This document shows positions 1-64,000 of a DNA stretch of 64,000 nucleotides, piece after piece. The translations under genes and the position numbers were made by a program. Positions within the stretch are counted from its first letter, which is position 1. Each line of letters opens with the position of its first letter. The notes below the pieces were generated by a model, which saw only the letters and a list, made by a program, of their open reading frames with translations, ran no database searches and had not been told where the DNA came from. Where the stretch lies: NCBI GenBank assembly GCA_963833505.1, contig CAWHYG010000007.1, forward strand, positions 195,964 to 259,963, given 5' to 3'. Source of the DNA: Candidatus Eiseniibacteriota bacterium. Its GTDB lineage: Bacteria > Eisenbacteria > RBG-16-71-46 > CAIMUX01.

Positions 1-1
1 C

Positions 2-334
2 GGGGCCTACGTCTATCGCGCCGTGGCCCGCGACGCTTCCGGGGTTCGGGAGCTCGAGCATGCCCAGGGCCGGTTCTGGGTCGAGACCATGGGGCCGGAG
101 TTCGCCCGCACATGGACCGACACCGAAGCCCTCACCGAGATCGCGAAGCGGAGCGGAGGCGCCGAGGCCGACCCGTCGGGGCTGGCCGGGCTGCTCGAAT
201 CCATCCCGAGGTCGATCCGCCGAATGGGCCGGATCAAGGAAATCGAAGTCTGGAATCACTGGCTCCTGTTCCTGTGCTTCGTATCCGCGCTGTCCGTGGA
301 GTGGTTCCTGCGCCGGCGCCGCGGGCTCGCTTGA
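2..334 (+). CDS. hypothetical protein, C-terminal fragment (gene starts upstream of window)
   Basis: Frame open from window edge to stop at 334 (same frame as ORF 23..334); C-terminal hydrophobic helix WNHWLLFLCFVSALSVEWFL then RRRR; no family recognised. Confidence 0.35.
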   Translation, partial: GAYVYRAVARDASGVRELEHAQGRFWVETMGPEFARTWTDTEALTEIAKRSGGAEADPSGLAGLLESIPRSIRRMGRIKEIEVWNHWLLFLCFVSALSVEWFLRRRRGLA

Positions 335-336
335 TG

Positions 337-980
337 CCCGTCGACGCCGGTTTCGTCTCGGGGACGGAGCCGTTCGTGCCAGCCCCACGCCCCGGCGCGC
401 CAAAGCCTCCGTGGACCGGGTCGTCGGCCCTGCTCCGTGCGGCTCCGCGCACTTGCGTGCGCTCCCGCCGTACTCCGGCACGGGCCTCCTTCATGGTCCA
501 CTCCGGCTTCGGCGCGCCAGGGCTCTGCTGTGGACCCTGAACGCGGGTCTTGGCTCGTGAACTGAGCCGTTCGTGCCAGCCCCACGCCCCGGCGCGCCAA
601 AGCCTCCGTGGACCGGGTCGTCGGCTCTGCTCCGTGCGGCTCCGCGCACTTGCGTGCGCTCCCGCCGTACTCCGGCACGGGCCTCCTTCATGGTCCACTC
701 CGGCTTCGGCGTGCCAGGGCTCCGCTGTGGACCCTGAACGCCGGTCTTGGTTCGTGAACTGAGCCGTTCGTGCCAGTCCCACGCCCCGGCGCGCCAAAGC
801 CTCCGTGGACCGGGTCGTCGGCCCTGCTCCGTGCGGCTCCGCGCACTTGCGTGCGCTCCCGCCGTACTCCGGCACGGGCCTCCTTCATGGTCCACTCCGG
901 CTTCGGCGCGCCAGGGCTCCGCTGTGGACCCTGAACGCCGGTCTTGGCTCGTGAACTGAGCCGTTCGTGCCAGTCCCGCG
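337..980. repeat. tandem repeat, 197-bp unit x ~3.2 copies, intergenic
   Basis: Motif gagccgttcgtgcc recurs at 367, 564, 761 and 958 (exact 197-bp period); copies nearly identical; unit not a multiple of 3 and contains palindromes (gcgcacttgcgtgcgc, ggcgcgcc). Confidence 0.85.
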
Positions 981-1079
981 CCGTGACTTCGTGATCTCCG
1001 CCGGGCACCGCGGTCCCGATCCTGCTAACCAGATCTTCCCGTCGAAGCGGCGACAACGCCCGCCGCCGAAGGGAGACCG

Positions 1080-2888
1080 ATGTCGACCACATCCCACACT
1101 GCTTTCGCCTTCTCGATCCGTGCCACCCCGGAAGCTCCGCGCGAAACGACGCCGACGTCCCGGACGAGCCGGTCGGACGGCGACGCCCACCGGTCCTGCT
1201 TCAACTGGCGGAGTCTTGTCTTCGCCGCGTGCCTGGCGGCCTGCTGTCTCTCGTTTGCGACGCCGGGAGCCGTCCCGGCCGCGCTCTCGATCAACGAGGT
1301 TTTCTACGATCCGGCCGGCACCGACGCGGGTTTCGAATGGGTCGAGCTGTACAACTCCGGGCCGTGGGCCGAGACGCTGGAAGGAGCCGCGATCGAATCG
1401 GGCGGCGAGTCCGCCTCCAATCCCTGGAAGCAGGTCTGGGCAGGTTCGGAAGGGGAGTGGGTCGATTCCCGAGGCTTCTTCTGGATCGGGGGATCCTACG
1501 CGGGCCGTTCTGCGGACTCGCCCGGGACGCTGGACCTGCGGAACGGATCCGGCGCCGTCCGGCTTCTTCGCGGCGGTCTCGAGTTGAATCGGGTCGGCTG
1601 GGGGAACCTCGAAGACGCGGATCTCTTCGAGGGAGAACCGGCGCGGACCGGGCCGGCAGGGCGAAGTCTCGCCCGCAAGGAGGACGGCCTCGACACCGGT
1701 GACAATCAGGCGGACTTCGAGATCGCCTTGCCGACTCCCGGCCGTTCGAACCATCCCCCGTGCGATCTGGCGGTGCGACTCCTTCGGAGCGGGCGCGGGC
1801 TGCCGATCCCGGAGGGCACGGAAGCGTTCCTGACCGGGGTCCTTCTGGAGAACCTCGGACGATCGGACCTGTCGCCGGCCCGGGTGAGCCTGACGGTGGA
1901 TGGAATCTCGGTGCTGCCTGATCCTGCGCGGACGCTTCCCGACATCGACTCGGGCAGCTCGGTGCTGATCCCGTGGACCGTTCCGCTCCGTTCGCAAGTC
2001 GGACTGGGCCAGTGGACCTGCCGTGCCCGACTGGACGGGGATACCGAGCCGACGGATGACGCTGACACGCTGCGCCTTTGGGTCGGCCCCTCTCCGGTGC
2101 GCTTGCTCAAGCTCGCGCCGCACCCGATCAGTGGCGCGACCGAGTGGCTGGCTCTTCAAGCCGCGGCCGATCCGGGCCGGGCGCCTGCTTCGTCGATCTC
2201 ACTTGAAGGCTGGTCTGTGAAAGATTTGAGCGGCAACAAGATCCGCATTGAATCGGCCGCCCCGGTTCCGCCGGATGGAATCCGGATCGTGGCCCGCGAC
2301 TCGACCGCGATGAAAGCGACGCCGGGCTTCGCGCCGGGGACGCTCCTGGCGTGGTCGGGAACCTGGCCGTCCCTCAATGACGCGGCCGGCCCGGGGGAAG
2401 CCGCCGACTCGGTCTTCCTGCTCGACCCTCACGGGGTCATTGCGGACTGGGCGGCCTACGGTTCGACCGGGCCGGGCGAAGTGTGGATCCGTCTTTCGGG
2501 CGCGGAGCACGGCCCCACCGGTTGGACCGTGGATCCAGCCGCGAGCGCACCCGGAGTCGCGGTCGAAGGCCCCAAGGTCGCCGATCCGGAAGGAGATCAC
2601 TGGGCTCCAGCCGCTCTGGCCCTGGGCCGGGACGCCGGGGGCGCCTGGTTTCGATTGGCCGCCCGGTTGTTTCCGGGCTCCTGGGAGGTTCGCGTCGTGA
2701 ACCTCGAGGGCCGGGAGGTCTGGAGGTTCCACGGCGCCACCGTAGATCGAGCGGACTGCTGGATCCGATGGGATGGGCAAAGCTCCGGTGGAACGAGCCC
2801 GGCCGGCCTTTACCTGGTCCAGGCCCGGATCCGTTCGCAGAGCGGAGCCGAGCAGGTCCTGCGGGCGCCGCTGGTGCTCGACCGATGA
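1080..2888 (+). CDS. lamin-tail-domain (LTD) secreted protein with C-terminal FlgD-Ig-like / T9SS-CTD-like beta-sandwich domain
   Basis: ORF 1080..2888; N-terminal hydrophobic signal-like segment LVFAACLAACCLSFATPGAV; LTD signature INEVFYDPAGTDAGFEWVELYNSG; C-terminal ~70 aa with V-x-L-x-GR-x-V ... WDG ... GLYLV pattern; start codon uncertain. Confidence 0.7.
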   Translation: MSTTSHTAFAFSIRATPEAPRETTPTSRTSRSDGDAHRSCFNWRSLVFAACLAACCLSFATPGAVPAALSINEVFYDPAGTDAGFEWVELYNSGPWAETLEGAAIESGGESASNPWKQVWAGSEGEWVDSRGFFWIGGSYAGRSADSPGTLDLRNGSGAVRLLRGGLELNRVGWGNLEDADLFEGEPARTGPAGRSLARKEDGLDTGDNQADFEIALPTPGRSNHPPCDLAVRLLRSGRGLPIPEGTEAFLTGVLLENLGRSDLSPARVSLTVDGISVLPDPARTLPDIDSGSSVLIPWTVPLRSQVGLGQWTCRARLDGDTEPTDDADTLRLWVGPSPVRLLKLAPHPISGATEWLALQAAADPGRAPASSISLEGWSVKDLSGNKIRIESAAPVPPDGIRIVARDSTAMKATPGFAPGTLLAWSGTWPSLNDAAGPGEAADSVFLLDPHGVIADWAAYGSTGPGEVWIRLSGAEHGPTGWTVDPAASAPGVAVEGPKVADPEGDHWAPAALALGRDAGGAWFRLAARLFPGSWEVRVVNLEGREVWRFHGATVDRADCWIRWDGQSSGGTSPAGLYLVQARIRSQSGAEQVLRAPLVLDR

Positions 2889-4924
2889 TGGCGCGCGCGT
2901 CTGCGGCCTCGAGGCCGGACTTCCTGAGGACGTGCCGATGGCGCCGCGCCGGAATCACGGTTCTTCTCGGCTGGATGCTGTTCGCGCCGCCGGCCCGGGC
3001 CGCGTTCGAGATCCGCCTGGGCGGGCCGATCGGGTCGCCGCTCGTCCCTCCGTTCCTGCCCGCGCCGTTCGAGTGGTTGGATGAGGTGCCGGCAAAGCTG
3101 TCGCCCGGGCTGGCCGTCGGGGCGCTGCACCTCGAGCCGTTCGGGCTTCCGGCCGTGACGTACGACGCCTGCGCCGTCGGCGGCTCGTTTCGCTCCTTCG
3201 CGCCGCATCTGCGCGTGGCGCGCCTCGCAGCAGCCGGCTACGCCGAAGACGAGGTGTCGGCGGGCCTCAAGAGCCGCTGCGGCCTGGCCGGAGAGGCCGA
3301 TCTGCTCGCGACCCAGGCCGGGCCGGGTCTTCAGACCCAATGGGGCATCCACCCGCACGCCGTGGCCACCGCCTCGGTCGGAGCAGCCCGCGGATGGAGG
3401 TTCTTCCGAGGTTCGCTCTGGATTCAGGACGCGCTTCGATCCGGCGGTTCCCGAAAGCTGGGACTGGCGCCCCGCCCGCAGGTTCGCCTCGAGATCCACG
3501 CCGGCTCCGGTTGGGTCCTGGCCCTGGGCAAGGACTGGGGCGTGTCGGGAGTTTCCGGCGGTCGTGCCCTGGCCGCCGTGCAATGGTCGCCCGGTTCGCT
3601 TCTCAAGGTCGGCGAGTGCTGGTCGGGGAGCGGCCCCGAGTGCCACTGGCTCGAGGCCGGCGCAGGCGCGCTGGAAGGCCTGCTGTGGAGCGCCTCAACG
3701 GAAAGCGGAGTTCCAGCGACGCCCGGGATCGCGCTCGCATGCTGCGTCCCGCGCGCCGGGAGGCCGGCCTCGAAGCCGAAGGACCGGTTCCTTTGGATGC
3801 GGCAGGCCTGTGATGGCGATCGGAGATCGGGCGTTCCTGGCGCGGCGGTCCGACTCGCGGATGAGCGCGCAGCGACCGGACCGGCGGACGGGAGGCCCGA
3901 ACCGCCGTCCTCGAAACCCGATTCGATGGCCGTGGATCAACCCCTGACCGAGCCAATGCCCTCGACCCCTGATTCGACGGCGGCGGACCAACCCGTGACC
4001 GACGCGGCGCTCGAAGACCTCGATGGCCCTCTTTTCCGGGACGGGCAGCTTCTGGATCAATGGGCGGAGGCCGACAGCTTCGGCGCCGAAACCGACTCCC
4101 TTTCCCCCGGCGATGGCGGAGCTTGCCGGGCTGCATCCTTGGGGCCTTCCACGGCGGCAAGGTCCCGGACTGCCTTGGGATCAGGCGTTCCGCGTCTTCG
4201 CGACGACCACGCCTGGTTTGGCCCGAACGGAGCCCGGCCCTGGCAATCGGATGACGCCCGGTTCGTGCGGCCGTTGGATCCGGGCGCCCTCAGCCTGCAG
4301 GTTGCGGCGCAAAACGGCCGGCCGCGCGACGCAGTGGGTCGGAGGCGGGCTCCTTCAGACTTCGCGGCTCGAGGCGGTCGCCGCCACCGGAGGTTGCCCG
4401 CTCTTCTTCGGGGTCGGTCTGTTGGCGCGAGCGCCGGCGGTGTTCCTGCAGACTCCCGGGGATTCGTCGGGTCGCGGCCTTCCCGCCGCTTCGAGGTCCG
4501 TGCGCGGCGGGACGCGAGCCGGCCGCGATCCCGATCCGTCTCTCTCGCCCGAAGCGACGGCTCAAGGCTTCTCGATCGGCCTGGCCGGGAGAATCGGCCG
4601 AGGCGTTCGTCTCCTGGCCTCGGAGGAACACGACGGCTCGCCGGTGGGATCGGAGAGTCATTGCATCGGCGTCCGCCGCGACGGGGCCGAATGGTCGGAG
4701 GGCGGTCTGTTGCGCTCGGCGCAACGCGGGCCGGGCGCGGCCGGCATCTGGGTCGCCCGGCGGCGGCCGGGGGAGGAGACGTCCCTGGAAATCGCGCGCC
4801 TGACGCCGTGCCTTGGTCAGGCCGGCGTTCGCTGGAGCCGGTTCCTGACCGGGGATCGCGGGCGCCGGCTCTGGTGGGACCTGGTCGTCCGGCAGGCTCT
4901 GCTTCCCTTGGATCGCTTGGATGA
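2885..4924 (+). CDS. hypothetical secreted protein (probably the 5' part of a longer frameshifted gene ending at 5693)
   Basis: ATG at 2885 overlaps the upstream stop (ATGA coupling); signal-peptide-like RRAGITVLLGWMLFAPPARA; codon third-position GC bias is clear up to ~4080, then the frame decays into Arg-rich translation; true 3' end uncertain. Confidence 0.4.
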   Translation: MMARASAASRPDFLRTCRWRRAGITVLLGWMLFAPPARAAFEIRLGGPIGSPLVPPFLPAPFEWLDEVPAKLSPGLAVGALHLEPFGLPAVTYDACAVGGSFRSFAPHLRVARLAAAGYAEDEVSAGLKSRCGLAGEADLLATQAGPGLQTQWGIHPHAVATASVGAARGWRFFRGSLWIQDALRSGGSRKLGLAPRPQVRLEIHAGSGWVLALGKDWGVSGVSGGRALAAVQWSPGSLLKVGECWSGSGPECHWLEAGAGALEGLLWSASTESGVPATPGIALACCVPRAGRPASKPKDRFLWMRQACDGDRRSGVPGAAVRLADERAATGPADGRPEPPSSKPDSMAVDQPLTEPMPSTPDSTAADQPVTDAALEDLDGPLFRDGQLLDQWAEADSFGAETDSLSPGDGGACRAASLGPSTAARSRTALGSGVPRLRDDHAWFGPNGARPWQSDDARFVRPLDPGALSLQVAAQNGRPRDAVGRRRAPSDFAARGGRRHRRLPALLRGRSVGASAGGVPADSRGFVGSRPSRRFEVRARRDASRPRSRSVSLARSDGSRLLDRPGRENRPRRSSPGLGGTRRLAGGIGESLHRRPPRRGRMVGGRSVALGATRAGRGRHLGRPAAAGGGDVPGNRAPDAVPWSGRRSLEPVPDRGSRAPALVGPGRPAGSASLGSLG

Positions 4925-5693
4925 CGGCGACCCGCCCGGCGCCCCCGCCAGGACGCTTTCGTATCGAGGGGCGGAGCTGGGCGCGTCCTCCGGGCGCCAG
5001 TCGGCCGGGGCTCAGGTTCTGTGGGAGCGGCGCGCGGCGTGTCTCGATCCGGCCTCCGGCGATCCGACTACGCCGCGGCTCCGCGAAGCCGAGGTCCGGC
5101 ACCTGCGGCTGTCCGGACAGGGATTCGTGACCGCGGGAATCGCCTGGACCTTCCGCGCCGACGCCCGGGACCGGACAGCCGTCACCGTGGGATTGCCGGA
5201 CGCGCCGTTTGAATCCGGGTTGTCCACCAGCACGAGCCGGATCCGAGCGCGCGCGACGCTCGAATCGACCGCCGGCGGCGGCCTTCTCGTCGGGCTCCCG
5301 TCCGGATATGGGCTCGAGCTGGGAGAAGAGGCGCTCCGGTCATCTTCCTCGGGAGGCTCCGATGCCGCCGTGCCTGCCCTCTGGGCCGGCGCCTGGCACA
5401 AATGCGCGATCCTGCGGCGGATCGACGGAGCGTTCGGTTTCGTCGTGATTCAACTTCCCGGATCGCGAAGCCTCTCGCTTTCCCCGTTCTGGATCGGAGG
5501 GAGCCGGTTCCCGGTTCGGGCCGGCGGATTCTGGAGCGCGGTCCGGGTGTCCGGGCGGCTCGGTCCCCTGGCCTGGTGGCTTCGCGGGTTTGTTCCCATC
5601 CGTCCGGAAGGAAGTCGTTCCACCGGGTCTGCCCGTCGGAATCCGGGAGGTGGATTCGAAGCCAGCGTGCATTTCGAAAGTGGAGCGGCCTGA
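4023..5693 (+). CDS. hypothetical protein, beta-rich/aromatic-rich C-terminal region (possible outer-membrane domain); probably the 3' part of the gene starting at 2885
   Basis: ORF 4023..5693; strong GC3 codon bias from ~4550 to the stop; overlaps the preceding ORF in another frame, so a frameshift or two overlapping genes; true start uncertain. Confidence 0.4.
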   Translation: MALFSGTGSFWINGRRPTASAPKPTPFPPAMAELAGLHPWGLPRRQGPGLPWDQAFRVFATTTPGLARTEPGPGNRMTPGSCGRWIRAPSACRLRRKTAGRATQWVGGGLLQTSRLEAVAATGGCPLFFGVGLLARAPAVFLQTPGDSSGRGLPAASRSVRGGTRAGRDPDPSLSPEATAQGFSIGLAGRIGRGVRLLASEEHDGSPVGSESHCIGVRRDGAEWSEGGLLRSAQRGPGAAGIWVARRRPGEETSLEIARLTPCLGQAGVRWSRFLTGDRGRRLWWDLVVRQALLPLDRLDDGDPPGAPARTLSYRGAELGASSGRQSAGAQVLWERRAACLDPASGDPTTPRLREAEVRHLRLSGQGFVTAGIAWTFRADARDRTAVTVGLPDAPFESGLSTSTSRIRARATLESTAGGGLLVGLPSGYGLELGEEALRSSSSGGSDAAVPALWAGAWHKCAILRRIDGAFGFVVIQLPGSRSLSLSPFWIGGSRFPVRAGGFWSAVRVSGRLGPLAWWLRGFVPIRPEGSRSTGSARRNPGGGFEASVHFESGAA

Positions 5694-6164
5694 GCCATGG
5701 CTTCACGGGTCGAACGGCCCGCCTGAGCCGTGGCTTCACGGGCCAAACGGCTTCAAACGCGGATGCCGGAATCGAGAAGGGGCCCGATCCGTGCGAACGG
5801 ATGGGCCCCGATTCTCTTTGTGCGGGCTTTCCGGGGCTTTGAGAGCCGCTTGTGGCGGCAGTCCAGGGGACCTCCGGGGATCGCCCGAATCCGAAGGTGC
5901 GTCCACCCCCGGTTCCGCGCTTCCCGAGCTGTGATGTCAAGAAGTCGGTGACGGGTCCCGGATTCTCTTGCGCCCCGCCGTTCCGAGCGCCGGCAGCGCT
6001 GCCGGCCCGGATCGATCGGTCCCATTCGACGATTCCGTTTTGGTCCGGAATCGCCGCCGGCCGCGACGCGGCGACAAGATGGGCGGGAAACTAGATGGGC
6101 CCCGGGCCCCTGTCAAGCGGCCTGTGAGCCAAAGCGCTTGTGCTCGATTCTCCCTGGATCGAGC

Positions 6165-7724
6165 ATGAGGGACATGGACCCGTCTTCTTTGCTCGACCGG
6201 ATCCACCTCGCGATGGTGGAGTCGGGAAGGACATGGCCGGCCGGCGAGCTGGCCCGGGAGTTTCTCCGGCTCACCGTGGATGGCCCTGCGCCCCAGGCCC
6301 TCATCCGCCGCATGTTGGCGGCTGATCGGCGCTTCGCCGAAGTCGCTCCCGGACAATGGGCCGCCCTTCGGAGGTCGAGCCTGCCTCTCGTGGATGGCGG
6401 CTATGTTCTCGCATGGGTCGAGATCGGGGAATCGCCATCTCCGGAGGGATGGCGGCTGCACCTTCGGCCCTACGAGCCGCGCAACCAGGGATCGGGGGGC
6501 GCTCCGGATTGCATCACGGTCACCTCAGGAGATCCCGATCATCTCGAGCGCGCTCGCCGGACCTGGGAAGGGCGCCGTCTGGCCACGTTCCAGTCCGGTC
6601 CGCTCGGCCGGTTCCTGCAATGGATGGAGCGTCGTTGGGGACTGGCGGAGTGGAGCTCGCCGCTGGTGGATCTGCAGGCCTGGGTCCGGGTGGCGTTGCT
6701 TCGAGAGGGGCTCGGTCCGGCGGAGACGCAAAAGGCGCTTCAGCTCTCCTCGTTGTCCGAGCGGTGGCGGCTGGGCCCGATGTCCGAACTGCCCCCCGGC
6801 GTGCCCCTGCCCGCGCTGTCCGCCGTGTTCGATCGGGTCTTGGAGCGATTCGGATCGTGGACGGAAGAGGCCATGGCCCGGGAGTGGGAGGAGGGCTTCG
6901 CTCCGCGACCCGTTCCTTGGGAACGATTCGCGTTTGATCCCGCGGAGGTCGAGGCGGTTCCCGATTCCCCGGGCATCTATCGTTTCTATGATGACCGGGA
7001 AACCCTGCTCTACGTCGGCAAAGCGGTGCGCCTTGCCCGGCGGGTCGGGTCGTACTTCCGGCCGCTGCCTCCGGAGTCGACCAAGAGGGAGCAACTCCTC
7101 CAGAAGATCCACCGGTTCGAGGTGGAGCCGCTGCCTTCGGAGCTGGAGGCGTTGGTTCGGGAGGCCGAGGCGATCCGACTGGCGCGGCCGCCGTGGAACG
7201 TGCAGGTCGAGATCCATCCGATCGAGCGGTTGTCTCCCGATTGGTGGTGGCCGCTGGTCTTCGTCGCGCCAGGAGAGGATCCCCTCAGGGTGTCCGCGTT
7301 CCTCGTGGCCGGGCCGGAACAGGCCTTCCTGATGCACCTGCCGAGGGAGGGACGAGCCGAGGAGCTGTGTGATCTCGCCGCCTGGCTGGATCAGCGGCTG
7401 GAAGACGGGGGAGATCCAGCGAGACGGGACGAGTCCTCCGACCGCAACGGGCCGCAGGCGGAACTCGTCCGCGACGGGGACATGGCGGATGCGGTCGATC
7501 GGTACACTCCGAAGGCGCTGGAGCCGCCGGAGGCCAGGCTAGTGCTGCGCTTCTATCTCCGGCAGCGGGATCTGTTGCACCGGGTCGAATCCGTGCACTT
7601 CACGAACGGCTTCGCGCTTCTCGAGGGTCTCCTGGCCCTGGCTCAGTCGGCGCCTCAGGGCTCTCCGATCGATCAGCGACCGTCGCGGCGTGGTCCGCTC
7701 GATTCTGCCGTCCGGAGTTCGTGA
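6165..7724 (+). CDS. GIY-YIG nuclease domain protein with large uncharacterised N- and C-terminal regions
   Basis: ORF 6138..7724; central motif PGIYRFYDDRETLLYVGKAVRLARRVGSYF ... EALVREAEAIRLARPPWNVQ matches the GIY-YIG (UvrC N-terminal-like) fold; start taken at the in-frame MRDMD. Confidence 0.6.
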   Translation: MRDMDPSSLLDRIHLAMVESGRTWPAGELAREFLRLTVDGPAPQALIRRMLAADRRFAEVAPGQWAALRRSSLPLVDGGYVLAWVEIGESPSPEGWRLHLRPYEPRNQGSGGAPDCITVTSGDPDHLERARRTWEGRRLATFQSGPLGRFLQWMERRWGLAEWSSPLVDLQAWVRVALLREGLGPAETQKALQLSSLSERWRLGPMSELPPGVPLPALSAVFDRVLERFGSWTEEAMAREWEEGFAPRPVPWERFAFDPAEVEAVPDSPGIYRFYDDRETLLYVGKAVRLARRVGSYFRPLPPESTKREQLLQKIHRFEVEPLPSELEALVREAEAIRLARPPWNVQVEIHPIERLSPDWWWPLVFVAPGEDPLRVSAFLVAGPEQAFLMHLPREGRAEELCDLAAWLDQRLEDGGDPARRDESSDRNGPQAELVRDGDMADAVDRYTPKALEPPEARLVLRFYLRQRDLLHRVESVHFTNGFALLEGLLALAQSAPQGSPIDQRPSRRGPLDSAVRSS

Positions 7725-7857
7725 TCCATGCTAGACTTCGTCGCGAATCGCATGCGCAGTTTGGGTGATCGGTTTCTGAAGAACGGCCGATACTCATAGC
7801 GGAAGGGCGGTCACGGTTCCCTTCCGCGCGCTCCGGCAATCCTGATCCCGGCCGTGT

Positions 7858-7890
7858 CATCCTACCCCGCAAGGGGTAGGATGGGTTTTT
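7858..7890 (+). terminator. intrinsic-terminator-like hairpin (11-bp perfect stem, GCAA tetraloop, then GGTTTTT) directly upstream of the arcC RBS
   Basis: catcctacccc-gcaa-ggggtaggatg followed by ggttttt; arcC RBS ggggagg and ATG 7903 follow immediately; a second hairpin cggaaggg...cccttccg lies at ~7800-7826. Confidence 0.5.
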
Positions 7891-7902
7891 GGGGAGGATT
7901 CG

Positions 7903-8865
7903 ATGACACGCACCGTGTTGCTCTCCCTGGGGGGCAACGCCATCCTTCCCGGCCGCGGCGCGGGAACAATCGGTGAGCAGTTCCGGGTCACCCAGGCTTC
8001 CATGACGCACGTTGCCGACCTGCTCGAGCAGGGCGTGCGCGTGATCCTGACCCACGGGAACGGTCCGATCGTCGGCAACATCCTCGTCCGGAATCAAATG
8101 GCTCGAGACCGGATCCCTCCCATGCCTCTCGACGTGTGCGGGGCCGATTCCCAGGGTGGCATCGGTTACATGATCCAGCAAACCCTGCAAAACATCCTGC
8201 GCGAGCGCCGGATCCCACGTCCGGTCACGACCGTGGTGACGCAGGTGGTCGTGGACGGGAACGATTCCGCCTTCACCCATCCGACCAAGCCGATCGGACC
8301 CTTCTACACCGAGGAGGAGGCCCGGAACCTGGAACGGCTGAACGGCTGGACGATGGCGGAGGACTCCGGACGCGGGATGCGCCGCGTCGTGCCGAGCCCG
8401 CGTCCGCTCAGGATCGTCGAGGAATCGGCGATCCGCGCGCTCTTCGAGGCCGGGCACGTCGTCATCGCGGCGGGGGGCGGCGGAATTCCTGTGCGGGAGG
8501 ACGGCGGCGCGCTGCGCGGGGTCGAGGCGGTCATCGACAAGGACCTCACGTCGGTGATCCTCGCCCTGGCGGTGAAGGTCGACACCTTGATCAACATCAC
8601 CGCGGTCGACCAGGTGCTGCTCGATTACGGCAAGCCCACCAGCCGGGCCGTTCCGCTTCTCACGATCGACGAAGCCAGACGCTACCTGGACGAGGGGCAG
8701 TTCCCCGAGGGCAGCATGGGTCCGAAGATCCGCGCCGCGATCCGCTTCCTGGAGGCGGGAGGACGCGAGGTGATCATCACGAGCCCTCCCGGAGTCCGGG
8801 AATCGCTGCGCGGTCGCGCCGGGACTCGGATCATCCCGGCCAGAGCCCAGGCGCCCGTTTCCTGA
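7903..8865 (+). CDS. arcC: carbamate kinase
   Basis: ORF 7903..8865, 320 aa; motifs LLSLGGNAI, THGNGPIVG, GSMGPKIRAA typical of carbamate kinase; RBS ggggagg upstream. Confidence 0.9.
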   Translation: MTRTVLLSLGGNAILPGRGAGTIGEQFRVTQASMTHVADLLEQGVRVILTHGNGPIVGNILVRNQMARDRIPPMPLDVCGADSQGGIGYMIQQTLQNILRERRIPRPVTTVVTQVVVDGNDSAFTHPTKPIGPFYTEEEARNLERLNGWTMAEDSGRGMRRVVPSPRPLRIVEESAIRALFEAGHVVIAAGGGGIPVREDGGALRGVEAVIDKDLTSVILALAVKVDTLINITAVDQVLLDYGKPTSRAVPLLTIDEARRYLDEGQFPEGSMGPKIRAAIRFLEAGGREVIITSPPGVRESLRGRAGTRIIPARAQAPVS

Positions 8866-8935
8866 CCGGTGCGAGTCCTGACCGAGTCCTGACCGGCGCG
8901 AGCGGGCCGCGCGGGTTGCAGGACGGTCCCAGGCC

Positions 8936-10993
8936 TCAAGGACTGCCTGACGGCGAGCGGTTCCCTGGATTGCCCCTCGACAGCAGGCCTTGCATCTGTG
9001 CCGCCTCCGGCGCTCCCGGAAACTGATCAACGAACCGCGCGGCCCAGTCCCGCACCTTCGACCTGTCTTCGGCCTCCGCGTACAGCCCGATCAGATTCAG
9101 GTACGCGCTCTTCCGAGCCGGGTCGAGCGCGATGGCCCGCTGGAACCAGGCCGCGGCATCCTCCCGGTTCCCGGCCTTGCGCTCGGCCATCCCGAGGGCC
9201 TCCGCCAGGGACGCATCTCCGGGGTCGAGCGCCTGCGCCTGGGCCAGCACCCCGGCGGCGTCTCCATACCGGCCGGTCCGCGTCCAGGCGATTCCGAGGT
9301 CCTTGAGCAGCGTCTTGGACCGGTTCCCCAGGGAGTAGGCGGTCTCCAGCTCGCGCGCTCCCTCCTGAAAGCGTCCGGTGTTGACCAGGAGCGACCCGTA
9401 CTGCGCGTGTTTGAGCGGGTCCGCCGGGTCGATCCGGACTGCTTCCGCGAGGCAGGGCTCGGCGCCGGCAATGTCTCCTTCCTTGAGGAGCGCCGCGCCC
9501 AGGTTGGCGAGCGCGCGAGCGCTGGTCGGACGCGCCCGCACGTCGGCGGCGAACAGCGCGTGCTCGTTTCTCCAGGCCGGGAGCCTCGCTTCCAGGATCG
9601 CGCAGAACGGCAGCGCCAGGACCGCGCCCGCGATCCAGCCTCTCCTGGGATTCCTCGCCAGAAATCCGTCGGCGGCGGCTCCCAGAAACAGCAGCAGCCC
9701 CACCATCGGCAGATACAGGAAGCGCTCGCCGTAGATCTCTCCCGTTGGAAGGAACTGGAGCACGGGCAGGATCGAGAGGAAGAACAGGCACAGCCCGACT
9801 CCGCCCGCCGGAGAGGCCAGGATTCCGGCGAGTCCCGCCGGGATGAGCCGGCGCCGGCCGCCACTGTCCAACCCGCGCCCCGGCGATCGCCCCTGGAGAA
9901 GGGCAGCCGCCGACCAGACGCAGCCGATCCCGATCGCCGCCAGGACCAGCAGCCCGAGGAGTCCGGCAAGGAGCGGTGCCGGCGACTTCGAAAGCCGCGC
10001 CGGCGGATCGATCGCTAGCGGCCATGGAACCACTGCCAGCCGCAGATAGGTGACGAGGAGATTGCCGCCGAGCAGAAGGCGCGCGGCGAGCGAGCCGCGG
10101 CCGGGAAGAGACTGGCTTCGCCCGAACGCGCCGGCTCCCAGGACCGCGACGCGAAGGATGACGTAGGCCGCCACGGCCGTGCCCAGGGAAATCCAAAGGC
10201 AGAGCGGAACACGGCCGGGCGGCTTTCCGCCCTTGGTCGTGAGCCTCCCGTCTCGAGCCGACGGGCCGGCAGGTCGTCGGCTTCCGGACCGTTCGTTCAC
10301 GGATGCCTCCGGCCCAGGCGTCGATTCGCGCGGTTCCGGCGCGAGAAGAACCAGCGGCGCGAGCAGGATGAGCGCTCCGGCCGACTCCTTGGACGCCAGC
10401 GCAAGGAGGAGAGCCAACGAAGCGACCAGAGCGGCCGGCCATCGCCACCGGCGCGCCAGGCGCCCCTGCCGCGCGCGGCAAAGAAGGAGGAGACAGGCCA
10501 GGGTGAAAAACGCGGCGAAGAGATCGGTGAATCCCGAGATCCACGAAACGGCTTCGGACAGGACGGGATGGACCGCGAAAACCGCCCCCACGACGAGAGC
10601 AGTGGCCGGCGACAGCCCGAGCAGGGAGGCGAGCAGCGCCAGCGAGGCGGCGCAGGCGGCGTGAGTCGCGACGTTCCGGAGATGAAAGAGCCAGGGACGC
10701 CCATTCCCGGCGATCCAGGTGGTCGTGTTCATGATCGTGACGGCAGGGCGGTAGTAGAGGGCCGCATCCGGACTCCCGGCCCGCGACGGAACCCAGCCGT
10801 ATCCGTGGCCGATTGATCGCCCGAGATCTCCGAGATCGTGCGCCGCCGGATTTTCGGCGATGAAGGTCACGTCATCCCAGACGAAGCCGCCGAGCAGCGC
10901 CGGGAGATAGGCGAGAATCGCCAGCAGGATCACGGCGCCGAGCGCCGGGCGCAGATCAGCCGGCCTGGTCTTCCCGGCGTCGCCCTTCTTCAC
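8936..10993 (-). CDS. GT-C fold membrane glycosyltransferase fused to C-terminal TPR repeats (TMTC/PMT-like)
   Basis: Within ORF 8936..11251; multi-pass N-terminal membrane domain with FVWDDVTFIAENP motif, then TPR repeats; start set at GTG 10993, which overlaps the stop of the upstream SGNH gene (GTGA). Confidence 0.7.
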   Translation of the reverse strand: MKKGDAGKTRPADLRPALGAVILLAILAYLPALLGGFVWDDVTFIAENPAAHDLGDLGRSIGHGYGWVPSRAGSPDAALYYRPAVTIMNTTTWIAGNGRPWLFHLRNVATHAACAASLALLASLLGLSPATALVVGAVFAVHPVLSEAVSWISGFTDLFAAFFTLACLLLLCRARQGRLARRWRWPAALVASLALLLALASKESAGALILLAPLVLLAPEPRESTPGPEASVNERSGSRRPAGPSARDGRLTTKGGKPPGRVPLCLWISLGTAVAAYVILRVAVLGAGAFGRSQSLPGRGSLAARLLLGGNLLVTYLRLAVVPWPLAIDPPARLSKSPAPLLAGLLGLLVLAAIGIGCVWSAAALLQGRSPGRGLDSGGRRRLIPAGLAGILASPAGGVGLCLFFLSILPVLQFLPTGEIYGERFLYLPMVGLLLFLGAAADGFLARNPRRGWIAGAVLALPFCAILEARLPAWRNEHALFAADVRARPTSARALANLGAALLKEGDIAGAEPCLAEAVRIDPADPLKHAQYGSLLVNTGRFQEGARELETAYSLGNRSKTLLKDLGIAWTRTGRYGDAAGVLAQAQALDPGDASLAEALGMAERKAGNREDAAAWFQRAIALDPARKSAYLNLIGLYAEAEDRSKVRDWAARFVDQFPGAPEAAQMQGLLSRGNPGNRSPSGSP

Positions 10994-12234
10994 CTTTCGA
11001 CTCCGATCCGAGTGATTGTCTTCAACTCGCGAGCCGCGATCCGGGCGGCCAGCATGTGGCCTTCGCGGTTCCAATGCGGGTTCCGCCGGAAGTAGAGCAG
11101 GCCGCCCCGGGCCGCCGCCGCTCGGAAGTCCGGCAGGGGATCGATGACATCGAGCCCGACGTCCCGGCAGAACTGGAGCAGCCGTTGGTTGGGATAATCC
11201 GGATCGAAGTCGCCCGGTTTCAGCCCATAGCGATCCACCACCTGCTTCCACTGGCGGGGATAGACCTGGATCTGCGAGGGAATCAGGAAGAGCACCGGAT
11301 GCGACCCCTCGCGGATCACCGCCTCCCTCCAGGCCTCCAGCAGCGCGAGGGTCAGCTTCCAGGCGGCCTCCTGCGGAGGGGACGGGTGGACGCTCAGAAT
11401 GCCGACCTGGCTCGAGTAGTAGATCATCGGGCTGGAGTAGATCAGGCCGCTCGCTTCCCAGCGACGGGTCAAGGCGGGAATGCGCGAGAGCCAGTCGAAC
11501 ACGCTGGCATAGAGGGCGCTCCTGGCGTCCAGGAAATCGTGCAGGGGAAACGGGGAATGCGTCAGCGAATCGGGCGGGCCGGCGGAATCGGCGGGAGCCA
11601 CCCGGGGCACAGGAACGCCCTTCAGATCCAGCTTGTCGCCGTTGAACACGAAATAGGGTTTGTACAACCCGTACCGCTTGTCCCGGATGTTGTCCTCGAA
11701 GTCGTTGTCAATGGTCAGGGCGAGCAGGACGACGTCCGGCCGGTACCTCCTTCCCTCGGTGGCGTAGAGCAGGAACTCCTGATCCGTGCCGTAGCCGCTG
11801 ACTCCGAGGTTGACGACCTCGGTGTGGTCCAGCTCCTGTTTCAGAAGATCGGCGAAGTTGAATCGGCGCTCGACGCCGTCTCCCATCATGAAGGAGTCGC
11901 CCAGGATCAGGATCCGCCGCTTGCCCGGCTGCCGCTCGTAGGGAATCTCGTCGTCCCGGAATCCGCGGGAATTCGTGGTGATGGTGTGCTCCACCTCCCA
12001 GGTGCGGTGCAGGATGGTAACGTTGGGCTTGAGGGTCCAGCCGAGGAGCTCGTTGTACTGCCCGAGGCGGCCGTCGGTCAGGAACTGGTCGCGCGTGATC
12101 GAGCCCGGATGCCGGTGGCTGCCGCGTTCATAGGGGAGAAAATGCCGCAGGAGCAGCTCACAGGCCATCAGCCCGATCAAGGTGCTGCCGGCCGCCAGAA
12201 GCAGGTTGCTCTGCCAGGGCTTGATCCGGGGCAC
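10990..12234 (-). CDS. SGNH/GDSL-family hydrolase (N-terminal membrane anchor)
   Basis: ORF 10990..12234, 414 aa; motifs ILILGDSFMMG and GVSGYGTDQE typical of SGNH hydrolases/acyl-esterases; N-terminal TM helix. Confidence 0.7.
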   Translation of the reverse strand: MPRIKPWQSNLLLAAGSTLIGLMACELLLRHFLPYERGSHRHPGSITRDQFLTDGRLGQYNELLGWTLKPNVTILHRTWEVEHTITTNSRGFRDDEIPYERQPGKRRILILGDSFMMGDGVERRFNFADLLKQELDHTEVVNLGVSGYGTDQEFLLYATEGRRYRPDVVLLALTIDNDFEDNIRDKRYGLYKPYFVFNGDKLDLKGVPVPRVAPADSAGPPDSLTHSPFPLHDFLDARSALYASVFDWLSRIPALTRRWEASGLIYSSPMIYYSSQVGILSVHPSPPQEAAWKLTLALLEAWREAVIREGSHPVLFLIPSQIQVYPRQWKQVVDRYGLKPGDFDPDYPNQRLLQFCRDVGLDVIDPLPDFRAAAARGGLLYFRRNPHWNREGHMLAARIAARELKTITRIGVER

Positions 12235-12334
12235 GCCGCCATCCCCTCCTTCGGCGGGAGCGCCGCGGTCCGACGCGCCGGTCGCCGTGAACGCCCGCCG
12301 ACCGGGCGGGCGCCATGATCATCCTACATCGCGA

Positions 12335-14257
12335 TCAATCCCGGCCGCCGGCCGCTCCTCCGGAAGCCGCTCCGGCGCTGAGCGCGGCCTGGACGCGGCG
12401 CAGGCCTTCCTGGGCTCGCCCGTATCGCGTCTTGAGGCTCAGAGCGGCCTGGTACTGGACGAGGCTCGCCGGGAGCTGCCCCAGCGCCTCCAGGGAAGCG
12501 GCGAGATTGCAGCGGAGAAGAGCGTCCTCCGGCTTGAGGGCGACCGCTCGCTCGAAATAGGGGAGGCTCTGCGCCATCTGACCGGATGAAGCCAGAGCCG
12601 CTCCCAGGTCGTTGCACGCGGACGGGTTGTTCGGATTCGCCTCGAGCGCCTGCCGGAATTCCGCGATGGCCGCGCCGGTGGCGCCTCGGGTCCAGTACGC
12701 GATTCCGCGCTGATAGTGCCAGCGCGCCGGACTCCCGTGCACACCTGCGAAATTGATCGAGGCGAGGACGCCCGCGACGATCAAGAGGCTTCCCCAGCGG
12801 ATCAGGGGCGACCAGTTCCTGTCCCGGAACCATCGGCCCATGCGTTCAAGAAAAACGGCGGCCAACAGGATGAGCAGGGGAACGATGGGGAGACGGTAGC
12901 GGGTGGTGATGCCGAAGGGCAGGTATGACACCACCCAGGCGACGAGGAAGAGGAGCAGAAGCGCCGGCACCACGTTCCCGCGGCGCGCCTCGCCGGGCGG
13001 CAGCGTCTCTCCGCGCCGCTTTTCCCCGGAAGCCGGCTTCTTCCTCTCGCGCCAGGCCGCCAGCAGCCACTGGAGCGCGCCGGCCAGGCCCAGCGCCAGG
13101 ATCGGAGGGAAGCCCACCGGATCGAACCTCAGCACCGCCGAGGACTTCCTCTCCAGCGCCAGCTCCTTGCTGTCCGAAGACTCTTCCGGCCCCCAGAAGA
13201 TCAGCGCACGCCGGCCGAGAAGCTCAAGCTCGCGCCCCGGATGTGCCGCCATGAAGCGGAACGCCCGGCCGGAGTAGTAGCTGGAAAGCTCGGAGTAGCT
13301 GAGCTTCCGGCCCAGCCGGGCTTCAACGTTGGCCGCCAGCTCAGGGTAGTCGTAGCAGGTGTGGCGGACGTCGATCTCCGGATTGTCGGCGCTGACCAGG
13401 CCGTTGGCAGTCTCGTTGTTCCCCATGAACAGGTTGATGCCGCCGTTGGAAGAGATCGGCACCAGCTCGCGGCTCGCGGTCCAGTTGCGGATCGTCGCCG
13501 GCAGGATCATCAAGAGCGCCCCGAGCGACAAGGCGAGGATCGTGGCCGGACATCGGCGGCGCTCTCCGTCGCTGCGCTCGATCCAGTACGTCCAGACCCA
13601 CGCCGCCGGGAGCAGCAGAAGGGCGCTGGGCCGCGCCAGGCCGTTCAGGCCGATCAGGACGCCCGCCCCGGCCGCCCGGAGCGGCGTCCTCTGCCTCTCC
13701 CAGGACATCAGCGCGAGAATCAGGCCGAGCAACAGCAGGACCATCAGCACCGGTTCCTGGAATTCCCCTTCGAAGTAGATGAAGGTCCAGTAGGTCGCCA
13801 TCAGGAGCGCGGTGATCCCGCCGGCCGCGGGACCGAAGGCCACGGACGCGATCCGGAACGCCAGGCAGACGTTCAGCAGTCCCAGCGCCATCTGGAGCAG
13901 ACGGGGGCCGAGATAACCGGGGCCGGTCGCGCGATACAGGAGACCGAGGAAGTAGGGATAGCCCGGAGGCCGGAAGTACGGAGTCGTTCGAATCTGCGGG
14001 TCCGGATTGTCCCCCGGCGGCTGCCATTGGCCGAAGGCGAGAGCGCGGGCCCAGTAGTTGTGATAGTCCGCGTCGGCCTGGGGCGCGTTGTAGTCGGGCG
14101 CGCGCGTCAGGTCCAGCAGGTAGAGTCCGCGAAGACCGGCGCCCAGAAGAAGCGCCAGCGCCAGCACGGCCAGCGCCCACCGCCTCCGGGGCATCGTCGG
14201 CCGCGGCGCAGGGATTCCCCGTTCGCGAGCAGCGGGTTTACGCGCGGGCCGGCTCAT
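12335..14257 (-). CDS. glycosyltransferase family 39 (ArnT/PMT-like) membrane protein with C-terminal TPR repeats
   Basis: ORF 12335..14257, 640 aa; N-terminal multi-TM domain with DADYHNYWARALAFG ... TTPYFRPPGYPYFLGL; C-terminal TPR repeats; start ATG overlaps upstream stop (TGATG). Confidence 0.75.
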   Translation of the reverse strand: MSRPARKPAARERGIPAPRPTMPRRRWALAVLALALLLGAGLRGLYLLDLTRAPDYNAPQADADYHNYWARALAFGQWQPPGDNPDPQIRTTPYFRPPGYPYFLGLLYRATGPGYLGPRLLQMALGLLNVCLAFRIASVAFGPAAGGITALLMATYWTFIYFEGEFQEPVLMVLLLLGLILALMSWERQRTPLRAAGAGVLIGLNGLARPSALLLLPAAWVWTYWIERSDGERRRCPATILALSLGALLMILPATIRNWTASRELVPISSNGGINLFMGNNETANGLVSADNPEIDVRHTCYDYPELAANVEARLGRKLSYSELSSYYSGRAFRFMAAHPGRELELLGRRALIFWGPEESSDSKELALERKSSAVLRFDPVGFPPILALGLAGALQWLLAAWRERKKPASGEKRRGETLPPGEARRGNVVPALLLLFLVAWVVSYLPFGITTRYRLPIVPLLILLAAVFLERMGRWFRDRNWSPLIRWGSLLIVAGVLASINFAGVHGSPARWHYQRGIAYWTRGATGAAIAEFRQALEANPNNPSACNDLGAALASSGQMAQSLPYFERAVALKPEDALLRCNLAASLEALGQLPASLVQYQAALSLKTRYGRAQEGLRRVQAALSAGAASGGAAGGRD

Positions 14258-16212
14258 CAGGGGTTCGGCGCCCGCCGGTCCTCGCCGGTCGCCAGGGCGC
14301 GTTGGATCCGGGCGAGGCCTTCCTGGGCCCGCCGGGAATCAGGATCGATCCTGAGCGCCTCCTCGTACTGCGTCCTCCCGTCCGACGGGCGGCCCAGAGC
14401 TTCGTAGGCCGCCGCCAGGTTGCAGCGCGTCACGGCGTCGTCCGGTTTCGACTGGACCGCGCGCTGAAAGTACACGAGGGCCTCGCCCATCCTGCCTTCC
14501 TGCGCGAGAGTCGTCCCGAGGTCGTTGCACGCCGCCGCGTGGCGCGGGTTCGCCTGAAGCGTCTCGCCGTATTCGCGCACGGCCTCGTCTCTCCGGCCCA
14601 GGCGCTGGTAGGCGATGGCGCGCTCGTAGTGCCATCGAGCGAGGCTCGGCTGGTACCGGAGCGGATCCAGGTGGGCGAGAAGGAAAAGGACCACGAACAA
14701 CCCCGCCCATCGACCGGCCATCGCGAGGTTTCGCTTCTTCAGGAGGCCGACCACCCGCATCACGAACACCGCGCCGAACAGCATCAGAAACGGGATGACC
14801 GGTACGCGGTAGCGCGACGTGATGACGAAGGGCAGATAGGAGAGGAACCAGACGATCAGGATGACGAGCAAGAGCTCGGTCAGCTCCTGCGCCTGATCGG
14901 AAACCTCGCCGGCGCGCCGATCCGGCGGTCGAGCCCGCCGCTCCTTCATCAGCAGGATGATCCCGCCGAGGCCCAGAGCCAGCACGAGGGAGAAGCTCCA
15001 TGGGTTCCACCGCAGCACTCCCAGCGCCTGCCGCTCCGCTTCGACGACCTTGCTGTCGTCGAGTTCCTTGGGTCCCCAGAAGAACAACGTCTTCCTTCCG
15101 GCGAGGCCCAGGCTGTCGAGCGGATGATCCAGCAGGAAGCGAAGCGCCCCGCGGGAGAAGTAGGCCGAGACCTCGGCGTGCGACATGGGACGGCCGAGCT
15201 TCCTCTCCACCCGGGCCACGATCTGCGGCCAGTCGTAGCAGGTGTCAAGCTCGCCGATGTCGGGCAGGGTGCCGCGGACCAGCCCGTCGGCCCGCCCGTT
15301 GTTCCCCATGTACAGGTTGATGCCGCCGTTCGAGGAGATGGGCACGAACTCGTGGGCGACGCTCCAGTTGCGGATGGTGGCGGGAAGAAGGGCCAGCGCC
15401 ATCCCGCCGAAGAGCGCAGCGACGTTTCCGGTCCATCGCGCCCGCGCGCGCCGGCGCTGCAGGATCCACCAGGCCCACAGCGCGACGGCCGGACCGAGCA
15501 CCAGGGCGTTCGGACGGATCAGCGCGATGAATCCCATCAGGATCCCGGCCGCCAAAGCCAGGAGCGGACGAGGTTTCGCCGCCCAGCGCAGGAGCAGATA
15601 AACCAGGAGGAGCAGGAGCGGGCAGAGGAGCGCGGGATCGAGCAGCTCGCCTTCATGGAAGATGAAGACCCAGTCGGTCGCCGTCATGCCGGCGAAGACC
15701 AGCCCCACCGCGGGTCCGAAGATCGGCGCGGCCAGGAAGAACGCCCCGGCCGACGTGACCAGGCCCAACAGCATCTGGACGACGCGGGGTCCGACGTAGC
15801 CCGGCCCGGTCAGCTTGTAGACGAGGGCCAGAAAATACGGGTATCCCGGCGGACGGAAATAGGGAGTGGTCCGGATCTCGGGATCGGGATTGCCCCAACG
15901 CTGGGTCCACGATCCGAAGGCGAGGCCCCGAGCCCAGTAATCGTGGTAGTCGGCGTCCACCTCGGGAACCTTGAAGTCAGGCTGCCGGGCGATCTCCGTC
16001 AGATAGACGCCGCGCAGAACGGCTCCCAGGAGCAGGATCGCGGCCAGAACGAGCAGGACCCCCGGTGTGATCGCAAGCGACGCGCGCCACGACCGCGCGC
16101 TCCCGCCCGGCCGCGCGTCCCGCGTGGCTCCGGCACCCGGCGCTCCCGGTTTCCCGCGCGGAGGCGACGTCCCCTCGGGACGTTTGCCCCCCTCTTTGGC
16201 GACTCGATTCAC
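14257..16212 (-). CDS. glycosyltransferase family 39 (ArnT/PMT-like) membrane protein with C-terminal TPR repeats (paralog of 12335..14257)
   Basis: ORF 14257..16212, 651 aa; same motifs as the neighbour (DADYHDYWARGLAFG, TTPYFRPPGYPYFLAL); C-terminal TPR. Confidence 0.75.
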   Translation of the reverse strand: MNRVAKEGGKRPEGTSPPRGKPGAPGAGATRDARPGGSARSWRASLAITPGVLLVLAAILLLGAVLRGVYLTEIARQPDFKVPEVDADYHDYWARGLAFGSWTQRWGNPDPEIRTTPYFRPPGYPYFLALVYKLTGPGYVGPRVVQMLLGLVTSAGAFFLAAPIFGPAVGLVFAGMTATDWVFIFHEGELLDPALLCPLLLLLVYLLLRWAAKPRPLLALAAGILMGFIALIRPNALVLGPAVALWAWWILQRRRARARWTGNVAALFGGMALALLPATIRNWSVAHEFVPISSNGGINLYMGNNGRADGLVRGTLPDIGELDTCYDWPQIVARVERKLGRPMSHAEVSAYFSRGALRFLLDHPLDSLGLAGRKTLFFWGPKELDDSKVVEAERQALGVLRWNPWSFSLVLALGLGGIILLMKERRARPPDRRAGEVSDQAQELTELLLVILIVWFLSYLPFVITSRYRVPVIPFLMLFGAVFVMRVVGLLKKRNLAMAGRWAGLFVVLFLLAHLDPLRYQPSLARWHYERAIAYQRLGRRDEAVREYGETLQANPRHAAACNDLGTTLAQEGRMGEALVYFQRAVQSKPDDAVTRCNLAAAYEALGRPSDGRTQYEEALRIDPDSRRAQEGLARIQRALATGEDRRAPNP

Positions 16213-16432
16213 GCGCTGCCGATCCCCCGCGTGTCCGTCCTGGGACCAAACCGCTTGCCCCAGGGTACCGCAGGTTCGACGCCGCCGTCAGCAGGGAGAC
16301 GGCCGGCGCGGCGGCATGGCGGAAGCAACACGCTGTTGTCTCTGTTGGTCTGCCGTCGGCGCAAGCGAGTCGGCCAGCGGCTTTGCGTTCGAAGGCGGAA
16401 AGGGTGCATACCATTTGCAGAGGAGAATCCCG

Positions 16433-17071
16433 ATGCGGAAATCGCTTTTCCTGGTTGGTCTCTTGCTCTTTTCCCTGGCGCGTCCCGGCGTGGGCAGTTG
16501 CGGCCCGTTGCTCAACGAGATTCTCGCCGCCCCGGCCCGCGACTGGGACGGCGACGGCTCGTACAACTCGAAGAACGATGAGTGGGTCGAAATCGTGAAC
16601 CCCGGCTCATCCGCTCTCGATCTCACCGGCTACTACCTGGGCGACCAGGCCGGGAAGTGCGTCTATGGCTTTTCGGGCAGTCTGGCCGCCGGTGCGGTTC
16701 AGGTCGTCTACGGCAGCCAGTCGGTCGCCTGGGAATCGGCTCACGGGCAATCCACCGTGGGGCTCGGTCTCGCCAACAGCGGCGATACCGTGGAGCTGCT
16801 CCAGATGGTCGGGAAAGACACTCTCCTGGTCGACGCCTACACCTACAACGCCAATGAAGGGGGGTCCGACCGTTCCACCGGACGAGTTCCCGACGGCGGG
16901 CCCGACTGGCAGATCTTCGACGCGCTCGACGTCTATCACGGAACGACGCCGCCTCTCGGCAACGGCCTCGCGCCCACGCCGGGCGCGCTGAACGATCCGG
17001 CCGTGACCCAACCCACGCAGGTGGCCACCGACACCTGGGGGCGCGTCAAGAGCCTGTACGGCCGCCCGTAG
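16433..17071 (+). CDS. lamin-tail-domain (LTD) secreted protein / possible lipoprotein
   Basis: Within ORF 16067..17071; start at MRKSLFLVGLLLFSLARPGVGSCG (signal peptide with Cys); LTD motifs LLNEILAAP ... DEWVEIVNPGSSALDLTGYYLGD ... GDTVELL. Confidence 0.7.
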   Translation: MRKSLFLVGLLLFSLARPGVGSCGPLLNEILAAPARDWDGDGSYNSKNDEWVEIVNPGSSALDLTGYYLGDQAGKCVYGFSGSLAAGAVQVVYGSQSVAWESAHGQSTVGLGLANSGDTVELLQMVGKDTLLVDAYTYNANEGGSDRSTGRVPDGGPDWQIFDALDVYHGTTPPLGNGLAPTPGALNDPAVTQPTQVATDTWGRVKSLYGRP

Positions 17072-17106
17072 CTTCCATCCGTTCGAGCCCCAGCTCCCAT
17101 GCGGGC

Positions 17107-17141
17107 GAGCCGGGCTCCGCGTCCTGGCGCGGAGCCGGCTC
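17107..17141 (+). terminator. GC-rich imperfect palindrome downstream of the LTD gene (terminator-like hairpin, no U-tract)
   Basis: gagccgggctccgcg / cgcggagccggctc inverted repeat (one-base bulge), ~35 nt after the stop at 17071. Confidence 0.3.
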
Positions 17142-17210
17142 CGCGCCGGGAGCCATCCGATCGCCCGACCCGCCCCTTCGGCCCGGTGCGATAGGAATCG
17201 CGGCGCACTC

Positions 17211-17239
17211 TTGCCGCTGCCGCGACCCTCTCCTATCAT
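17211..17239 (+). promoter_or_regulatory. candidate sigma70-like promoter (TTGCCG-N17-TATCAT) a few bases upstream of the hldA start; would give a near-leaderless mRNA
   Basis: -35 ttgccg, 17-nt spacer, -10 tatcat, ATG at 17246; unusually AT-containing for this genome. Confidence 0.3.
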
Positions 17240-17245
17240 GCCGGC

Positions 17246-18325
17246 ATGCCGTTTCCATCTCCCGATCGCCTGGAGTCGATCCTGACCGGTTTTTCCGGTC
17301 AGAAGGTGCTGGTCCTCGGCGACCTCATGCTGGATCGCTACGTCTGGGGAGACACTGCGCGCATTTCCCCGGAAGCGCCGGTCCCGGTCATCGAGGCGCG
17401 GGAAGAGACGGCCCGGCTCGGCGGCGCGGCCAACGTCGCCAGCAATATCCAGGCTCTCGGCGCAGAGCCGCTCCTGGTCGGCGTGACCGGAGCGGACAAC
17501 TTCGGGCAGGAGCTGGTGCGCCTGCTTCGCGGCCGACACATCTCCGCCGGCTGGCTGGTGGCCGATCGGGGCCGCCGCACCACCACGAAGACCCGCATCC
17601 TGGCGCGAAACCAGCAGATCGTCCGGGTGGACCAGGAGGAGACCGCCGAGGTCAACGGCGCGGTCCTGGACTCGGTGCTGGATCGAGCCTCGGCCGCCCT
17701 CGAAAAGGCCGCGGCCTGCGTCATTTCGGACTACGGCAAGGGCGTCATCACGCGCGCTCTTCTCGAGAGCGTGCTCTCGGAGACGAAGTCCCGGGGGATC
17801 CCGGTCTGCGTCGATCCGAAGGAAACGCATTTCTTCTCGTATCGCGGCGTGGCCGTCATCACGCCGAACGCGGCCGAGGCGGGAACGGCTTTCGGCCGGC
17901 GGCTGCGGGATCTGCCGACCCTGCTCGCGGCGGGGCAGCGCCTGCGGTCGGAGCTGGGCTGCCGCGCCGTTCTGATCACCCGCGGCGAGCAGGGCATGAC
18001 GCTTTTCCAGGAGGCGGGTCCGACGCTTCACTTCCCGGCCGTGGCCACCGAGGTCTTCGACGTCACGGGCGCGGGCGACACGGTGGTGAGCGTCTTCGCC
18101 CTCGCTCTGGCCGCCCGGGCCGAGCCGGCGGAAGCCGCCGCGATCGCCAATCATGCCGCGAGCCTGGTCATTCGCGAGGTCGGGACGTCGGCCACGACGG
18201 TGGAAGCGATCCGGCGCTCCTTCGTCGATCAGGGAGGGGCGGATCCCGAGGAATTGCGGGCGGACGGGCCACCGGACGGCGCGCCTGGAGGATCGCCGGA
18301 TGGACCGATCGATTTCCGACCCTGA
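17246..18325 (+). CDS. hldA: D-glycero-beta-D-manno-heptose-7-phosphate kinase (RfaE domain I, carbohydrate kinase)
   Basis: ORF 17246..18325, 359 aa; pfkB-family kinase motifs VLVLGDLMLDRY, PNAAEA, VFDVTGAGDTV; matches HldE N-terminal domain. Confidence 0.85.
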   Translation: MPFPSPDRLESILTGFSGQKVLVLGDLMLDRYVWGDTARISPEAPVPVIEAREETARLGGAANVASNIQALGAEPLLVGVTGADNFGQELVRLLRGRHISAGWLVADRGRRTTTKTRILARNQQIVRVDQEETAEVNGAVLDSVLDRASAALEKAAACVISDYGKGVITRALLESVLSETKSRGIPVCVDPKETHFFSYRGVAVITPNAAEAGTAFGRRLRDLPTLLAAGQRLRSELGCRAVLITRGEQGMTLFQEAGPTLHFPAVATEVFDVTGAGDTVVSVFALALAARAEPAEAAAIANHAASLVIREVGTSATTVEAIRRSFVDQGGADPEELRADGPPDGAPGGSPDGPIDFRP

Positions 18326-18881
18326 AGGGCTCCTGTCCCGCCCGGACCTGGCTCGCCGCTGCCAGGACCTTCGCCGCCGGAGCGCCCGGATCGTCTTCAC
18401 CAACGGCTGCTTTGACCTGCTCCATGCCGGACATGTGCTCTACCTGGCTGAGGCGAGGGCCCTGGGCGACGTCCTCGTGGTCGGGCTGAATTCCGACACC
18501 AGCGTCCGCCTGCTCAAGGGGCCGACCCGTCCCTTCCAGGACGAGCGGGAACGGGCGCTCCTCTTGCTCTCCTTGCGCTCGGTCGACCTCGTTTCGATCT
18601 TCCCGGAACCCACCCCTTTGGAGTTGATCGGTGCCGTCCAGCCGGATATCCTCGCCAAGGGCGGGGATTATCGCCCGGAGGAGGTTGTTGGGCGGGAGGT
18701 GGTGGAAGCCGCCGGGGGTGAGATCCGTATCATCCCGTTCCATGCCGGATATTCGAGCAGCGCTCTGATCCGGTCCATTCTGCGATCGCTGTTCCCTGGA
18801 GGGCCGGCCCTAGAGCGGTCGCCAGGCGGGCGGCGCGCCGAGGGGATCCGCCGGGGACTGGCCGCGCGCCCACTCCTCTAA
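18300..18881 (+). CDS. hldC: D-glycero-beta-D-manno-heptose-1-phosphate adenylyltransferase (RfaE domain II, cytidylyltransferase-like)
   Basis: Within ORF 18153..18881; start at MDRSISD (18300); motif IVFTNGCFDLLHAGHVLYL typical of the nucleotidyltransferase HxGH family; overlaps hldA 3' end. Confidence 0.8.
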   Translation: MDRSISDPEGLLSRPDLARRCQDLRRRSARIVFTNGCFDLLHAGHVLYLAEARALGDVLVVGLNSDTSVRLLKGPTRPFQDERERALLLLSLRSVDLVSIFPEPTPLELIGAVQPDILAKGGDYRPEEVVGREVVEAAGGEIRIIPFHAGYSSSALIRSILRSLFPGGPALERSPGGRRAEGIRRGLAARPLL

Positions 18882-18945
18882 AACTCGAACTCGGACCGGT
18901 CGTCGTACCACGCTCCGGAAGCTGCCGGAACGGGAAGGGCGACCC

Positions 18946-20295
18946 TTGGGGGCTTCCATGGCATCGACTTCGAAACGAAGGCTGATCGTGCTCGGCGCGG
19001 GCGGCCGGGACTTCCATAACTTCAACGTCTGCTTCCGGCATCGAGACGATGCGACGGTTCTGGCCTTCACGGCGACCCAGATTCCCGGGATCGAGAACCG
19101 CGTCTATCCGCCCAGTCTCGCGGGCGCCGGCTATCCCCAGGGGATTCCGATCATTCCGGAGGAATCCCTGCCCGCCTTTCTCAAGAAGAACCCGGCCGAC
19201 GAGGCGATCTTCGCCTACAGCGACGTCTCGCACGAATACGTGATGCGGAAGGCCAGCTGGGTTTTGTCGATGGGGCTCGATTTCCGGCTCCAGAGCCCCG
19301 TTTCGACCCAGATCGCGAGCGCGCGGCCGGTCATCTCGGTGCTGGCCTCGCGGACCGGCGCGGGCAAGAGCCAGACCACGCGCAAGGTCTGCCGCCTGCT
19401 GCGCGAAGCGGGGCGCAAGGTCGTCGCCATCCGCCATCCCATGCCGTACGGCGACCTGGCTCGCCAGGGGGTCCAGCGGTTCGAGACCGTGGCTGATCTC
19501 GCCCGGCACGAGTGCACGATCGAGGAGATGGAGGAGTACGAGCCCCACGTCGTGGCCGGCACCGTGATCTACGCCGGCGTCGATTACGAGGCCATCCTTC
19601 GCGAGGCCGAGAAGGAGGCCGACGTCATCGTCTGGGACGGCGGCAACAACGACACCTCGTTCTATCGGCCCGACCTCCAGATCCTGGTGGTCGATCCGCT
19701 CCGGGCCGGCGACGAGCTGTCCTACCATCCCGGCAACACCAACCTGCTCATGGCCGACGTCATCGTGATCAACAAGATCGACTCGGCGACCCTCGACCAG
19801 GTGAACGCGCTGCGCCGCAACATCGCGGCCTATGCGCCGGCCGCCCGGGTCATCGACGCCGCCAGCCCGATCTTCGTGGACGACTGGGAGAAGATCCGCG
19901 GCCGCCGGGTCCTGGTGGTGGAGGACGGGCCGACCTTGACGCACGGCGGGATGAAGATGGGCGCGGGCATCGTGGCCGCGCTCAAGTACGGGGCGAAGGA
20001 GATCGTCGATCCCCGGCCCTATCTGGTCGGCTCAATCCTCGAGACCTTCCGGAAGTACCCTGGCATCGGAACGCTGCTTCCCGCCATGGGGTACGGCGAA
20101 GAGCAGGTCCGCGATCTCGAGGCGACCATCCAGCGGACACCGTGCGACCTGGTGTTGATCGGAACGCCGATCGATTTCCGCCGCGTGGTCAAGCTCGACA
20201 AGGACTCGGTGCGGGTCACCTACGAGCTGGAGGAGATCGGCGAGCCGAAGTTGAAGGACGTCCTGGCGAAGTTCCTCGTCGGCGAAAACCGGTAG
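18946..20295 (+). CDS. P-loop NTPase-like protein, tentatively cyclic 2,3-diphosphoglycerate synthetase family
   Basis: ORF 18946..20295, 449 aa; Walker-A-like SRTGAGKSQTT; overall resemblance to bacterial proteins annotated cyclic 2,3-diphosphoglycerate synthetase; family assignment from memory only. Confidence 0.5.
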   Translation: MGASMASTSKRRLIVLGAGGRDFHNFNVCFRHRDDATVLAFTATQIPGIENRVYPPSLAGAGYPQGIPIIPEESLPAFLKKNPADEAIFAYSDVSHEYVMRKASWVLSMGLDFRLQSPVSTQIASARPVISVLASRTGAGKSQTTRKVCRLLREAGRKVVAIRHPMPYGDLARQGVQRFETVADLARHECTIEEMEEYEPHVVAGTVIYAGVDYEAILREAEKEADVIVWDGGNNDTSFYRPDLQILVVDPLRAGDELSYHPGNTNLLMADVIVINKIDSATLDQVNALRRNIAAYAPAARVIDAASPIFVDDWEKIRGRRVLVVEDGPTLTHGGMKMGAGIVAALKYGAKEIVDPRPYLVGSILETFRKYPGIGTLLPAMGYGEEQVRDLEATIQRTPCDLVLIGTPIDFRRVVKLDKDSVRVTYELEEIGEPKLKDVLAKFLVGENR

Positions 20296-20317
20296 CCGGG
20301 CGGGGGACGGGGAGAAT

Positions 20318-20440
20318 CAGCGGCGGGGAGCGCCGCCGAACGGCCCGGACGCGAAGTCGGCGGGAGCGCCGGCGAACGGGCCCGGGCGTGAAGTCGGCGG
20401 GCAGCGCCGCGGAAGGGCCCGGGCGCGGCGGCGCGCCTCC
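20318..20440. repeat. imperfect ~35-bp tandem repeat x3 in the sucC upstream region
   Basis: gcgccgccgaacggcccggacgcgaagtcggcggg / gcgccggcgaacgggcccgggcgtgaagtcggcggg / cagcgccgcggaagggcccgggcg. Confidence 0.5.
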
Positions 20441-20478
20441 GTGGGCACAAGCAGTCCGAGGGGACTGGAGGAGGTTCG

Positions 20479-21612
20479 GTGAACATCCATGAATACCAGG
20501 CCAGGGAGATCTTCCGGGCTCACGGGATCCCCGTGCCCGGAGGCGAAGTGGCTTCGACCCCCGAAGAGGTCGAGGCCGTCGCCGCCCGGTTGGGCGGGCC
20601 GGTGGTGATCAAAGCGCAGGTGCACGCCGGCGGTCGAGGGAAGGCCGGAGGCGTCAAGCTGGCCTCGAGCCCCAAGGAAGCCCGGGAGAAGGCGACCGCC
20701 ATCCTGGGGATGGAGATCAAGGGCCTCAAGGTGCAGAAAGTGCTGGTGGCGCCGGCCCAGGACATCGCGCACGAGTACTACCTCGGGGGCGTGCTCGACC
20801 GCCAGGAAGGGCTGCCGCTCCTGATGGTCTCCCGGGAGGGAGGCATCGACATCGAAGAGGTGGCCCGCACCAAGCCGGCCGCCATCCATCGGCGTCATTT
20901 CGATCCGGTCGGCGGGCTCCACGGCTTCGAGGCGCGCGGCCTGGCCTACGCCATCGAGTCCGACCCGAAGACGGCAGGGCAGATTGCCGCCATCCTCCAG
21001 AAGCTGGCGCGCGCGTTCGTGGCGGTCGACGCATCGCTGGCCGAGATCAACCCCCTGATCCTCACGCGGGGCGGGGACGTGGTGGCCCTCGACGCCAAGA
21101 TCAACCTGGACGACAACGCCCTTTTCCGGCACCCCGAGCTGGCCGCGCTTCGCGACCTTTCGGCGGAGCTTCCCGAAGAGGATGTGGCGCGCAAGCAGGG
21201 TCTCTCCTACATCAAGCTCGACGGCAACATCGGATGCGTGGTCAACGGCGCCGGTCTGGCCATGGCGACCATGGATCTGGTCAAGCACTCCGGCGGGATG
21301 CCGGCCAACTTCCTCGACATCGGCGGATCCTCCGATCCGGAGAAGGTGGTCACCGCGATCCGCATCATCACCGCAGATCGCAATGTGCGCTCGATCCTCT
21401 TCAACATCTTCGGCGGGATCACGCGCTGCGACGACGTGGCCAAGGGGCTCAAGGAGGCGGTCACCCGCACCGGGGTCAAGCTCCCGATCGTGATCCGGCT
21501 GACCGGCACGAACGAGGCCGAGGCCCGCGAGATTCTGAAGGGGACGCCCGGGTTGACCTCGGCCGAGTCGATGGACGAGGCGGTCCGGCTCGCGGTCGAG
21601 TTGGCGGTCTGA
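20479..21612 (+). CDS. sucC: succinyl-CoA synthetase (ADP-forming) beta subunit
   Basis: ORF 20479..21612, 377 aa; [20 protein letters not shown] ... classic SucC N-terminus (ATP-grasp); GTG start preceded by ggaggag RBS. Confidence 0.95.
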
Positions 21613-21626
21613 AGGGAGGTGCCGGC

Positions 21627-22502
21627 ATGAGCATTCTGATCGACGAAAGGACGAAGCTGGTGGTGCAGGGGATCACCGGACGGGACGGCTCCTTCCACGC
21701 ACGGGCCATGAAGGCGTACGGAACCAACGTGGTGGCCGGTGTGACGCCGGGCAAGGGAGGCGGATCCCTCGACGGCATCCCGATCTTCAACACGGTGCGC
21801 GAAGCGGTCGCGGAGACCGGGGCGAACGCCTCCGTCATCTACGTCCCGCCGGCCGCCGCTCCCGACGCCATCCTTGAGGCGGCCGACGCCGGGGTCGGCC
21901 TGGTGGTGGCGGTGACCGAAGGCATCCCGACCCTCGACATGGTTCCGGTGATCCGCGAGCTCCGGGCCCGCGGCTGCCGGCTGGTTGGGCCCAACTGCCC
22001 GGGCCTGATCTCGCCCGGCAAGGCCAAGGTCGGCATCATGCCGGGAGACATCCATCGTCTCGGGCCGGTCGGGGTCGTGTCGCGAAGCGGAACCCTCACG
22101 TACGAGATGGTTCACCAGCTCACGAAGAACGGGATCGGACAATCGACCTGCATCGGGATCGGCGGAGACCCGATCGTCGGCACGACCTTCATGGACGTGC
22201 TGCCGCTCTTCCAGGCCGACCCCGAGACCAAGGCGGTCGTCATGATCGGCGAGATCGGAGGCACCGCCGAGGAAGAGGCGGCCGCCTACATCCGGGAGAA
22301 GATGACCAAGCCGGTGGTCGGATTCATCGCCGGACAGACCGCTCCTCCGGGCAAGCGCATGGGCCATGCGGGCGCCATCATCGCGGGGGGCAAGGGCACC
22401 GCGGCGGAGAAGATGCAGGCCCTGGGCGCGGCCGGGATTCCGGTGGCCATGATCCCATCCGAGGTGGGGCCGCTGATCCGGCGCGCGCTCAATCTGTCCT
22501 GA
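21627..22502 (+). CDS. sucD: succinyl-CoA synthetase alpha subunit
   Basis: In-frame ATG (residue 132 of ORF 21234..22502): [25 protein letters not shown] ... SRSGTLTYE ... GHAGAII; RBS gaagggagg upstream. Confidence 0.95.
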
Positions 22503-22617
22503 GCCCGGAGCGCCGGTTCGGATAGGCTGGCCGGGGGGCCGGATGTTCGGGACGTGCGGCGTCCTGTGCCGGCCCCGGCGCGGTGGGGCCGCGGGTTCGG
22601 CAAGGAAGGAGGCAGGA

Positions 22618-23034
22618 TTGGATCGGACACTCATGATGATCAAGCCCGACGCGGTGGAGCGGCGGCTCATCGGCCGGATCCTGGAACGCGTGGAATCGGC
22701 CGGGCTGAGCGTCGCTCGACTGCGGATGGCGCGCCTCACCGAGGCTGAGGCCCGGGCCTTCTATCGGGTGCACGAGGGAAAGCCGTTTCTCGATTCCCTG
22801 GTCGCCTTCATGTCCTCCGGCCCCGTGGTCGTCCTGGTGGTCGAGGGGGAGAACGCCGTCCGCCGCCTCATGGACCTGATCGGTCCGACCGATCCGGCCA
22901 AGGCCGAACCCGGCACGATCCGCCGGGACTTCGGACTGTCCATCGAGAAGAACTCCGTTCATCGTTCCGATTCGACGGAGACCGCCGAGAGCGAGATCGC
23001 GTTCTTCAAGCTCGGGCTGGAGCTTCGAAGCTGA
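22618..23034 (+). CDS. ndk: nucleoside diphosphate kinase
   Basis: Within ORF 22543..23034; LDRTLMMIKPDAVERRLIGRILERVE ... NSVHRSDS; start taken at TTG 22618 after aaggaaggagg RBS (ATG 22633 is an alternative). Confidence 0.9.
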   Translation: MDRTLMMIKPDAVERRLIGRILERVESAGLSVARLRMARLTEAEARAFYRVHEGKPFLDSLVAFMSSGPVVVLVVEGENAVRRLMDLIGPTDPAKAEPGTIRRDFGLSIEKNSVHRSDSTETAESEIAFFKLGLELRS

Positions 23035-23052
23035 AGCGCGGAGGAGACTCCA

Positions 23053-23604
23053 GTGAACCCATCCGGGCCCTTCGTGCTGTCGCTGCACGACCTCGAAGAG
23101 GGGGAGACGCACCTGGAGATGGTCGGAACCGGTTCCGACCTGGAACTCTCGCGGGACGAGCTGGCGCTGTCCCAGCCGGTCGTGCTGCGCGCCAAGGTCT
23201 TCCGGGCCGCCTACCATGTGGAGGTCCAGGGGACCCTCCTGACGACCGCGGATCTGGTCTGTGATCGCTGTCTCGAACCGATCCGGCGCGCGCTCGAGAT
23301 CCCGTTTCGGGTATTCTCCGAGCGGCAGGAGACCCGGGACCACCGGACCAGACAGGAAATGCGTGAAGAGGATCCCGGGATCGTCTACCATGATGGGCAG
23401 TTTGTGGTTCTGACCGACGAAGTGAGACAGGAGCTTCTGGTGGAGAAGCCCTGGCACGTCGTCTGCCGGCCGGACTGCCTGGGGCTCTGCCCGCGCTGCG
23501 GAGGCAACCGCAACGTGAGCGGCTGCACCTGTCCGGATCGCCGGGATCAGGACAGCCCCGACGCGGAACGCATGGACTCGAAACCAAGAATTGAGTCGGA
23601 GTAG
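23053..23604 (+). CDS. yceD: YceD/DUF177 family protein (large-subunit rRNA accumulation factor)
   Basis: ORF 23053..23604, 183 aa; C-terminal CxxC...CxxC (CDRCLEP ... CLGLCPRCG); conserved position upstream of rpmF-plsX-fab operon. Confidence 0.8.
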   Translation: MNPSGPFVLSLHDLEEGETHLEMVGTGSDLELSRDELALSQPVVLRAKVFRAAYHVEVQGTLLTTADLVCDRCLEPIRRALEIPFRVFSERQETRDHRTRQEMREEDPGIVYHDGQFVVLTDEVRQELLVEKPWHVVCRPDCLGLCPRCGGNRNVSGCTCPDRRDQDSPDAERMDSKPRIESE

Positions 23605-25510
23605 GAACCATGGTCACCCATAGCCCCCTCCACAGAACCGGACGAGCGGGACTACCGCATCCGGCTCCCACCTTGGGTCATCACGCCCAGGCGCTGATTG
23701 GGCCAGGGTTGACAGATCCGGGGAATTGGGAGCCATTGAGTCACCAAGCGTTTCCATCGGACGACCGTGAGCCGCGTCGTCTGACTTCGGCGGCGGAGAC
23801 TCCGCCCCCATCGCCAGGACACCGCGTTGCGGAAGGCCGAGAGGGCCGGTCCGTTTCGAGGCACCCCGTAATAGCGGTAGTGCCCGAGCAGGACCGTCCG
23901 CAGGTAGGCTCCTTGGTCCGGGACGGGGTCGTGCAGTCGCCTCCGGAGTTCGCTGCCGATCTCCTTGAGCTTCGCCTGCCACCGCTTGCGCATCGTCTGC
24001 CGCAGCACCGTGAACTTCCCCCGCCGGGTCTTCCCGCAATGTGCGTGAAGCCAAGGAAGTTGAAGGTCGGGGGCTTCCCGTCCCCCCGATCGCGTCGGTT
24101 CTTCTCGGCGAAGCGACCGAACTCGATCAGGCGGGTCTTTTCCGGGTGCAGCTCCAGCCCGAACTTTGCGAAGCGTTCGCGCAGCTCGACCAGGAACCGC
24201 TCGGCCACGTCTCGATGCTGGAACCCAACCACGAAGTCATCGACAAAACGCACCACGACCACGTCGCCGCGCGCTTGCTTCGTTCTCCATCGCTGGATCC
24301 ACAGGTCGAGAGCATAGTGCAGGTAGACGTTGGCCAGGAGGGGACTGATCGACCCGCCCTGAACCGTGCCCACCCTCCCGGCGATGCGCTTCCCCTCCTC
24401 CAGCACGCCGGCCTTGAGCCACTTCAGGATCAAGCGCACGACCCGCTGGTCCGCGATCCGGTGCTCGATGAATTTCCGCAGCCATCCATGGTCGAGGGTA
24501 TCGAAGAACGACCGGATGTCGGCGTCGAGCACCCAGCTCACCTTCTTCCGTTCGATCCCGACCGTGAGTGCATCCAGCGCTTGATGCGGGCTGCGTCCCG
24601 GTCGGGAACCATAGGAAAATCCGAGGAAGTCGATTTCGTAGATGGCGTTCAACACCTCGACCACCGCACGCTGGACGATCTTGTCCTCCAGCGTCGGAAC
24701 TCCGAGCGGCCGCTGCCGCCCGTCGGTCTTGGGGATGTACGCTCGCCGAACCGGCTTCGCCCGATACGCTCCTCGCTTCAGCCTTTCGGAAAGGTCTCGG
24801 AGGTTCTCTTCCAAGTTTTCCCCGTAGTGCTGCCAGGTCTCGCCGTCGATTCCTGCCGCCGCGTTCTTCTTCAGGGCGAAGTAGCCCGCGCGCAGTCGAT
24901 CCACGTCGTAGACATGGTGCAGGAGCGTGGTGAACCGCTGTTTCCTGTCCTTTCTTGCCGCCTGTCGTACCCGCTCCAGTCCGCTGGGCACGCACTCCCG
25001 GCTCTGTGTCCGGTGCGTGTCGGCTTCGAGCGAGTTCCCCTTGGCCCGACCCCTTCCCTCCATCACCTCCGCCACCGGTCGCCCGGCACCGTTCGGCGAC
25101 TTCCCCGGTACTACGGGTCGGTCCGACCTCCCACCTTCGTCCATCATCGGCGTGCGCCTTTCGGCTTCCCGATGCGGTCTGGGCATACCCTGCTTCCAGA
25201 CGAGGGCGGGATCTCCCGGTTCCCATGCAAGGTGACTCCGAACGTGCTCAGGGCCTCTGACCGCGCGGGGTCCCTCGGCGTCTCGCCATGGCGACGCCCA
25301 GGGTGTGGCCTTCCGCTAACCTCCACAGCGTCGGCACCCCGAAGTGATTCATGGATTACGCGGCTCAATACCCGGCCCGCCCGTACCCCTGTCAACGCTT
25401 CACTCCCGGCCTCGCGGCCGACAGCGCATGACTCGGGGCCATCGTGGGTGGCTGGCCCTTCGATGTATGACTCTTTCATTCACTTCACCTCGCCGGTTTG
25501 ACCGGCGCAC
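23605..25510 (-). mobile_element. bacterial group II intron (~1.9 kb) in antisense orientation between yceD and rpmF
   Basis: Minus strand starts GTGCGCCGG (GUGYG 5' consensus) at 25510; domain-V-like hairpin GAGCCGGAUGCGG-UAGU-CCCGCUCGUCCGGUUC at 23635..23667 with AGC triad; encodes an RT/maturase ORF; 3' boundary approximate (+/-5 nt). Confidence 0.8.
23652..25186 (-). CDS. group II intron-encoded reverse transcriptase/maturase (apparent -1 frameshift after FLGFTHI, near 24010-24040)
   Basis: ORF 23741..25186 carries RT motifs (AAGIDGETW, RRAYIPKTDGRQRPLGVPTLEDKIVQ, VVRFVDDFVVGF, FLGFTHI); ORF 23652..24008 in another frame carries the maturase/X domain (LRQTMRKRWQAKLKEI ... LLGHYRYYGVP); junction reads attgcgggaagacc where ggaaag would restore the frame. 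Confidence 0.85.
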
Positions 25511-25519
25511 GGAGGCACC

Positions 25520-25699
25520 ATGGCCCTGCCCAAGAGGCGACACTCGAGCGCACGGCGGGACAAGCGCAAGGCGAACTGGAAACTGGCGGCCCCGCCCGCT
25601 TCGAAGTGCTCCAACTGCGGAGCCGTCAAGCGCCCCCATTACGTCTGCCCGCAGTGCGGCTACTATCGGGACGAGGAGTTCGTGGTCGTCGAGAGCTGA
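25520..25699 (+). CDS. rpmF: 50S ribosomal protein L32
   Basis: 59-aa ORF below track cutoff, read directly: MALPKRRHSSARRDKRKANWKLAAPPASKCSNCGAVKRPHYVCPQCGYYRDEEFVVVES; ggagg RBS 5 nt upstream. Confidence 0.85.
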   Translation: MALPKRRHSSARRDKRKANWKLAAPPASKCSNCGAVKRPHYVCPQCGYYRDEEFVVVES

Positions 25700-25765
25700 G
25701 GCGCCGGCCCGTCCGAGCGCAGCTCGAGTCATGCGAAGGCATCTTGAGGCAGACACGAGGCCGTC

Positions 25766-26842
25766 TTGGACCGCTTGGGGCCTGGTGAGGGCGGCTTGAC
25801 CGATCTCGTTCGCCGCAGGCGAGTGGCCGTCGACGCCATGGGGGGAGACACCGGTCCCGCGGTGATCGTGGCCGGAGCCGTTGAGGCCGCGCGCCGCTAC
25901 TTTGACACCACCCAGGTCGTCCTGGTCGGCGACGAAAGCGAGATCCGCCGCCATCTGGACCGGACCGTCGAGGAGGAGCTCGGCGTCGAAGTCGTCCACA
26001 CCAGCCAGACCATCGATATGGGGGAGTCCGCGACCAGCGTCTACCGCCAGCGGCAGGATGCCTCCGTGGTCGTGGCCACCCGGTTGCTCGGAGCCGGGAA
26101 GGTGGACGCCTTGGTTTCCGCGGGCAACACCGGAGCGGTCGTGACCTCGAGCCTGCTCGAGCTCGGGCGGGTCAAAGGGGTGGCGCGTCCGGCCATCGCC
26201 AGCCTGGTGCCGACTCCCACGGGACACACGGTGCTCCTGGACGTGGGCGCGAACTCCGACACCAAGCCGCTCCATCTGTTCCAGTTCGCGATCATGGGAA
26301 GGATCTACGCCCAGTATGTGTTCGACGTGGCCGATCCGCGCGTCGGGCTGCTCAACATCGGCGAGGAGAGCAGCAAGGGCTCGGAAGTGGCCCAGCAGGC
26401 CAACAAGATCCTGGAAGCGAGCCGGGCCAACCTTCACTTCATCGGCAACGTGGAAGGTCGCGACATCCTCCGCGGCACGGCGGACGTGGTCGTCTGCGAC
26501 GGGTTCACCGGCAACGTGATCATCAAGTTCGCGGAGAGCGTGGTCTGGATGGCGGTCGAGTCGGCGCGCCGCGAGCTGGCCAACAATCTGAAGTTCAAGT
26601 TCGGGGCTCTGCTGCTGAAACCGGTGCTGCATCGGTTGCGAAACCGGCTGAATTACGAGGAATATGGGGGGGCGCCGCTGCTCGGTGTGAACGGGGTAGT
26701 CGTGATCGGCCATGGCCGGTCCTCGGCCAAGGCGATCATGAACGCGATCCGCGTGGCTGACAAAGGTGCCCGGGAACGGATCGACCAGAAAATCAGAGAG
26801 GAACTGGCCCGTGAACAGGGAAGCGAAGAGGCAGCTGGTTAG
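25766..26842 (+). CDS. plsX: phosphate acyltransferase PlsX
   Basis: ORF 25766..26842; VAVDAMGGDTGPAVIV ... SAGNTGAVV ... CDGFTGNV motifs; true start may be the GTG at ~25823. Confidence 0.9.
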   Translation: MDRLGPGEGGLTDLVRRRRVAVDAMGGDTGPAVIVAGAVEAARRYFDTTQVVLVGDESEIRRHLDRTVEEELGVEVVHTSQTIDMGESATSVYRQRQDASVVVATRLLGAGKVDALVSAGNTGAVVTSSLLELGRVKGVARPAIASLVPTPTGHTVLLDVGANSDTKPLHLFQFAIMGRIYAQYVFDVADPRVGLLNIGEESSKGSEVAQQANKILEASRANLHFIGNVEGRDILRGTADVVVCDGFTGNVIIKFAESVVWMAVESARRELANNLKFKFGALLLKPVLHRLRNRLNYEEYGGAPLLGVNGVVVIGHGRSSAKAIMNAIRVADKGARERIDQKIREELAREQGSEEAAG

Positions 26843-27821
26843 GGAGGTTCGCTTCGTCTCGACCGGTCGGTATGCCAATGAGAACCGGATCCTCACGAAC
26901 CAGGATCTCGAGAGGATGGTCGACACCTCGGACGAGTGGATCACGACTCGGACCGGGATCAAGGAACGGCGGATGGCCGAGCCGGAGCAGGCGGCCTCCG
27001 ATCTGGCCTATCCGGCCGGCAAGCAGGCGATGGAGCGCGCCGGGGTCCGGCCCGAAGATCTCGACGCCATCATCGTCGCCACCGTGACCGGCGATCACTG
27101 GTTCCCGTCCACCGCCTGCCTCCTGCAGGCGCGTTTCGGTGCCGTCAACGCCTACTGCATGGACGTCATGGCGGGCTGCTCCGGATTCCTCTATGCCACC
27201 CAGACCGCGCGCGGTCTCATCGCTTCCGGTTTCGCCGACACGGTGCTGGTGATCGGCGTCGAAGTGCTGACCCGCATCACCGACTGGCAGGATCGCAGCA
27301 CCTGCATCCTCTTCGGCGACGCCGCCGCGGCCGCGATCTTGAAGCCCGGGGACGAAGACCACCGGATCCTCGGCCTCAGGCTCGGCGCGGACGGCACCAA
27401 CTCTTCCCTGATCGAGCTGCCCGCCGGCGGGACGCGGATGCCGATCACTCCGGAGGTGCTGGCAGGGCGCCTGAACTACATCCGCATGAAGGGCAACGAG
27501 GTCTTCAAGCTCGGCGTCCGGGGGATGGAGGAGGTCGCGAGGCAGGTGCTGGATGAAACCGGTTACACACCGGCCGATCTCAAGCTCCTGATCCCGCACC
27601 AGGCGAATCTGCGAATCATCGAAGCCACCGCGAAGCGGCTCGAGGTTCCGCCGGAAAAAGTCTATTGCAACATCCAAAAATACGGCAATACTTCGTCCGC
27701 ATCCGTCCCGCTGGCCCTGGACGAAGCGCTGGTCGAGGGGCGCGTCGTCGAGGGCGATCTCGTGCTCATGGTGGTGTTCGGCGCGGGTCTGACCTGGGGC
27801 GCGGGACTGATCCGCTGGTGA
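26811..27821 (+). CDS. fabH: 3-oxoacyl-ACP synthase III
   Basis: Within ORF 26766..27821; NQDLERMVDTSDEWITTRTGI, AGCSGF, HQANLRI, GNTSSASVP motifs; start set at in-frame GTG, overlapping plsX 3' end. Confidence 0.9.
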   Translation: MNREAKRQLVREVRFVSTGRYANENRILTNQDLERMVDTSDEWITTRTGIKERRMAEPEQAASDLAYPAGKQAMERAGVRPEDLDAIIVATVTGDHWFPSTACLLQARFGAVNAYCMDVMAGCSGFLYATQTARGLIASGFADTVLVIGVEVLTRITDWQDRSTCILFGDAAAAAILKPGDEDHRILGLRLGADGTNSSLIELPAGGTRMPITPEVLAGRLNYIRMKGNEVFKLGVRGMEEVARQVLDETGYTPADLKLLIPHQANLRIIEATAKRLEVPPEKVYCNIQKYGNTSSASVPLALDEALVEGRVVEGDLVLMVVFGAGLTWGAGLIRW

Positions 27822-27977
27822 GGTCCCAGCAGGGGGCCGGCGGCGCGGAATCGACGGCCCTCGATCTGGAGGCGACGGAGGCGCTTCACCCACCGGGCCG
27901 ACTCGTCGGGGACGACGCCGGCGAACCGAAGGAGCCGGTTTCGCCCGCGGCCATGGTGGTCACGCCGTGAGGCGGCG

Positions 27978-28934
27978 GTGGCATGGAAGGAGGACCGATT
28001 GAAGACGGCCTTGCTGTTCCCCGGACAGGGATCGCAGTTCGTCGGCATGGGCCGGGACCTCTACGAGCGCCATCCTGAGGCCCGGGCGACCTTCGACGAG
28101 GCCTGCGAGATCCTGGGTGTGGATCTGAAGCGCATCTGCTTCGAGGGGCCGGAGGAGGAGCTCCGGCGCACGCACAACACCCAGCCGGCGATCTTCGTCC
28201 ACAGCGTGGCGACGCTGCGATCGATGGGCCTCCGGCCGGAGGGCGCGGACTTCCGTGCCGCCGGACACAGCCTGGGCGAGTACAGCGCCTATGTCGCCGC
28301 GGGAGCGATCTCGTTCGCGGACGCGCTGCGGCTCGTGCGGAGACGCGGGGAGCTCATGTACCAGGCGGGCCTGGACCGGCCCGGCACCATGGCGGCCATC
28401 CTCGGCCTCGAGGGCCGGCGGGTGGCGGAAGTGCTCGAGTCGGTTCCCGGGATCGTCCGGGCCGCCAACTTCAACTCTCCGGGACAGGTCGTGATTTCCG
28501 GGGAGGTCGAGGCGGTCGGGTTGGCGGCGCAGCGCTTGAAGGAAGCGGGGGCGCGGAAGACGATCCCGCTCGAGGTGAGCGGGGCGTTTCACTCCCCCTT
28601 GATGAAAGGCGCGGCGCGGGGATTGTCCGAGATGCTGTCAGGGACGCCCCTGGCGCGCGCGCGCTGTCCGGTCCTGGCCAACGCCTCCGCGACCGAGGTA
28701 GTCGAGCCGGAAGCCATCCGGACCTCACTCGAGGCGCAGCTCCTCTCGCCGGTGCTCTGGGAACAGACGGTCCGCGCCCTCCTGGACTGGGGCGCCGGCC
28801 GGTTTGTCGAGATCGGACCGGGCAAGGTGCTCACCGGACTGGTTCGGGCCGCGGACAAGGAGGCGAGCACGCTGGCGATCGGGGACGCCGCGCAGGTCGA
28901 GGCCTTCCGAACGGAGGAGGGACGGGAGGCATGA
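27978..28934 (+). CDS. fabD: malonyl CoA-ACP transacylase
   Basis: ORF 27978..28934; ALLFPGQGSQFVGMG, GHSLGEYSA motifs; likely start is TTG at 27999 after aaggagg. Confidence 0.9.
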   Translation: MAWKEDRLKTALLFPGQGSQFVGMGRDLYERHPEARATFDEACEILGVDLKRICFEGPEEELRRTHNTQPAIFVHSVATLRSMGLRPEGADFRAAGHSLGEYSAYVAAGAISFADALRLVRRRGELMYQAGLDRPGTMAAILGLEGRRVAEVLESVPGIVRAANFNSPGQVVISGEVEAVGLAAQRLKEAGARKTIPLEVSGAFHSPLMKGAARGLSEMLSGTPLARARCPVLANASATEVVEPEAIRTSLEAQLLSPVLWEQTVRALLDWGAGRFVEIGPGKVLTGLVRAADKEASTLAIGDAAQVEAFRTEEGREA

Positions 28935-29752
28935 TCAACCGGAACGCATTCTCGATCTCGAACCTGCCCGCGGACGGAGAGCCCGCCTTGTCCGGCACGC
29001 GTCGACCTGGGAAGCTGGAAGGACGGGTCGCCCTGGTCACGGGGGGGAGCCGGGGGATCGGTCGGTCGGTCGCGCTTCGGCTGGCGGCGGACGGAGCCGA
29101 TCTCGCGCTGGTCGACCGGACGGGCGAGCCGGAGGGACCGGCGGTGGTGGAGATCCGCGCTCTCGGCCGCCGCTGCCGCCACTTCCGTTGCGACGTGTCC
29201 GATCCGGCCCGGGTGCAGGCGTTGGCGGCCGAGGTGCAGGAAGCGCTGGGCCCTGTCTCGATCCTGGTCAACAATGCCGGCGTCACCCGGGACAACTTGT
29301 TCCTGCGCCTCGGGACCGAGGAATGGGACACGGTGCTCGGGATCAACCTGAAAGGGGCGTTTCACTGCATCAAGTTCCTCAGCCGCGGTATGCTGAAGGA
29401 GCGATGGGGCCGGATCGTAAACATGAGCTCCGTCGTGGGCCAGATGGGAAACAAGGGGCAGGCGAACTACGCCGCCTCCAAGGCCGGCTTGATCGGGCTG
29501 ACGGTCTCAGTGGCCCGGGAGCTGGCCGAACGGGGGATCACGGTCAACGCCGTGGCTCCGGGGTACATTGACACCGACATGACCGGGATACTGCCGGAGC
29601 CGGTTCGCGCCGAGCTTCTCCGGAGCATTCCAGCGGGCCGGATCGGGCATCCCGAGGACGTCGCCGGGATCGTGGCGTTTCTCGCTTCGGACGAGGCGGC
29701 CTACATCACCGGCCAGGTCATCCGGGTCGACGGCGGCATGCTCATGGGCTGA
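28931..29752 (+). CDS. fabG: 3-oxoacyl-ACP reductase
   Basis: ORF 28931..29752; [29 protein letters not shown] motifs; ATGA overlap with fabD stop; has ~28-aa N-terminal extension so start is uncertain. Confidence 0.9.
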
Positions 29753-29841
29753 CGGCCGTGGGTGGTCCTCGCGGGAGGTCCCGGGGGGACCAGGTTCGAG
29801 GGGCGACGAAGGGGGGGGATGCCCCCGGAGGAAGGAATCCG

Positions 29842-30114
29842 ATGGACAACTACGAGCAGAAGATCCGGGACATCATCGTCGAACAGCTTGGGGTCACGCC
29901 CGAGAAGGTGACGCCGGAGGCGTCGTTCATCGACGACCTGGGTGCCGATTCCCTGGACACGGTCGAGCTGATCATGGCCCTGGAGGAGGCCTTCGAGATC
30001 GAGATCCCGGACGAGGACGCGGAGAAGATGGAGAAAGTAGGCGACGCGATCCGCTACCTGAAGGATCATTCTGGAGGCGGCCAAGTAGGGTGCCGCCATC
30101 GGCCTGGACCATAA
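29842..30114 (+). CDS. acpP: acyl carrier protein
   Basis: In-frame ATG (residue 29 of ORF 29758..30114): [18 protein letters not shown] ... [18 protein letters not shown] (phosphopantetheine-attachment Ser motif). Confidence 0.85.
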
Positions 30115-30122
30115 GGAAACCC

Positions 30123-31370
30123 ATGAAGCATAAAGTCGTGATCACCGGGTTGGGCGCGATCACGCCTCTCGGTCTGACTACGCCCCATTTCTGGGGTGGG
30201 TTGATCGAAGGGCGTTCCGGCATCGGCCCCGTGACCCGCTTCGACACCACCTCATTCGCGAGCAAGATCGCCGGGGAAGTGCGCGGATTCGATCCCGGCA
30301 ACTACATGGATCGCAAGGAGGCGAAGAGAACCGATCCGTTCACCCAGTACGCGCTGGCCGCGGCCAAGGAGGCGGTGGAACAGAGCGGCCTGGACACGTC
30401 GGAGCAGAACGGAGAGCGGATCGGCTGCATCATCGGTTCGGGCATCGGCGGGACGACCACCTGGGAGGCCCAGCACCGGATCCTGCTCGAAAAGGGGCCC
30501 GAGCGCGTCTCCCCTTTCTTCGTCCCCATGATGATCGCGGACATGGCCTCGGGGCAGGTCTCGATCGTCTACGGAACCCGCGGGTCCAACTTCGCCACCG
30601 TCTCCGCCTGCGCCTCGGGCGCGCACGCGGTGGGGGAAGGGTTCCGCCTGATCGGGAGCGGCGATCTGGACGCCTGCATCGCCGGTGGAAGCGAAGCTCC
30701 GGTCACGCCGCTGGCCATGGCCGGGTTCTGCTCCATGAAGGCCCTGAGCTTCCGCAACGACGATCCCCCCCGGGCGAGCAGGCCCTTCGATCGCGACCGG
30801 GATGGCTTCGTGATGGGGGAGGGGGCTGGGGTCGTCATCCTGGAGTCGGAGGCACATGCCCGGGCCCGAGGCGCGACCATTCTCGCCGAGCTGGCGGGTT
30901 ACGGGAGCACCGCCGACGCCCACCACATCACGGCACCGGCTCCCGTGGGCGAAGGCGCAGCGCGAGCCATGCGGCTCGCGCTGGAATCGGCCGGGGCCCG
31001 TCTCGAGGAAGTGGATTACATCAACGCGCATGGAACCTCCACGCCTTTGAACGACAAGTATGAGACGATGGCGATCCACACGGTCTTCGGCGAGCACGCC
31101 CACAAGCTGGCGATCAGCTCGACCAAGTCCATGACCGGCCACCTCCTGGGGGCGGCCGGCGCCATCGAGCTGGTGGCGACGATTTTGACCGTGAGAAACG
31201 ACCTGCTTCCGCCGACCATCAACTATGAGACGCCTGATCCTGAGTGCGACCTGGACTACGTGCCGAACCGTGCTCGCCCGGCGAAGGTCCGATTCACGCT
31301 CAGCAATTCCTTGGGCTTCGGCGGACACAATGTGACGCTGGCGGTTCGGAAGTACCCGGCGGAAGACTGA
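30123..31370 (+). CDS. fabF: 3-oxoacyl-ACP synthase II
   Basis: In-frame ATG (residue 12 of ORF 30090..31370): MKHKVVITGLGAITPLG ... ACASGAHA ... HGTSTPLNDK ... GHLLGAAG. Confidence 0.95.
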   Translation: MKHKVVITGLGAITPLGLTTPHFWGGLIEGRSGIGPVTRFDTTSFASKIAGEVRGFDPGNYMDRKEAKRTDPFTQYALAAAKEAVEQSGLDTSEQNGERIGCIIGSGIGGTTTWEAQHRILLEKGPERVSPFFVPMMIADMASGQVSIVYGTRGSNFATVSACASGAHAVGEGFRLIGSGDLDACIAGGSEAPVTPLAMAGFCSMKALSFRNDDPPRASRPFDRDRDGFVMGEGAGVVILESEAHARARGATILAELAGYGSTADAHHITAPAPVGEGAARAMRLALESAGARLEEVDYINAHGTSTPLNDKYETMAIHTVFGEHAHKLAISSTKSMTGHLLGAAGAIELVATILTVRNDLLPPTINYETPDPECDLDYVPNRARPAKVRFTLSNSLGFGGHNVTLAVRKYPAED

Positions 31371-31419
31371 ATCGCGGCTTCCGCCGGCGGGCTCGCGCCC
31401 GCCTTCGGCAGGAAGAGAC

Positions 31420-32265
31420 ATGGGCTGGATCCAGCAGCTATGGCGGCGCCTTCAAGGCGGGCCAAAGCGCCAGGCCGCGGACATTCAAGGCATCCTGGAC
31501 GCCTTTCAGAGGGAGATCGGGCTCAGGTTCAACGACCAGGCCCTTCTCCGCCAGGCGCTGACCCATCGATCCTTCCTGGGGAGCAACGGAGCCGACCCGC
31601 GCCTGTCCAACGAGCGGATCGAGTTCCTCGGCGACGCCGTGCTCGAGCTGGCCGTGATCGAGTTCCTCTATCGCCTGTATCCGGAAGACCGCGAAGGAGC
31701 CCTGACGAAGAAGAAGGGGTTGCTCGTTTCCCGGGAGGTGCTGGCCCACTGCGCGGAGCGGATGCGTCTGGGGAACTACATCCTTTTGAGCGACGCCGAG
31801 CGGGATTCAGGCGGTCGGGCCCGGGCTTCGATCCTCGCCGACACCTTTGAAGCGGTGGCGGGCTCGATCCATCTCGATCACGGATTGGTCGAGGCCCGAC
31901 GCTTCGTGCGCGAGCGGCTGCTGGTGCATGCCGACAGCATCCTGAAGGATCAGTCCCTCTCGAATCACAAGAGCCTCCTGCAGGAGCGCGTCCAGGCCCG
32001 GTTCAAGACGCATCCTCGCTATCGGGTGGTCACGGAGAGCGGCCCGGACCACATGAAGGTGTTCACCGTGGAGGTCTCGATCCGGGGAATGCTCCTGGGG
32101 CGCGGGCAAGGGAACAACAAGAAGGAGGCGGAACAGGCCTCGGCGCAGAACGCCCTCTTCCGCCTCGGCCAGATCGAGCCCGACCTTCCCCCGGCAGAGC
32201 CCGCAGCGGCGCACCGCGAGACGCCGCCGGCCGGGACCGGCGGGGATCCAAGCCCATCCCCTTGA
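31420..32265 (+). CDS. rnc: ribonuclease III
   Basis: ORF 31420..32265; RNase III signature ERIEFLGDAVLELAV and C-terminal dsRBD; Pro/Ala-rich C-terminal tail. Confidence 0.9.
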   Translation: MGWIQQLWRRLQGGPKRQAADIQGILDAFQREIGLRFNDQALLRQALTHRSFLGSNGADPRLSNERIEFLGDAVLELAVIEFLYRLYPEDREGALTKKKGLLVSREVLAHCAERMRLGNYILLSDAERDSGGRARASILADTFEAVAGSIHLDHGLVEARRFVRERLLVHADSILKDQSLSNHKSLLQERVQARFKTHPRYRVVTESGPDHMKVFTVEVSIRGMLLGRGQGNNKKEAEQASAQNALFRLGQIEPDLPPAEPAAAHRETPPAGTGGDPSPSP

Positions 32266-32403
32266 GGCGCGTCCCCGGGGAGCCCTTGCGCCTCAAAGCC
32301 TGCTCGGACCTGCTTCGTCGGCGCCTCGGAGCCCTTGCGCGCCAAAGCCTGCACGGACCGTGGACGGCCGATCATCCTCCGCGGGAATCGCCGATCGATG
32401 CCT

Positions 32404-33786
32404 CTACAGCTTGAAGTTGGCGCCCAGAAGGAAGCGCTTGTCCGTGGTCTGCTCGATCGTGGTGGCGCCCGACACCGCAGAGGCGCCGAGCCGGGTGAAG
32501 CCGCCGGTGATGTAGGCTGCGTCCAGTGACATCGCCGGGTCGACCTGCACGCTCGCGCCGAAAGTGACGTAGCGCCGATCGTGGTCGAACTGCGCGGGCA
32601 CGGCCTCCCCCGCGAAGACATCGGTGGCGATCATCCGGTAGGCGACCGGCTGGGAGATGAATCCCGCCCTCACGCTGACCGGCGTCTTGGGAATGTCGTA
32701 CTGGGCTCCGAAGCGCAGATCGACGGTCGATCGGTAGGCGTAGGAATCGCCGGTTCGGATCGACTCGTGGTCTTCCTGGATCTGGGTCCAGTCGGCGAAC
32801 TGGGCGTCAGCCGAAAGGAGCAGCCCGCGCAGGGCCCCGTGAGGCGCCTGATAGGCGAGCCCGGCCGACAGGCGCGGCGGGAAATAGAACGTCTGCCGGA
32901 TCCGCTCCGATCCGTAGGGGAAGCTGTCCAGACTGTCGAGGCCACCGTTCACGACGATGCGCGCGCTGTCGCTCTGCGTGCGCTCGAGCGTGATCGACTC
33001 CGGCAGGTGCACCACCAGCCCGAATCCGAATCCGGTGTCGGAGTGGAGATAGGCTCCCAGGTCTCCGGTCACTCCGGTGAAGTCGCCGTGCCAGGTGGAG
33101 TATTCCTGGTCCGAGTCGAGGCCGTCGGCCGAGCCATAGCTGAACGTCCGGCTGAGGTCGGAGCTGCCGGACAGAACGGTTCCGCTCAGCCCGAGGGAAA
33201 GCGTCGGCGTGACCGCCAGGCCGAGGCCGATCCGGTAGGCCCCGACGCTGCCGTTCTCCTCGATGGCCTCCATCTCGTCCTTGACCGGTCCGCCCGAGCC
33301 CGAGCGCAAGTAGGACGAGTCCAGCGGGATCTCGCGGTCGTAGGAGAACCCCACGACGAAGGAGCCTCTCCAGGTGGGCACGGGATACGCGATGCCAAAC
33401 GAGTTGATTCCGCTTTCATCCGCGGTGGAGGAGGTCGGATTTCCGAAGTACCGGTTGTCCTGCTCCAGGGTCGCGTGCGAGAAGGTCCCGCCGATCTGGG
33501 TGTTCTGGATCTGGCTCAAGCCAGCCGGATTGTAGCTCAGGGCGGTGTAGTCCCGGGCGACGCCGGTCCACGCGCCCCCCATTCCCATGGCCACGGCCCC
33601 TGCTCCGGATTGGGAGACGAGGGGAAGGTCATCGGGAATCTGCGCCTCTGCTCGACCGGTCCAGGCGAGCGCGGCCAGAAGCAGAAACGACGCGGCCGTC
33701 CGGATGCTCGCCCCTGGAGCGCCTCGGCGGCTCGCCGCCGGCACCGGAAACGGATGACTCGCTTGGGAACTGCTGGATACCGTCAC
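32404..33786 (-). CDS. FadL/OmpP1-family outer-membrane beta-barrel protein
   Basis: ORF 32404..33786, 460 aa; signal peptide; N-terminal hatch-like motif GAGAVAMGMGGAWTGVARDYTALSYNPAGL (NPA motif); beta-strand-rich; ends ...LGANFKL. Confidence 0.65.
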   Translation of the reverse strand: MTVSSSSQASHPFPVPAASRRGAPGASIRTAASFLLLAALAWTGRAEAQIPDDLPLVSQSGAGAVAMGMGGAWTGVARDYTALSYNPAGLSQIQNTQIGGTFSHATLEQDNRYFGNPTSSTADESGINSFGIAYPVPTWRGSFVVGFSYDREIPLDSSYLRSGSGGPVKDEMEAIEENGSVGAYRIGLGLAVTPTLSLGLSGTVLSGSSDLSRTFSYGSADGLDSDQEYSTWHGDFTGVTGDLGAYLHSDTGFGFGLVVHLPESITLERTQSDSARIVVNGGLDSLDSFPYGSERIRQTFYFPPRLSAGLAYQAPHGALRGLLLSADAQFADWTQIQEDHESIRTGDSYAYRSTVDLRFGAQYDIPKTPVSVRAGFISQPVAYRMIATDVFAGEAVPAQFDHDRRYVTFGASVQVDPAMSLDAAYITGGFTRLGASAVSGATTIEQTTDKRFLLGANFKL

Positions 33787-33930
33787 GGAGATCCTCCTTC
33801 AAAACAGAGCGGCGCCGGAGCGGGGACGACGCAACGCTCGCCGGACGCCGTCGAGCGCAAGGGGGAACCCGGAGACCTGCTCTTGCTCAGGCGTCGTCAT
33901 CGTCTCCTCGGTTCCGCTGCGAGGTTCGCC

Positions 33931-34413
33931 TCATCGTCCCCAGGCGTGTCGCGACGCATCCCGATCCGGCGGCGATGGTGGCGGGGTGGATGAGTTCGAG
34001 TTGTTGGAATCGTCGTTCGTGCTCGCATCGACGCCGGTAGCAGGGGTGGGAGTGGTTCCCGAGCCCACCGGCGGGACGGTCGAGGCGCCGGAATTGCGGT
34101 TCCAGGCGCCGCGTCCGCTCGACGCGGGTGCCGGAGACGGCGTGGCCGATCCCGGCGCCGCGTGCCACCAGGAATCATCCCAGTACGACCACGGCTGGAC
34201 GAAGAAGACGTGGGGAACGACTCCGTAGGGCGTGAACGCCAAGTAGTACGGGTCGGTCCACTGGTCGTAGACTGTGGAGTCCGGCGGGGTCCCCAGGTCG
34301 GACTGATCCGACGCATCAGGCAGGCTCGGAGGGCGAAGCAACACGGTGTAGCAGCCGGTCCCGGCCACGACGATGAAAGCGGCAAGACAGAAGATGACCG
34401 CGAAGCGCGACAT
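33931..34413 (-). CDS. small secreted/membrane-anchored hypothetical protein (Trp/Tyr-rich core, Ser/Thr/Pro/Asn-rich tail)
   Basis: In-frame ATG (residue 120 of ORF 33931..34770): MSRFAVIFCLAAFIVVAGTGC signal/anchor; good GC3 bias downstream; no family recognised. Confidence 0.45.
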   Translation of the reverse strand: MSRFAVIFCLAAFIVVAGTGCYTVLLRPPSLPDASDQSDLGTPPDSTVYDQWTDPYYLAFTPYGVVPHVFFVQPWSYWDDSWWHAAPGSATPSPAPASSGRGAWNRNSGASTVPPVGSGTTPTPATGVDASTNDDSNNSNSSTPPPSPPDRDASRHAWGR

Positions 34414-36310
34414 GCCCGACCTCCCTGTCACCGGCTCCGCCGGCGCGGAGCCGTTTGTCGGACGCGAGTGCCAAATCCGCCGGGTCGAGAGCCGAAGAGG
34501 GCCGGTTCGGTCCTTCCCGCGGCTCACGAACTTCCTGACTCGGCTTCTTTCGACCGCAGCGTTGTCTTTTACCGTATACACGGCAGAGGCGGCGGCGTTC
34601 CCTGTTCCGGAGTTTACGCAGGTACTGCCGCAAGCAGGAGTATTTCCGCCGGACACGAGCGGGATCCGCGCCGCCCACGGCATCGTTCCGGCCAACGGAG
34701 CCGGTTCCGGACTGGAAGCGTTCCTGGCGGGTACGCTTCTGGAGGAGCAGGGACGCCACCGGGAGGCCATCGCGGAGTTCCGGAAGGCGCGGGCGGCCGA
34801 CTCGACGGACGTCGCGGCCCCGGTGGCGATCGCTCGCGCCTACGCGGAAATCGACCGCCCGGATTCGGCGGAGGCCTGGATCCGCGCGTCTCTTGGTCTC
34901 TCGCCCCGGAACCTCGAGGCGCTGGTCCTGGCGGGATCCATCGACGAAGGGCTGGGACGCCTCGACAGCGCGCGAGTGGAGTACCAACGGGCGCTTCAGG
35001 TTTCGCCCGACGATCCGGGCGCGTTCATGAATCTGCTGTCCCTCCTGCAGAGGCAGGGGCGCGGGCAGGAGGCCCTCGATCTCATCGAGCAATCCCGCTC
35101 GCCTCTGCTGGAGACGCCTCCGCTCGACTTCCGGAAGGCGCAGATCCAGGCATCTCTGGAGAAGTATCCCGAAGCGATCGAGTCCCTGGCACAGGTCTTG
35201 AAGCGGGAGCCGGATTTTCCGGATGCCGTGGCGCTGCTCCATCTCGCTCTGGCCAGATCGGCCGACCCGGTCTCGGCGGTGCCCGTCCTGGAGGAGATTC
35301 TCAGCGAGCAACCCCAGATGGACCGCGTCCGCGTGGAGCTGGCGCAGATCCTGATGTCCTCCGATCGCTGGAAGGACGCCATACCGCATCTGCAGTTCCT
35401 CTGGCAGGAGCATCCCAAGGACGAGATCATCGCCGCGCACCTCGGCGCGCTTCTGCTCCGGGCGGATCGGAACGCCGAAGCGCAGGCCGCTCTCGAATCC
35501 GCGGCCGGCCTCAAGCCCGATGATCCCGAGCCGCTCCGCCTGCTCTGGCAGGTCGCGTCTCAGTCGAATCGCGATCAGGATGCCCTGGGCCTGGCGAACC
35601 GGCTGGTCGGCCTGGAGCCTCGGGATGCCCGCAGCCGCACGATGCGCGCCCTGAGCCTGGCGAAGTTGGGACATGCGCCGGAGGCGCTGGCCGCGGCCGA
35701 CTCCGCCCTGGGGTTGGATCCGGGAGACAACGAAGCGGCCGTCCTGGCCTCGGGCATATTGAGTCGCCGGAAAGACTACGACGCGGCGGCGCGGCGCGTG
35801 CGGACCGTCATCCAGGCGCATCCGGACGACCGGCCCATGGAGTTCCGCCTGGGAGCGATCCTGGAAGAAGCCGGCCAGATCGACTCGTCTCTGGCGGTTT
35901 TCAACCGGATGCTGGCGGTGGACCCGGACGATGCGATCGCTCTCAATTTCGCCGGCTATATGTGCATCGAACGCGGAATCCGGATGGACGAAGCCATGGA
36001 TCGCGTTCGAAGGGCTCTCAAGTTGCAGCCGGACAACCCAGCATTTCTTGACAGTTACGGATGGGGCCTCTATCGCACGGGGAAGGCGGCCGAGGCGCTC
36101 GATCCGCTGAGCCGGGCCGCCTCGATCGACCCCGAGAATCCCGAGATCCTCAAGCACCTGGGCCGCGTCCAGGCCGAGGCCGGCCACAAGGACGCGGCGG
36201 CCGACACCTATCGGCGCGCGCTTCGCCTGACGCCGGGGGACCAGGAGCTTCAGGGATGGCAGCGGGAGCTGGAGCCGCTCACCGAGCCGCATCCCGATGC
36301 ATCCAAATAA
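34412..36310 (+). CDS. tetratricopeptide-repeat (TPR) protein
   Basis: ORF 34373..36310; many TPR units (e.g. AEAQAALESAAGLKPDDPEPLRLLWQVA); 5' ~300 nt has atypically low GC3, so the true start may lie further downstream (~34700-34830). Confidence 0.6.
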   Translation: MPDLPVTGSAGAEPFVGRECQIRRVESRRGPVRSFPRLTNFLTRLLSTAALSFTVYTAEAAAFPVPEFTQVLPQAGVFPPDTSGIRAAHGIVPANGAGSGLEAFLAGTLLEEQGRHREAIAEFRKARAADSTDVAAPVAIARAYAEIDRPDSAEAWIRASLGLSPRNLEALVLAGSIDEGLGRLDSARVEYQRALQVSPDDPGAFMNLLSLLQRQGRGQEALDLIEQSRSPLLETPPLDFRKAQIQASLEKYPEAIESLAQVLKREPDFPDAVALLHLALARSADPVSAVPVLEEILSEQPQMDRVRVELAQILMSSDRWKDAIPHLQFLWQEHPKDEIIAAHLGALLLRADRNAEAQAALESAAGLKPDDPEPLRLLWQVASQSNRDQDALGLANRLVGLEPRDARSRTMRALSLAKLGHAPEALAAADSALGLDPGDNEAAVLASGILSRRKDYDAAARRVRTVIQAHPDDRPMEFRLGAILEEAGQIDSSLAVFNRMLAVDPDDAIALNFAGYMCIERGIRMDEAMDRVRRALKLQPDNPAFLDSYGWGLYRTGKAAEALDPLSRAASIDPENPEILKHLGRVQAEAGHKDAAADTYRRALRLTPGDQELQGWQRELEPLTEPHPDASK

Positions 36311-36377
36311 AGGCAGGGGTTCGGGAACCCTTTCACCCCGACAGGGTTTCACCCGATGATGCCATAAGGGAGAAGAT

Positions 36378-37006
36378 ATGCAGGTGAGTGACGAAAAACG
36401 GGCGACACCGCTCATATCGGGGCTTCCGGACGAGGTCCTGATGGAACACGTCGTGAGGGGCTCGGAGGCGGCGTTCGCCACTCTGGTGGATCGCTACAAG
36501 GGCCGCGTCATCAACGTCGTCTGCCGGTTCATCAACGACCGGGATCGCGCCCAGGAGATCGCCCAGGAGGTGTTTCTCCGCGTCTTTGTGCACCGCGAAC
36601 GCTATCGTCCGAACGGCAAGTTCAGCACGTGGATCTACACGATCGCGGTGAACCTCGCGAAGAACGAGATCCGGCGCCGGGTGCGATCCGCGGAATCGTC
36701 AGCCTGGACGCGCTTCTGGAGGTGGCGGGCGACTCCAGCAAGTTCGTGGCCGACCCCGGCCCGCGCCCCGATCGCCGGCTGCGGCAGAGAGAGATCGAGG
36801 AGTGGGTGCAGAAGGGTCTGTCCGAGCTTCCGGAGAAGTACCGCGAGGTCATCATCCTGAGAGACTTTCAGCAGCTTTCCTACGAAGAGATCGAAGAGGT
36901 CTTGGGCATTCCGGGGGGGACGGTCCGTTCCCGGATCAATCGGGCCAGGGCATCGTTGCAGGAACGCCTGGGGGCCCTGGTGGAAGGTGGCATCGATGAA
37001 TTGTAG
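36378..37006 (+). CDS. ECF-family RNA polymerase sigma factor (apparent frameshift near 36690)
   Basis: ORF 36378..36860 has sigma region 2 (DEVLMEHVVRGSEAAFATLVDRYKGRVINVV ... STWIYTIAVNLAKNEIRRR); ORF 36629..37006 in another frame has region 4 (YREVIILRDFQQLSYEEIEEVLGIPGGTVRSRINRARASLQ); a single base in gaa(a)tc would join them. Confidence 0.8.
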
Positions 37007-37655
37007 GCAGGCGCGGGCTTTGTTCTCGAACCGCATCGACCATGAGCTGGCGACCCGGGACACCCAGCGTCTCGAGCGCCATGTGGCCGTGTGTCGTGAG
37101 TGCCAGGCCAAGTGGGAGTCCTTCGAGCTGACCGTCCGGATGGTCCGCACGTTGCCCCAGGCCGCTCCCGACGCCTCGTTCGTCGGCCAGGTGCTTGACC
37201 GCGTGCGGGGCTACGAGGCGGAGAACCGCGCCCGGGAGCGCGAGGCCCGGATCGGGATCCTCGACCGGATCCGGGACGGGCTGGAGGGCGCCCTCTGGCG
37301 GCGCCTGCAGCTTCCGGTCCAGCTTGCCGGAGCCGCGGCGTTCGGGCTGTTGGCGGGCTTTGTCGTCACGCAGACCCATCTGTTGTCCGGGAGGGTTCCG
37401 ATGACGATGACCGCCGCCATCCAGGGCTCCGTTCCGTTCTCCTCAGCGAGCGCCGTGGCCGGCGTCGTCCAGTCGCGCCGACCGTTCGACGACCTCGTCG
37501 GGACCATTGCGGAAAGGCAGGGATCCGGAAACTCCGACTCGGCTGCCGCCGTCCGGTCGCCGTCTTCGGACGCCGCGTCCGGTGTGCTGCAGGGGTCCGG
37601 GGCGGAGCGCCAGGTGAGCTTGAGTGCCGATGGCCGCCCTCAAATCACCTTCTAG
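36987..37655 (+). CDS. anti-sigma factor, zf-HC2 type, single TM helix
   Basis: ORF 36987..37655; N-terminal CRQA...H-x3-C-x2-C zinc-finger pattern (HVAVCRECQ); central TM LAGAAAFGLLAGFVV; directly follows and overlaps the ECF sigma gene. Confidence 0.7.
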   Translation: MASMNCRQARALFSNRIDHELATRDTQRLERHVAVCRECQAKWESFELTVRMVRTLPQAAPDASFVGQVLDRVRGYEAENRAREREARIGILDRIRDGLEGALWRRLQLPVQLAGAAAFGLLAGFVVTQTHLLSGRVPMTMTAAIQGSVPFSSASAVAGVVQSRRPFDDLVGTIAERQGSGNSDSAAAVRSPSSDAASGVLQGSGAERQVSLSADGRPQITF

Positions 37656-38928
37656 AGCCCGCCGACCAGACCCGCAGGTATCCGTCTTCGAGGGGGCGCC
37701 GGCCGGCTCGAGAGCCAGGCTGAGCGTCCCCGTTCTCTTGCTGGCTCTCCTCGTCGCTCCGGCGCTGCGCGTCGCAGCGGCCTCGGGACCGCCCGGCTAT
37801 CCTCCGGTCGCCGACGCTCTGGCCCGCCTCAGCCGCGACCTGGAGCCGTCGGTCGTCCAGATCATCTCCTTCCGGCCGATCGGACCGTCCCCGCGAGACC
37901 TGGAGGGCGCCGGAAGCGTGTCGAGATTGGAACCGTCGCGCGAAACGCTCTGGGCCTCCGGAGTGGTCTTGGACGAGCAGGGGACGATTCTCACCTGCGC
38001 CGAAACCGCCCAGCCGGGTGACAGCCTCGAAATCCGCACCGCGGCGGGCCGGCGGTTCGGGGCTCGTTTCCTCGCGCTCGACGCTCCGCTGGGAGTGAGC
38101 CTGATCCAGGCGTCCGGCGCGGAAGGGCTGGCGCCGATCCGCCTGAGCGGTCCGGCGCCTTTCCGGAGAGGCTCGTCCGTGCTGGTGCTTCACTACGTGG
38201 CCGAGGGCCAGGAGCCCGTGCTCAAGCTCGGCGCGATGACCGCCCCGCCCGCCGGTCCGGGAGACCAGAACACGCACCTGAGACTGGCCCTGGCCGACTG
38301 CCACGGCGCGTGCGGAGGCGCGGTCGTCGATGCCGACGGCCACTTCTGCGGGATCGTGGTGGACATCCAGGCGGAAGCCGAGGCCCAGGGCGGCCAGGGC
38401 GAAGTCAGACAGCCGGCGGATCTGCTTGAATACGACGACGTGGGCGTTCTCTGCGCGGGGATGTTCCCGGATCTGGCCGCGCGTCTGGAGAACCAGGCCG
38501 AGCGGCGGTTCGGTTATCTGGGGGTGCAGGCCCGGGTGGGGGACGAGTTGAGCCGGGAGCCGGATCCGGCGGACTCCACTCGCGGGCCGATCTTCGTCAG
38601 CCGCGTGTTCCCGGGCAGCCCGGCCGAGGTCGCCGGATTCCTGCCAGGGGATCAGATTCTCGCCATCGACGGGCGGGAGGTCTCCGGGCGCGCCCAGGTG
38701 ATCCGGCAGCTAGCCGAGACGCCTCCCGGCAGCGAGATCCAGGTCAAGCTGCTTCGAAGAGGGGTTCCCCTTACGCTGTATCCCCGGGTCGGGGATCGCT
38801 CGTCTCTGGAGTGGATGCAGCGCGAAGACCAGCTCAACCAGATCCGGCAGAGGCGCATCCGGCGCACCATCCAGGAGCTGGAGATCCACCTCCATCAGAT
38901 CGAAGAGCCGAAGGTGGCGCAACGCTGA
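37624..38928 (+). CDS. trypsin-like (DegP/HtrA-like) periplasmic protein with C-terminal PDZ domain; catalytic motifs non-canonical
   Basis: ORF 37624..38928; signal peptide; PDZ motif IFVSRVFPGSPAEVAGFLPGDQILAIDGREV; protease-like core where the expected GNSGGP appears as GACGGA and the TNAH-type His motif as LTCAE. Confidence 0.65.
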   Translation: MPMAALKSPSRARRPDPQVSVFEGAPAGSRARLSVPVLLLALLVAPALRVAAASGPPGYPPVADALARLSRDLEPSVVQIISFRPIGPSPRDLEGAGSVSRLEPSRETLWASGVVLDEQGTILTCAETAQPGDSLEIRTAAGRRFGARFLALDAPLGVSLIQASGAEGLAPIRLSGPAPFRRGSSVLVLHYVAEGQEPVLKLGAMTAPPAGPGDQNTHLRLALADCHGACGGAVVDADGHFCGIVVDIQAEAEAQGGQGEVRQPADLLEYDDVGVLCAGMFPDLAARLENQAERRFGYLGVQARVGDELSREPDPADSTRGPIFVSRVFPGSPAEVAGFLPGDQILAIDGREVSGRAQVIRQLAETPPGSEIQVKLLRRGVPLTLYPRVGDRSSLEWMQREDQLNQIRQRRIRRTIQELEIHLHQIEEPKVAQR

Positions 38929-39127
38929 GCCGTCCTCCCGGCCTTGACCTCTGCCCGGCCCGATGCTGATGATTCTCCGGTGCCTCGCGACGGGCGATCA
39001 TGAATAATGCGGGCTGTTCTTCGGAACGTGTTGGACCGCCGCGCCCGGGAACTGGAGCGCGGGGGCGGGAAGAGGCTCGGCGAGCCCACATCGAGAGGTA
39101 GGGAACCGGCAGGCACGCCGCTGGGCG

Positions 39128-40255
39128 TTGCCGGGATGGCGCGGGCGCAACGGCGGCGGAGGCGGCGTGATCGAGATCCAAGTCAACCTGGGTGATCGGA
39201 GCTATCCGGTCCGCATCGGCCCCTGGCGGGATTGGGACCTGAGGTCGCTCGCGCGCGGCTGGTCCCGCTCTCCCTGGGTTCTGATCGCCGACCGGCGCGC
39301 CTGGGACGTCTGGTCGCGCGACGTCCTGTCCTGTTTCGGATCCGAACAGATCGACGTGCTCGTCGCGGAACTGGACGGCGGGGAACCGGCCAAGTCCCAC
39401 GATGCGCTTTTCCGGATCTACGACCACCTCGTCCAGCACAACGTCCATCGGGACGGGACCCTCGCCGTGTTCGGCGGGGGAGTGCTGGGCGATCTGGCCG
39501 GATTCGCGGCCGCGACCTGGCAGCGCGGAATCCGATTCGTGCAGATTCCGACGACGCTCCTGGCGCAGGTCGATTCCAGCGTCGGCGGAAAGACGGGACT
39601 GAACTACGGCCGGACGAAAAACGTGATCGGGACCTTCTATCAACCCGCAGCCGTGCTGATCTCGCCGGAGTGGCTGAACAGCCTGCCTCCCCGTGAGTTT
39701 CGGGCCGGGATTGCCGAGGTGATCAAGTGCGCGGTCATCCGGGATCCCGAGCTGCTCCGGATCCTGGAGGATGAGGAACCCGACCGTCTGGCCCGTTCCC
39801 TGGTCCTGGAAGAGATCCTGGCGCGCGCGCTCGTCGTCAAGGCCCGGATCGTCGAGCAGGACGAACGCGACCACGGGCTCCGGAACATCCTCAACTTCGG
39901 GCACACCATCGGGCACGCCCTCGAGGCGGCCTCCGGATTCACGCAGCTCCTGCACGGCGAAGCCGTCTCCCTGGGCATGGTGGCGGCGCTCCACCTCTCG
40001 GTGGACGCGGCCGGGCTTCCGCCCGCCGACCTCTTGCGCATCGAGCGTCTCCTCGCGCGCCACGGCCTCCCGATCCGGGTGGACGGCATCGATCCGGCCT
40101 CGGCGCGCGAACGTCTCAAGGTCGACAAGAAGGTTCGAAGCGACGCCCAGGTGTGGGTGTTGACAGAGAGACTGGGCACGGCTACCGTCACGACCCGAGT
40201 TCCCGCCGACCAGGTCGACGCGGCGGTGTCCTACATCTTCGAGCGGGGATCCTGA
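39128..40255 (+). CDS. aroB: 3-dehydroquinate synthase
   Basis: ORF 39128..40255; LAVFGGGVLGDLAGFAAATWQRGIRFVQIPTTLLAQVDSSVGGKTGLN and NFGHTIGHALE motifs; alternative GTG start at ~39167. Confidence 0.9.
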   Translation: MPGWRGRNGGGGGVIEIQVNLGDRSYPVRIGPWRDWDLRSLARGWSRSPWVLIADRRAWDVWSRDVLSCFGSEQIDVLVAELDGGEPAKSHDALFRIYDHLVQHNVHRDGTLAVFGGGVLGDLAGFAAATWQRGIRFVQIPTTLLAQVDSSVGGKTGLNYGRTKNVIGTFYQPAAVLISPEWLNSLPPREFRAGIAEVIKCAVIRDPELLRILEDEEPDRLARSLVLEEILARALVVKARIVEQDERDHGLRNILNFGHTIGHALEAASGFTQLLHGEAVSLGMVAALHLSVDAAGLPPADLLRIERLLARHGLPIRVDGIDPASARERLKVDKKVRSDAQVWVLTERLGTATVTTRVPADQVDAAVSYIFERGS

Positions 40256-40695
40256 TGCCAAGACGCCTCCTCGTACTGCACGGGCCGAATCTGAACCTGC
40301 TGGGAGAGCGGGAGCCGCAGATCTACGGAACGCGGACTCTCGAATCCATCAATCAGGATCTCGAATCGGAGGCGGCGAGGCTGGGTTGCGAGCTCGCCGC
40401 GTTTCAATCGAATCATGAGGGAGAGCTGATCGATCGCCTGCAGCGGGCCCGGACCGAGGTGGACGGCGTCATTCTGAACCCGGGCGGACTGAGTCACACG
40501 AGCGTCAGCCTGAGGGACGCGGTGGCGGCTCTCGGCCTGCCGGTGATCGAGGTCCATCTAAGCAATCCGGCTGCGCGCGAGGCGTTCCGCCGTAGAGACC
40601 TGATCGCGCCCGTGTGCTCCGGATTGATCCAGGGACTCGGCCCGACCGGATATCTGGCCGCCCTCTGGGCGCTCAATGCTCTCCTCAAGGGCTGA
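40255..40695 (+). CDS. aroQ: type II 3-dehydroquinate dehydratase
   Basis: In-frame ATG (residue 35 of ORF 40153..40695): MPRRLLVLHGPNLNLLGEREPQIYG ... INPGGLSHTSVSLRDA; TGATG overlap with aroB. Confidence 0.9.
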   Translation: MPRRLLVLHGPNLNLLGEREPQIYGTRTLESINQDLESEAARLGCELAAFQSNHEGELIDRLQRARTEVDGVILNPGGLSHTSVSLRDAVAALGLPVIEVHLSNPAAREAFRRRDLIAPVCSGLIQGLGPTGYLAALWALNALLKG

Positions 40696-40808
40696 ACGGG
40701 GTCTCGTGACCGCCGATCGGCCCGCTTCTTGTCCCAGGCTGATGGCGCTGTCGGAAACGGCGCCGGGGCCCTTTCCGCCCGGGCCGCGGATGACTGGAGA
40801 GAGTTCCC

Positions 40809-41315
<507 letters not shown>

Positions 41316-41320
41316 GCGGA

Positions 41321-41350
41321 CGCGGCGGGGCCTGCAAGGCCGCGCCGCCG
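41321..41350 (+). terminator. GC-rich hairpin downstream of accB (terminator-like)
   Basis: gcggcggggcc-tgcaa-ggccgcgccgc, ~8 nt after the accB stop; no clear U-tract. Confidence 0.35.
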
Positions 41351-41506
41351 GCGAGAAGTCAAGGGGGTCCTCTTCCCGGCGCGCTACGCCGGCGCTCCGA
41401 CGTTCCGATCGAACGGCGGCCCTTCTGCCGAGGCCGTGCGCCGGCGTTCCGATCGGCAGGCCGCTCTCTTGATGAGGCCGCGCCCCGGCAGGTGTCCGGC
41501 GAAAGG

Positions 41507-42727
41507 ATGGCGATGGATTTCCGCCGCGTTCTCGAGATCGTCCTCGATCGGAAGGCGAGCGACCTCCACCTCAAGGTGGGAACCCGGCCGCAGATCCGGG
41601 TGGACGGCAGGATCGAGAGCGTCGATGAGCCCCCGCCCACCGTGAAGGAGATGGAAGGCTTCGCCGACATGCTCCTCACGCCGGCCCAGAAGCAGGAGCT
41701 GGCGCAGAAGCGGGAGATCGACTTCGCGATCGGAGTTCCCGGCCTGGCTCGATTCCGGGCCAACGTCTACTACCAGCGGGGGACGATGGCGGTCGTGCTC
41801 CGGCACGTCCCCCTCGGCGTCCCCGCCTTTGAAGAGCTGAATCTTCCGCCCCAGGTGGAGAAGCTCGCGCTCTCTCCCCGCGGCCTCGTCCTGGTCACGG
41901 GCACGGTCGGCAGCGGCAAGTCCACGACGCTGGCTTCGATGATCGATTCGATCAACCGCCGGATCGCGCGCTCCATCATCACGGTGGAAGACCCGGTCGA
42001 GTTTCTCCATCGCGACGACAAGTGCGTGATCAGCCAGCGCGAGGTCGGCCTCGACACCTTGAGCTACGCCGACGCGCTCCGGCACATCCTGAGGCAGGAT
42101 CCCGATGTCATCCTGCTCGGCGAAATCCGGGACCGGGAGACCATGTCGACGGCGCTCATGGCCGCGGACACCGGCCATTCGGTGCTCTCCACCCTGCACA
42201 CGGTGGACGCAGCCCAGACGGTGAACCGCATTCTCTCGTTCTATCCGCCCCACCAGCACGAGGAGATCCGCTACCTTCTCGCCTCCACGCTGCGGGCGGT
42301 GGTGTCGCTGCGGCTGATTCCCAAGGCCGGAGGTTCCGGCCGGGTGCCCGCCGCGGAGATCCTGGTCAACACTCCGACCATCCGGGACTATCTGATGTCC
42401 GCGGACAAGACGCATTCGATACGCTCGGCGATCCAGGAGGGTGCCACGCAGTACGGGATGCAGTCCTTCGATCAGTCCTTGATGCGTCTCTATCGGCGCG
42501 GTTTGATCACGCAGGAGGAGGCGGTGCGGAACTCGTCGACTCCGACCGAGTTCGAGCTGCGGATCCGGGGCATCCAGGCTTCCAGCGACACGAGCTGGGA
42601 CGTGTTCGAGGAGGGGCCCGCCGGTCCGATTCCCTCGGAAGAGCCGGGCTCGGCCGGCGGCAGCGAAGAGCGCGCCCCGGTCGCGCGGGAGCCGGCCGCG
42701 GGGCCCGGAGGCGTGGTGCGGTATTGA
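41507..42727 (+). CDS. pilT: type IV pilus twitching-motility ATPase PilT/PilU family
   Basis: In-frame ATG (residue 209 of ORF 40883..42727): Walker [41 protein letters not shown] motifs. Confidence 0.9.
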
Positions 42728-42810
42728 AGCGTTCCGGTCGCGACGCGACCGACGTTCCCACGACCCGGGCGGCGGATCGGTTCCGGGAAGGGGCAGAGCG
42801 CAGGAGGCGC

Positions 42811-44232
42811 ATGTTCACGAAGATTCTGGTCGCCAATCGGGGCGAGATCGCGGTGCGGATCATCCGCGCCTGCCAGGAACTGGGCGTGGCCACCGTCGCC
42901 GTCTACTCGGACGCGGACCGGGATTCCCTCCACGTGCGCATGGCGGACGAAGGCATCTGCATCGGTCCGGCGCCGAGCCGGGAAAGCTATCTCAACGTGA
43001 CCCGCGTCATGAGCGCGGCCCAGATCTCCAACGCCGACGCGATCCATCCCGGATACGGGTTCCTGGCGGAGAATCATCAGTTCGCCGAGGCGGTCGAGAC
43101 TTCCGGCCTGACCTTCATCGGGCCGGCGCCCGAGTCGATCCGCGTCATGGGCGACAAGAGCATCGCCAAGGCGACGATGAAGGCGGCGGGAGTGCCGGTG
43201 GTTCCGGGCAGCGAAGGAACCGTCGACGATGTGGCCGTCGCCCTGGTCCTGGCGGAACGCATTGGATACCCCATCATCCTCAAGGCCAAGGACGGCGGCG
43301 GCGGAAAGGGCATGCGCGTGGTCTCGGCTCCGGAGGAGCTGGAGCGCCAGTACCAGACGGCGCAGAACGAAGCAGCGGCCGCGTTCGGCAACGGCGCCCT
43401 CTACCTGGAGAAGTACCTGCGCGCTCCCCGGCACATCGAGATCCAGCTCGCGGGGGACACGGCCGGACGCGTGGTCCACTTCTTCGAACGGGATTGTTCG
43501 ATCCAGCGGCGGCATCAGAAGCTGCTCGAAGAGACTCCCAGCCCGGGGCTGAATCTGCAGACGCGCGAGGCCATGGGTCGGGTGGCCTGCGAGGGGGCGG
43601 GCGCCATCGGCTACCGGGGCCTGGGCACGATGGAGTTCCTGCTCGACCAGGACGGCTCCTACTACTTCATGGAGATGAACACCCGGCTCCAGGTGGAGCA
43701 TCCGGTGACGGAAATGGTCACGGGCATCGACCTCGTCAAGTTGCAGATCCGGATCGCCGCGGGCGAGCCGATTCCCTTCGGCCAGTCGGACATCGTGCAG
43801 CGGGGACACGCCATCGAATGCCGGATCAACGCGGAATCGCCGCACCAGGGGTTCCGTCCCTGCCCCGGCACCGTGACCGGTTTCCACATCTCGGGAGGCT
43901 TCGGCATCCGGCTCGACAGCCATGTCTACGCGGGTTACGCCATCCCGCCGCACTACGACTCCATGATCGCGAAGCTCATCGCTCACGGGCGCGACCGGGA
44001 AGAGGCCGTCGCCCGGATGTCGCGGGCTCTCCGGGAGTCGGTCATCGAGGGCATCGACACCACTATTCCCTACCATCGGGCGATCCTGTCCGACCCGGAC
44101 TTCCTGGCCGGCCGGTTCGACACCCGTTTCGTCGAGCTGCATAAACTGACATCCGAGCGCGAAGGCGGCGCCGGCGCGTCCGCGCCTCGATCCGAGGCCC
44201 AGGCGGCGCCGCGGGCCTCCGGAACGGCATGA
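42811..44232 (+). CDS. accC: acetyl-CoA carboxylase biotin carboxylase subunit
   Basis: In-frame ATG (residue 264 of ORF 42022..44232): [20 protein letters not shown] ... [20 protein letters not shown] ... [14 protein letters not shown]. Confidence 0.95.
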
Positions 44233-44284
44233 ACCCCACCCGGAGCGGATCCAGGATCCGCGCCGGCCCGGAGTTGAACGCACC

Positions 44285-45079
44285 ATGAAGATTGAGCTTC
44301 TGTTGACCGGCGGGGAGGTTCCTGATTTCCACGCCAAGGGGAGGCGCATCGTGCTGGTGGACGTGCTGCGCGCCGGCACCAGCCTGGCGGTCGCCCTCGA
44401 ATCCGGCGCCGAACGCATCGTGCCCGCGGAGTCGGTTGAAGCGGCCAAGAAGCTGCTGGCGCTGCTGGATCGAAAGAGCACGCTTCTGGCGGGGGAGATG
44501 GACGGAGCCAAGCTTCCGGGCTTCGACCTGGGCAACTCGCCCGGCGAGTTCCGCGACGCCCAGATCGCGGGCAAGACCATCGTCTTCAGCTCCAGCGATG
44601 GAGCGCCGCTCATGGCGCGGATGTGGGACGCGGCCGAGATGCCCCTGCTTTCGTTCGTGAACATCCAGGCCGTGACCGACTATCTGCTGGCCATGGAGGA
44701 GACCGACCTCTCGGTGATCTGCGCGGGCCGGGAAGGCCGCTTCAGCATGGAGGATGCGGTCTGCGCCGGCATGCTCTGCGAGCGGCTCGCCGGGAAGTCG
44801 TCGGATCTCGAGACCAATGACGCGGGCCGGGCCGCCCTGTTGCTCTACCGGGCCCGCGCCGCCGATCTGACCGAAGTGCTGCGGACCTGCTCGAGCGGGC
44901 TTTTCCTCAAGAGCCTGGGGCTGGAGGCGGATCTGGACGAGGCCGCCCGCGTCGACTCGATCCGGCTGGTGCCGGTGGTTCGCGAGGGACGGATCACGGC
45001 GATTCGCCCGCCCTGGCCGGCGCCCGCCGTGGACCCGCCGGTCAGTGGGTCACCTTCCAGAAGAGCAGCCCGCCGATAG
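44285..45079 (+). CDS. 2-phosphosulfolactate phosphatase (ComB) family protein
   Basis: ORF 44285..45079; resemblance to the ComB family (VLVDVLRAGTS ... SSDGAPL ... AGREGRFSMEDAVCAG); assignment from memory, moderate. Confidence 0.6.
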   Translation: MKIELLLTGGEVPDFHAKGRRIVLVDVLRAGTSLAVALESGAERIVPAESVEAAKKLLALLDRKSTLLAGEMDGAKLPGFDLGNSPGEFRDAQIAGKTIVFSSSDGAPLMARMWDAAEMPLLSFVNIQAVTDYLLAMEETDLSVICAGREGRFSMEDAVCAGMLCERLAGKSSDLETNDAGRAALLLYRARAADLTEVLRTCSSGLFLKSLGLEADLDEAARVDSIRLVPVVREGRITAIRPPWPAPAVDPPVSGSPSRRAARR

Positions 45080-46151
45080 CTCCGAAGACCAGATTCCCGA
45101 GCCAGGCCGCCAGCATCGGGGGAAGATCCCCGTTGTACCCCAGCGCCTGGCCGACTCGGATGAAGGAGAAGTAGGCGAACCCCACCGAGACGCTGATGCC
45201 GAATCCCAGCGCCAGGTTGCCGCCCCGGACCACCCGGAGGGACAGGGCGGTCCCGAGCAGGACCATGATCAGGTTGGCCAGGGGGAACGAGGCGCGGAGA
45301 TGGAAGTTCGTCATGTGCTTCTGAACGCCCCCGCCGCTTTCCCGCACCCGCCGCGCGAAGGCGAGCAGGTTCTTCATGCTCATGTGAAAGGGATCCTCGT
45401 TCAAGCGGGCGAAGTCTCCCGGCACCTCCGCCAGCGAGCTGTTGCCGTAGTACTGGAAGTGGAGGACGGTCTCGGAGGAATCGCGGAAGGACCGGTCGTA
45501 GCCGCGAAAGAAGCGCCAGGTCCCTTGCAGGTACTCGGCCGACTCCGCGTCGATCCTCCGGCGGATCTCCGGCCGTTGGATGAACTGGAGGGAGACGCCG
45601 CGAAGGGCCTGGGCTCCCGCGTCGTAGTACTGGGCCACGTAGAAGCGCCTCTGGGCGCCCAGGAACCGGACCTCGGTCTGGCTCTCGCGGTCGGCGTCGG
45701 ACTGCTTTCGGATCTCCTCGGAGAGAATGCGCTGCTGTCGCGCGTAGCTCGACGGACCGATGGCTTCGTTCATGACGTACTGGCCGATCGAGACCAGGAG
45801 GGCGGTCAGGAGCAGCGGCCGGGCCAGGCGCCATGGGCTTTCTCCCGCTCCCTGCATGGCGGTGACCTCGTTGTTCTTCCGGAGCGCGCTCAATCCCAAG
45901 AGGGCGCCGAGCAGAAGCGCCAGGGGCAGCACCTCGGTCAGGGTGGTGGGCAGCCCGTTGCCGTAGTAGCGGAGGACCATGAGAGGCGTGGCGTGGTTGT
46001 CCACGAAGACGTCGAGCTTCTCGAAGAGGTCGACGATGATGAACAGGCCGACGAAGCTGACCAGCCCGAGGAGGGAGTAGCCCAGGAACTCCCGGAGCAG
46101 GTATCGGTCGAGGATTCTCACGCCGATCCTTCCGCCGCCGCCCCGTCTCAT
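45042..46151 (-). CDS. LptF/LptG-family LPS export permease (YjgP/YjgQ)
   Basis: Second half of ORF 45042..47522; starts MRRGGGGRIGVRILDRYLLREFLG (ATGA overlap with upstream stop); N-terminal TM helices, periplasmic domain, C-terminal TM helices. Confidence 0.75.
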   Translation of the reverse strand: MRRGGGGRIGVRILDRYLLREFLGYSLLGLVSFVGLFIIVDLFEKLDVFVDNHATPLMVLRYYGNGLPTTLTEVLPLALLLGALLGLSALRKNNEVTAMQGAGESPWRLARPLLLTALLVSIGQYVMNEAIGPSSYARQQRILSEEIRKQSDADRESQTEVRFLGAQRRFYVAQYYDAGAQALRGVSLQFIQRPEIRRRIDAESAEYLQGTWRFFRGYDRSFRDSSETVLHFQYYGNSSLAEVPGDFARLNEDPFHMSMKNLLAFARRVRESGGGVQKHMTNFHLRASFPLANLIMVLLGTALSLRVVRGGNLALGFGISVSVGFAYFSFIRVGQALGYNGDLPPMLAAWLGNLVFGAIGGLLFWKVTH

Positions 46152-47522
46152 ATCGACCGGGCCCGCGCGCGGCGGGCCGGCTGGCCCGAAGTGATGGCCC
46201 GGGCCGTCAGGTAGAGACCGAGGAGGCCGAGGACGATGTTCGGAAGCCACATCGCCAGCCAGGGGGAGATGATCAGGCGGTCGGCCAGTTGCTCGCCTCC
46301 GACCAGGCAAAGGTAGTAGAACAGGAAGAAGACCACGCTGAAGAACGCCGCCGCCATCCCTCCGCGCCGGGCCATGGTTCCGAGCGGGGCGCCCACGAGA
46401 ACGAACACGATGCAGGCGACCGGAATCGAGAGCTTCTTCTGGATCTCGACCCGGTAGCTGCTGATCTGGCGTTTGACCGAGCTGATCTCGTCCATTCTGG
46501 GATCGGATCTTCTCGGCCTCGAGCTTCTGCTCCGACGTCCAGCTCGGGGGAGCGCCGGAAGGCACGGCGGGAGCACGGTGGCGGAGGGCGCCGAGCAGGA
46601 CGGCCGCTTGGAGGAGGGGAACGGGATAGACCCGATTCAGGTCGGCCAGGCTCTTGACCGGAAGTTTCGTCATCTCCTGCCGGATGAGCGTGTCCTGCCG
46701 CGCCTGCTCGGTCCGGAGCGTGCGCACGGCGGCCTCCATGGCCGGGATCGACATCTCCCGCTGGCCGCGCTGATGTTCCATCGTGGTCCGGAACTGATCG
46801 GTCGGGTCGCTGATGTTGAGGGTCTGGGCGTCGAAACGGAGCCGCCGATACTCGCCCGTCGTCGAGGTCGGATCGGCCTCGTGGATCTCGCCGTCCACGA
46901 GGTCCAGCGTGAGCGAGTTCGTGTCCGCGCGGAACCGGAGCGTACCGGTGCGCGCCAGGATGGTCCTCGGCGAGATCGGATGGGTTCTCCCGTCCAGGAT
47001 GAGCACATCCCGCATCGCTCCGGTGGCGTCGTCCAGGTGGCCGATCCAGAGGTCGTACCCCCGGAAGTCGGTGATCATCACCCCCTCGCGGATCTGGGCG
47101 GTCGGGTGCTTCCGGGAGACGTCGCTCAAGGTCTGCGAGTATCCGTAGTTCATGTCGGGCAGGATGTAGTTGTTGAAGAGCGCCAGCACCCCGGCCACAA
47201 TCACGGAAGCTGCAAGCGCCGGGCGCAGCACGGTCATGAGGTGGACGCCGCTGGCCCGGATCGCGATGATCTCGTTGTCCTGGCTAAGGCGGCCGAAGGT
47301 CATCAGGACGGAGACCAGGACTCCGCAAGGCACGGAGAGGGCGACCATCCAGCCGAGGGCCAGGACGAAGAGCTTGAGGACGATCCAGGCGCCGACGCCC
47401 TTGACGATGAGGAGCTCCAGAAGGTCCAGGAGCATGTCGATCGTCAGGAGAAAGGTCACGAAGCCGAACCCGATGAAGAACGGCCCGACCAGGGATCGGG
47501 CCACATAGCGTTTCAGGATCAT
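46148..47522 (-). CDS. LptF/LptG-family LPS export permease (apparent frameshift ~46500-46600)
   Basis: N-terminal 300 aa in the frame of ORF 45042..47522 (MILKRYVARSLVGPFFIGFGF ...); C-terminal TM region in the frame of ORF 46148..46576 (EIQKKLSIPVACIVFVLVGAPLG ... LGLLGLYL); a G5 run at 46546-46550 lies in the switch region. Confidence 0.7.
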
Positions 47523-47718
47523 CCGTGCCTTTTTTCCATCTTCGGGGGCCCGGCGCCCCCCCGATGCCGCCCGAGACGGGCGACCTCCCTGTTCGAACCC
47601 CTCAGCATCATACCCGCTCCCGGCCGAACTTGTCCCGGTCCCAGGAGTATAAGCGGGTAGTACGGGGAGACCGCGAGGTTCGAAATCTCGCCGCTGGAAT
47701 GCGGCGCCCTGGAGTGTC

Positions 47719-50700
47719 TTGAAGCGACGATCCGGAATGATCCGGCGCCGAAGCTCCGGAGTCTGCGCCCTCTTCCTGCTCCTTCTGTTCGCGGCGGGGC
47801 CAACCGGTCCCCGGAGAACTGGAGCGGAGTCGGAGTTTGCCGTGCCCGGCGGCGCGGCCGCTCATCCGGCGGACGGGGCGGGAGCTCCCGCATCCGATCC
47901 GGGGCGGGGTGCGGATGAGACGCAGCCTGATTCCGCCAAGGTCGCGCCTCCGGACACCCTGCCCGCGCCTCGCGCCAGGCCGATTCCCCCGGTCTCGAAC
48001 TCCGCGGCTCGGCCGGATTCCGCGCGGTCGGTGGGTCCGGACACGCTGCCGGCGTCCCATCCCACGCCGGCTCCGCAGGCGGCCACGACCGCGGCTCGGC
48101 CGGATTCCGCGCGGTCGGTGGGTCCGGACACGCTGCCGGCGTCCTATCCCACGCCGGCTCCGCAGGCGGCCACGACCGCGGCTCGGCCGGATTCCGCGCG
48201 GTCGGCGCGTCCGGACACGCTGCCGCCTTCCAATCCGGCGCCGGCTCCGCAGGCGGCCACGGCCGCCGCTCGAGCCGATTCCTTCCGGGTGGCCCTGCCC
48301 GACACCCTGCCGATCCCAGCCCCGGTGGAGGAGATCACCTCCTCCGACACCAGCCGAGCCGGCCTACCTGTTGAGAATCCAGCGCAACCGGACACCTCCA
48401 AGGGCCGCGGGACCAAAGCGGCTCCGGTGGCGGCTGCGGGAGTCCTGGCTGCCGCGCTCGCCGCCGGCGATACGGCGGCCGTCCGCCAGGCGTTCGCGCA
48501 ATTTCCGTTCTGGGTTCCGCCCCCGGGACTGTGCCCGAGTCAACAGGCGTTTCTCTTTCGGGTCGTCTCCGAGGAGCGGTGGGCCGACGTCATCCGGACC
48601 GGAGGGTTTCTCAAGCCTGAGATCCAGATGCGTGAAGACAGCCTGACCGCGCGGCTCATCATCCCGGAGGCGCCTCGCCTGAGCCTTGCCGACCAGGTGA
48701 CCCAGCAGGCGTCACCCCACGCCGACGACGGCGCGATCGAGCTCACGCGGACGGTCCGGGACACGCCGGTGGAGCCTCCGGTTCGAATGACCCAGGCCGA
48801 ATACCTGTCGCGTCTGACCCAGACGCAGTTCCGGCAGTTCTGGAAGGAGACGGTGGATCAGAGCCTCCGGAACAACGCGACCCAGGAAAACGGCCGGAAA
48901 GGGCTGCTCCGATTCGATCTGCCCGTCCAGCTTCCCTCGCAGCTTCAGACCATCTTCGGGGCCGGCAATCCCGATCTGTCCTGGCGCGGAAGCGAGAAGA
49001 TGTCGTTCGGCGGCACTTCCATCTGGCATCCCAATCTGATTGCCAACGAAATCGCCGCCAAGGAGTCGAAGTTCCCCCAGCTCGAGATGAAGCAGGACCT
49101 GAACTTCTCCCTCACCGGCACGATCGGGGACAAGGTCTCGGTGGACCTCGATCAGGCGACCGACACGGCCACGCCGCTCGCGAACAAGATCAAGATCCGC
49201 TACAAGGGATACGACGACGAGGTCGTCCAGAAGATCGATCTCGGCAACACCAGCCTGAGCCTGCCGGGCACGCAGTACGCCACCTACAGCGGAAACGTCG
49301 AAGGCCTGTTCGGAATCAACGCCCTGTCGCGCCTGGGCCCGGTCGACGTCACGACCATCCTCTCGAAGCAGGAGGGGCAGAACGAGTCGAAGACGGTGAG
49401 CGCCGCGGCCGAAACGAAGACGATCCAGATCAACGACATGGACTACATCGCGGGGAAGTACTTCTTCCTGCGCACTCCGAACGGTTGTCCCTGGCAGCTC
49501 GACCAGAACTCGCTCAGCGTCTTCCTCGACGACAAGAACGGATCCAACGACGTGCAGCAGGGAGCGATTCCGGGGAAAGCGACCCTGGACGGCAACTCCG
49601 CCGACGGCGGCCACAGCTATCCGGGCATGTTCTACCGGCTCCAGCCGGGACCGCCTCCCGACGGCCAGTACGAGATCCAGAATGACGTCTACACCGGCCA
49701 GCCGGTGCTGATCCTGAATGACGCACTGAACGACCGGTACGCCCTCGCCGTGACCTACGCCGGCTGGTATCTCGACGCCAACCTCCACCCCGACCAGGGC
49801 AGCCCGATCCACGTCGGTCAGATCGCGGCGGACACGCTGCGGCTCGAGTTGCTCCGTCCTTCCGTCTCCGATCTCTCGACCAATCGGAGGCAGGGAACCT
49901 GGGGCCCGCTGGCCAACCTGGAGCTTCGCAACATGTACGATCTCCAGGCTCGAGGGATCCTGAAAGCCGGGTTCCAGCTTCACATCCGGTTGAAGAGCTC
50001 AAGCGGCGGAGTCGTCGAGCCCGACCGGATCGGGCAGACCACCTTCCTGCAGATGACGGCTCTCGACCTGTCCAAGCAGACCGACACCGGTTACTCGCCC
50101 GGCCGCGACGACCTGGTCGACGACCAGTTCATCAGCTATCAAAACGGGATTCTCCACTTCCCGGACCTTCGACCCTTCGATCCCGACTCGTCCGACCTGG
50201 GGTTGCCTCCGGTACGCTGCAACGGTTTCGCCTACGCCCGCTATGGTCCGGCCAGCCCGGCCGATCCGACCGATTGGGTGAACTCGACCCTCCGGACCTA
50301 TGACACCCAGACGGCCTACCGCCCCAGGGTGCTGCCGATGTCGCCCGACTCGGCCAGCCTGTTCCGGGCGCCCGCCATCTATGACAACGTGATCCGCCAG
50401 GACACCGACAGCCGCTACTACCTGGAGATCACCTACAGCAGTCCGGTCAGCAAGATCGATCTCGGCGCCGTCGGGATCCTGGCGGGCAGCGAAACGGTGA
50501 CGGCGGGGGCGAGGACCCTGGTGCGGGACCGCGACTATCGGATCGACTACGACGTCGGGGAGGTCGAGATCCTTCCGGCCGCCGGCATCACCGAGTCGGA
50601 CCAGATCCACGTGACCTACTCCTATCTGCCGTTCGCCGGCACGGGCGGACAGAAGACGCTGTTCGGCACCGCCGCCTCCTATGCGCCCGAGCAGGGCAAT

Positions 50701-53700
50701 CTGTCCTTGTCGACCGCCTGGCTCTTCCAGAGCCAGGGCGGCGTTTCCGGCATCGAAGGGAACCGGCCCCGCCTGGGCCAGGAGCCGTCCCGCACGCTGG
50801 TGGGAGAGGTGGCCGGAACGTACAAGACCGACTCCAGGCTGATCACGAAGCTCATCGACGACATTCCGGGAGTGGACACGCGCCTCCCGACCAAGATCGA
50901 CCTGGCGGTCGGAGCCGGCATCTCCGTGCCGAACCCGAACACGAAGAACGTCCTTTACATCGACGACTTCGATGGAGTGAAGGACGACACGCCGCTCAGC
51001 ATGAACCGGCTGTCCTGGCGATGGAGCTCCATCCCGGGATCGGACCTGACCGGCGCCGCCCTCCAGACGAAGGCGAATCGACATGGGGAGCTGTGGTGGT
51101 ACTCCCCGCGCAACATCGTGCATGAGAGGGATCTCCAGCCGACGCTGGACCAGCAGGAGGGCGAGAACAGCCACCAGGTCATGATGCTGCAGTTCTATCC
51201 GCACGTTCCGGACACGGACAGTCCCGACAGTTCCTGGGCCGGGCTCACCACGCCGATCTCGGTCACCGGCCAGGACTTCTCTCGCGCCCAGTTCCTCGAC
51301 ATCTGGGTCAACGACTTCATCCAGTGGCCCGACGTCCTGCACCGGCGCCGCGGCAAGCTGCACATCGACCTGGGCAAGGTGAGCGAAGACGCCATGTGGT
51401 ACAAGAACGACCCGTCCGCTCCGGCTGACCAGTGGAAGGTCGTGCTCCCGAATGGAAAGCTCGACACCGAGGACGCCAACCGGGACGGCAAGCTCGACCA
51501 GACGGAGGACGTTGGTCTGGACGGCATCAAGCACGGCGATCCGGGGGCCGATCCCAACGACGTCTATCAGTACGATGACAGCGCCCCGGAGTCCGACCAG
51601 AAGTACGCGCACGTCAACGGGACCGAGGGCAACCAGATTCTCGACACCGAGGACCTGGACGGCGACGGCCAGCTCGAGACCCAGAACTCCTACTTCGAAA
51701 TCACCGTGGATCTGGGGGACTCGACCCTGTGGCAGACCGACGTCTACCGCGACTATCCGGGCTACCGTGGCAAGCTCGATTCGTCCAACGGCTGGCGCCG
51801 GATCCGCATCCCCCTGCAGGTGGACACCCTGGTCCATCCGGTGTACGACTTCGCCGCCGGTCCTCCGGTCTGGGCCAAGATCTTTCACGCGCGCCTCTGG
51901 GTCTCCGGGCTCTCGGCTCCGACCCAGATCGAGCTGGGCGGCATCGACATCACCGGCAATCGGTGGTTCCAGAGCCAGATCGCCGACTTGAGGGGCCGCC
52001 TGCTGCCCGACAGCGCCCTGGCGCCGGGGGAGAGCTTCTTCATCGGGACGGTGAACAACAAGGACGACGCGTCCATCTATCAGTCGCCGGTGACGATCCA
52101 GAAGGACGCCAACAACATCCCCGAGCAGGAGCAGTCCATCACGCTGAACCTCACCGAGTTCCAGCCCGGGCACGCGGCCACCATCTACCGGACGTATCCG
52201 GACCGCCAGGACTACACCTTGTACAACGACATGCAGTACTACGTGAGCGGATACAACCAGGGGAGCTCCAATCTGGTCTGCGGGGTGCGGCTCTGCCGGG
52301 ACGCGGTCTCCGATTCGGCCAACTATTACGAGTATCAGATCCCGGTGAAGTCCGAATGGCAGCTCGTCGACATCAATCTGGCCGCCCTGAGCCGGCTGCA
52401 GCTTTTGCGTCCCGACACGGTCAGCGGCATGGTGGCGCAGGATCTCGGTAACGGCGTCCGCATGATCCGGCGGGGAGCGCCCTCGTTGAACAGCGTCCAG
52501 AGGATCAGCTTCGTCGTGTACAACACGGGGAGCTTCCCGGTGACCCAGGGGAGCGTCTGGATCGACGAGCTGCGTCTGACCGACGTCAAGAAGGACGTGG
52601 GGCTCGCGGCCCGCATGCACCTGGGGGCGGATCTCGGCGGCCTGGCCCGTCTGGACCTGAGCTACCAGCGCACGGGGGCCGACTTCCTCACGGTGGGAGC
52701 GGATCGCGGCAGCGGCACCACGACGACGACCTGGGGTTTCGCCGGGTCGAGCGACAACCTGTTCGGATTCGGCGACCGTCTGGGCCTGAACCTGCCGGTC
52801 CACGTGACCTACAACGACACGCGGGCCGTGCCGAAGTTCCGCCCGAACAGCGACCTCATCCTGGACACGCCCCGGACCGGCGACATCTCGGTGACCAACA
52901 GCGAGGAGTTTTCGTTCACCGCCCAGCGGAAGCAGTCCCCGGAGTGGTGGAGCCGGTATCTGCTCGAGCCCTTCTCCTTGAGCGGGCGCGTGAATCGGTC
53001 GCTCGATCTCGAGCCCACCAGCCAGGACACCTCGGTGACCCGGAGCGGCTCGGTGGCCTGGAACTTCTCTCTCGAGCAATGGGGGGACATCGGGCTGAGC
53101 CAGAAGATGAAACTCCGCCTGATCCCCACCATGCTGTCCGCCACGGTGACCGGCGCGACCACGCAGGACCGGCGCTATTACCGGAGCGACGTCAATTCGG
53201 ACTACGCGCCTCAGCCCAGCCAGGACCTGACCTCCGCTGGCCTCGCCTTGTCTGCGGCTGCCCGGCCCTTGACGCCGGTGACCTATCGCATCGACAGCAC
53301 GCGCGATCTCATGCTCCACGAGGGGGAGATGAAGCTGTTCGGCATGAACCTGGGGGAGGAGACGGCGCGCCACCACCAGCTCAGCGCTTCAACCGACATT
53401 CCAATCCTGAGACAGATCCTGTCCCCGAGGGTGTCCTGGTCGGGCAACTCCGGTCTGGCCGCCGCCATCCAGACCTCGGTGCTGCCGGGGGAACCCGCGC
53501 GGCAGCTCTCCTTCAACAACTCGCGAACGACGGACTGGGGGGGACGCCTCTCGCTGCCCGATCTGTTCCACGGCCTGACCACCTTCGGGCGCCGTCGCGC
53601 CGCCCAGGACACAACCGGCGGAAAGGGGTCGCGGGCCAATGGAGCTTCACCGCTCCCCGGGTCTCTGGCTCCGAACGCGCCCCCGCCCGCGCCTTCCGGA

Positions 53701-55227
53701 CGGTTTCCTTCGCCCGGCCGGTTGTCGAATCCAGAGCCGGGCGGCGCGCCGGACTCGAATCCTGGTTCTCGTTTCTCGAACCCGCCGTCGGGCGGCCCAT
53801 CGTTCTCGAACCCGATGCCTGGCGCGGACCAGAATCCGACCTCGAACCCGGCTACGAATCCGGAAACGAGCCCGGCCACGAACCCGACGACCAACCCGCC
53901 CACGAATCCGGCAACGAGCCCGGCTACCAACCCCGCGACGAACCTGGCAACAGGCCCGGCCACGAATCCGGCAACGAGCCCGGCCACGAACCCGACGACG
54001 AATCCCCCAACGAACCCAGCGCCCGCCACGAACCAGAGGTCACCGGTCTCGGGTCCGGATTTGCCGATCGCCCCGGAATCCCCACCGGTGCCTCCGGGGC
54101 TTCCGTATCAGCCGCCGGAGCCCGAGCCCGCCCAGCCCGGGGCGGAGGGCACCCCGCCAAGTGGCGGGACCGCCCAGCCGTCTCCCTCGGCGCAACCGGG
54201 AAATGAGGCCGCTCAGTCGCCCGCCGGCGCAACCCAGAACCCGGCGCCGGGAACGAAACCACCGCCGTCGCCTCACGCCGGGTCCCTGGCCCGCCAGCTG
54301 GGCGTGAGCTTCATGTCCCTCGGCGCCATCGAGATCTCCTACGGTCTCAGCACCCAGACGAGCTACTCGAGCCAGAAAGGGGAGCCGAGTCTCTTCTACC
54401 AGCTTGCGTTCGTGAACAGTCCGGGGCCGGGCGCTCAGGCGCTGAGTCGCGCCACCGCCACCGAGACCAACTCGCAAACCCTCGACCTGAGCACCAACCT
54501 CAAGCTTCCCCGGGCGATCAATGTTGCGCCGCGGTACTCCCGTTCGACCGGTCAAACGGCCACGAACGGACTCACGACGATGACCAACGACCTCAAGTGG
54601 CCCGATCTCGACATCAGCTGGGGCAATCTGTACCAGGCGATCGGATTGGGCAGATGGTTCCAGGGCTTCCAGGCGAACACCCACTACAGCAAGGAGAGGC
54701 GGATCCAGGGTTCGACCGACTACCCGGAGACGAACCTGACCTCGGGCTATTCTCCGCTGCTCAACGTCAACGCCACGTTCAAATCGGGCGTGACCGCCAC
54801 CCTGAATTCCAGCTACACCTCCACCTCCGACCTGCTTACGGGCGCGGGCGAGGCCGGCGGGTACGAAACCGAAAACGACACGGACCACCTGCAATGGACG
54901 ATCACCTTCAAAAAGACCTTGAACCTGACGAAGAAGATCGCCGTGCCGATGACCAAGGAAGTCAAGACGGTGCAGACGAGGGTCGATCTCAACGCGAGCC
55001 TCGACTACATCGCCGACAAGCGGGAAACCCGAGCCTCCGGCCAGCCTCCGGTGGTGACCGACAACCGCGCGAGCGTCAAGTTCGAAGCCGGCCTGGGCTA
55101 TCAGTTCACCCAACGGATCAACGGAACCGGGTCGCTCAACTTCGGCAAGGACGTCGACAAGAAGAACGACGCCAATTCCGTGAATCAGCTCGGACTCGTC
55201 TTCACCGTCACCTTCTCGCTGGACTGA
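47719..55227 (+). CDS. sprA: giant outer-membrane protein, SprA-like (candidate type IX secretion translocon), 2502 aa
   Basis: ORF 47719..55227 with no internal stop; signal peptide; beta-rich throughout, ending in a beta-barrel-like C-terminus (...QLGLVFTVTFSLD); calcium-binding-like DxDxDG repeats; size matches SprA (~2400 aa); family assignment is from memory, not a search. Confidence 0.6.
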   Translation: MKRRSGMIRRRSSGVCALFLLLLFAAGPTGPRRTGAESEFAVPGGAAAHPADGAGAPASDPGRGADETQPDSAKVAPPDTLPAPRARPIPPVSNSAARPDSARSVGPDTLPASHPTPAPQAATTAARPDSARSVGPDTLPASYPTPAPQAATTAARPDSARSARPDTLPPSNPAPAPQAATAAARADSFRVALPDTLPIPAPVEEITSSDTSRAGLPVENPAQPDTSKGRGTKAAPVAAAGVLAAALAAGDTAAVRQAFAQFPFWVPPPGLCPSQQAFLFRVVSEERWADVIRTGGFLKPEIQMREDSLTARLIIPEAPRLSLADQVTQQASPHADDGAIELTRTVRDTPVEPPVRMTQAEYLSRLTQTQFRQFWKETVDQSLRNNATQENGRKGLLRFDLPVQLPSQLQTIFGAGNPDLSWRGSEKMSFGGTSIWHPNLIANEIAAKESKFPQLEMKQDLNFSLTGTIGDKVSVDLDQATDTATPLANKIKIRYKGYDDEVVQKIDLGNTSLSLPGTQYATYSGNVEGLFGINALSRLGPVDVTTILSKQEGQNESKTVSAAAETKTIQINDMDYIAGKYFFLRTPNGCPWQLDQNSLSVFLDDKNGSNDVQQGAIPGKATLDGNSADGGHSYPGMFYRLQPGPPPDGQYEIQNDVYTGQPVLILNDALNDRYALAVTYAGWYLDANLHPDQGSPIHVGQIAADTLRLELLRPSVSDLSTNRRQGTWGPLANLELRNMYDLQARGILKAGFQLHIRLKSSSGGVVEPDRIGQTTFLQMTALDLSKQTDTGYSPGRDDLVDDQFISYQNGILHFPDLRPFDPDSSDLGLPPVRCNGFAYARYGPASPADPTDWVNSTLRTYDTQTAYRPRVLPMSPDSASLFRAPAIYDNVIRQDTDSRYYLEITYSSPVSKIDLGAVGILAGSETVTAGARTLVRDRDYRIDYDVGEVEILPAAGITESDQIHVTYSYLPFAGTGGQKTLFGTAASYAPEQGNLSLSTAWLFQSQGGVSGIEGNRPRLGQEPSRTLVGEVAGTYKTDSRLITKLIDDIPGVDTRLPTKIDLAVGAGISVPNPNTKNVLYIDDFDGVKDDTPLSMNRLSWRWSSIPGSDLTGAALQTKANRHGELWWYSPRNIVHERDLQPTLDQQEGENSHQVMMLQFYPHVPDTDSPDSSWAGLTTPISVTGQDFSRAQFLDIWVNDFIQWPDVLHRRRGKLHIDLGKVSEDAMWYKNDPSAPADQWKVVLPNGKLDTEDANRDGKLDQTEDVGLDGIKHGDPGADPNDVYQYDDSAPESDQKYAHVNGTEGNQILDTEDLDGDGQLETQNSYFEITVDLGDSTLWQTDVYRDYPGYRGKLDSSNGWRRIRIPLQVDTLVHPVYDFAAGPPVWAKIFHARLWVSGLSAPTQIELGGIDITGNRWFQSQIADLRGRLLPDSALAPGESFFIGTVNNKDDASIYQSPVTIQKDANNIPEQEQSITLNLTEFQPGHAATIYRTYPDRQDYTLYNDMQYYVSGYNQGSSNLVCGVRLCRDAVSDSANYYEYQIPVKSEWQLVDINLAALSRLQLLRPDTVSGMVAQDLGNGVRMIRRGAPSLNSVQRISFVVYNTGSFPVTQGSVWIDELRLTDVKKDVGLAARMHLGADLGGLARLDLSYQRTGADFLTVGADRGSGTTTTTWGFAGSSDNLFGFGDRLGLNLPVHVTYNDTRAVPKFRPNSDLILDTPRTGDISVTNSEEFSFTAQRKQSPEWWSRYLLEPFSLSGRVNRSLDLEPTSQDTSVTRSGSVAWNFSLEQWGDIGLSQKMKLRLIPTMLSATVTGATTQDRRYYRSDVNSDYAPQPSQDLTSAGLALSAAARPLTPVTYRIDSTRDLMLHEGEMKLFGMNLGEETARHHQLSASTDIPILRQILSPRVSWSGNSGLAAAIQTSVLPGEPARQLSFNNSRTTDWGGRLSLPDLFHGLTTFGRRRAAQDTTGGKGSRANGASPLPGSLAPNAPPPAPSGRFPSPGRLSNPEPGGAPDSNPGSRFSNPPSGGPSFSNPMPGADQNPTSNPATNPETSPATNPTTNPPTNPATSPATNPATNLATGPATNPATSPATNPTTNPPTNPAPATNQRSPVSGPDLPIAPESPPVPPGLPYQPPEPEPAQPGAEGTPPSGGTAQPSPSAQPGNEAAQSPAGATQNPAPGTKPPPSPHAGSLARQLGVSFMSLGAIEISYGLSTQTSYSSQKGEPSLFYQLAFVNSPGPGAQALSRATATETNSQTLDLSTNLKLPRAINVAPRYSRSTGQTATNGLTTMTNDLKWPDLDISWGNLYQAIGLGRWFQGFQANTHYSKERRIQGSTDYPETNLTSGYSPLLNVNATFKSGVTATLNSSYTSTSDLLTGAGEAGGYETENDTDHLQWTITFKKTLNLTKKIAVPMTKEVKTVQTRVDLNASLDYIADKRETRASGQPPVVTDNRASVKFEAGLGYQFTQRINGTGSLNFGKDVDKKNDANSVNQLGLVFTVTFSLD
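48007..48267 (+). repeat. in-frame 87-bp tandem repeat x3 (29-aa unit ARPDSARSVGPDTLPASHPTPAPQAATTA) in the N-terminus of the SprA-like gene
   Basis: Three near-identical copies (1-2 nt differences) seen in both nucleotide and protein sequence. Confidence 0.85.
53640..54270 (+). repeat. low-complexity Pro/Thr/Asn/Ser-rich region with short tandem units (TNPA/ATNP) inside the SprA-like gene
   Basis: Translation ...NPATNPETSPATNPTTNPPTNPATSPATNPATNLATGPATNPATSPATNPTTNPPTNPAP...; ~66-bp units repeated at DNA level. Confidence 0.8.
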
Positions 55228-55766
55228 CAGCCCGATCCTCGCCCGACTGACGGTCCGTTCCGTCGGCGACTCCATCCTCCGATCGGCGATGGCCTGCCGG
55301 CCCTTTGCGCGCCTACCGGATCCGGCCCTCCGCGAACCGACGCGTGGGCCGAGGGTTCGAAACCGCCCCTTCGGAACGGCCGGGTCTCCGTCTGAGGTGG
55401 CCGTTCCCATCCGGCAGCCCCACGGGCCATGCCTCGAGGCTGAGCTATAGACATGATTGGCGGGCGCGAACGGTTCTGGCATACTGAGGAAGATGTTCCG
55501 TCCCGAACTGGCTCCCGGAAACTCCGGCGGGCCGGGGAGGTCGCAGCGACTCACATCTGCGGGGGATACCTGGTGGCCTAGGTTTTCCCATGGAGTCAGA
55601 ACCGACGGCTGGGGCCGTTGAGGAGCCTGCCGCCCCGTTTGATTTGGACGGGGGGCAGGGGGTCACTCTGCCCTTGCCACGGTGTCCGACCCTGTGTACG
55701 GTGAGACTGCGTGGACGGACGTCCACGTTTTTGTTTGAGCGGAGGTGTCTCTCCGGGGAGACTGGG

Positions 55767-56303
55767 GTGAGGCAGGCGGAATTAGCCGAGCTGGTTCGAC
55801 CTCTGCTCAATGAGGAGAAGTGTGAGCTGGTCGAGTGCTCGGTGTCGCGGACGGCGCACGGCCAGACCTTCCGCGTCTCAATCGATCGGGAGGGAGGAGT
55901 GCCCATTGAGGCCTGCGCGCATGTCAGCCGGAAGATGGCCTTGCTCCTCGACGCCAATCCGCTTCTCCGAGGCACGTATCAGCTCGAGGTCTCCTCGGCC
56001 GGAATGCACCGGCCCATCTGGAGCGTGGAGCACTTCCTGCGGTTTCAAGGGGCGCCGGTCCGGATCGAGCTGGCGGATCCGGCGGCCAATCCCCGCCGCA
56101 TCCGGGGAACGATCGGTCCGGTGGAAGGAGAGCGGGTCCGGATCCGGCTGGAGGGAAACGGGGGCGAGATCGTGTTGAGCCTGGGCGAAATCGGCCGCGC
56201 GCAGCTCAACCTGGACCCCTGGAAGAAGAGGGAAGCGATCGGGCTGGAAGGGACGGATCGGCGAGATCATGGCAATCATGGCGACGACGGACGAAATCCT
56301 TGA
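55767..56303 (+). CDS. rimP: ribosome maturation factor RimP
   Basis: Within ORF 55590..56303; LVRPLLNEEKCELVECSV ... YQLEVSSAGMHRPIW ... FQGAPVRIEL matches RimP; start set at GTG after ggggag. Confidence 0.8.
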   Translation: MRQAELAELVRPLLNEEKCELVECSVSRTAHGQTFRVSIDREGGVPIEACAHVSRKMALLLDANPLLRGTYQLEVSSAGMHRPIWSVEHFLRFQGAPVRIELADPAANPRRIRGTIGPVEGERVRIRLEGNGGEIVLSLGEIGRAQLNLDPWKKREAIGLEGTDRRDHGNHGDDGRNP

Positions 56304-57761
56304 GGCCTTGCGGCAGATCGCCCGCGAGAAGAGCGTCGATCGGAAACTTCTGATCGAGACCCTGGAAGCGGGCATTCTGAGCGCGGCCAAGAAGCGCTAT
56401 GCGACCGCGGCCGACGTTCAGGTGGCCTTTGACGACATCACCGGAAGGATCAAGGTCCTGGTCCACAAGAAGGTCGTGCCTGTGGCCATCGACCTGGAAG
56501 GGGAGATCGACCTGGAGGAGGCGACCACGCTGATTCCCGGCATCCGGGTCGGCCAGACCATTCCGGTCGAAGTTCCGGTGGCGGAGTTCGGGCGCAACGC
56601 CATCCAGGCCGCCAAGCAGGTGCTCGTCCAGCGCGTCCGCGAGGCGGAACGGGACAACGTCTATCAGGAGTTCATCGACCGGAAGGGGCAGGTCGTGTCC
56701 GGCACGGTCTCGCAGGTCGATCGCGGCAGCGCCATCGTCAAGATCGGCAAGACCGAAGGCATCATTCCGCCCCGCGAGCTCATGTACCGGGATCGCTTCA
56801 AGATCGGCGACCCCGTGCGGGCCCTGCTCCTGGACGTCGATCGGAACCAGAAGGGGCCGATGCTGGTCCTCTCGCGCACCAACCCCGAGTTCGTGCGCCG
56901 GCTCTTCGAGAACGAGGTGCCGGAGATTTTCGAGCGGGTCGTGGAGATCCGCGAGATCGCCCGCGAACCAGGGTCGCGGACCAAGATCACGGTGATCTCG
57001 CACGACGACCGCGTGGATCCCGTGGGCGCCTGCGTCGGAATGAAGGGCTCGCGGGTCCAGTCCATCGTGCGCGAGCTGGGGGGCGAGCGGATCGACATCG
57101 TTTCCTGGAGCCCCGATCCCAAGATCCTGGTCAGCCGCGCGCTGTCGCCCGCCCGGGTGCTGGACGTCCAGATCCACGCCGAAGAGAAGCGGGTCACGGT
57201 CATCGTGTCGGACGATCAGCTCAGCGTGGCGATCGGCAAGGGCGGGCAGAACGCCCGTCTGGCCTCCAAGCTGACCGGCTACGGCATCGACCTCAAGAGC
57301 CAGTCCCAGGTCGAGCTGGCCGGCGGCGGCGGACCCGCGATCGAGCTGGAAGATCTGAGCAAGGAGCTGGGACCGCGCCTGGTCGAGCGCCTGATCAAGG
57401 CGGGCAAGGAGACGTTGCAGGACGTCCTCGGGACCTCCGCCGAGGACTTGATGGAAATCCCCGGGATCGGCGAGAAGACTGCGGGCCGCCTGCTGGCGCT
57501 GGCGCGCCAGATCCTGGACGAGCGGGCGGCGGGAGCCGGTCGGGAAGGCGAATCGGAGTCGGCCCAAGGCCCCGAAGAGGGCGCGGAGACGGCGCCGAGC
57601 GCGGCCGCCAGCGCCGAGACGCCCGAAGAGCCCGCGGAGGGAACGGATCTGGAGGCTGCGGCCCCGTCCGGCGGGGAGTCGGCGGAACCGGCGCCGGAGA
57701 GCGGGTCGGAGGCTGAGCCGGGAGGGCGTCCGCCGGCGGACGAGACGGGGGAGGAACGGGA

Positions 57762-57765
<4 letters not shown>
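56269..57765 (+). CDS. nusA: transcription termination/antitermination factor NusA
   Basis: ORF 56269..57765; S1 and KH domains (GACVGMKGSRVQSIVRELGGERIDIV, AIGKGGQNARLASKLTGYGIDL); acidic C-terminal tail. Confidence 0.95.
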
Positions 57766-60113
<2,348 letters not shown>

Positions 60114-60171
60114 CGCCGCGGCGGCGGGGCGGCGGTGGTGCCGCGGGCGAACGCCCGGCCGGAGAACGCGG

Positions 60172-60480
60172 ATGTACTATGGAGTCGCGCGGCTCGAGTT
60201 CTTCATCGGCCAGAGCCGCTCCCTCAAGGACAAGCGGGCCGTCCTGAATCGGCTCAAGGCGCGGCTCGAGAATCGCTTCCGGATCGCCGTGGCGGAAGTC
60301 GACTACCAGGACCTCTGGCAGCGCTGCGCTCTCGGGGTCGCGCTCGTCGCCCAGGGCGCGGAGTCGGCCCGGAACGGCCTTCAGGCGGTCCGCCGCGAGG
60401 CGGAAGCGGACCTCAGGATCGAGATCATCGACTTCCGCGTCCGGGTTGAGCCCTTCGAGGACGGTCACTTCGAGGAATGA
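60172..60480 (+). CDS. DUF503 family protein (YlxP-like), conserved between infB and rbfA
   Basis: ORF 60172..60480, 102 aa; MYYGVARLEFFIGQSRSLKDKRAVLNRLKARL; conserved operon position. Confidence 0.7.
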   Translation: MYYGVARLEFFIGQSRSLKDKRAVLNRLKARLENRFRIAVAEVDYQDLWQRCALGVALVAQGAESARNGLQAVRREAEADLRIEIIDFRVRVEPFEDGHFEE

Positions 60481-60481
60481 G

Positions 60482-60982
60482 ATGAAGGGAGTCCGGATCG
60501 AGCGGATGGCCGAGGAGCTGCGGGCGCTCATCTCCGAAATCCTCCAGAACCGGGTCTCCGATCCGCGGCTCGGTCTCGTCGTGGTGACCCGGGTCGAGCC
60601 GTCCCGGGACATGGCGCACGCCCGCGTCTACGTGTCCTTCCTGGGGGATGAAAAGACGCAGGAAGCCAGTCTTCACGTGCTGGCGCATGCCGGAGGATTC
60701 GTCCGCCATGAGTTGGCGCGCCGCGCTCATCTCCGGCACGTCCCCGAGCTGGTGTTTCAGGCCGACCCCGGGATCCGCTACAGTTTCCGACTTCAGCAGA
60801 CCCTGAAGGAGCTGGGCCTCTCCGGCGAGGCCGGAGGCGAAGAGGAGCAGCCGGAGACCGGAGGCGGGCCGGTGGAGCCGCCGGAGACCGGAAGCGGGCC
60901 GGTGGAGCAGCCGGAGACCGGAAGCGGTCCGGTGTCGCCCCCGCCGGCCGATCCGGATTCCGGAGGCGATGAGGAGCCATGA
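60482..60982 (+). CDS. rbfA: ribosome-binding factor A, with repetitive Glu/Pro/Gly C-terminal tail
   Basis: In-frame ATG (residue 13 of ORF 60446..60982): MKGVRIERMAEELRALISEIL ... VTRVEPSRDMAHARVYVS ... VPELVFQAD; tail has PETG(G/S)GPVE x3. Confidence 0.85.
   Translation: MKGVRIERMAEELRALISEILQNRVSDPRLGLVVVTRVEPSRDMAHARVYVSFLGDEKTQEASLHVLAHAGGFVRHELARRAHLRHVPELVFQADPGIRYSFRLQQTLKELGLSGEAGGEEEQPETGGGPVEPPETGSGPVEQPETGSGPVSPPPADPDSGGDEEP
60838..60940 (+). repeat. 33-bp in-frame tandem repeat x3 in the rbfA 3' end
   Basis: gagcagccggagaccggaggcgggccggtg / gagccgccggagaccggaagcgggccggtg / gagcagccggagaccggaagcggtccggtg. Confidence 0.8.
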
Positions 60983-61947
60983 ACGCTGCGATCGACGCCG
61001 GGCTCGAGGCCGGGTTCGTCCTCAACATCCGGAAGGAGATTCCCTGGACCAGCCACGACGCGGTCGCCCGCGTGCGGCGGATTCTCGGGATCCGCGCGGT
61101 CGGCCATTGCGGAAGCCTGGATCCCCTGGCCGACGGCGTGCTGGTGGTGGGCGTGGGAAGGGGCACGAAGCTCGCCTCGCACATCATGGAGCTGCCCAAG
61201 GTCTATCGCGGGACCATGATCCTCGGCCGCCGCACCTCCACGGGCGATGCCGGTGGCGCGATCCTCGAAGAACGCGCGGCTCCGGCCCTGGATCAGGAAC
61301 AGCTCCGCAGCGTGGCCGCGGAGTTGGAGGGGCCCGGGATGCAGAAGCCGCCGATGGTGTCGGCCGTCAAGCAAGACGGCCGCCGGCTCTACGAGCTGGC
61401 GCGGAAAGGCATCCAGGTCGAACGGCCTGCGCGCTCGATCACGATCCATCGCTTCGAGATCGCAGGGTTCGACCCTCCGCGTGTCGATTTCGAGCTGGGG
61501 TGCAGCCGGGGCACCTACGTGCGAACCCTCGTCGAGGAGTTCGCCGGGCGCCTCGGGACGATCGCCTCCGTGGAGTGCCTGACCCGGACCCGCGTGGGGC
61601 ATTTCGCGATCGAGGATAGCTGCCGGATCACTTCGCCGCCCTGCTCGGAGGCGGCGGGCCTGAGGGAAAGGGCCATCGCGCCGGCGGAGGCGTTGAAGCA
61701 TCTTCCCGCGGCGAGAGTCGATCCCCACTGGGTCCGCAAGCTGCGGCAGGGACTGGCGCCGCCCTGGAGATGGCTCTCGCTCGATTCACCACCGGCGCCC
61801 GGTTCCACGCTGCGGCTGCTGGGGCCCGGAAGCGAGGCCCGGCCGGAGGGAGAGCTCCTGGCCATCGCGACCGTTGAAATGCTGCCGGGGCCGGCGGATC
61901 GACCGATCGAGCTGGCCAGCCTGCTCCGGCTGGAGCGCGTCCTCTGA
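60979..61947 (+). CDS. truB: tRNA pseudouridine(55) synthase
   Basis: ORF 60979..61947; GHCGSLDPLADGVLVVGVGRGTKL (catalytic Asp motif), KQDGRRLYELARKG. Confidence 0.9.
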   Translation: MNAAIDAGLEAGFVLNIRKEIPWTSHDAVARVRRILGIRAVGHCGSLDPLADGVLVVGVGRGTKLASHIMELPKVYRGTMILGRRTSTGDAGGAILEERAAPALDQEQLRSVAAELEGPGMQKPPMVSAVKQDGRRLYELARKGIQVERPARSITIHRFEIAGFDPPRVDFELGCSRGTYVRTLVEEFAGRLGTIASVECLTRTRVGHFAIEDSCRITSPPCSEAAGLRERAIAPAEALKHLPAARVDPHWVRKLRQGLAPPWRWLSLDSPPAPGSTLRLLGPGSEARPEGELLAIATVEMLPGPADRPIELASLLRLERVL

Positions 61948-61964
61948 AGGAGGCGCGATCGGCC

Positions 61965-62909
61965 GTGCGCTCAGGGATCCGCGGAGCCGCCCTGCCAACG
62001 GCAGTCGCCACGATCGGCGTCTTCGACGGCGTCCACCGCGGTCACCGGGCTCTGCTCGAGGTGGTGATCGAGCGTGCCCGGTCGCTTGGCGTCCCGTCGG
62101 TCGCGATCACCTTCCACCCCCATCCGGTGGCCGTCCTGGCTCCCCCGGGGCGCCGGCATCTTCTGAGCGGACCCCGGCTCAAGCTTCGATGGATCGGCGA
62201 GCTGGGTTGCCACGCCGTCTGGGTCCTTCCGTTCTCCCGGGACATGGCGGCACTGGCCCCGGCCGAGTTCCTGGACGGCCTGCTCCACGAGGTCGAGCTG
62301 GCCGAGCTGTGGATCGGCTACGATTTCCGCTTCGGCCGCGGGCGGGAAGGCGACGTCGATTTCCTGAGGAGGGCGGGGAAGGCGCGAGGCTTCGGGGTCC
62401 AGCAGTTCGGACCGGTGCATGAATCCGGCCGGGTCTTGAGCAGCTCCTGGGTGCGGGAAGCCCTGGCGCGAGGGGACGTGGACGAGGCGCGGGGGATTCT
62501 CGGCCACGAGTTCATCCTGGAAGGACCGGTGGGACGCGGTTTCGGAAAGGGAGCGAGGCTGCTGGTACCGACGGCGAACCTGGATCTTCCGGAGGAGCAG
62601 TTCCTGCCCGCCTACGGCGTCTACGCGGCCTGGGCCGAGTTCGACGGGCGGCCGCTCCCTGCCGTCATCAGCATCGGAGTCCGCCCGACCCTGTATGAAG
62701 ACGCGCCGCCGGTCGTGGAGGCGCACCTGATCGACTGGGAAGGGGATCTTCGCGGGAAGACGCTGGCCATCCATTTCGGGATCCGCCTCCGCGAGGAGCG
62801 GCGCTATCCCGATATCGACGCTCTCAGGGACGCGATCGCGGCCGACATCGCGGAGGCCAGGTCGTGGCTGGCAGGCCGGGAACCGATGGCGGTCGCGGCG
62901 GGCCGATGA
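61965..62909 (+). CDS. ribF: bifunctional riboflavin kinase / FMN adenylyltransferase
   Basis: ORF 61965..62909; VATIGVFDGVHRGHRALL (nucleotidyltransferase) and C-terminal riboflavin-kinase domain (GRGFGKGARLLVPTANLDL); aaggagg RBS. Confidence 0.9.
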   Translation: MRSGIRGAALPTAVATIGVFDGVHRGHRALLEVVIERARSLGVPSVAITFHPHPVAVLAPPGRRHLLSGPRLKLRWIGELGCHAVWVLPFSRDMAALAPAEFLDGLLHEVELAELWIGYDFRFGRGREGDVDFLRRAGKARGFGVQQFGPVHESGRVLSSSWVREALARGDVDEARGILGHEFILEGPVGRGFGKGARLLVPTANLDLPEEQFLPAYGVYAAWAEFDGRPLPAVISIGVRPTLYEDAPPVVEAHLIDWEGDLRGKTLAIHFGIRLREERRYPDIDALRDAIAADIAEARSWLAGREPMAVAAGR

Positions 62910-63069
62910 GAATCATGGCCGCAATATAAGGCGCGCCTCGTCCAAACAACGCGATTGAATCCGGGCGCAGATCCTGATACGGTGGCGGCTGATTATTGGC
63001 GCACACGCAGGGACCGCCGGAGGGTCCGACGGCCGGAGGTGCCGGCCGAGACGAACACGGAGGAAGGTA

Positions 63070-63339
63070 ATGCCTCTTTCAAAGGAAGAGAAGCAGGAGA
63101 TCATCAGCCGCTACAAGCTCCACGAGCTGGACTCGGGCAGCCCCGAAGTCCAGATCGCGCTCCTGACCGAGAAAATCCGTCACCTGACCGAGCATTTCAA
63201 GAAACACACCACCGATCATCACTCCCGCCGCGGACTTCTCCGGATGGTGGGGCGGCGCCGGAAGCTGCTCGATTACCTGAAGAACACGAAGGTCGAGAGC
63301 TACCGGAGCCTGGTCAAGGACCTGGGGCTGCGCCACTGA
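63070..63339 (+). CDS. rpsO: 30S ribosomal protein S15
   Basis: ORF 63070..63339, 89 aa; [46 protein letters not shown]... Confidence 0.95.
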
Positions 63340-63441
63340 TCGCGGTCTCCGATCCTCCCGCCGCCGTGCTGTTCCCCTGCCGGGGACGGCTCTATCCGGT
63401 TGTTTGCACATTTGACCAAGTCCGAACGGGAGAACTCTAAA

Positions 63442-64000
63442 ATGGAACACACTTTCAGCCTCGAACTGGGGGGCCGTACGCTCAGCATCGAAGTCGGACG
63501 CCTCGCCAAGCAGGCCTCCGGCTCCGCGCTCGTGCGCTACGGAGACACGGTCGTCCTGGCCACCGCCGTGGTCAGCAAGCAGGAAACGGAAAGGGACTTC
63601 CTTCCACTTCTCGTCGACTACCGGGAAAAGACCTATGCCGCCGGAAGGATCCCCGGTGGTTTTTTCAAGCGCGAGGGGCGGCCCAACGAGAAAGAGGTCC
63701 TGTCCTCGCGCCTGATCGACCGCAGCCTGCGCCCGCTCTTCGAGAAGTCGATCCGGTATGAGATCCAGATCTCCGCCGAGGTCCTCTCCTCCGACCAGGA
63801 AAACGACGGGGACACCCTGGGATTGATCGGCGCCTCCTGCGCGGCCTGCCTGAGCGACCTGCCTTTCCCCGGCCCGGTCGCGGCGGTCCGGATCGGTCTC
63901 GGAGAAAACGGATTCATCCTCAATCCCACCAGCTTCGACCTCGAAGCGAGCCGGATGAACATCGTCGTCGCCGGAACGGATGACTCCATCGTGATGGTCG
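63442..64000 (+). CDS. pnp: polynucleotide phosphorylase, N-terminal fragment (continues beyond window)
   Basis: ATG ~63442: MEHTFSLELGGRTLSIEVGRLAKQASGSALVRYGDTVVLATAV ... RPLF; frame open to window end. Confidence 0.95.
   Translation, partial: MEHTFSLELGGRTLSIEVGRLAKQASGSALVRYGDTVVLATAVVSKQETERDFLPLLVDYREKTYAAGRIPGGFFKREGRPNEKEVLSSRLIDRSLRPLFEKSIRYEIQISAEVLSSDQENDGDTLGLIGASCAACLSDLPFPGPVAAVRIGLGENGFILNPTSFDLEASRMNIVVAGTDDSIVMV

What the first reader, a model, noticed from the sequence alone, without database searches (positions are those of the whole stretch)
337..980. Exact 197-bp tandem repeat array (3.2 copies) with internal palindromes in an intergenic gap
The unit recurs at 367/564/761/958 with near-identity. 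A 197-bp period rules out CRISPR and coding repeats (not a multiple of 3; the six-frame ORFs through it just echo the repeat). Each unit holds GC-rich palindromes (gcgcac-ttgc-gtgcgc, ggcgcgcc) that could form stable RNA or DNA hairpins. It sits between a gene 3' end and the first LTD gene; it may be tandem structured-RNA units, a protein-binding array or a recombination hotspot.
Basis: seen in the sequence. Interest (0 to 1): 0.6.

Follow-up and report, generated by a model that had tools for sequence, protein, structure and literature searches.

The report
Tandem palindromic repeat inserted between genes
A 197-bp non-coding unit built around a long hairpin-forming palindrome is repeated three times between two genes of an uncultured Eisenbacteria genome; relatives lack it, so it is most likely a lineage-specific selfish or neutral repeat like those known from other bacteria.

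Summary
Window 344-982 carries a 197-bp tandem repeat: 3 full units plus two partial ones, 97.5-98.5% identical rather than exact. Each unit is a 135-nt imperfect palindrome plus a 62-nt linker.

The array is non-coding. It matches no Rfam family, and its six-frame translations have no protein relative among 5.8 billion sequences. Motif scans of genome, metagenome and viral contigs gave only chance-level or no hits, and BLAST against plasmids found nothing.

An independent short-read contig breaks exactly where a 31-mer graph should, so the repeat is real.

The decisive result is comparative. In the nearest relatives the same two genes lie 69-75 nt apart, against 745 nt here. About 670 nt, including the array, is therefore a lineage-specific insertion, placed between a stop codon and a conserved promoter-like motif.

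A 32-nt module from the palindrome arms recurs as a 2-copy tandem at 32281-32378. A third tandem repeat fills another spacer that is tight in relatives.

My best reading is a REPIN/MITE-like extragenic palindrome amplified in tandem, the architecture described for REPIN clusters in Pseudomonas. It has at most generic hairpin effects on the read-through transcript. It is a new member of a known kind, and interest is low.

The parts
2..334 (+). 3' end of the upstream gene (C-terminal 110 aa of a ~750-aa membrane protein; stop TGA 332-334)
   Evidence: Translation. It is 68% identical to the C-terminus of the 762-aa protein encoded directly upstream of the LTD orthologue in L046.
344..366 (.). 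Diverged partial unit at the left edge of the array
   Evidence: The Tandem Repeats Finder array starts at 344. About 15 of 23 positions match the end of the unit.
367..563 (.). Repeat unit 1 (197 bp)
   Evidence: 97.5% identical to unit 2. It has 5 substitutions against unit 2 and 3 against unit 3.
564..760 (.). Repeat unit 2 (197 bp)
   Evidence: Reference copy. Its three private changes are all C>T opposite G in the + strand fold.
761..957 (.). Repeat unit 3 (197 bp)
   Evidence: 98.0% identical to unit 2.
958..982 (.). Partial fourth unit (25 nt, 92% identical) at the right edge of the array
   Evidence: It is also present in the independent Logan contig L001.
389..523 (.). 135-nt imperfect palindrome of unit 1 (42-nt arms 389-430 and 482-523; tip hairpin GCGCAC-TTGC-GTGCGC at 447-462)
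   Evidence: Inverted-repeat pair I1. It appears as one long hairpin in the fold of the whole spacer.
586..720 (.). 135-nt imperfect palindrome of unit 2 (tip hairpin 644-659)
   Evidence: RNA -100.9 kcal/mol for the unit, z -4.0; minus strand -103.5, z -3.4; DNA -38 kcal/mol, z -2.8.
783..917 (.). 135-nt imperfect palindrome of unit 3 (tip hairpin 841-856)
   Evidence: Inverted-repeat pair I2.
983..1010 (.). Non-repeated stretch between the array and the conserved motif; no counterpart in relatives, so probably part of the insertion
   Evidence: Comparison of spacers.
1011..1027 (+). Spacer motif cGGtcccgatccTGCTa, conserved in all orthologous spacers (GG-N10-GC, sigma-54 -24/-12-like); possible promoter of the LTD gene
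   Evidence: Alignment A1 shows GG and GCT invariant in 5 spacers, with TGGCAC in L052/L053. This is weak: the window's own site has 4 mismatches to the consensus, and consensus matches in the window are at chance level.
1080..2888 (+). Downstream Lamin-Tail-Domain gene (602 aa)
   Evidence: Pfam LTD, E 1.3e-11. Orthologues are 41-44% identical with conserved gene order.
32281..32378 (+). Second locus of the same sequence module: two head-to-tail 49-nt units in the spacer between rnc and a convergent FadL/TodX-like gene, each carrying GGAGCCCTTGCGC[CT/GC]CAAAGCCTGC[T/A]CGGACC
   Evidence: BLAST hit, sequence, motif count of 5 against 0.07 expected and arm alignment with nhmmer. About 26 of 32 positions match the reverse-complemented right arm of the unit, counted by eye from that alignment. 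The spacer is 138 nt here against 8 nt in relative L051.

Best explanation
The array is a lineage-specific piece of non-coding DNA. A roughly 135-143-bp palindromic extragenic element, bounded by two inverted copies of a ~32-nt sequence module (REPIN/MITE-like design), lies between the stop codon of one gene and the promoter-like region of the next. Together with about 55-60 bp of adjacent sequence it has been amplified head-to-tail to 3.2 copies, by unequal recombination or replication slippage.

Shown: the array is real, it is non-coding, it is an insertion relative to every available relative, it is palindromic, and its module recurs at a second extragenic site.

Inferred: the array persists because the site is permissive, not because the cell needs it. 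Its main physical effect would be that any transcript reading out of the upstream gene carries three very stable ~135-nt stem-loops. These lack U-tracts, so they would act as barriers to 3'-5' decay, as pause sites or as processing sites (as REP, BIME, ERIC and Correia elements do), not as canonical terminators. They would partly insulate the upstream gene from the LTD gene. Copy number is expected to vary between strains.
For: - Array: 344-982, period 197, 3.2 copies, no indels.
- Independent support: the break point of a 31-mer assembly is at exactly the predicted position 944, with 0 mismatches over 4.6 kb.
- Non-coding: the period is not a multiple of 3, and the six-frame translation of three units has no hit among 5.8e9 proteins.
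- Insertion: the gene order (750-aa membrane protein, then LTD, then a ~930-aa protein, then GIY-YIG) is conserved in L046-L049. There the spacer is 69-75 nt and the conserved motif CCCGATCCTGCTA sits about 8 nt after the stop codon. Here the spacer is 745 nt and the motif is at 1013.
- Palindrome: 42-nt arms, hairpin z-scores of -4.0, -3.4 and -7.0. Both strands fold about equally well, and arm mismatches favour neither strand, which fits a DNA-level palindrome.
- Module family: the arms and the 2-copy tandem at 32281-32378 share a 32-nt module.
- Genome habit: three spacers that are tight in relatives are filled with tandem repeats here (745 vs 69-75 nt, 183 vs 25 nt, 138 vs 8 nt). The syntenic DNA of relatives L050 and L046 has essentially no tandem repeats.
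- Composition: 72% GC, close to the genome's 68%, so there is no sign of foreign origin.
Against: - Only 64 kb of a genome whose main contig is 2.45 Mb could be read, so dispersal of the element is not shown. There are two loci only, and the second shares just the 32-nt module.
- No target-site duplication could be identified.
- No transposase or RAYT gene was found among the window ORFs tested.
- The single module is not itself a hairpin (z 0.1-0.7) and carries no GTAG tag, so it is not a classical REP.
- All five transitions between copies are C/T on the + strand, and all three private changes of unit 2 keep a G-U pair in the + strand RNA fold. This is a weak hint (n=5) of constraint on a + strand RNA, or simply of transcription-associated deamination.
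- The effects proposed for the transcript are inferred from other systems, not measured.
Confidence: 0.6

Rival explanations
1. Local minisatellite with no mobile-element origin. A stretch of spacer DNA that happened to be palindromic was duplicated in place by slippage or unequal crossing-over. The similarity to the second locus is then convergent or trivial.
For: No target-site duplication, no transposase and no further full copy in 64 kb. Two other unrelated tandem repeats (37 bp and 49 bp) fill other spacers of this genome, which suggests a general tendency to tandem duplication.
Against: Relatives have only about 8 nt between the stop codon and the conserved motif, so there was no local template for a 197-bp unit. 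A 32-nt module about 81% identical at a second extragenic site (identity counted from that alignment), with a motif count of 5 against 0.07 expected, is hard to explain without a shared source.
Confidence: 0.15
2. Functional structured RNA. Each unit encodes or forms a ~135-nt stem-loop RNA that is selected for a role, either as a cis-regulatory element of the operon transcript (an RNase III or decay-control site) or as tandem small-RNA genes.
For: Very stable folds well beyond shuffled controls. All transitions between copies are C/T on the + strand, and the three private changes of unit 2 keep G-U pairs in the + strand fold. The right arm can alternatively pair with the linker (17 nt, 82%, pairs I9-I11). 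The related module lies directly after the RNase III gene.
Against: No Rfam family matches, even at E<=10. The unit has no promoter-like or terminator-like site. The minus strand folds as well as the plus strand. The two arm mismatches that could form wobble pairs do so on the minus strand, opposite to the copy variants. The array is absent from all relatives, so there is no conservation and no covariation. The module alone has no structure.
Confidence: 0.12
3. Protein-binding DNA array. The dyad-symmetric boxes (GCGCAC-N4-GTGCGC, GGCGCGCC, GTGGACC/GGTCCAC) are repeated every 197 bp. They would serve as upstream activator or nucleoid-protein sites for the conserved sigma-54-like promoter at 1011-1027, or as gyrase/IHF-type sites as in BIMEs.
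For: The array ends about 30 bp upstream of a motif with invariant GG-N10-GC in five orthologous spacers. The nearest 16-bp dyad (841-856) would lie roughly 190 bp upstream of the inferred start, a usual distance for enhancer-binding proteins (established knowledge of sigma-54 promoters). What is conserved between the two loci is a sequence module, not a structure.
Against: The sigma-54 assignment is weak. The window's site has 4 mismatches, and consensus matches in the window are at chance level. Relatives work without any such array. No enhancer-binding protein gene was found among the window ORFs tested. A 197-bp spacing is not an integral number of helical turns.
Confidence: 0.08
4. Assembly artefact: the copy number, or the whole array, was created by mis-assembly.
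For: The window carries at least one single-base indel relative to the short-read contig (GG vs G at 4300/4301), so the long assembly is not error-free. Copy number could not be checked against reads.
Against: The copies carry private substitutions and no indels. An independent 31-mer assembly breaks exactly at the predicted branch point 944, which requires at least two different unit junctions in the reads. There are 0 mismatches over 4.6 kb between the two assemblies. A 639-bp array is far shorter than long reads.
Confidence: 0.05

Closest known systems
Tandemly repeated REPIN clusters of Pseudomonas fluorescens SBW25 (Bertels & Rainey 2011, PMC3116915)
   Same: Extragenic location. Each unit is a long hairpin made of two inverted sequence modules plus flanking sequence. 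Units are nearly identical and head-to-tail. The period is similar (a 184-bp peak there, 197 bp here), as are the size (up to 4 REPINs, >700 bp there; 3.2 units, 639 bp here) and the lineage-specific distribution.
   Different: REPs are themselves short palindromes with a GTAG-type tag, occur in hundreds of copies and are tied to a RAYT transposase. Here the module alone does not fold, there is no GTAG, only two loci are seen in 64 kb, and no RAYT was found in the window. There is no sequence similarity.
BIMEs (bacterial interspersed mosaic elements) / REP arrays of Escherichia coli
   Same: Arrays of palindromic units in spacers between co-directional or convergent genes. They are transcribed as part of operon mRNAs, where the hairpins stabilise upstream mRNA and bind gyrase or IHF (own knowledge of the REP literature; summarised in PMC3733652).
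   Different: BIMEs alternate 35-40-bp REPs in opposite orientation with short linker motifs. Here the unit is 197 bp with one 135-nt palindrome, all units point the same way, and the organism belongs to an unrelated phylum.
MITE-type palindromic elements that fold in transcripts (ERIC/IRU 127 bp in enterobacteria, Correia elements in Neisseria)
   Same: 100-150-bp imperfect palindromes with terminal inverted repeats, inserted next to genes and co-transcribed, forming long RNA hairpins that affect mRNA decay or RNase III processing (own knowledge).
   Different: Those elements are dispersed single copies with target-site duplications (TA for Correia elements). Here no duplication was identified, and the element is known only as a tandem array plus one module-only locus.
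MIRU-VNTR minisatellites of mycobacteria
   Same: Tandem repeats in spacers inside gene clusters of a high-GC bacterium, likely variable in copy number (own knowledge).
   Different: MIRUs are 46-101 bp, lack long palindromes and often carry short in-phase ORFs that overlap the neighbours' stop and start codons. Here the period is 197 bp (not a multiple of 3), and the + strand has stop codons in two frames per unit.

Membership tests
REP / REPIN | The basic module is a short (20-40 nt) palindrome that forms its own stem-loop | tested here: not met
   The 56-nt stretches around the module fold no better than shuffles (z 0.11 and 0.72).
REP / REPIN | Conserved GTAG (or CGTC) tag at one end of the module | tested here: not met
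   No GTAG or CTAC in the unit. There is a single internal CGTC at unit position 56, not at a stem end. The criterion is taken from PMC3733652.
REP / REPIN | [quoted passage not shown] | tested here: met
   42-nt arms, 74% complementary, 51 nt apart. The long hairpin appears in the MFE and centroid folds.
REP / REPIN | Many dispersed extragenic copies in the genome | tested here: inconclusive
   Two extragenic loci in the 64 kb available. The rest of the 2.45-Mb contig could not be read.
REP / REPIN | Cognate RAYT (IS200/IS605-like tyrosine transposase) gene flanked by the repeats | not testable with these tools
   No transposase domain in the window ORFs scanned against Pfam. RAYTs are single-copy, so 64 kb cannot decide this.
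MITE | Terminal inverted repeats | tested here: met
   Arms 389-430 and 482-523 and their equivalents in the other units. The shared module extends to about 385 and 527.
MITE | Target-site duplication flanking the element | tested here: inconclusive
   Inspection of the array ends and comparison with the empty sites in L046 and L047 gave no clear direct repeat.
MITE | Related autonomous insertion sequence with the same ends | not testable with these tools
   None in the window. The arm-motif scan of genome and metagenome contigs returned only single hits that do not extend beyond the pattern (chance level), and two arm-motif scans of viral contigs returned nothing. BLAST of the whole array against plasmids found nothing.
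Known structured RNA families (Rfam 15) | Match to a covariance model at or near the gathering score | tested here: not met
   Only the group II intron passes in the window. In 1-1500 the best match is 20.9 bits against a threshold of 50 (ybhL, minus strand, E 1.2).
CRISPR array | Short repeats separated by unique spacers | tested here: not met
   The whole 197-bp period is repeated at 97.5-98.5% identity, so there are no unique spacers.
Intrinsic terminator | GC-rich hairpin followed by a U/T tract | tested here: not met
   No terminator-like site within 335-1079 on either strand. The unit has no T run.
Coding repeat / MIRU-like in-phase ORF | Period a multiple of 3, or an ORF in phase with its neighbours, with protein relatives | tested here: not met
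   197 = 3x65+2. The + strand has stop codons in the read-through. No protein relative exists for any frame.

The most novel reading that the evidence does not exclude
The array could be the first sighting of a new family of mobile or recombinogenic palindromic elements in Candidatus Eisenbacteria. Such a family would be defined by a ~32-nt sequence module (not by a REP hairpin) and would have been co-opted here. In that reading, three 135-nt stem-loops or dyad-symmetric sites at 197-bp spacing, placed directly upstream of a conserved sigma-54-like promoter, act as an insulator or enhancer that uncouples the LTD gene cluster from the upstream gene.
Probability: 0.1. Interest if true: 0.45.

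Novelty: new member of a known kind. Interest (0 to 1): 0.2.

Why it matters
Extragenic palindromic repeats and their tandem clusters are well described in Proteobacteria but essentially unstudied in uncultured FCB-group phyla such as Eisenbacteria. This locus shows that a genome of that lineage fills otherwise tight spacers with tandem, hairpin-forming repeats; three cases were seen in 64 kb.

In practice, such arrays break short-read assemblies, as the Logan contig shows. They are candidates for strain typing by copy number. They may also change the coupling of neighbouring genes. Nothing here bears on a long-standing open question.

Tried and rejected
**Searches for relatives that found nothing**
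- The arm motif GCGCGCCAAAGCCTNNNNGGACC gave 16 single hits in genome contigs and 28 in metagenome contigs, spread over unrelated taxa. None extends beyond the pattern, so these are chance hits. The source genome is not in those collections.
- Two arm motifs gave no hit in viral contigs.
- BLAST of the whole array against plasmids gave no match.
- A concatenated six-frame translation of three units against 5.8e9 proteins gave no hit at E<=0.01. This argues against a coding role and against any called ORF in a related repeat elsewhere.

**Feature scans**
- Rfam: nothing at gathering score in the window, nothing at E<=10 in 1-1500.
- ARAGORN found no tRNA or tmRNA.
- The sigma-70 promoter and intrinsic terminator scan found nothing inside the array.
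- An nhmmer profile of the arms, run against the window and all fetched loci, found no further copies beyond the two loci.

**Ideas considered and dropped**
- REP-like module: the module alone does not fold.
- DGR template/variable repeats or a retron: there is no adjacent reverse transcriptase. The only one is the group II intron protein 23 kb away. The differences between copies are not adenine-specific.
- Integron attC sites: no cassettes and no integrase.
- Sigma-54 consensus scan: 14 matches in the window against 15 expected. The promoter idea therefore rests only on the conservation seen.

Full report
**Observation**

Tandem Repeats Finder reports one array at 344-982 with period 197, 3.2 copies, 96% matches, no indels and score 1180. 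Full units start at 367, 564 and 761. A 25-nt partial unit follows at 958-982, and a diverged 23-nt partial unit precedes at 344-366.

The copies are not exact. They differ pairwise at 3-5 positions, all substitutions.

They belong to one 135-nt imperfect palindrome per unit (389-523, 586-720, 783-917). Its arms are 42 nt long and 74% complementary, and its tip is the perfect hairpin GCGCAC-TTGC-GTGCGC. A 62-nt linker completes the unit.

**Is the array real?**

The window comes from a 2.45-Mb contig held by NCBI/ENA. An independent Logan assembly of run ERR11594402 yields a 4.6-kb contig that starts at window 944. I computed that 944 is exactly the first position from which all 31-mers of the window are unique. 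That is where a de Bruijn graph must break if the reads contain the different unit junctions written in the window.

The two assemblies otherwise agree, with 0 mismatches and one 1-nt indel over 4.6 kb. The substitutions between copies are therefore credible. Copy number itself could not be checked against reads.

**What it is not**

- The period is not a multiple of three. The + strand read-through has stop codons. A query made of all six frames of three units found no relative among 5.8 billion proteins.
- No Rfam family matches at gathering score in the window, and none matches meaningfully at E<=10 in 1-1500.
- There are no tRNA-like genes.
- The array holds no sigma-70-type promoter and no hairpin-plus-T-tract terminator.
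- There are no unique spacers, so it is not CRISPR-like.
- No relative of the unit was found. The arm motif gave only chance-level hits in genome and metagenome contigs and none in viral contigs. BLAST of the array against plasmids found nothing.

**Structure**

- One unit folds as RNA at -100.9 kcal/mol on the + strand (z -4.0) and -103.5 on the minus strand (z -3.4).
- The palindrome folds as DNA at -38 kcal/mol (z -2.8).
- The whole 745-nt spacer folds into three identical long hairpins (z -7.0).
- Strand evidence is mixed. The two arm mismatches that could be wobble pairs are wobbles only on the minus strand (read directly from the sequence). The three private changes of unit 2 are C>T opposite G, and so are wobbles on the + strand. 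All five transitions among the copies are C/T on the + strand. With so few events this does not discriminate between RNA constraint and transcription-associated deamination.

**Context and comparison**

SucC places the organism in Candidatus Eisenbacteria: the best named hits are 71-74% identical.

The closest LTD orthologues are only 41-44% identical, but gene order is conserved. A ~750-aa membrane protein is followed by the LTD protein, a ~930-aa protein and a GIY-YIG-like protein. The C-terminus of the membrane protein is 68% identical to the window's upstream fragment.

In those relatives the contigs run uninterrupted through a 69-75-nt spacer. A conserved motif, CCCGATCCTGCTA, sits about 8 nt after the stop codon. 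In the window the same motif is at 1013, 678 nt after the stop. About 670 nt, comprising the array and some 30 nt to its right, is therefore an insertion specific to this lineage.

The conserved motif keeps GG-N10-GC in all five orthologous spacers, and reads TGGCAC in two of them. This resembles a sigma-54 -24/-12 promoter. The evidence is conservation only: the window's own site has four mismatches, and consensus matches in the window are at chance level.

**A small family and a genomic habit**

A BLAST of the unit against the window found one other place, 32281-32378. It holds two head-to-tail 49-nt units in the spacer between rnc and a convergent FadL/TodX-like gene. Each unit carries a 32-nt module that matches the reverse-complemented right arm at about 26 of 32 positions (aligned, counted by eye). 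The core motif occurs 5 times in the window against 0.07 expected.

The module alone does not fold better than shuffles and has no GTAG tag.

That spacer is 138 nt here against 8 nt in relative L051. A third, unrelated tandem repeat (37 bp x 2.9 at 20321-20427) fills the spacer before sucC, which is 183 nt here against 25 nt in L050. The syntenic 18-21 kb of relatives L046 and L050 contain essentially no tandem repeats. This genome thus tends to fill tight spacers with tandem, GC-rich repeats.

**Explanation**

The best-supported reading is a REPIN/MITE-like extragenic palindrome: two inverted copies of a sequence module around a spacer. It was amplified head-to-tail together with adjacent sequence, at a permissive site between a stop codon and the next gene's control region.

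The same architecture is described for REPIN clusters in Pseudomonas fluorescens SBW25. [quoted passage not shown] REP clusters reiterated with flanking DNA are also reported across many phyla (PMC3733652).

Membership in the REP/REPIN family is not claimed. Two defining features, a self-folding module and a GTAG/CGTC tag, were tested and not met. Dispersal and a cognate RAYT could not be tested.

The functional consequence is inferred from what REP, BIME, ERIC and Correia elements do. Read-through transcripts of the upstream gene would carry three very stable stem-loops without U-tracts. These would act as decay barriers, pause sites or RNase III targets, and would partly insulate the LTD gene, which may have its own promoter.

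The rivals are listed with their evidence: a local minisatellite, a selected structured RNA, a protein-binding array upstream of the sigma-54-like motif, and an assembly artefact. None is excluded outright, but each lacks positive support.

**Verdict**

This is a new sequence family of a known kind of bacterial repeat, of low general interest. It is a useful marker of repeat dynamics in a poorly known phylum.

Noticed in passing
window 32281-32378: Two head-to-tail 49-nt units lie in the 138-nt spacer between rnc (31420-32265, +) and a convergent FadL/TodX-like outer-membrane gene (32404-33786, -). They share a 32-nt module with the arms of the 197-bp unit. The same spacer is 8 nt in relative L051.
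   Followed up: yes
window 20321-20427: A 37-bp x 2.9 GC-rich tandem repeat (83% matches) fills the 183-nt spacer upstream of sucC. Relative L050 has a 25-nt spacer there. The sequence is unrelated to the 197-bp unit, and its fold is only mildly better than shuffles (z -2.2).
   Followed up: partly
window 1011-1027 (and L046 6184-6200, L047 ~3891-3907, L052 ~441-457): A conserved motif lies directly upstream of the LTD gene in all orthologous spacers, with invariant GG-N10-GC(T) and TGGCAC in two lineages. It looks like a sigma-54 -24/-12 promoter, followed by a conserved CCGTCG box. The window's own site is a weak match, and the consensus is at chance frequency in the window.
   Followed up: partly
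L053 1790-2045: In another lineage, the same position (between the stop codon of the upstream gene and the TGGCAC motif) carries a ~250-nt insert. It has long inverted repeats (cagaatccagaagtcagaatccagg / cttctggattctgacttctgaatcctg), a scaffold gap and a duplicated gene end. This looks like a separate MITE-like insertion or a strain polymorphism at the same permissive site.
   Followed up: no
window 4300-4301: The window reads GG where the independent short-read contig L001 reads G. This is the only difference in 4.6 kb. The extra base splits the ~930-aa gene downstream of the LTD gene into two ORFs (2483..4924 and 4023..5693). It is probably a residual long-read indel error or a real frameshift variant.
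   Followed up: partly
window 23595-25474 (minus strand): A complete group II intron (Rfam D1-D4-6 at 185.6 bits; domain V-VI at 45.5 bits) carries a reverse-transcriptase ORF at 23741-25186. It is inserted between the yceD/rpmF region and plsX. Relatives L050 and L051 have no intron there.
   Followed up: partly
window 47719-55227: A giant ORF of 2,502 aa contains coding tandem repeats: 87 bp x 3.2 at 48002-48282 and 12/36 bp x 15/5 at 53832-54017. It was not characterised.
   Followed up: no
window 60844-60934 and 5688-5751: Two short tandem repeats: 30 bp x 3.0 (93% matches) inside or next to the rbfA region, and 33 bp x 1.9 at the end of the gene downstream of the LTD gene. Neither was examined.
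   Followed up: no

What the first reader, a model, noticed from the sequence alone, without database searches (positions are those of the whole stretch)
1080..5693. LTD protein with C-terminal sorting-like domain translationally coupled to a ~2.8-kb downstream gene ending in a beta-rich region
The first LTD gene ends in a FlgD-Ig/T9SS-CTD-like domain and its stop overlaps the ATG (ATGA) of a downstream gene with a signal peptide. That downstream gene appears to continue in a second frame to 5693 with a beta/aromatic-rich C-terminal part. This may be a cargo-plus-partner pair (adhesin with cognate outer-membrane component), but the downstream gene has no recognisable family and shows a frame discontinuity.
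Basis: partly seen in the sequence, partly recalled or inferred. Interest (0 to 1): 0.5.

Follow-up and report, generated by a model that had tools for sequence, protein, structure and literature searches.

The report
Surface protein with two-barrel membrane partner
A secreted lamin-tail-domain protein and, overlapping its stop codon, a 935-residue outer-membrane protein predicted to form two separate beta-barrels make up a gene pair conserved across the uncultured phylum Eisenbacteria; it resembles the cargo-plus-shuttle pairs of the type IX secretion system, and the frame break in the second gene is one extra G that an independent assembly lacks.

Summary
Gene 1 (1080-2888) is a 602-aa signal-peptide protein with a Pfam LTD domain, a weak second LTD, and a C-terminal ~95-aa domain that gives only weak matches (FlgD Ig-like structures; the C-terminus of PorU). 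Its stop overlaps the ATG of gene 2 (ATGA, 2885-2888).

The frame break in gene 2 is one extra G at 4300/4301. An independent, otherwise identical 4.6-kb contig lacks it and reads one continuous ORF. Repaired, gene 2 encodes 935 aa.

Gene 2 belongs to a tiny family with no Pfam or NCBIfam match: 20 representatives among 1.84 billion proteins, and the one member with a named taxon is a Candidatus Eisenbacteria MAG. In all 10 loci examined an LTD gene lies directly upstream, with a 4-nt overlap in 9.

Best reading: a T9SS-type cargo with a cognate outer-membrane receptor or anchor of a new two-barrel design. The function is inferred, not shown.

The parts
2..334 (+). 3' end of a conserved ~735-aa gene of unknown function that precedes the LTD gene in relatives
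   Evidence: tblastn of the L005 735-aa product, aa 626-735, against the window: 58% identity, E 1.6e-33. The same ~735-aa gene lies upstream of the LTD gene in L005, L006, L011, L012 and L013.
344..982 (.). Tandem repeat, 197-bp unit x 3.2 copies, in the intergenic region upstream of the LTD gene (function unknown; may not belong to the system)
   Evidence: TRF: 96% matches, score 1180. The repeat finder: 3 copies spaced 197 bp. Unique to this site in the window. No Rfam match. The short-read contig L001 ends inside it.
1080..2888 (+). LTD protein gene (602 aa): signal peptide, LTD 1, Ig/CARDB-like middle region (my reading, not tested), weak LTD 2, C-terminal FlgD-Ig-like domain
   Evidence: ORF and third-position GC frame. 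GGGAG before the ATG. Pfam LTD. Alignment with homologues from 5 loci, 41-49% identity.
1209..1280 (+). Signal-peptide hydrophobic core and predicted cleavage site (AVPA|AL, after aa 67)
   Evidence: Read from the sequence. Homologues have ...ARA|ALVINE at the aligned position. No predictor was run.
1275..1604 (+). Lamin tail domain 1 (aa 66-175)
   Evidence: PF00932, E 1.3e-11, 45.3 bits, above the gathering score of 34.3.
2190..2462 (+). Probable second lamin tail domain (aa ~371-461), below threshold
   Evidence: PF00932, E 0.0017, 19.1 bits, on fragment 2100-2885.
2601..2885 (+). C-terminal ~95-aa FlgD-Ig-like / T9SS-CTD-like domain, ending in the conserved ...P-L-V-[VL]-[GD]-R stop
   Evidence: Profile A5 against PDB sequences: FlgD 7eh9 E 0.0044, 7bhq 0.0077, 3osv 0.032, 3c12 0.071. 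NCBIfam PorU model positions 1025-1085 of 1095, E 0.001. Pfam FlgD_ig in 3 of 6 homologues, best E 0.041, and CHU_C in 1 of 6. Precomputed 'faint' FlgD_ig hit on the partner of P0013.
2885..2888 (+). ATGA stop/start overlap between the two genes
   Evidence: Sequence gaccgATGAtggcg. The same 4-nt overlap occurs in L003/L004, L005, L006, L010, the P0013 contig, L011, L012 and L013. L002 has a 24-nt gap instead.
2885..5693 (+). Two-barrel outer-membrane protein gene: 935 aa when the extra G is removed (2885-4300 joined to 4302-5693). As it stands in the window it reads as a 679-aa ORF (2885-4924) plus a 480-aa piece (4251-5693, = P0012).
   Evidence: Third-position GC frame switch. L001 has a continuous ORF. 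Repaired translation has one stop only, at the end. Homology to 800-1050-aa family members runs over the full length.
2885..3001 (+). Signal peptide of the barrel protein (aa 1-39; A-R-A|A-F-E), followed by the conserved N-terminal motif AFE[IL]R...SPL[LVM]P..LP
   Evidence: Sequence. The motif is conserved in the family directly after the hydrophobic segment.
3110..3748 (+). N-terminal predicted 14-strand beta-barrel (aa ~76-288), PorV/FadL-like
3749..4219 (+). Proline- and acid-rich linker with the conserved ADS[LF]GA..DSL motif. Predicted disordered, and periplasmic by topology (inferred). This copy lacks the three-helix module that most relatives carry.
   Evidence: Family alignment of the middle region. 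Low pLDDT in the models. Pairwise alignment shows the helical module is absent in the window.
4300..4301 (+). Frameshift site: GG here, a single G in the independent contig L001
   Evidence: Base-by-base comparison places the only difference at 4300/4301. It maps to about the third strand of the second barrel.
4220..5678 (+). C-terminal predicted 24-strand beta-barrel (aa ~446-931 of the repaired protein)
6138..7724 (+). Syntenic downstream gene with a GIY-YIG nuclease domain and no signal peptide (conserved neighbour; a functional link is not shown)
   Evidence: Pfam GIY-YIG, E 1.1e-4, 22.8 bits against a cutoff of 22.6. NCBIfam hits cover the UvrC N-terminal region only. Homologues follow the barrel gene in L002, L006, the P0013 contig, L011 and L012.
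47719..55227 (+). T9SS outer-membrane translocon SprA/Sov homologue (2502-aa ORF), evidence that this organism has the T9SS translocon
   Evidence: TIGR04189 surface_SprA, E 4.9e-142, 475 bits, cutoff 200. Pfam SprA_N, E 2.9e-15.

Best explanation
This is a conserved two-gene operon of Candidatus Eisenbacteria. Gene 1 encodes a Sec-exported, all-beta surface protein: two lamin-tail domains, an Ig-like middle region, and a terminal FlgD-Ig-like beta-sandwich at the position where T9SS cargo carries its C-terminal sorting domain. Gene 2 is translated from an ATG that overlaps gene 1's stop. It encodes its cognate outer-membrane partner, one polypeptide with a 14-strand PorV/FadL-type barrel, a periplasmic acidic linker and a 24-strand barrel.

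Proposed mechanism (inferred). The LTD protein crosses the inner membrane by Sec and the outer membrane through the SprA translocon encoded in the same genome. Its C-terminal domain is then captured by the PorV-like barrel of the partner. That barrel acts as a dedicated shuttle or anchor and holds the LTD protein on the cell surface, as SprF does for SprB, PorP for PG1035 and PorV for type A cargo. The role of the second, usher-sized barrel is unknown; it could be a channel or a docking platform.

The frame break in the window copy is a single-base insertion, either an assembly error or a very recent inactivating mutation. It is not a feature of the gene.

Shown: gene structure, the repair, conservation of the pair, family rarity, predicted folds, presence of SprA. 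Inferred: secretion route, interaction between the two proteins, surface anchoring.
Confidence: 0.5

Rival explanations
1. Self-contained export device. The 24-strand barrel is itself the pore through which the all-beta LTD protein is threaded, usher-like or two-partner-like. The PorV-like barrel acts as receptor for its terminal domain, independently of SprA.
For: The C-barrel's best structural matches are the 24-strand FimD/PapC usher pores, which pass Ig-like subunits. The tight, phylum-wide coupling of the two genes fits a dedicated transporter. The cargo is built from Ig-like and LTD beta-sandwich domains.
Confidence: 0.12
2. Substrate-capture and uptake system, Sus-like or for DNA uptake. 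The surface LTD protein binds a polymer, possibly DNA; the large barrel imports it; the periplasmic helical module of most relatives and the neighbouring GIY-YIG protein handle it.
For: LTDs occur in extracellular nucleases such as ExeM (PMC6085458, title and abstract only). The linker's helical module gives weak helix-hairpin-helix or ComEA-like matches: ComEA 8dss E 0.051 with the full profile, NusA and Pol X HhH at E 0.2-0.3, and HHH_3 at E 0.038 in one member. A GIY-YIG-domain gene is a conserved neighbour.
Against: All HhH matches are insignificant. The window copy and several other members lack the module entirely. The GIY-YIG protein has no signal peptide and resembles UvrC/Cho-type cytoplasmic repair proteins. 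No TonB box or plug was detected.
Confidence: 0.1
3. No specific partnership. Gene 2 is a general porin or envelope-biogenesis barrel of this phylum that merely shares an operon with an LTD surface protein. Its likeness to PorV is only the generic likeness of 14-strand barrels.
Against: A 4-nt overlap kept in 9 of 10 loci across about 25-40% protein identity argues for co-expression at fixed stoichiometry. I saw no family member without an LTD gene upstream.
Confidence: 0.2
4. The frame break is biologically meaningful: programmed frameshifting, phase variation, or a true pseudogene in this strain.
For: The window assembly otherwise keeps very long ORFs intact, e.g. the 7.5-kb sprA ORF, so its indel error rate is not obviously high. 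The split C-terminal piece (P0012) is what the source record encodes.
Against: The site is GG against G in CTGCAG(G)TTGCGG. It has no slippery heptamer and no homopolymer or repeat tract. The independent contig from ERR11594402 is identical at all other 4622 positions and is intact. Every relative has one continuous ORF. The source is a 2.45-Mb single contig that spans a tandem repeat where the short-read contig breaks, which is typical of long-read assemblies with residual indels.
Confidence: 0.3

Closest known systems
T9SS substrate plus cognate PorP/SprF-like shuttle gene pairs (SprB-SprF, PG1035-PorP) of Bacteroidota
   Same: A Sec-exported surface protein with a C-terminal sorting or anchoring domain is encoded directly upstream of a gene for an outer-membrane barrel of the 14-strand FadL type. 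The genome encodes SprA. In the known systems the barrel is needed for secretion and for anchoring the cargo (PMC9143113, PMC12618676).
   Different: No sequence membership in PorP/SprF (PF11751, TIGR03519). The cargo's terminal domain is about 95 aa and FlgD-Ig-like, closer in size and presumably fold to type A than to type B CTDs (150-235 aa). The barrel is fused to a second, 24-strand barrel. The organism is outside Bacteroidota.
PorV (T9SS type A CTD shuttle; PDB 6H3I chain F)
   Different: 9-12% identity and no HMM match. PorV is a stand-alone protein of about 390 aa serving many cargos and is not encoded next to a particular cargo. The margin over FadL, TodX and OmpG is small.
Multibarrel outer-membrane proteins (Solan et al. 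2021, PMC8346858; GfcD/YjbH, PMC11494523)
   Same: One chain with two predicted transmembrane beta-barrels joined by a periplasmic segment.
   Different: That survey listed 34 architectures, mostly built from 8-strand barrels, and states that none contained a 24-strand barrel. A 14 + 24 combination, and a link to a T9SS-type cargo, are not described there.
Chaperone-usher pathway ushers (FimD, PapC)
   Different: No usher HMM hit. I identified no plug or periplasmic N- and C-terminal domains from the secondary-structure strings. There is no chaperone gene nearby. Fold likeness may only reflect barrel size.
FlgD Ig-like domain (PF13860) and T9SS type A CTD (TIGR04183 / PF18962)
   Same: The terminal ~95 aa carry the W-D-G...G...P-x-G-x-Y signature and match FlgD Ig-like structures. 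The position at the extreme C-terminus of a secreted protein is that of a T9SS CTD.
   Different: All matches are below curated thresholds, and there is no match to the type A CTD models. No flagellar context.

Membership tests
Lamin tail domain (PF00932) | HMM score above Pfam's gathering threshold | tested here: met
   45.3 bits against a cutoff of 34.3, aa 66-175. A second copy at 19.1 bits is below threshold.
T9SS type A CTD cargo | Match to TIGR04183 / PF18962 (Por_Secre_tail) | tested here: not met
   No hit at E <= 10 for the window domain or five homologues. Only FlgD_ig (best E 0.041), the PorU C-terminus (E 0.001) and CHU_C (E 0.062, 1 of 6) appear.
T9SS type A CTD cargo | Domain of about 80-100 aa at the extreme C-terminus, plus an N-terminal Sec signal peptide | tested here: met
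   A conserved 95-aa terminal block ends at the stop codon in 6 of 6 homologues. Hydrophobic segment with an AxA site read from the sequence. No signal-peptide predictor was available.
T9SS type A CTD cargo | Seven-strand Ig-like beta-sandwich fold | tested here: inconclusive
   The profile matches FlgD Ig-like structures at E 0.004-0.07.
T9SS type A CTD cargo | T9SS present in the same genome | tested here: met
   SprA/Sov TIGR04189, 475 bits against a cutoff of 200, at 47719-55227. Other core genes were not examined.
T9SS type A CTD cargo | CTD-dependent secretion and CTD cleavage or anchoring | not testable with these tools
   Needs experiment.
PorV / PorP-SprF shuttle barrels (FadL family) | 14-strand outer-membrane beta-barrel | tested here: met
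PorV / PorP-SprF shuttle barrels (FadL family) | Sequence match to PF11751 / TIGR03519 / the PorV models | tested here: not met
   No Pfam or NCBIfam hit for the window pieces, P0008, P0013, P0015 or the 29 family members. The profile against PDB sequences finds no PorV or FadL.
PorV / PorP-SprF shuttle barrels (FadL family) | Gene directly downstream of its cargo gene (PorP/SprF-like) | tested here: met
   10 of 10 loci, with a 4-nt overlap in 9.
PorV / PorP-SprF shuttle barrels (FadL family) | Stand-alone single-barrel protein of about 300-400 aa | tested here: not met
   935 aa with a second barrel of 24 strands. The full-length family members examined by alignment or model show the same layout.
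PorV / PorP-SprF shuttle barrels (FadL family) | Binds the CTD of its cargo | not testable with these tools
Multibarrel outer-membrane proteins | Two or more separate beta-barrel domains in one chain | tested here: met
   Two strand blocks of 14 and 24, separated by about 180 mostly disordered or helical residues, each block at pLDDT about 90. Each matches closed barrels of that size. Barrel closure was not inspected in coordinates.
Multibarrel outer-membrane proteins | One of the 34 catalogued architectures | tested here: not met
   PMC8346858 states that no multibarrel architecture with a 24-strand barrel was found.
Chaperone-usher ushers | Usher HMM, plug and periplasmic domains, adjacent chaperone gene | tested here: not met
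   No usher family hit. The neighbours are the LTD and GIY-YIG genes.

The most novel reading that the evidence does not exclude
The 935-aa protein is a fused 'translocon plus shuttle'. A usher-sized 24-strand pore is covalently tethered to a PorV-like CTD receptor, forming a minimal, dedicated outer-membrane export-and-display machine for one LTD protein. It would be a previously unrecognised single-polypeptide secretion device that may show how the SprA-PorV partnership arose.
Probability: 0.1. Interest if true: 0.85.

Novelty: new variant of a known kind. Interest (0 to 1): 0.55.

Why it matters
If the reading is right, three things follow.

- The T9SS logic of "one cargo, one dedicated FadL-type barrel encoded next door" extends beyond Bacteroidota into an uncultured soil and sediment phylum.
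- It adds a 14 + 24-strand design to the short list of multibarrel outer-membrane proteins; the 2021 survey found none with a 24-strand barrel.
- Because the pair sits at a fixed locus in every relative examined, it may be a core envelope feature of Eisenbacteria, and it gives a defined, testable protein pair for studying how CTD-like domains are recognised by barrels.

Practically, the finding also flags a one-base frameshift that splits the gene in the public record of the 2.45-Mb source contig.

Tried and rejected
1. Pfam and NCBIfam scans of both window pieces, of three full-length homologues and of all 29 family members found no family for the barrel protein.

2. The word-indexed homologue search with the repaired protein gave only one hit. 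Searching again with that hit gave 11. The profile search added nothing. The exhaustive HMM search gave 20 representatives.

3. The genome-contig scan failed with an alignment that contained fragments. It was repeated with full-length sequences. One of its three loci (L009, Haliangiales) is a false positive lying over a lon gene on the other strand.

4. My first scan of the C-terminal domain used an out-of-frame coordinate (2585, protein 1). It was repeated in frame.

So neither the window's full-length barrel protein nor the LTD protein was modelled; homologues P0008 and P0013 were modelled instead.

6. The afdb50 fold library was unavailable.

7. The helix-hairpin-helix or ComEA-like nature of the linker module reached only insignificant scores, and the module is absent from the window copy. 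It is kept only as a weak lead.

8. Programmed frameshifting and phase variation are rejected: there is no slippery site or repeat tract, and an intact variant exists in an otherwise identical contig.

9. phmmer found no paralogues of the LTD or terminal domain in the window. tblastn later found a second, small LTD gene.

10. Rfam found nothing credible in 1-6300, and the promoter and terminator scan found nothing above shuffled expectation.

11. The literature search found no paper that links Eisenbacteria with type IX secretion.
Full report
**1. What is in the sequence**

The region has about 70% G+C, so long spurious ORFs abound. Third-codon-position GC identifies the real frames:
- phase 2 for 1080-2888;
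- phase 1 from 2885 to about 4200;
- phase 2 from about 4230 to about 5490.

Gene 1 (1080-2888, 602 aa) is preceded by a GGGAG motif. It carries a Pfam lamin tail domain at aa 66-175 (E 1.3e-11, 45.3 bits, cutoff 34.3) and a second, sub-threshold LTD at about aa 371-461. Its stop overlaps the start of gene 2 exactly as reported: cgATGAtg, with ATG at 2885 and TGA at 2886. Gene 2 opens with a signal-peptide-like segment ending A-R-A|A-F-E.

**2. The frame discontinuity is one base**

An exact-sequence look-up of the LTD protein returned an independent contig assembled from run ERR11594402 (L001, 4622 nt). On that contig the downstream gene is called as one ORF of at least 893 aa that runs off the contig end.
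- L001 matches window 944-5566 with no mismatch and a single gap.
- The gap is at 4300/4301, where the window reads CTGCAGGTTGCGG and L001 reads CTGCAGTTGCGG.
- Removing one G joins 2885-4300 to 4302-5693 into an ORF of 935 codons with no internal stop.
- Homology to relatives continues across the junction, and every relative has one continuous ORF.

The site has no slippery sequence or repeat tract, so programmed frameshifting and phase variation are unlikely.

The window's source is a 2.45-Mb contig. Its record encodes the split C-terminal piece as a 480-aa protein (P0012). The source contig spans a 197-bp tandem repeat at which the short-read contig breaks, which suggests a long-read assembly. 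I rate an assembly indel as more likely than a real mutation, roughly 2:1, but only read mapping can decide. If the insertion is real, it falls in about the third strand of the second barrel and would inactivate the protein.

**3. A rare, lineage-restricted family**

- The repaired protein found a single relative among 5.8 billion clusters.
- Searching with that relative found 11.
- An exhaustive profile search of 1.84 billion representatives found only 20 at E <= 0.001. Most are 800-1050 aa; the shorter ones are fragments, and one of them is the window's own split piece.
- None has a Pfam or NCBIfam domain, and a family profile finds no related PDB sequence.

Only one member has a taxon name: a Candidatus Eisenbacteria MAG. 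A Haliangiales locus returned by the same scan is a false positive over a lon gene.

**4. The pairing is conserved**

I examined ten loci: the window, L002, L003/L004, L005, L006, L010, the P0013 contig, L011, L012 and L013.
- In all ten, a 538-602-aa LTD protein gene (or its 3' end, where the contig is cut) lies immediately upstream of the barrel gene.
- In nine, the two genes overlap by 4 nt; L002 has a 24-nt gap.

The barrel proteins share only about 25-40% identity with the window copy, so the arrangement has been kept over considerable divergence. The wider neighbourhood is also conserved:
- A ~735-aa gene of unknown function lies upstream; its 3' end is window 2-334.
- A gene with a GIY-YIG domain lies downstream (window 6138-7724).
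- Carbamate kinase and PMT_2/TPR genes lie nearby.

**5. Predicted architecture of gene 2's product**

I could not model the window protein itself. I modelled two homologues instead.
- P0008, with a 13-sequence alignment, gave a weak model (mean pLDDT 53.8).
- P0013, with a 29-sequence, more diverse alignment, gave mean pLDDT 76.5 and pTM 0.59, with 369 residues at or above 90. P0013 is 29% identical to the repaired window protein over 829 aligned positions.

Both models give the same layout:
- 14 strands of 9-12 residues (P0013 aa 61-275);
- a disordered acidic segment with a conserved ADSLGA..DSL motif;
- a three-helix module (aa 382-428), which the window copy and a few other members lack;
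- 24 long strands (aa 454-930).

The strand numbers are my counts from the DSSP strings. I did not inspect barrel closure in the coordinates.

The window protein aligns over both barrels. With even strand numbers, both ends of each barrel should face the periplasm, so the linker would be periplasmic (inference).

The helical module gives only insignificant helix-hairpin-helix or ComEA-like matches.

**6. The terminal domain of the LTD protein**

The last ~95 aa form a conserved block that ends at the stop codon in all six homologues. It carries a W-D-G...G...P-x-G-x-Y signature.
- A profile of the six matches FlgD Ig-like domain structures (7eh9 E 0.0044, 7bhq 0.0077, 3osv 0.032, 3c12 0.071).
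- Individual members give sub-threshold FlgD_ig hits (3 of 6) and one CHU_C hit.
[quoted passage not shown] From memory, that segment is PorU's own CTD.
- The type A CTD models (TIGR04183, PF18962) are not hit.

So this is a terminal Ig-like beta-sandwich of the FlgD type, in the position of a T9SS sorting domain. It is not demonstrably a member of the T9SS CTD families.

**7. Context that bears on mechanism**

The window encodes a 2502-aa SprA/Sov translocon (47719-55227). It scores 475 bits on TIGR04189 against a cutoff of 200 and hits Pfam SprA_N, so the organism has at least the T9SS translocon.

In Bacteroidota:
- PorV and the PorP/SprF-like proteins are 14-strand FadL-family barrels that bind type A or type B CTD proteins.
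- PorP-like proteins hold their cargo on the surface (PMC9143113).
- The cognate sprF-like gene lies directly downstream of its substrate gene (PMC12618676).

The present pair reproduces that genetic logic with unrelated sequences.

**8. Most likely mechanism, and its rivals**

My best reading (confidence about 0.5) has four steps:
- The LTD protein is exported by Sec.
- It crosses the outer membrane via SprA.
- Its terminal Ig-like domain is captured by the PorV-like barrel of its co-translated partner.
- The partner keeps it at the cell surface.

The second barrel's role is open. The steps from "exported" onward are inference.

Rivals:
- A self-contained export device, in which the 24-strand barrel is the pore (0.12).
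- A capture-and-uptake system, possibly for DNA, suggested by the weak HhH-like module and the GIY-YIG neighbour (0.10).
- Mere operon neighbours with a generic barrel (0.20).

**9. Novelty**

Multibarrel outer-membrane proteins are a recognised class (PMC8346858; GfcD in PMC11494523). That survey lists 34 architectures and states that none includes a 24-strand barrel. Cargo-plus-shuttle gene pairs are known in Bacteroidota only. I therefore class this as a new variant of known kinds:
- a new protein family;
- a new 14 + 24 two-barrel design;
- a new cargo type (LTD);
- a phylum for which the searched literature has no paper linking it to type IX secretion.

It is not categorically new, and all structural statements rest on predictions.

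**10. Verdict**

Interest is moderate (0.55).

Noticed in passing
window 344-982: A 197-bp unit repeated 3.2 times in tandem (92-96% identity) fills the intergenic region between the ~735-aa upstream gene and the LTD gene. It occurs nowhere else in the window and has no Rfam match. The unit is very G+C-rich and folds strongly (-113 kcal/mol, not compared with shuffles). The short-read contig L001 breaks inside it.
   Followed up: partly
window 47719-55227 (+): A 2502-aa ORF is a bona fide T9SS translocon SprA/Sov (TIGR04189, 475 bits, cutoff 200; Pfam SprA_N) in a genome related to Candidatus Eisenbacteria. Reviews often describe the T9SS as confined to Bacteroidota.
   Followed up: partly
window 16433-17065 (+): A second, small LTD protein gene (~210 aa, signal peptide), 55% identical to small LTD genes that lie a few kb downstream of the pair in L006, L012 and the P0013 contig. 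The L006 homologue ends in ...TWGYVKALFARL; the window copy's C-terminus was not read. It lacks the FlgD-Ig-like terminal domain.
   Followed up: no
window 6138-7724 (+): A 528-aa protein with a GIY-YIG (UvrC N-terminal-like) domain at aa ~270-356 and otherwise unmatched sequence is a conserved downstream neighbour of the barrel gene in most relatives.
   Followed up: partly
window 8936-11251 (-), 12335-14257 (-), 14257-16212 (-): Three consecutive large TPR proteins. The second and third carry a PMT_2 glycosyltransferase domain; the first scored only on TPR families here. Relatives have a similar PMT/TMTC-TPR gene between the ~735-aa gene and the LTD gene.
   Followed up: no
window 2-334 (+) and L005 2204-4411, L006 3823-6033, L011 962-3175, L012 1276-3486, L013 1689-3887: A conserved ~735-aa protein with no Pfam domain always precedes the LTD gene (sometimes with a TPR gene between). 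In the window it ends in a hydrophobic segment followed by RRRRGLA. It might be a third component of the system.
   Followed up: no
P0008, P0013, P0014 and most family members, between the two barrels (e.g. P0013 aa 382-428): A three-helix periplasmic module with faint helix-hairpin-helix or ComEA-like similarity (E 0.04-1) is present in most relatives. It is deleted in the window copy and in P0017 and largely lacking in P0022.
   Followed up: partly
window 40883-42727 (+) and 42022-44232 (+): A T2SSE/PilB-type ATPase ORF and a biotin carboxylase ORF overlap by about 700 nt as listed. The real start of the second is probably downstream (its Pfam domains begin at aa 264). Not checked for a frame problem.
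   Followed up: no
window 45042-47522 (-): An 826-aa ORF in which the LptF/LptG permease family is matched twice (two stretches; best stretch aa 473-823). This suggests a fused LptF-LptG protein.
   Followed up: no

What the first reader, a model, noticed from the sequence alone, without database searches (positions are those of the whole stretch)
7725..7902. arcC leader carries two strong hairpins, the second a terminator-like stem-loop with U-tract abutting the RBS
An 11-bp perfect stem with GNRA tetraloop followed by GGTTTTT ends about 5 nt before the arcC Shine-Dalgarno, and an 8-bp hairpin lies ~35 nt upstream. This could be the terminator of the upstream GIY-YIG gene, but its placement against the RBS suggests an attenuator or riboswitch-type expression platform controlling carbamate kinase.
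Basis: seen in the sequence. Interest (0 to 1): 0.4.

Follow-up and report, generated by a model that had tools for sequence, protein, structure and literature searches.

The report
Conserved two-hairpin leader before carbamate kinase
The two hairpins in front of the carbamate kinase gene are real and belong to a roughly 120-base leader kept in front of this gene across one group of uncultivated bacteria (Candidatus Eisenbacteria); it matches no described RNA family, is probably a gene-specific control element, and how it works is not settled.

Summary
Hairpin P2 (7857-7884) has 12 pairs, 11 of them perfect, with a GCAA loop. It is followed by G, then TTTTT, then the ribosome-binding site GGGGAGGA, with the arcC ATG at 7903. 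Hairpin P1 (7799-7827, 9 bp) lies 30 nt upstream.

This is not just the terminator of the upstream GIY-YIG gene. A 120-nt element (7784-7905) precedes arcC in 12 Eisenbacteria-like contigs, whether the upstream gene is an aminotransferase or the GIY-YIG gene. It occurs once in the window and matches no Rfam family.

- **P1** changes sequence but keeps its pairing: 4 of 8 pairs show compensatory changes.
- **P2** does the opposite. Its arms are 95-98% identical, compared with 80% at arcC codon positions 1+2 and 50% at position 3. Its loop varies freely, and 4 of its 5 arm substitutions give G·U pairs on the + strand.
- **TTT** after P2 is invariant.

The riboswitch-type reading is not supported:
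- No alternative fold competes with P2 (15-23 kcal/mol penalty).
- Pairing of the ribosome-binding site with the upstream pyrimidine tract is no better than in shuffled controls.

My best guess (about 0.35) is a constitutive terminator-like attenuator or insulator. Read-through into arcC would be set by a factor that recognises the invariant helix. The rival explanations are a 3' end or small-RNA module of the upstream transcript, translational control, a DNA operator, and an RNA processing site.

The parts
6138..7724 (+). Upstream ORF, a GIY-YIG / UvrC-N-like nuclease-domain protein; the start codon is uncertain. In most relatives an aminotransferase gene lies between this gene and arcC. That gene is absent from the window.
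   Evidence: Pfam GIY-YIG 22.8 bits. NCBIfam UvrC N-terminal-like matches. tblastn with the L099 homologue gives 35% identity over 6213-7307, and no aminotransferase hit anywhere in the window. Synteny.
7768..7791 (+). P0, a small predicted hairpin (ATCGG...CCGAT). It is variable in relatives and overlaps the start of the conserved block. Weak support.
   Evidence: MFE fold. The upstream part of alignment A2 is not conserved.
7784..7797 (+). Conserved 5' motif CGGCCGAUACUCAU (consensus GGYCGA-purine-rich, with CGA invariant). This is the 5' edge of the conserved leader.
   Evidence: Alignments A3 and A4. The covariance-model match starts at 7784.
7799..7827 (+). P1, a 9-bp hairpin (GCGGAAGGG / CCCTTCCGC) with an 11-nt loop that contains GGUCACGG.
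   Evidence: Sequence. Folds of each relative. Four of 8 modelled pairs have compensatory changes, with many G·U pairs in + strand orientation; covariation score 0.175 against 0.127 +/- 0.012 in shuffles, 0 of 500 reaching it.
7828..7856 (+). Pyrimidine-rich linker. It includes AATCCTGATCCC (7838-7849, complementary to the SD region) and CCGTG (7852-7856, complementary to CACGG in the P1 loop).
   Evidence: 84% pairwise identity within the window subtype, against 51% at arcC third codon positions. GATCCC is nearly invariant, unchanged in 10 of 12 leaders. Pairing with the SD appears in the MFE but is no better than for shuffled linkers. Pairing with the P1 loop is not significant in this subtype.
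7857..7884 (+). P2, a 12-pair hairpin with an invariant stem sequence (CCAUCCUACCC / GGGUAGGAUGG in relatives) and a free loop (GCAA here).
   Evidence: Stem 99.2% paired across 12 sequences, with 0 compensatory and 4 one-sided changes, all G·U. Arms 95-98% identical and loop 23-33%. Free energy -20.8 to -24.9 kcal/mol in all 12.
7886..7890 (+). U-run (TTTTT) between P2 and the SD. A core TTT is invariant in all 12 leaders.
   Evidence: Invariant columns T104-T106 in A3. Between 3 and 6 U in the 8 nt after the stem across relatives.
7891..7898 (+). arcC Shine-Dalgarno region GGGGAGGA (GGAGG core 7893-7897, 5 nt before the ATG).
   Evidence: Sequence. Present in 11 of 12 leaders; in L090 an insertion displaces it.
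7903..8865 (+). arcC, carbamate kinase, 320 aa.
   Evidence: TIGR00746 equivalog 379.3 bits against a cut-off of 358.25. Pfam AA_kinase.

Best explanation
Window 7784-7905 is a single-copy, arcC-specific leader element shared by one clade of Candidatus Eisenbacteria. It is read on the + strand.

It forms two hairpins that are always folded:
- P1 varies in sequence but keeps its pairing.
- P2 has an invariant stem sequence.

A conserved pyrimidine-rich linker joins them. An invariant U-run and the arcC ribosome-binding site follow.

I think it acts in cis as a terminator-type attenuator or insulator placed directly in front of arcC. P2 plus the U-run would stop or pause most transcripts arriving from the upstream genes. 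The amount of arcC made would then depend on read-through.

Because no competing RNA fold exists, read-through would have to be set by a trans-acting factor that recognises the invariant P2 helix and linker. That factor is most likely a protein. A metabolite-induced refolding of the leader is unlikely.

**Shown:** the anatomy, the linkage to arcC, the conservation pattern, and the absence of an alternative fold.
**Inferred:** termination, the dependence on read-through, and the existence of a factor.
For: **The leader belongs to arcC.**
- It lies immediately 5' of arcC in 12 contigs, behind two different upstream genes. The covariance model scores them at 67-114 bits.
- It occurs once in the window, even with search filters off.
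- No full-length copy lies anywhere else in about 0.75 Mb of fetched loci; apart from two weak matches in arcC leaders of the other type, the remaining hits are lone P2-like hairpins.

**It is a + strand RNA structure.**
- P1 has compensatory changes and many G·U pairs.
- Four of the 5 P2 arm substitutions are C>U or A>G changes that keep G·U pairing on the + strand.
- P2 loop length varies (3, 4 or 6 nt), and the window's extra length is a symmetric C-G pair.

**It is under selection.**
- P2 arms are 95-98% identical, against 80% at arcC codon positions 1+2 and 50% at position 3.
- The linker is 84% identical within the window subtype.

**It has terminator anatomy.**
- P2 is -21 to -25 kcal/mol in all 12 leaders, followed by an invariant UUU. 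Five of the 12, including the window, have at least 5 U in the next 8 nt.
- In L090 an insertion of about 130 nt separates the SD from the unit. The unit is kept intact through the U-run, so it ends there.
- arcC relatives of the L003/L094/L095 type carry an ordinary GC hairpin plus T-run at the P1 position. A hairpin plus U-run between the aminotransferase gene and arcC is therefore a recurring theme.

**Transcripts must cross P2.**
- Only 7-10 nt separate P2 from the SD, which leaves no room for a promoter after the hairpin.
- No sigma-70-like promoter was found between 5500 and 10000.

**P2 is constitutive.** Blocking it costs 15-23 kcal/mol, and its 5' arm finds no alternative partner.
Against: - There are no transcript data. 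Termination, read-through and the transcription start are all inferred.
- In the L005 subtype the U-run is short (3-4 U) and often lies 3-4 nt from the stem, which makes a weak canonical terminator.
- No candidate factor was identified. The conserved neighbours (GIY-YIG protein, aminotransferase) are not known RNA binders.
- Sequence-specific reading of a perfect A-form helix by a protein is uncommon, so invariance of a stem fits a DNA site more naturally.
- The data set is small: 12 sequences, 2 subtypes, one clade.
- arcC relatives 72-77% identical to the window's arcC do without the element (L092/93 and L096).
Confidence: 0.35

Rival explanations
1. It is the 3'-end module of the upstream transcript, or a small RNA. 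The unit from the 5' motif to the U-run would be a 3' UTR or a roughly 105-nt sRNA ending at the P2 terminator, with a C-rich single-stranded 'seed'. arcC would be transcribed from a promoter overlapping P2; the invariant 3' arm contains TAGGAT, which fits TANNNT.
For: - In L090 the unit is kept intact up to the U-run after losing contact with the SD.
- P2 plus the U-run looks like a canonical terminator in the window.
- The pyrimidine-rich linker is conserved.
- TAGGAT is present in 11 of 12 P2 3' arms. If the 3' arm were fixed by promoter function and the 5' arm by pairing, the absence of covariation would be explained.
Against: - In 11 of 12 cases the unit ends 3-10 nt before the SD core. 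An independent gene would not need that spacing.
- There is no -35-like element at a constant distance, and the spacing to any upstream element changes with loop length.
- L102 has TGGGAT, which loses the key A.
- Transcription would start inside a T-run.
- The putative seed is less conserved than the terminator stem, the reverse of typical sRNAs.
- No other copies or targets could be examined.
Confidence: 0.2
2. It is a translational riboregulator or riboswitch. The pyrimidine tract (7838-7849) would pair with the SD, with P2 acting as a clamp. A ligand or protein would bind the P1 domain (possibly a pseudoknot between the P1 loop and the linker) and release the SD.
For: - MFE folds pair the linker with the SD, enclosing P2, in 9 of the 10 full leaders with an adjacent SD, and also in the 5'-cut L102.
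- AAUCCU/AGGAUU in the window becomes CCAUCCU/AGGAUGG in L001, a compensatory change.
- In the L005 subtype the P1 loop GAUCC is complementary to GGAUC. In 4 of the 5 leaders the best-matching partner ends exactly 10 nt before P2; per-sequence p is 0.004-0.13.
- P1 covaries like an aptamer stem.
Against: - The linker:SD duplex is no better than with shuffled linkers of the same composition (z from -2.2 to +0.8).
- SD opening energy is 7.1 kcal/mol against 6.0 in arcC relatives without the leader (p = 0.07).
- P1-loop pairing is not significant in the window subtype.
- P1 loops differ between the subtypes, so there is no conserved aptamer core (15% identity).
- No alternative fold competes with P2.
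- There is no Rfam match.
- L090 keeps the unit without an adjacent SD.
Confidence: 0.15
3. It is a DNA operator. The P2 inverted repeat (CCATCCTACCC-N-GGGTAGGATGG) would be the binding site of a dimeric transcription factor controlling an arcC promoter, and the hairpin potential would be incidental.
For: - Both arms are invariant in sequence, with no compensatory change in 12 sequences, while neighbouring P1 covaries. This is the classic footprint of a protein-DNA site.
- The site is more conserved than the coding sequence.
Against: - The spacer between the arms is 3, 4 or 6 bp, and the window's longer version is a symmetric extra C-G pair. That preserves a hairpin, not half-site phasing.
- Four of 5 arm substitutions are exactly those that keep G·U pairs on the + strand.
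- The invariant T-run lies on one side only.
- No promoter was found.
- No regulator gene is in conserved synteny.
Confidence: 0.12
4. It is an RNA processing or stability element. The linker:SD helix plus P2 would form a double-stranded region of about 20 bp with an internal loop, cut by RNase III or a similar enzyme. Cleavage would separate arcC from the upstream mRNA and leave P2 as a protective 3' hairpin.
For: - The long irregular hairpin is predicted in most leaders. It is hairpin-like enough to give chance matches to microRNA-precursor models.
- It sits between cistrons in most relatives.
Against: - This does not explain the invariant P2 sequence, since such enzymes read shape rather than sequence.
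- The lower helix is not supported statistically.
Confidence: 0.08

Closest known systems
Intrinsic (Rho-independent) terminators used as 5'-leader attenuators
   Same: A G+C-rich hairpin of -21 to -25 kcal/mol followed by a U-run, placed between an upstream transcription unit and the regulated gene's ribosome-binding site.
   Different: The stem sequence is invariant over a divergence that saturates synonymous sites. No anti-terminator alternative exists. The U-run is short in half of the members.
Protein-dependent attenuation leaders, such as the E. coli S10 operon leader with L4, PyrR or TRAP (my own knowledge, not tested here)
   Same: Two hairpins sit just upstream of the first gene. The distal one is a terminator next to the ribosome-binding site, and its efficiency is set by a protein rather than a metabolite-induced refold.
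   Different: No sequence or Rfam similarity was found; no PyrR, T-box or ribosomal-leader model matched at E <= 10. No partner protein is known, and the regulated gene is a catabolic kinase.
Riboswitches that hide the ribosome-binding site (small pseudoknot classes such as preQ1 or SAM-II)
   Same: A pyrimidine tract complementary to the SD lies upstream, and one subtype may form a pseudoknot between a loop and the linker.
   Different: No conserved aptamer core, no significant SD occlusion, no alternative fold, and no Rfam hit.
Guanidine-II (mini-ykkC) riboswitch
   Same: Two small hairpins lie upstream of a ribosome-binding site in nitrogen-related metabolism, and the P1 loop of the window subtype contains ACGG.
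   Different: The defining ACGR tetraloops on both hairpins are absent. The P1 loop is 7-11 nt, and the P2 loop is GCAA here and variable elsewhere. No model matched.
Segmental control within arc operons, such as arcDABC mRNA processing in Pseudomonas aeruginosa (my own knowledge, not tested here)
   Same: Post-transcriptional elements between cistrons set the relative expression of arginine-catabolism genes.
   Different: The organism, gene order and elements differ. No sequence relationship was examined or expected.

Membership tests
Any described RNA family (Rfam 15) | Match to a covariance model at or near its gathering score | tested here: not met
   Window 7000-8600 gave only Atu_C7 at 15 bits against a gathering score of 45, E = 1, driven by the terminator-like hairpin. 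The L005 and L001 leaders gave only chance microRNA/sRNA matches below 19 bits. The whole-window gathering scan found only a group II intron.
Intrinsic terminator | Stable G+C-rich stem-loop | tested here: met
   12 pairs, 7 of them G-C. Free energy -20.8 to -24.9 kcal/mol in all 12 relatives.
Intrinsic terminator | U-tract directly after the stem | tested here: inconclusive
   The window has G + UUUUU. Five of 12 leaders have at least 5 U in 8 nt, and the others have 3-4 U, some 3-4 nt from the stem. UUU is invariant.
Intrinsic terminator | Transcripts actually end there | not testable with these tools
   No transcript data are available.
Riboswitch | Conserved ligand-binding core with covarying stems | tested here: inconclusive
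   P1 covaries. Its loop differs between the subtypes (GGUCACGG against GAUCC; 15% identity). Only CGA in the 5' motif is invariant, and GAUCCC is nearly so.
Riboswitch | Expression platform with mutually exclusive folds | tested here: not met
   Blocking P2 costs 15-23 kcal/mol. If the 5' arm is blocked, the 3' arm pairs with the linker and again forms a hairpin before the U-run.
Riboswitch | Binds a small molecule | not testable with these tools
   This needs in-line probing or ITC.
Guanidine-II (mini-ykkC) | Two hairpins, each capped by an ACGR tetraloop | tested here: not met
   The P1 loop is 7-11 nt. The P2 loop is GCAA, CUCA, CCC and others. No model hit.
Leader-peptide attenuator | Conserved short ORF with regulatory codons upstream of the terminator | tested here: not met
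   By my reading of the printed sequence, about 45 nt separate the aminotransferase stop codon from the 5' motif in L005. The region upstream of the motif is not conserved. Indels in the loop and spacer are not multiples of 3.
Transcription-factor operator (inverted repeat) | Sequence-conserved symmetric half-sites | tested here: met
   Arms 95-98% identical with no compensatory change.
Transcription-factor operator (inverted repeat) | Fixed spacing between half-sites; no strand bias in substitutions | tested here: not met
   The spacer is 3 bp in 2 leaders, 4 bp in 9 and 6 bp in 1. Four of 5 substitutions keep G·U pairs on the + strand only. The sample is small, so this is not decisive.
Repeated extragenic palindrome / miniature mobile element | Many copies per genome | tested here: not met
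   One copy in 64 kb. No full-length copy elsewhere in about 0.75 Mb of related loci. The P2 pattern gave only 8 metagenome hits, 3 of them arcC leaders.

The most novel reading that the evidence does not exclude
This could be a previously undescribed class of regulatory RNA dedicated to carbamate kinase in an uncultivated phylum. Its key element would be an 11-bp helix read sequence-specifically, by a dedicated RNA-binding protein (possibly ArcC itself or a pathway enzyme) or through an unusual tertiary or ligand contact. That reading would couple arcC expression to arginine or carbamoyl-phosphate status.
Probability: 0.2. Interest if true: 0.65.

Novelty: new member of a known kind. Interest (0 to 1): 0.45.

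Why it matters
Carbamate kinase makes ATP from carbamoyl phosphate, the last step of fermentative arginine, agmatine or ureide breakdown. Nothing is known about gene regulation in Candidatus Eisenbacteria.

A gene-specific leader conserved more strongly than the enzyme's own coding sequence marks a control point that can be tested directly. Suitable tests are in vitro transcription, binding assays and reporter fusions.

The pattern is also unusual. An invariant stem next to a freely covarying one points to a sequence-specific partner that could be fished out using the hairpin as bait.

If the element turns out to be an ordinary leaky terminator, it is still useful. It shows that a stem-loop abutting a ribosome-binding site need not be a riboswitch platform.

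Tried and rejected
- **Known RNA families.** Three permissive Rfam scans and one whole-window scan found nothing relevant.
- **SD sequestration as the mechanism.** It is attractive in MFE folds but fails two controls: shuffled linkers and opening energy compared with relatives lacking the leader.
- **Pseudoknot between the P1 loop and the linker.** It is suggestive only in the L005 subtype and not significant in the window's subtype.
- **A closing helix between the 5' motif (GGCCG) and CGGCC after P1.** It would be only 3-5 G-C pairs, and the register differs between subtypes. I judged this by eye and consider it unsupported.
- **Intrinsic anti-terminator.** None was found.
- **Leader peptide.** No conserved ORF exists.
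- **Sigma-70 or sigma-54 promoter in the leader.** The scan found none. By eye, GGCA...TGC has the wrong spacing for sigma-54, and only TAGGAT inside P2 resembles a -10 element.
- **Repeat or mobile element.** The element is single-copy.
- **P2-like hairpins elsewhere.** Metagenome loci L082/L086, L083, L084 and L087 and viral contigs L103-L108 are lone hairpins in unrelated contexts; the gene context was read only for L082 (a MoxR-like ATPase) and L087 (a small ORF). Their number is about what chance would give.
- **Literature.** A full-text search for carbamate kinase, arcC and riboswitch found no described arcC leader RNA.

Full report
**What is in the window.**
- The intergenic region 7725-7902 lies between a GIY-YIG-domain ORF (6138-7724, +) and arcC (7903-8865, +). 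The arcC product passes the curated carbamate kinase model (TIGR00746, 379 bits against a cut-off of 358).
- The second hairpin (P2) is CATCCTACCCC-GCAA-GGGGTAGGATG at 7858-7883, extended by U7857·G7884. It is followed by G, TTTTT (7886-7890), GGGGAGGA (7891-7898) and the ATG at 7903.
- The first hairpin (P1) is GCGGAAGGG / CCCTTCCGC at 7799-7827, with an 11-nt loop.
- The consensus scan calls P2 a terminator-like site with 12 pairs. Its sequence is unique in the window.
- The region folds better than shuffles (z = -2.36).
P1 has 9 bp, not 8. The gap between the hairpins is 30 nt. The distance from the P2 stem to the GGAGG core is 8-9 nt.

**Relatives.**
- A protein-guided scan of one genome per species showed that the closest arcC genes come from Candidatus Eisenbacteria assemblies.
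- The arcC upstream regions of L001, L002 and L005 (76, 74 and 65% protein identity) carry the same two hairpins.
- A scan of metagenome contigs for the P2 sequence added L081 and L085/L088.
- Look-ups of contigs encoding close ArcC proteins added L089, L090/L091, L098, L099, L100 and L102.
- A covariance model built from the first eight sequences (R1) scores all twelve between 67 and 114 bits. It finds no other full-length copy in about 0.75 Mb of fetched loci, or in the 64-kb window with filters off.
- The element sits behind an aminotransferase gene in L005, L089, L090, L098 and L100. It sits directly behind the GIY-YIG gene in the window and L099. The window has no aminotransferase homologue at all.
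- The leader therefore travels with arcC, not with the upstream gene.
- It is not universal. arcC relatives of similar closeness lack it:
  - L092/93, L096 and L097 lack it (L097 has only 27 nt between the two genes). L004 has the same upstream sequence as L096.
  - L003, L094 and L095 have an ordinary GC hairpin plus T-run, then 45-75 nt.

**Conservation pattern.** On the model-based alignment (A4) the two hairpins behave in opposite ways.
- P1 keeps its pairing while changing sequence. Four of 8 modelled pairs show compensatory changes and many cells are G·U. The covariation score is 0.175 against 0.127 +/- 0.012 in shuffles, with 0 of 500 reaching it.
- P2 keeps its sequence. It has 11 pairs, 99.2% of cells paired, no compensatory change and four one-sided changes, all G·U.

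Pairwise identity by segment:

| Segment | Pairwise identity |
|---|---|
| P2 arms | 95-98% |
| arcC codon positions 1+2 | 80% |
| arcC codon position 3 (saturated; GC3 is 85%) | 50% |
| P2 loop | 23-33% |
| Linker, within the window subtype | 84% |
| Linker, between subtypes | 44% |

- A TTT just after P2 is invariant in all 12 leaders; GATCCC in the linker is unchanged in 10 of 12.
- There are two subtypes. The window type has the P1 loop GGUCACGG and the linker ...GGCAAUCCUGAUCCCUGCCCGUG. The L005 type has the P1 loop GAUCC and the linker ...CGGAUCCCUUCCCAA.

**RNA or DNA?** Several points favour a + strand RNA hairpin over a DNA operator.
- P1 next door is clearly an RNA hairpin in + orientation, because its G·U pairs would be C·A mismatches on the other strand.
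- Of five substitutions in the P2 arms, four are C>U in the 5' arm (window, L089, L090) or A>G in the 3' arm (L102). These are exactly the changes that keep a wobble pair on the + strand.
- The P2 loop is 3, 4 or 6 nt long, and the window's extra length is a symmetric C-G pair.
- The invariant T-run lies on one side only.
- None of this is decisive with 12 sequences. An invariant inverted repeat is also what a transcription-factor site looks like, so I keep that as a rival at 0.12.

**Tests of the riboswitch / expression-platform reading.**
- No Rfam family matches the window, L005 or L001 leaders, even at E <= 10. A full-text literature search found no described arcC leader RNA.
- MFE folds do pair the pyrimidine tract 7838-7849 with the SD around P2, in the window and in most relatives. 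One compensatory change exists: AAUCCU/AGGAUU in the window becomes CCAUCCU/AGGAUGG in L001.
- However, the linker:SD duplex is no more stable than with shuffled linkers of the same composition (z from -2.2 to +0.8).
- The energy needed to open the SD is 7.1 kcal/mol, against 6.0 in arcC relatives without the leader (p = 0.07). SD occlusion is therefore compatible with the data but not demonstrated.
- A pseudoknot between the P1 loop and the linker is suggestive only in the L005 subtype. There GAUCC faces GGAUC, ending 10 nt before P2 in 4 of the 5 leaders, with per-sequence p of 0.004-0.13. It is not supported in the window's subtype.
- No alternative fold competes with P2. Forbidding its 3' arm costs 15-23 kcal/mol and leaves the 5' arm without a partner. 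If the 5' arm is forbidden, the 3' arm pairs with the linker and again forms a hairpin before the U-run.
- P2 is therefore a constitutive hairpin, not one state of a switch.

**What it most likely does.**
- P2 is a -21 to -25 kcal/mol hairpin in every member, followed by a U-run. The window and four other members have at least 5 U in the next 8 nt; the others have 3-4.
- In L090 an insertion of about 130 nt separates the U-run from the SD. The block from the 5' motif through the U-run is kept intact, so the functional unit seems to end at the U-run.
- Related arcC loci of another type have a plain hairpin plus T-run at the P1 position. A terminator-like signal between the upstream gene and arcC is therefore a recurring feature.
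- Only 7-10 nt separate P2 from the SD, and no promoter-like site was found. arcC transcripts presumably have to pass through P2.
- Together this favours a terminator-type attenuator or insulator in front of arcC.
- Since the RNA offers no competing fold, read-through would have to be set by a trans-acting factor. The near-absolute conservation of the stem sequence is best explained by such a sequence-specific partner, most likely a protein.
- The termination step, the read-through dependence and the factor are all inferences. I put this model at 0.35.
- The rivals are:
  - a 3'-end or small-RNA module with a promoter overlapping P2, since TAGGAT sits in the invariant arm (0.2);
  - translational control or a riboswitch (0.15);
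  - a DNA operator (0.12);
  - a processing or stability site (0.08).

**Comparison with known systems.**
- In anatomy it resembles protein-dependent attenuation leaders such as the E. coli S10 leader (my own knowledge). These have two hairpins, the distal one a terminator next to the ribosome-binding site.
- It is not a member of any described family. The defining features of riboswitch platforms (alternative folds), guanidine-II (ACGR tetraloops), leader-peptide attenuators (a leader ORF) and repeat elements (many copies) were tested and not met.
- It is best filed as a new, clade-restricted member of the broad kind 'cis-acting structured 5' leaders'. Its unusual trait is an invariant helix.

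**Limits.**
- The set holds twelve sequences in two subtypes from one clade.
- There are no transcript data.

Noticed in passing
window 23595-25474 (-): Group II intron. Rfam matches domains D1-D4 (RF02005, 185.6 bits, 25251-25474) and the catalytic domain (RF00029, 45.5 bits, 23595-23669). The stretch between them could encode the intron protein.
   Followed up: no
window 6138-7903; loci L089, L090, L098, L100: The conserved gene order in relatives is GIY-YIG protein, then aminotransferase, then leader and arcC. The window and L099 have lost the aminotransferase gene but kept the leader. tblastn finds no aminotransferase homologue anywhere in the 64-kb window.
   Followed up: yes
L090 2936-3130 (same in L091): About 130 nt are inserted between the U-run after P2 and the arcC ribosome-binding site. 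The canonical ATG position reads CTG, and the gene caller extends the ORF to an upstream ATG (345 aa). The true start and the origin of the insert are unknown.
   Followed up: partly
L081 (- strand), arcC start: The position of the arcC start codon reads ACG instead of ATG, behind a normal SD (GGGAGGAGGAG). The 354-aa protein P0030, whose longest contig has the same length as L081 (1754 nt), probably corresponds to this gene with the call extended about 34 codons upstream through the leader. It could be a sequencing error, a non-canonical start or a decaying gene.
   Followed up: no
L096 (same sequence in L004), about 75 nt upstream of arcC: This arcC relative lacks P2, but its short intergenic region keeps linker-like words (CCGGAUCC...GCAAUCCAGG; compare CCGGCCAUCCAGG in L100). 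L010, another relative without P2, has a different hairpin with GAUCCC in its loop, followed by a U-rich stretch and the SD. The GAUCC/AAUCC words may be older and more widespread than P2.
   Followed up: partly
window 7838-7849 and P1 loops of relatives: UGAUCC in the linker is the exact complement of GGAUCA, which I recall as part of the usual bacterial 16S rRNA 3' tail. The L005-type box GGAUCCCUUCCC resembles that tail itself (GGAUCACCUCCU, 9 of 12). No rRNA gene is in the window, so this could not be checked against the organism's own 16S.
   Followed up: no
window 5779-5818 (+) and 55709-55736 (+): Two other strong hairpins followed by T-rich runs: GGGGCCCGATCCGTGCGAACGGATGGGCCCC + ATTCTCTT, and ACGTGGACGGACGTCCACGT + TTTTGTTT. 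They suggest this organism uses canonical intrinsic terminators.
   Followed up: no
L082/L086, L083, L084, L087; viral loci L103-L108: Hairpins nearly identical to P2 (CCATCCTACCC...GGGTAGGATGG) occur in unrelated organisms and contexts. One lies about 55 nt upstream of a MoxR-like ATPase gene in L082. Their number is about what chance gives for palindromic terminator-like hairpins.
   Followed up: partly

What the first reader, a model, noticed from the sequence alone, without database searches (positions are those of the whole stretch)
8936..17071. Translationally coupled cluster of three TPR-fused GT-C glycosyltransferases plus an SGNH hydrolase, next to LTD secreted proteins
Four minus-strand genes overlap start/stop codons (TGATG, GTGA), indicating one operon: two paralogous GT39 (ArnT/PMT-like) membrane enzymes with C-terminal TPR, an SGNH hydrolase, and a third GT-C/TPR (TMTC-like, FVWDD motif) enzyme. 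This TMTC-like architecture is typical of protein O-mannosyl-type transferases rather than lipid A modification. An LTD secreted protein lies immediately upstream on the other strand and another LTD protein is at 1080-2888. Hypothesis: a dedicated protein O-glycosylation and O-acyl-editing module acting on secreted or cell-surface substrates.
Basis: inference. Interest (0 to 1): 0.6.

Follow-up and report, generated by a model that had tools for sequence, protein, structure and literature searches.

The report
TPR-fused membrane glycosyltransferases plus SGNH enzyme
Four same-strand genes encode three membrane glycosyltransferases with TPR tails and one membrane-anchored SGNH enzyme, probably a periplasm-facing module that decorates envelope proteins or glycans; the gene set is real, but its target and its proposed link to the neighbouring LTD proteins are unproven.

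Summary
The genes are real and mostly as described. There are two 48%-identical PMT_2-type GT-C enzymes with C-terminal TPRs (14257-16212 and 12335-14257). There is one membrane-anchored SGNH enzyme with an AlgX/AlgJ-like C-terminal half (10990-12234). There is a third GT-C/TPR protein with the FVWDD motif (8936-10993). All are on the minus strand.

Corrections:
- Only two of the three junctions can overlap (TGATG, GTGA).
- The TGATG overlap depends on start choice, because the public gene call starts GT-B 63 nt further downstream.
- GT-B and the SGNH gene are separated by 100 nt.

The four-gene arrangement is not conserved. The LTD neighbourhood was not seen in the relatives' loci whose genes were domain-annotated. 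What recurs is the SGNH gene next to a TPR-fused GT-C gene: in its closest relatives, and again in Elusimicrobia, Binatia, Geobacter and Nitrospirota.

The acceptor is unresolved: protein about 0.4, non-protein glycoconjugate about 0.3. This is an uncharacterised member of an annotated kind, of moderate interest.

The parts
14257..16212 (-). GT-A: 651-aa GT-C glycosyltransferase (PMT_2 family) with about 3-4 C-terminal TPRs
   Evidence: Pfam PMT_2 at 1.9e-12, 48.2 bits against a cut-off of 26.1, plus TPR families. The exact product is in the public collection. The AlphaFold2 model of aa 1-510 has pLDDT 90. Foldseek against PDB finds only GT-C enzymes: STT3/AglB/PglB at about 1e-5, Pmt4 at 2.6e-3 and ArnT at 7.8e-3. 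D86, R95, E187, R281, N282 and E383 are invariant across the family alignments.
12335..14257 (-). GT-B: paralogue of GT-A. It is 640 aa from the ATG that overlaps the GT-A stop, or 619 aa from the ATG at 14194.
   Evidence: PMT_2 at 3.8e-10 plus TPR. It is 48% identical to GT-A over 575 aa, E = 7e-167. The public call is 619 aa (P0261).
12235..12334 (-). 100-nt spacer between GT-B and the SGNH gene, with an AGGAGG ribosome-binding site
   Evidence: Sequence. No terminator-like site lies in it. Its fold is no more stable than shuffled sequence, z = 0.6.
10990..12234 (-). SGNH: 414-aa enzyme with an N-terminal membrane anchor, a GDS(F) block I and an AlgX/AlgJ-like C-terminal half (NPHW motif)
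   Evidence: Lipase_GDSL_2 at 1.5e-9 (aa 110-189) and ALGX at 2.3e-11 (aa 288-406). A family profile matches AlgJ 4o8v at 6.6e-11 and AlgX at 2.5e-7. G112-D113-S114, N142, D365 and H387-W388 are invariant in 26 homologues. There is a single hydrophobic segment at aa 11-29.
8936..10993 (-). Gene 4: 685-aa TMTC-like GT-C (FVWDD motif) with about 5-6 C-terminal TPRs. Its GTG start overlaps the SGNH stop (GTGA).
16213..16432 (.). 220-bp divergent intergenic region between GT-A and the LTD gene, presumably holding the operon promoter
   Evidence: Sequence. No sigma-70-like match was found there. A promoter function is inferred only.
16433..17071 (+). Adjacent 212-aa secreted LTD protein. It is a neighbour and is not shown to belong to the module.
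   Evidence: LTD PF00932 at 4.2e-13. GAGGAG lies 7 nt before the ATG at 16433. A signal peptide ends in a possible lipobox, VGSC. No LTD neighbour was found in related loci.

Best explanation
The four genes form one or two transcription units for a modification module that acts at the periplasmic face of the inner membrane.

Each of the three GT-C enzymes is taken to use a polyprenyl-phosphate-linked monosaccharide as donor. The conserved acidic residues of the first periplasmic loop would do the chemistry: D40/D41 in gene 4 and D86 in GT-A. The C-terminal TPR domain, placed in the periplasm, would hold the acceptor or a partner protein.

The SGNH enzyme is tethered by one N-terminal helix, with Ser114 and His387 in the periplasm. 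It would add or remove an O-acyl group on the same glycan.

The acceptor I consider most likely is exported or envelope protein, that is, TMTC/PMT-like O-glycosylation of Ser/Thr.

Shown here: the gene structures, the GT-C fold, the conserved motifs, the TPR and SGNH domains, and the recurring SGNH/GT-C adjacency. Inferred: the donor type, the periplasmic orientation of the TPRs, co-transcription, the acceptor class and the direction of the SGNH reaction.
For: - GT-C fold for both families. PMT_2 hits are above the Pfam cut-off.
- Gene 4 is homologous through its whole membrane domain to DUF1736-bearing bacterial proteins. DUF1736 is the signature domain of the TMTCs, which are described as protein O-mannosyltransferases (PMC7801869).
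- From established knowledge, the characterised glycosyltransferases fused to TPRs (OGT, SPY, TMTC1-4) act on proteins.
- Basic loops precede the last membrane helix in GT-A (KKRN) and gene 4 (RNPRRG). By the positive-inside rule this puts the TPRs on the same side as the catalytic loop (sequence, helices; inference).
- The SGNH catalytic Ser and His are invariant, and the protein has a single N-terminal anchor.
- The SGNH gene is directly next to a TPR-fused GT-C gene in its closest relatives, L007/L008 and L171, at 64-66% identity. It is also next to one in four distant lineages: L014 Elusimicrobia, L015 Binatia, L018 Geobacter and L047 Nitrospirota.
- TPR proteins are the commonest Pfam class among 106 immediate neighbours of the SGNH family.
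- Paralogue arrays differ widely in TPR content in L014 and L015. That pattern fits diversification for different acceptors.
Against: - No acceptor, donor synthase (GT2), flippase or MBOAT/AT3 partner was found among the window ORFs scanned.
- The four-gene arrangement is unique among the relatives sampled.
- Only 7 of 94 SGNH-anchored loci of 8 kb or more carry a strong GT-C hit.
- Gene 4 lacks the DUF1736 signature (no PF08409 hit). The conserved DNPL stretch of the DUF1736-bearing relatives is replaced in its family. That loop was proposed to be critical for catalysis in TMTCs (PMC7801869).
- To my knowledge, characterised bacterial enzymes of the ArnT type, which this Pfam family is taken to cover, act on lipid A, LPS or teichoic acids, not on proteins.
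- ADP-heptose genes lie next door. Epimerase, GT4 and flippase genes lie near relatives.
Confidence: 0.4

Rival explanations
1. The same enzymes modify a non-protein envelope glycoconjugate, such as LPS core or lipid A, a lipoglycan or a secreted polysaccharide. The GT-Cs add side-branch sugars in the periplasm. The TPR domains act as scaffolds that dock the SGNH acyl-modifying enzyme, as AlgK, PelB and PgaA do in polysaccharide export systems.
For: - GT-A and GT-B match Pfam PMT_2. JGI annotates relatives of GT-A as ArnT-like.
- To my knowledge, the characterised bacterial enzymes of this ArnT-like kind act on lipids or glycolipids.
- rfaE domains I and II (ADP-heptose synthesis) lie about 1 kb from GT-A.
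- The GT-A relative in L090 sits among GT4, PAP2, epimerase and Polysacc_synt flippase genes.
- SGNH relatives sit next to epimerase, nucleotidyltransferase, carbamoyltransferase, B12-radical SAM and GT4 genes.
- The closest solved relatives of the SGNH C-terminal half are the alginate O-acetylation proteins AlgJ and AlgX.
Against: - There is no sequence-level relation to ArnT.
- The window holds no polysaccharide synthase, export or MBOAT genes among the ORFs scanned.
- The rfaE genes are on the other strand, beyond the LTD gene.
- No characterised lipid- or LPS-modifying GT-C is known to me to carry TPRs.
Confidence: 0.3
2. There is no common pathway. The cluster is a lineage-specific juxtaposition of independently acting envelope enzymes. 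Tight spacing reflects a compact genome, and the SGNH enzyme is a general periplasmic esterase or lipase.
For: - The arrangement is not conserved.
- The SGNH family is very large, with 7,553 representative clusters at 1e-30, and has very varied neighbours.
- No SGNH/GT-C fusions occur among the best 150 representatives.
- A 100-nt spacer with its own ribosome-binding site splits the cluster.
- The surrounding genes are housekeeping.
Against: - SGNH/TPR-GT-C adjacency recurs in at least five lineages, including alternating arrays on one strand in L014.
- The SGNH/gene 4 junction is a 4-nt overlap.
- All four products have periplasm-facing parts (inference).
Confidence: 0.15
3. The module is dedicated to the neighbouring LTD proteins, which are its glycosylated and acyl-edited substrates.
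For: - An LTD protein with a signal peptide and a Pro/Thr-rich tail is transcribed divergently 220 bp from GT-A.
- A second LTD protein lies 6 kb beyond the other end of the cluster.
Against: - No LTD domain is listed in the Pfam-annotated related loci L001, L002, L005, L007, L089, L090, L171 and L172.
- No LTD domain appears among the neighbours scanned in L014, L015, L018 and L047.
- phmmer with both LTD domains hit none of 170 loci (low sensitivity).
- Two LTD genes among the roughly 55 genes of this window suggest the domain is common in this genome, so adjacency could be chance.
Confidence: 0.07

Closest known systems
TMTC1-4 (CAZy GT105), eukaryotic ER protein O-mannosyltransferases of cadherins
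   Same: Gene 4 has the same architecture: an N-terminal multi-span GT-C domain with a DD motif in the first extracytoplasmic loop, followed by C-terminal TPRs. It is homologous over the whole membrane domain to bacterial proteins that carry the TMTC signature domain DUF1736. Prokaryotic homologues are mentioned but not characterised in PMC7801869 and in 10.1101/2023.08.23.554508.
   Different: Gene 4 gets no PF08409 hit, and the conserved DNPL stretch of the DUF1736-bearing relatives is replaced. It is bacterial and periplasmic, so its donor would be a bacterial polyprenyl phosphate sugar rather than Dol-P-Man. It has a 45-aa basic insert at aa 218-263. Its acceptor is unknown.
PMT family (GT39), Dol-P-Man or polyprenyl-P-Man protein O-mannosyltransferases (yeast Pmt1/2/4, actinobacterial Pmt)
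   Different: There is no PF02366 PMT hit and no MIR domain. PMT_4TMC scores only 17.6 bits against a cut-off of 32.4. A TPR tail takes the place of the MIR domain. A family profile does not find any solved PMT by sequence.
ArnT (GT83), undecaprenyl-P-L-Ara4N:lipid A transferase
   Different: There is no NCBIfam ArnT match and no profile hit to ArnT structures. ArnT has a small periplasmic C-terminal domain, not TPRs. No arn operon genes are nearby.
AlgX/AlgJ with the TPR lipoprotein AlgK (alginate O-acetylation)
   Same: The SGNH C-terminal half aligns with AlgJ and AlgX across the D-x-H-W region. The idea of a periplasmic acyl-modifying SGNH-type enzyme working beside a TPR scaffold is the same.
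   Different: Here the likely nucleophile is the N-terminal GDS block I serine, as in classical SGNH hydrolases, not a serine downstream of the DxH motif. The motif is NPHW in this protein. There is no MBOAT (AlgI) or AlgF partner and no carbohydrate-binding module. The TPRs are fused to glycosyltransferases.

Membership tests
GT-C fold glycosyltransferases | Multi-span membrane domain with the GT-C architecture | tested here: met
GT-C fold glycosyltransferases | Conserved acidic residue(s) in the first extracytoplasmic loop | tested here: met
   D40 and D41 are invariant in 35 gene 4 relatives. D86 is invariant in the GT-A family. Their role in catalysis is inferred, not shown.
Pfam PMT_2 (PF13231) | Score above the gathering cut-off of 26.1 bits | tested here: met
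   GT-A 48.2 bits and GT-B 40.6 bits. Gene 4 has no hit.
PMT / GT39 in the strict sense | PF02366 PMT domain, MIR domain and PMT_4TMC | tested here: not met
   No PF02366 or MIR hit. PMT_4TMC scores 17.6 bits against a cut-off of 32.4. There is no profile hit to solved PMTs.
ArnT / GT83 in the strict sense | Sequence match to ArnT models or structures | tested here: not met
   No ArnT model appears among the NCBIfam hits. An HMM of the GT-A membrane domain finds no ArnT chain at E <= 10. The only similarity is at fold level.
TMTC-like / DUF1736 (GT105) | DD motif after the first membrane helix | tested here: met
   FVWDD at aa 36-41 of gene 4. D40 and D41 are invariant.
TMTC-like / DUF1736 (GT105) | DUF1736 loop (PF08409) between TM7 and TM8 | tested here: not met
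   No PF08409 hit at E <= 10. In the hhalign alignment the DNPL stretch conserved in the DUF1736-bearing relatives is not conserved in the gene 4 family.
TMTC-like / DUF1736 (GT105) | Homology of the whole membrane domain to DUF1736-bearing proteins | tested here: met
   hhalign A1 against A6: probability 100%, E = 3e-104, 562 columns. The YRP, H..N, HPV..E, SKES and ERFLYLP motifs are shared.
TMTC-like / DUF1736 (GT105) | C-terminal TPR domain on the same membrane side as the catalytic loop | tested here: inconclusive
   TPRs are present. Their orientation is inferred only from basic loops before the last helix and from the model's helices. Model coordinates could not be inspected.
TMTC-like / DUF1736 (GT105) | Protein O-mannosyltransferase activity | not testable with these tools
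   Needs biochemistry or glycoproteomics.
SGNH/GDSL hydrolase superfamily | Block I GDS serine, a conserved Asn in the NLGVSGYGTDQ stretch, and a C-terminal catalytic His | tested here: met
   G112-D113-S114, N142 and H387 are invariant in 26 homologues. Lipase_GDSL_2 scores 39.1 bits against a cut-off of 32.9.
AlgX/AlgJ-type O-acetyltransferases | D-x-H-W motif followed by the nucleophile Ser, working with an MBOAT partner | tested here: not met
   The match is partial: ALGX profile positions 21-132 of 268, and AlgJ at 6.6e-11. The motif is N-P-H-W here and D-P-H-W in some homologues. The protein ends about 25 aa after it, so there is no downstream Ser. No MBOAT appears among the window ORFs scanned.
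Translationally coupled operon | Stop/start overlaps at every junction | tested here: inconclusive
   GTGA at SGNH/gene 4 is solid. TGATG at GT-A/GT-B depends on start choice. GT-B/SGNH has a 100-nt gap. No transcript data are available.
Lamin tail domain (LTD) proteins | PF00932 above the cut-off of 34.3 bits | tested here: met
   50.1 bits (16067-17071 ORF) and 45.3 bits (1080-2888).

The most novel reading that the evidence does not exclude
The recurring pair of a membrane-anchored SGNH enzyme and a TPR-fused TMTC/PMT_2-like GT-C is a conserved two-enzyme module. It is seen here and in Elusimicrobia, Binatia, Geobacter and Nitrospirota, sometimes as alternating arrays. It would be a bacterial counterpart of the eukaryotic TMTC pathway, putting O-linked sugars on periplasmic or surface proteins. 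The SGNH enzyme would dock on the TPR domain to acylate or de-acylate the sugar. Paralogue arrays would then represent acceptor-specific enzymes.
Probability: 0.15. Interest if true: 0.65.

Novelty: new member of a known kind. Interest (0 to 1): 0.33.

Why it matters
TPR-fused GT-C proteins are abundant in uncultured phyla such as Eisenbacteria, Planctomycetota, Elusimicrobia and Nitrospirota. Databases label them 'tetratricopeptide repeat protein', 'glycosyltransferase family 39 protein' or 'protein O-mannosyl-transferase'. I found no experimentally characterised bacterial member in the literature searches.

If they glycosylate proteins, they would be a widespread and unrecognised bacterial O-glycosylation route related to the animal TMTC enzymes. 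The recurring SGNH partner gives a concrete handle for reconstitution.

As it stands, this window adds one more uncharacterised example. It also shows that the LTD link and the four-gene operon are not general.

Tried and rejected
- Single-sequence phmmer of full-length GT-A and gene 4 against PDB returned only TPR proteins. The membrane parts alone gave nothing.
- A profile of the GT-A membrane domain against PDB gave only spurious rhodopsin matches at E about 0.03. No residue-level alignment to ArnT or PMT active sites could therefore be made.
- I looked for SGNH/GT-C fusion proteins, which would have indicated a functional link, among 1.84 billion representatives. None occurs in the best 150, whose lengths are 206-528 aa.
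- The LTD co-occurrence test by phmmer on 170 loci found nothing, but it is insensitive. The two window LTD domains do not even find each other.
- The scan for a terminator or structured RNA in the GT-B/SGNH spacer was negative. Rfam found nothing in the cluster.
- No GT2 donor synthase, flippase or MBOAT/AT3 was found among the GC3-supported ORFs of the window.
- I considered a recent tandem duplication of GT-A and GT-B and rejected it. GT-A is closer to proteins of other organisms (55-57%) than to GT-B (48%).
- The organism could not be named directly. Relatives are labelled Candidatus Eisenbacteria, and the window carries a T9SS SprA gene.

Full report
**What is in the sequence**

The window is 68% GC, so mechanical ORF lists are full of spurious frames. 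Third-codon-position GC singles out four minus-strand genes between 8936 and 16212.
- GT-A, 14257-16212, 651 aa.
- GT-B, 12335-14257, 640 aa from the first ATG.
- An SGNH gene, 10990-12234, 414 aa.
- Gene 4, 8936-10993, 685 aa.

The exact GT-A, SGNH and gene 4 products exist in a public 2.45 Mb contig, so independent gene callers agree. GT-B is called there as 619 aa, from the ATG at 14194 (P0261). An independent short assembly of the same organism also calls gene 4 from the GTG that overlaps the SGNH stop.

**Junctions**

- The GT-A stop and the first GT-B ATG form TGATG. If the public start is right, there is a 60-nt gap instead.
- The SGNH stop and the gene 4 GTG form GTGA.
- GT-B and SGNH do not overlap. 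A 100-nt spacer holds an AGGAGG 10 nt before the GTG.
- The spacer has no terminator-like hairpin and no unusual fold.

The genes are very likely co-transcribed, but 'four overlapping genes' overstates what the sequence shows.

**Domain assignment**

- GT-A and GT-B hit Pfam PMT_2 above the cut-off and carry three to four C-terminal TPRs. They are 48% identical over 575 aa.
- GT-A is closer to proteins from other organisms (55-57%) than to GT-B. They are therefore old paralogues, not a recent duplication.
- The SGNH protein has a single N-terminal hydrophobic anchor.
- Its N-terminal half has a classical GDS block I (Lipase_GDSL_2).
- Its C-terminal half matches the AlgX/AlgJ family across their D-x-H-W region.
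- G112-D113-S114, N142, D365 and H387-W388 are invariant in 26 homologues. It is most likely an active enzyme.
- Whether it hydrolyses or transfers acyl groups cannot be read from the sequence.
- Gene 4 has only TPR hits. Its 480-aa membrane part has no Pfam or PDB sequence match even at E = 10.

**What gene 4 is**

- Its homologues are at most 50% identical. The more distant ones carry PF08409 (DUF1736, the TMTC signature) or PMT_2.
- A profile of 35 relatives aligns with a profile of 22 DUF1736-bearing bacterial proteins. Probability is 100% and E = 3e-104 across the whole membrane domain.
- The two profiles share the DD motif, YRP, H..N, HPV..E, SKES and ERFLYLP.
- The stretch aligned to the conserved DNPL motif of the DUF1736-bearing proteins is different in the gene 4 family. 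This explains the missing Pfam hit.
It fails the formal DUF1736 test.

**What GT-A and GT-B are**

- A model of the GT-A membrane domain (pLDDT 90) matches only GT-C enzymes. TM-scores are modest, at 0.45 or so.
- The Foldseek hits are STT3/AglB/PglB at about 1e-5, Pmt4 at 2.6e-3 and ArnT at 7.8e-3.
- A family profile finds no solved GT-C by sequence. No NCBIfam ArnT model matches.
- The GT-A and gene 4 membrane domains share no pairwise similarity.
- The cluster therefore holds two distinct, uncharacterised GT-C families. Neither is ArnT nor a canonical PMT.
- Basic loops before the last membrane helix (KKRN in GT-A, RNPRRG in gene 4) put the TPR domains in the periplasm by the positive-inside rule. 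This is an inference.

**Is the arrangement conserved?**

It is not conserved as a whole.
- Gene 4 relatives stand alone (L001, L002).
- GT-A relatives sit in other contexts with no SGNH gene (L089, L090).
- SGNH orthologues at 49-56% identity have no GT-C within reach (L005/L009, L010, L091, L092, L172).
- I built HMMs for both GT-C families and searched 160 SGNH-anchored loci from GTDB genomes and JGI metagenomes. Seven of the 94 loci of 8 kb or more carry a strong GT-C hit.

**The part that does recur**

- The closest SGNH orthologues (64-66% identity, L007/L008 and L171) are divergent neighbours of one GT-A-like gene.
- Distant SGNH homologues sit directly beside TMTC-like TPR genes in four lineages.
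  - Elusimicrobia (L014): an alternating GT-C, SGNH, GT-C, SGNH array on one strand.
  - Binatia (L015).
  - Geobacter (L018).
  - Nitrospirota (L047).
- In a Pfam census of 106 immediate neighbours, TPR proteins were the commonest class, with 6 members. Radical SAM had 5, GDSL paralogues 4 and carbamoyltransferase 3.
- The unit that recurs is SGNH plus a TPR-fused GT-C. The association is facultative.
- I could not compute a proper genome-background enrichment.
- No SGNH/GT-C fusion appears among the best 150 of 81,720 family representatives.

**LTD neighbours and wider context**

- Both LTD proteins are real. The nearer one is a 212-aa secreted protein starting at 16433. It has a possible lipobox and a Pro/Thr-rich tail.
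- No LTD domain is listed in the eight related loci with precomputed Pfam annotation. None appears among the neighbours I scanned in the four distant loci.
- A weak phmmer test was also negative.
- Two LTD genes among the roughly 55 genes of this window suggest the domain is simply common in this genome.
- The rest of the window is housekeeping:
  - carbamate kinase and rfaE domains I and II;
  - succinyl-CoA ligase beta subunit, Ndk and fatty-acid synthesis genes;
  - LptF/G and the T9SS translocon SprA;
  - NusA, IF-2, TruB, S15 and PNPase.
- There is no GT2 donor synthase, flippase, MBOAT or polysaccharide export gene.

**Interpretation**

- All four products have periplasm-facing functional parts. 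The most economical reading is a periplasmic-face modification module.
- Polyprenyl-phosphate sugars would serve as donors, the TPR domains would hold the acceptor or a partner, and the SGNH enzyme would edit O-acyl groups.
- I rate a protein acceptor most likely, at about 0.4. The reasons are:
  - the characterised TPR-fused glycosyltransferases act on proteins;
  - gene 4 is a TMTC-family homologue (PMC7801869);
  - the paralogue arrays have diversified TPR tails.
- A non-protein glycoconjugate is nearly as likely, at about 0.3. The reasons are:
  - the known bacterial ArnT-like precedents act on lipids or glycolipids;
  - rfaE lies next door;
  - relatives sit in sugar and polysaccharide contexts;
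  - the SGNH enzyme has AlgX/AlgJ affinity.
- Pure juxtaposition gets about 0.15. The LTD-specific version gets about 0.07.

**Verdict**

The architecture and the TMTC-like homology hold. The conserved operon, the LTD link and the protein acceptor are not shown.
- Literature searches found no characterised bacterial TPR-fused GT-C.
- This is a new, uncharacterised member of a widely annotated kind. The SGNH pairing is the most useful lead.

Noticed in passing
window 23595-25474 (-): A complete group II intron. Rfam RF02005 (D1-D4) matches 25251-25474 at 185.6 bits, and RF00029 (domains V/VI) matches 23595-23669. The reverse transcriptase/maturase ORF is 23741-25186 (TIGR04416, 304.7 bits). It is inserted between yceD and plsX.
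   Followed up: partly
window 47653-55227 (+): A 2,524-aa T9SS outer-membrane translocon SprA/Sov (TIGR04189, 475 bits). The organism therefore has type IX secretion. This fits the Candidatus Eisenbacteria labels on the closest relatives of the GT genes.
   Followed up: partly
window 17246-18881 (+): ADP-heptose synthesis is split into two genes: rfaE domain I (kinase, 17246-18325) and domain II (adenylyltransferase, within ORF 18153-18881). They lie directly downstream of the LTD gene, and both score above the NCBIfam cut-offs.
   Followed up: partly
window 2483-5693 (+): Downstream of the 602-aa LTD protein there are two long plus-strand ORFs with coding-like GC3 but no Pfam hit (2483-4924 and 4023-5693). 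They overlap by about 900 nt in different frames. This could be two genes with later starts, or one gene with a frameshift.
   Followed up: no
L047 6500-8908 (-) (Nitrospirota MAG, CAWFSF010000006.1): A TMTC-like GT-C/TPR protein of 803 aa carries a C-terminal multihaem cytochrome c7/c3 domain (Cytochrome_C7 at 1.3e-7, aa 722-764). It sits next to an SGNH homologue and near a carbamoyltransferase.
   Followed up: no
L014 1-10927 (Elusimicrobia MAG); L015 1-10066 (Binatia MAG): These loci hold arrays of TMTC-like GT-C/TPR paralogues interleaved with SGNH genes on one strand. L014 reads GT-C, SGNH-like, GT-C, SGNH, then a B12-radical SAM gene on the other strand, then GT-C. L015 reads GT-C, SGNH, then three GT-Cs. 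TPR content differs greatly between paralogues.
   Followed up: partly
L005/L009 (Terriglobia MAG), L014, L018, L047: The SGNH family also recurs next to B12-binding radical SAM enzymes and next to carbamoyltransferase (with DUF5989 in L005). This hints at a broader glycoconjugate-tailoring neighbourhood.
   Followed up: partly
window 10205-10342 (-), gene 4 aa 218-263: A 45-aa basic, Pro/Ser/Gly-rich insert is predicted to be disordered (pLDDT about 45-55). It is absent from the family consensus and is probably a cytoplasmic loop.
   Followed up: no
window 16433-17071 (+) and 1080-2888 (+): The short LTD protein ends in TWGRVKSLYGRP after a Pro/Thr-rich linker. The long one ends in a beta-rich stretch that looks like a C-terminal sorting domain, though it has no Pfam hit. 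Both might be T9SS or surface-anchored cargo.
   Followed up: no
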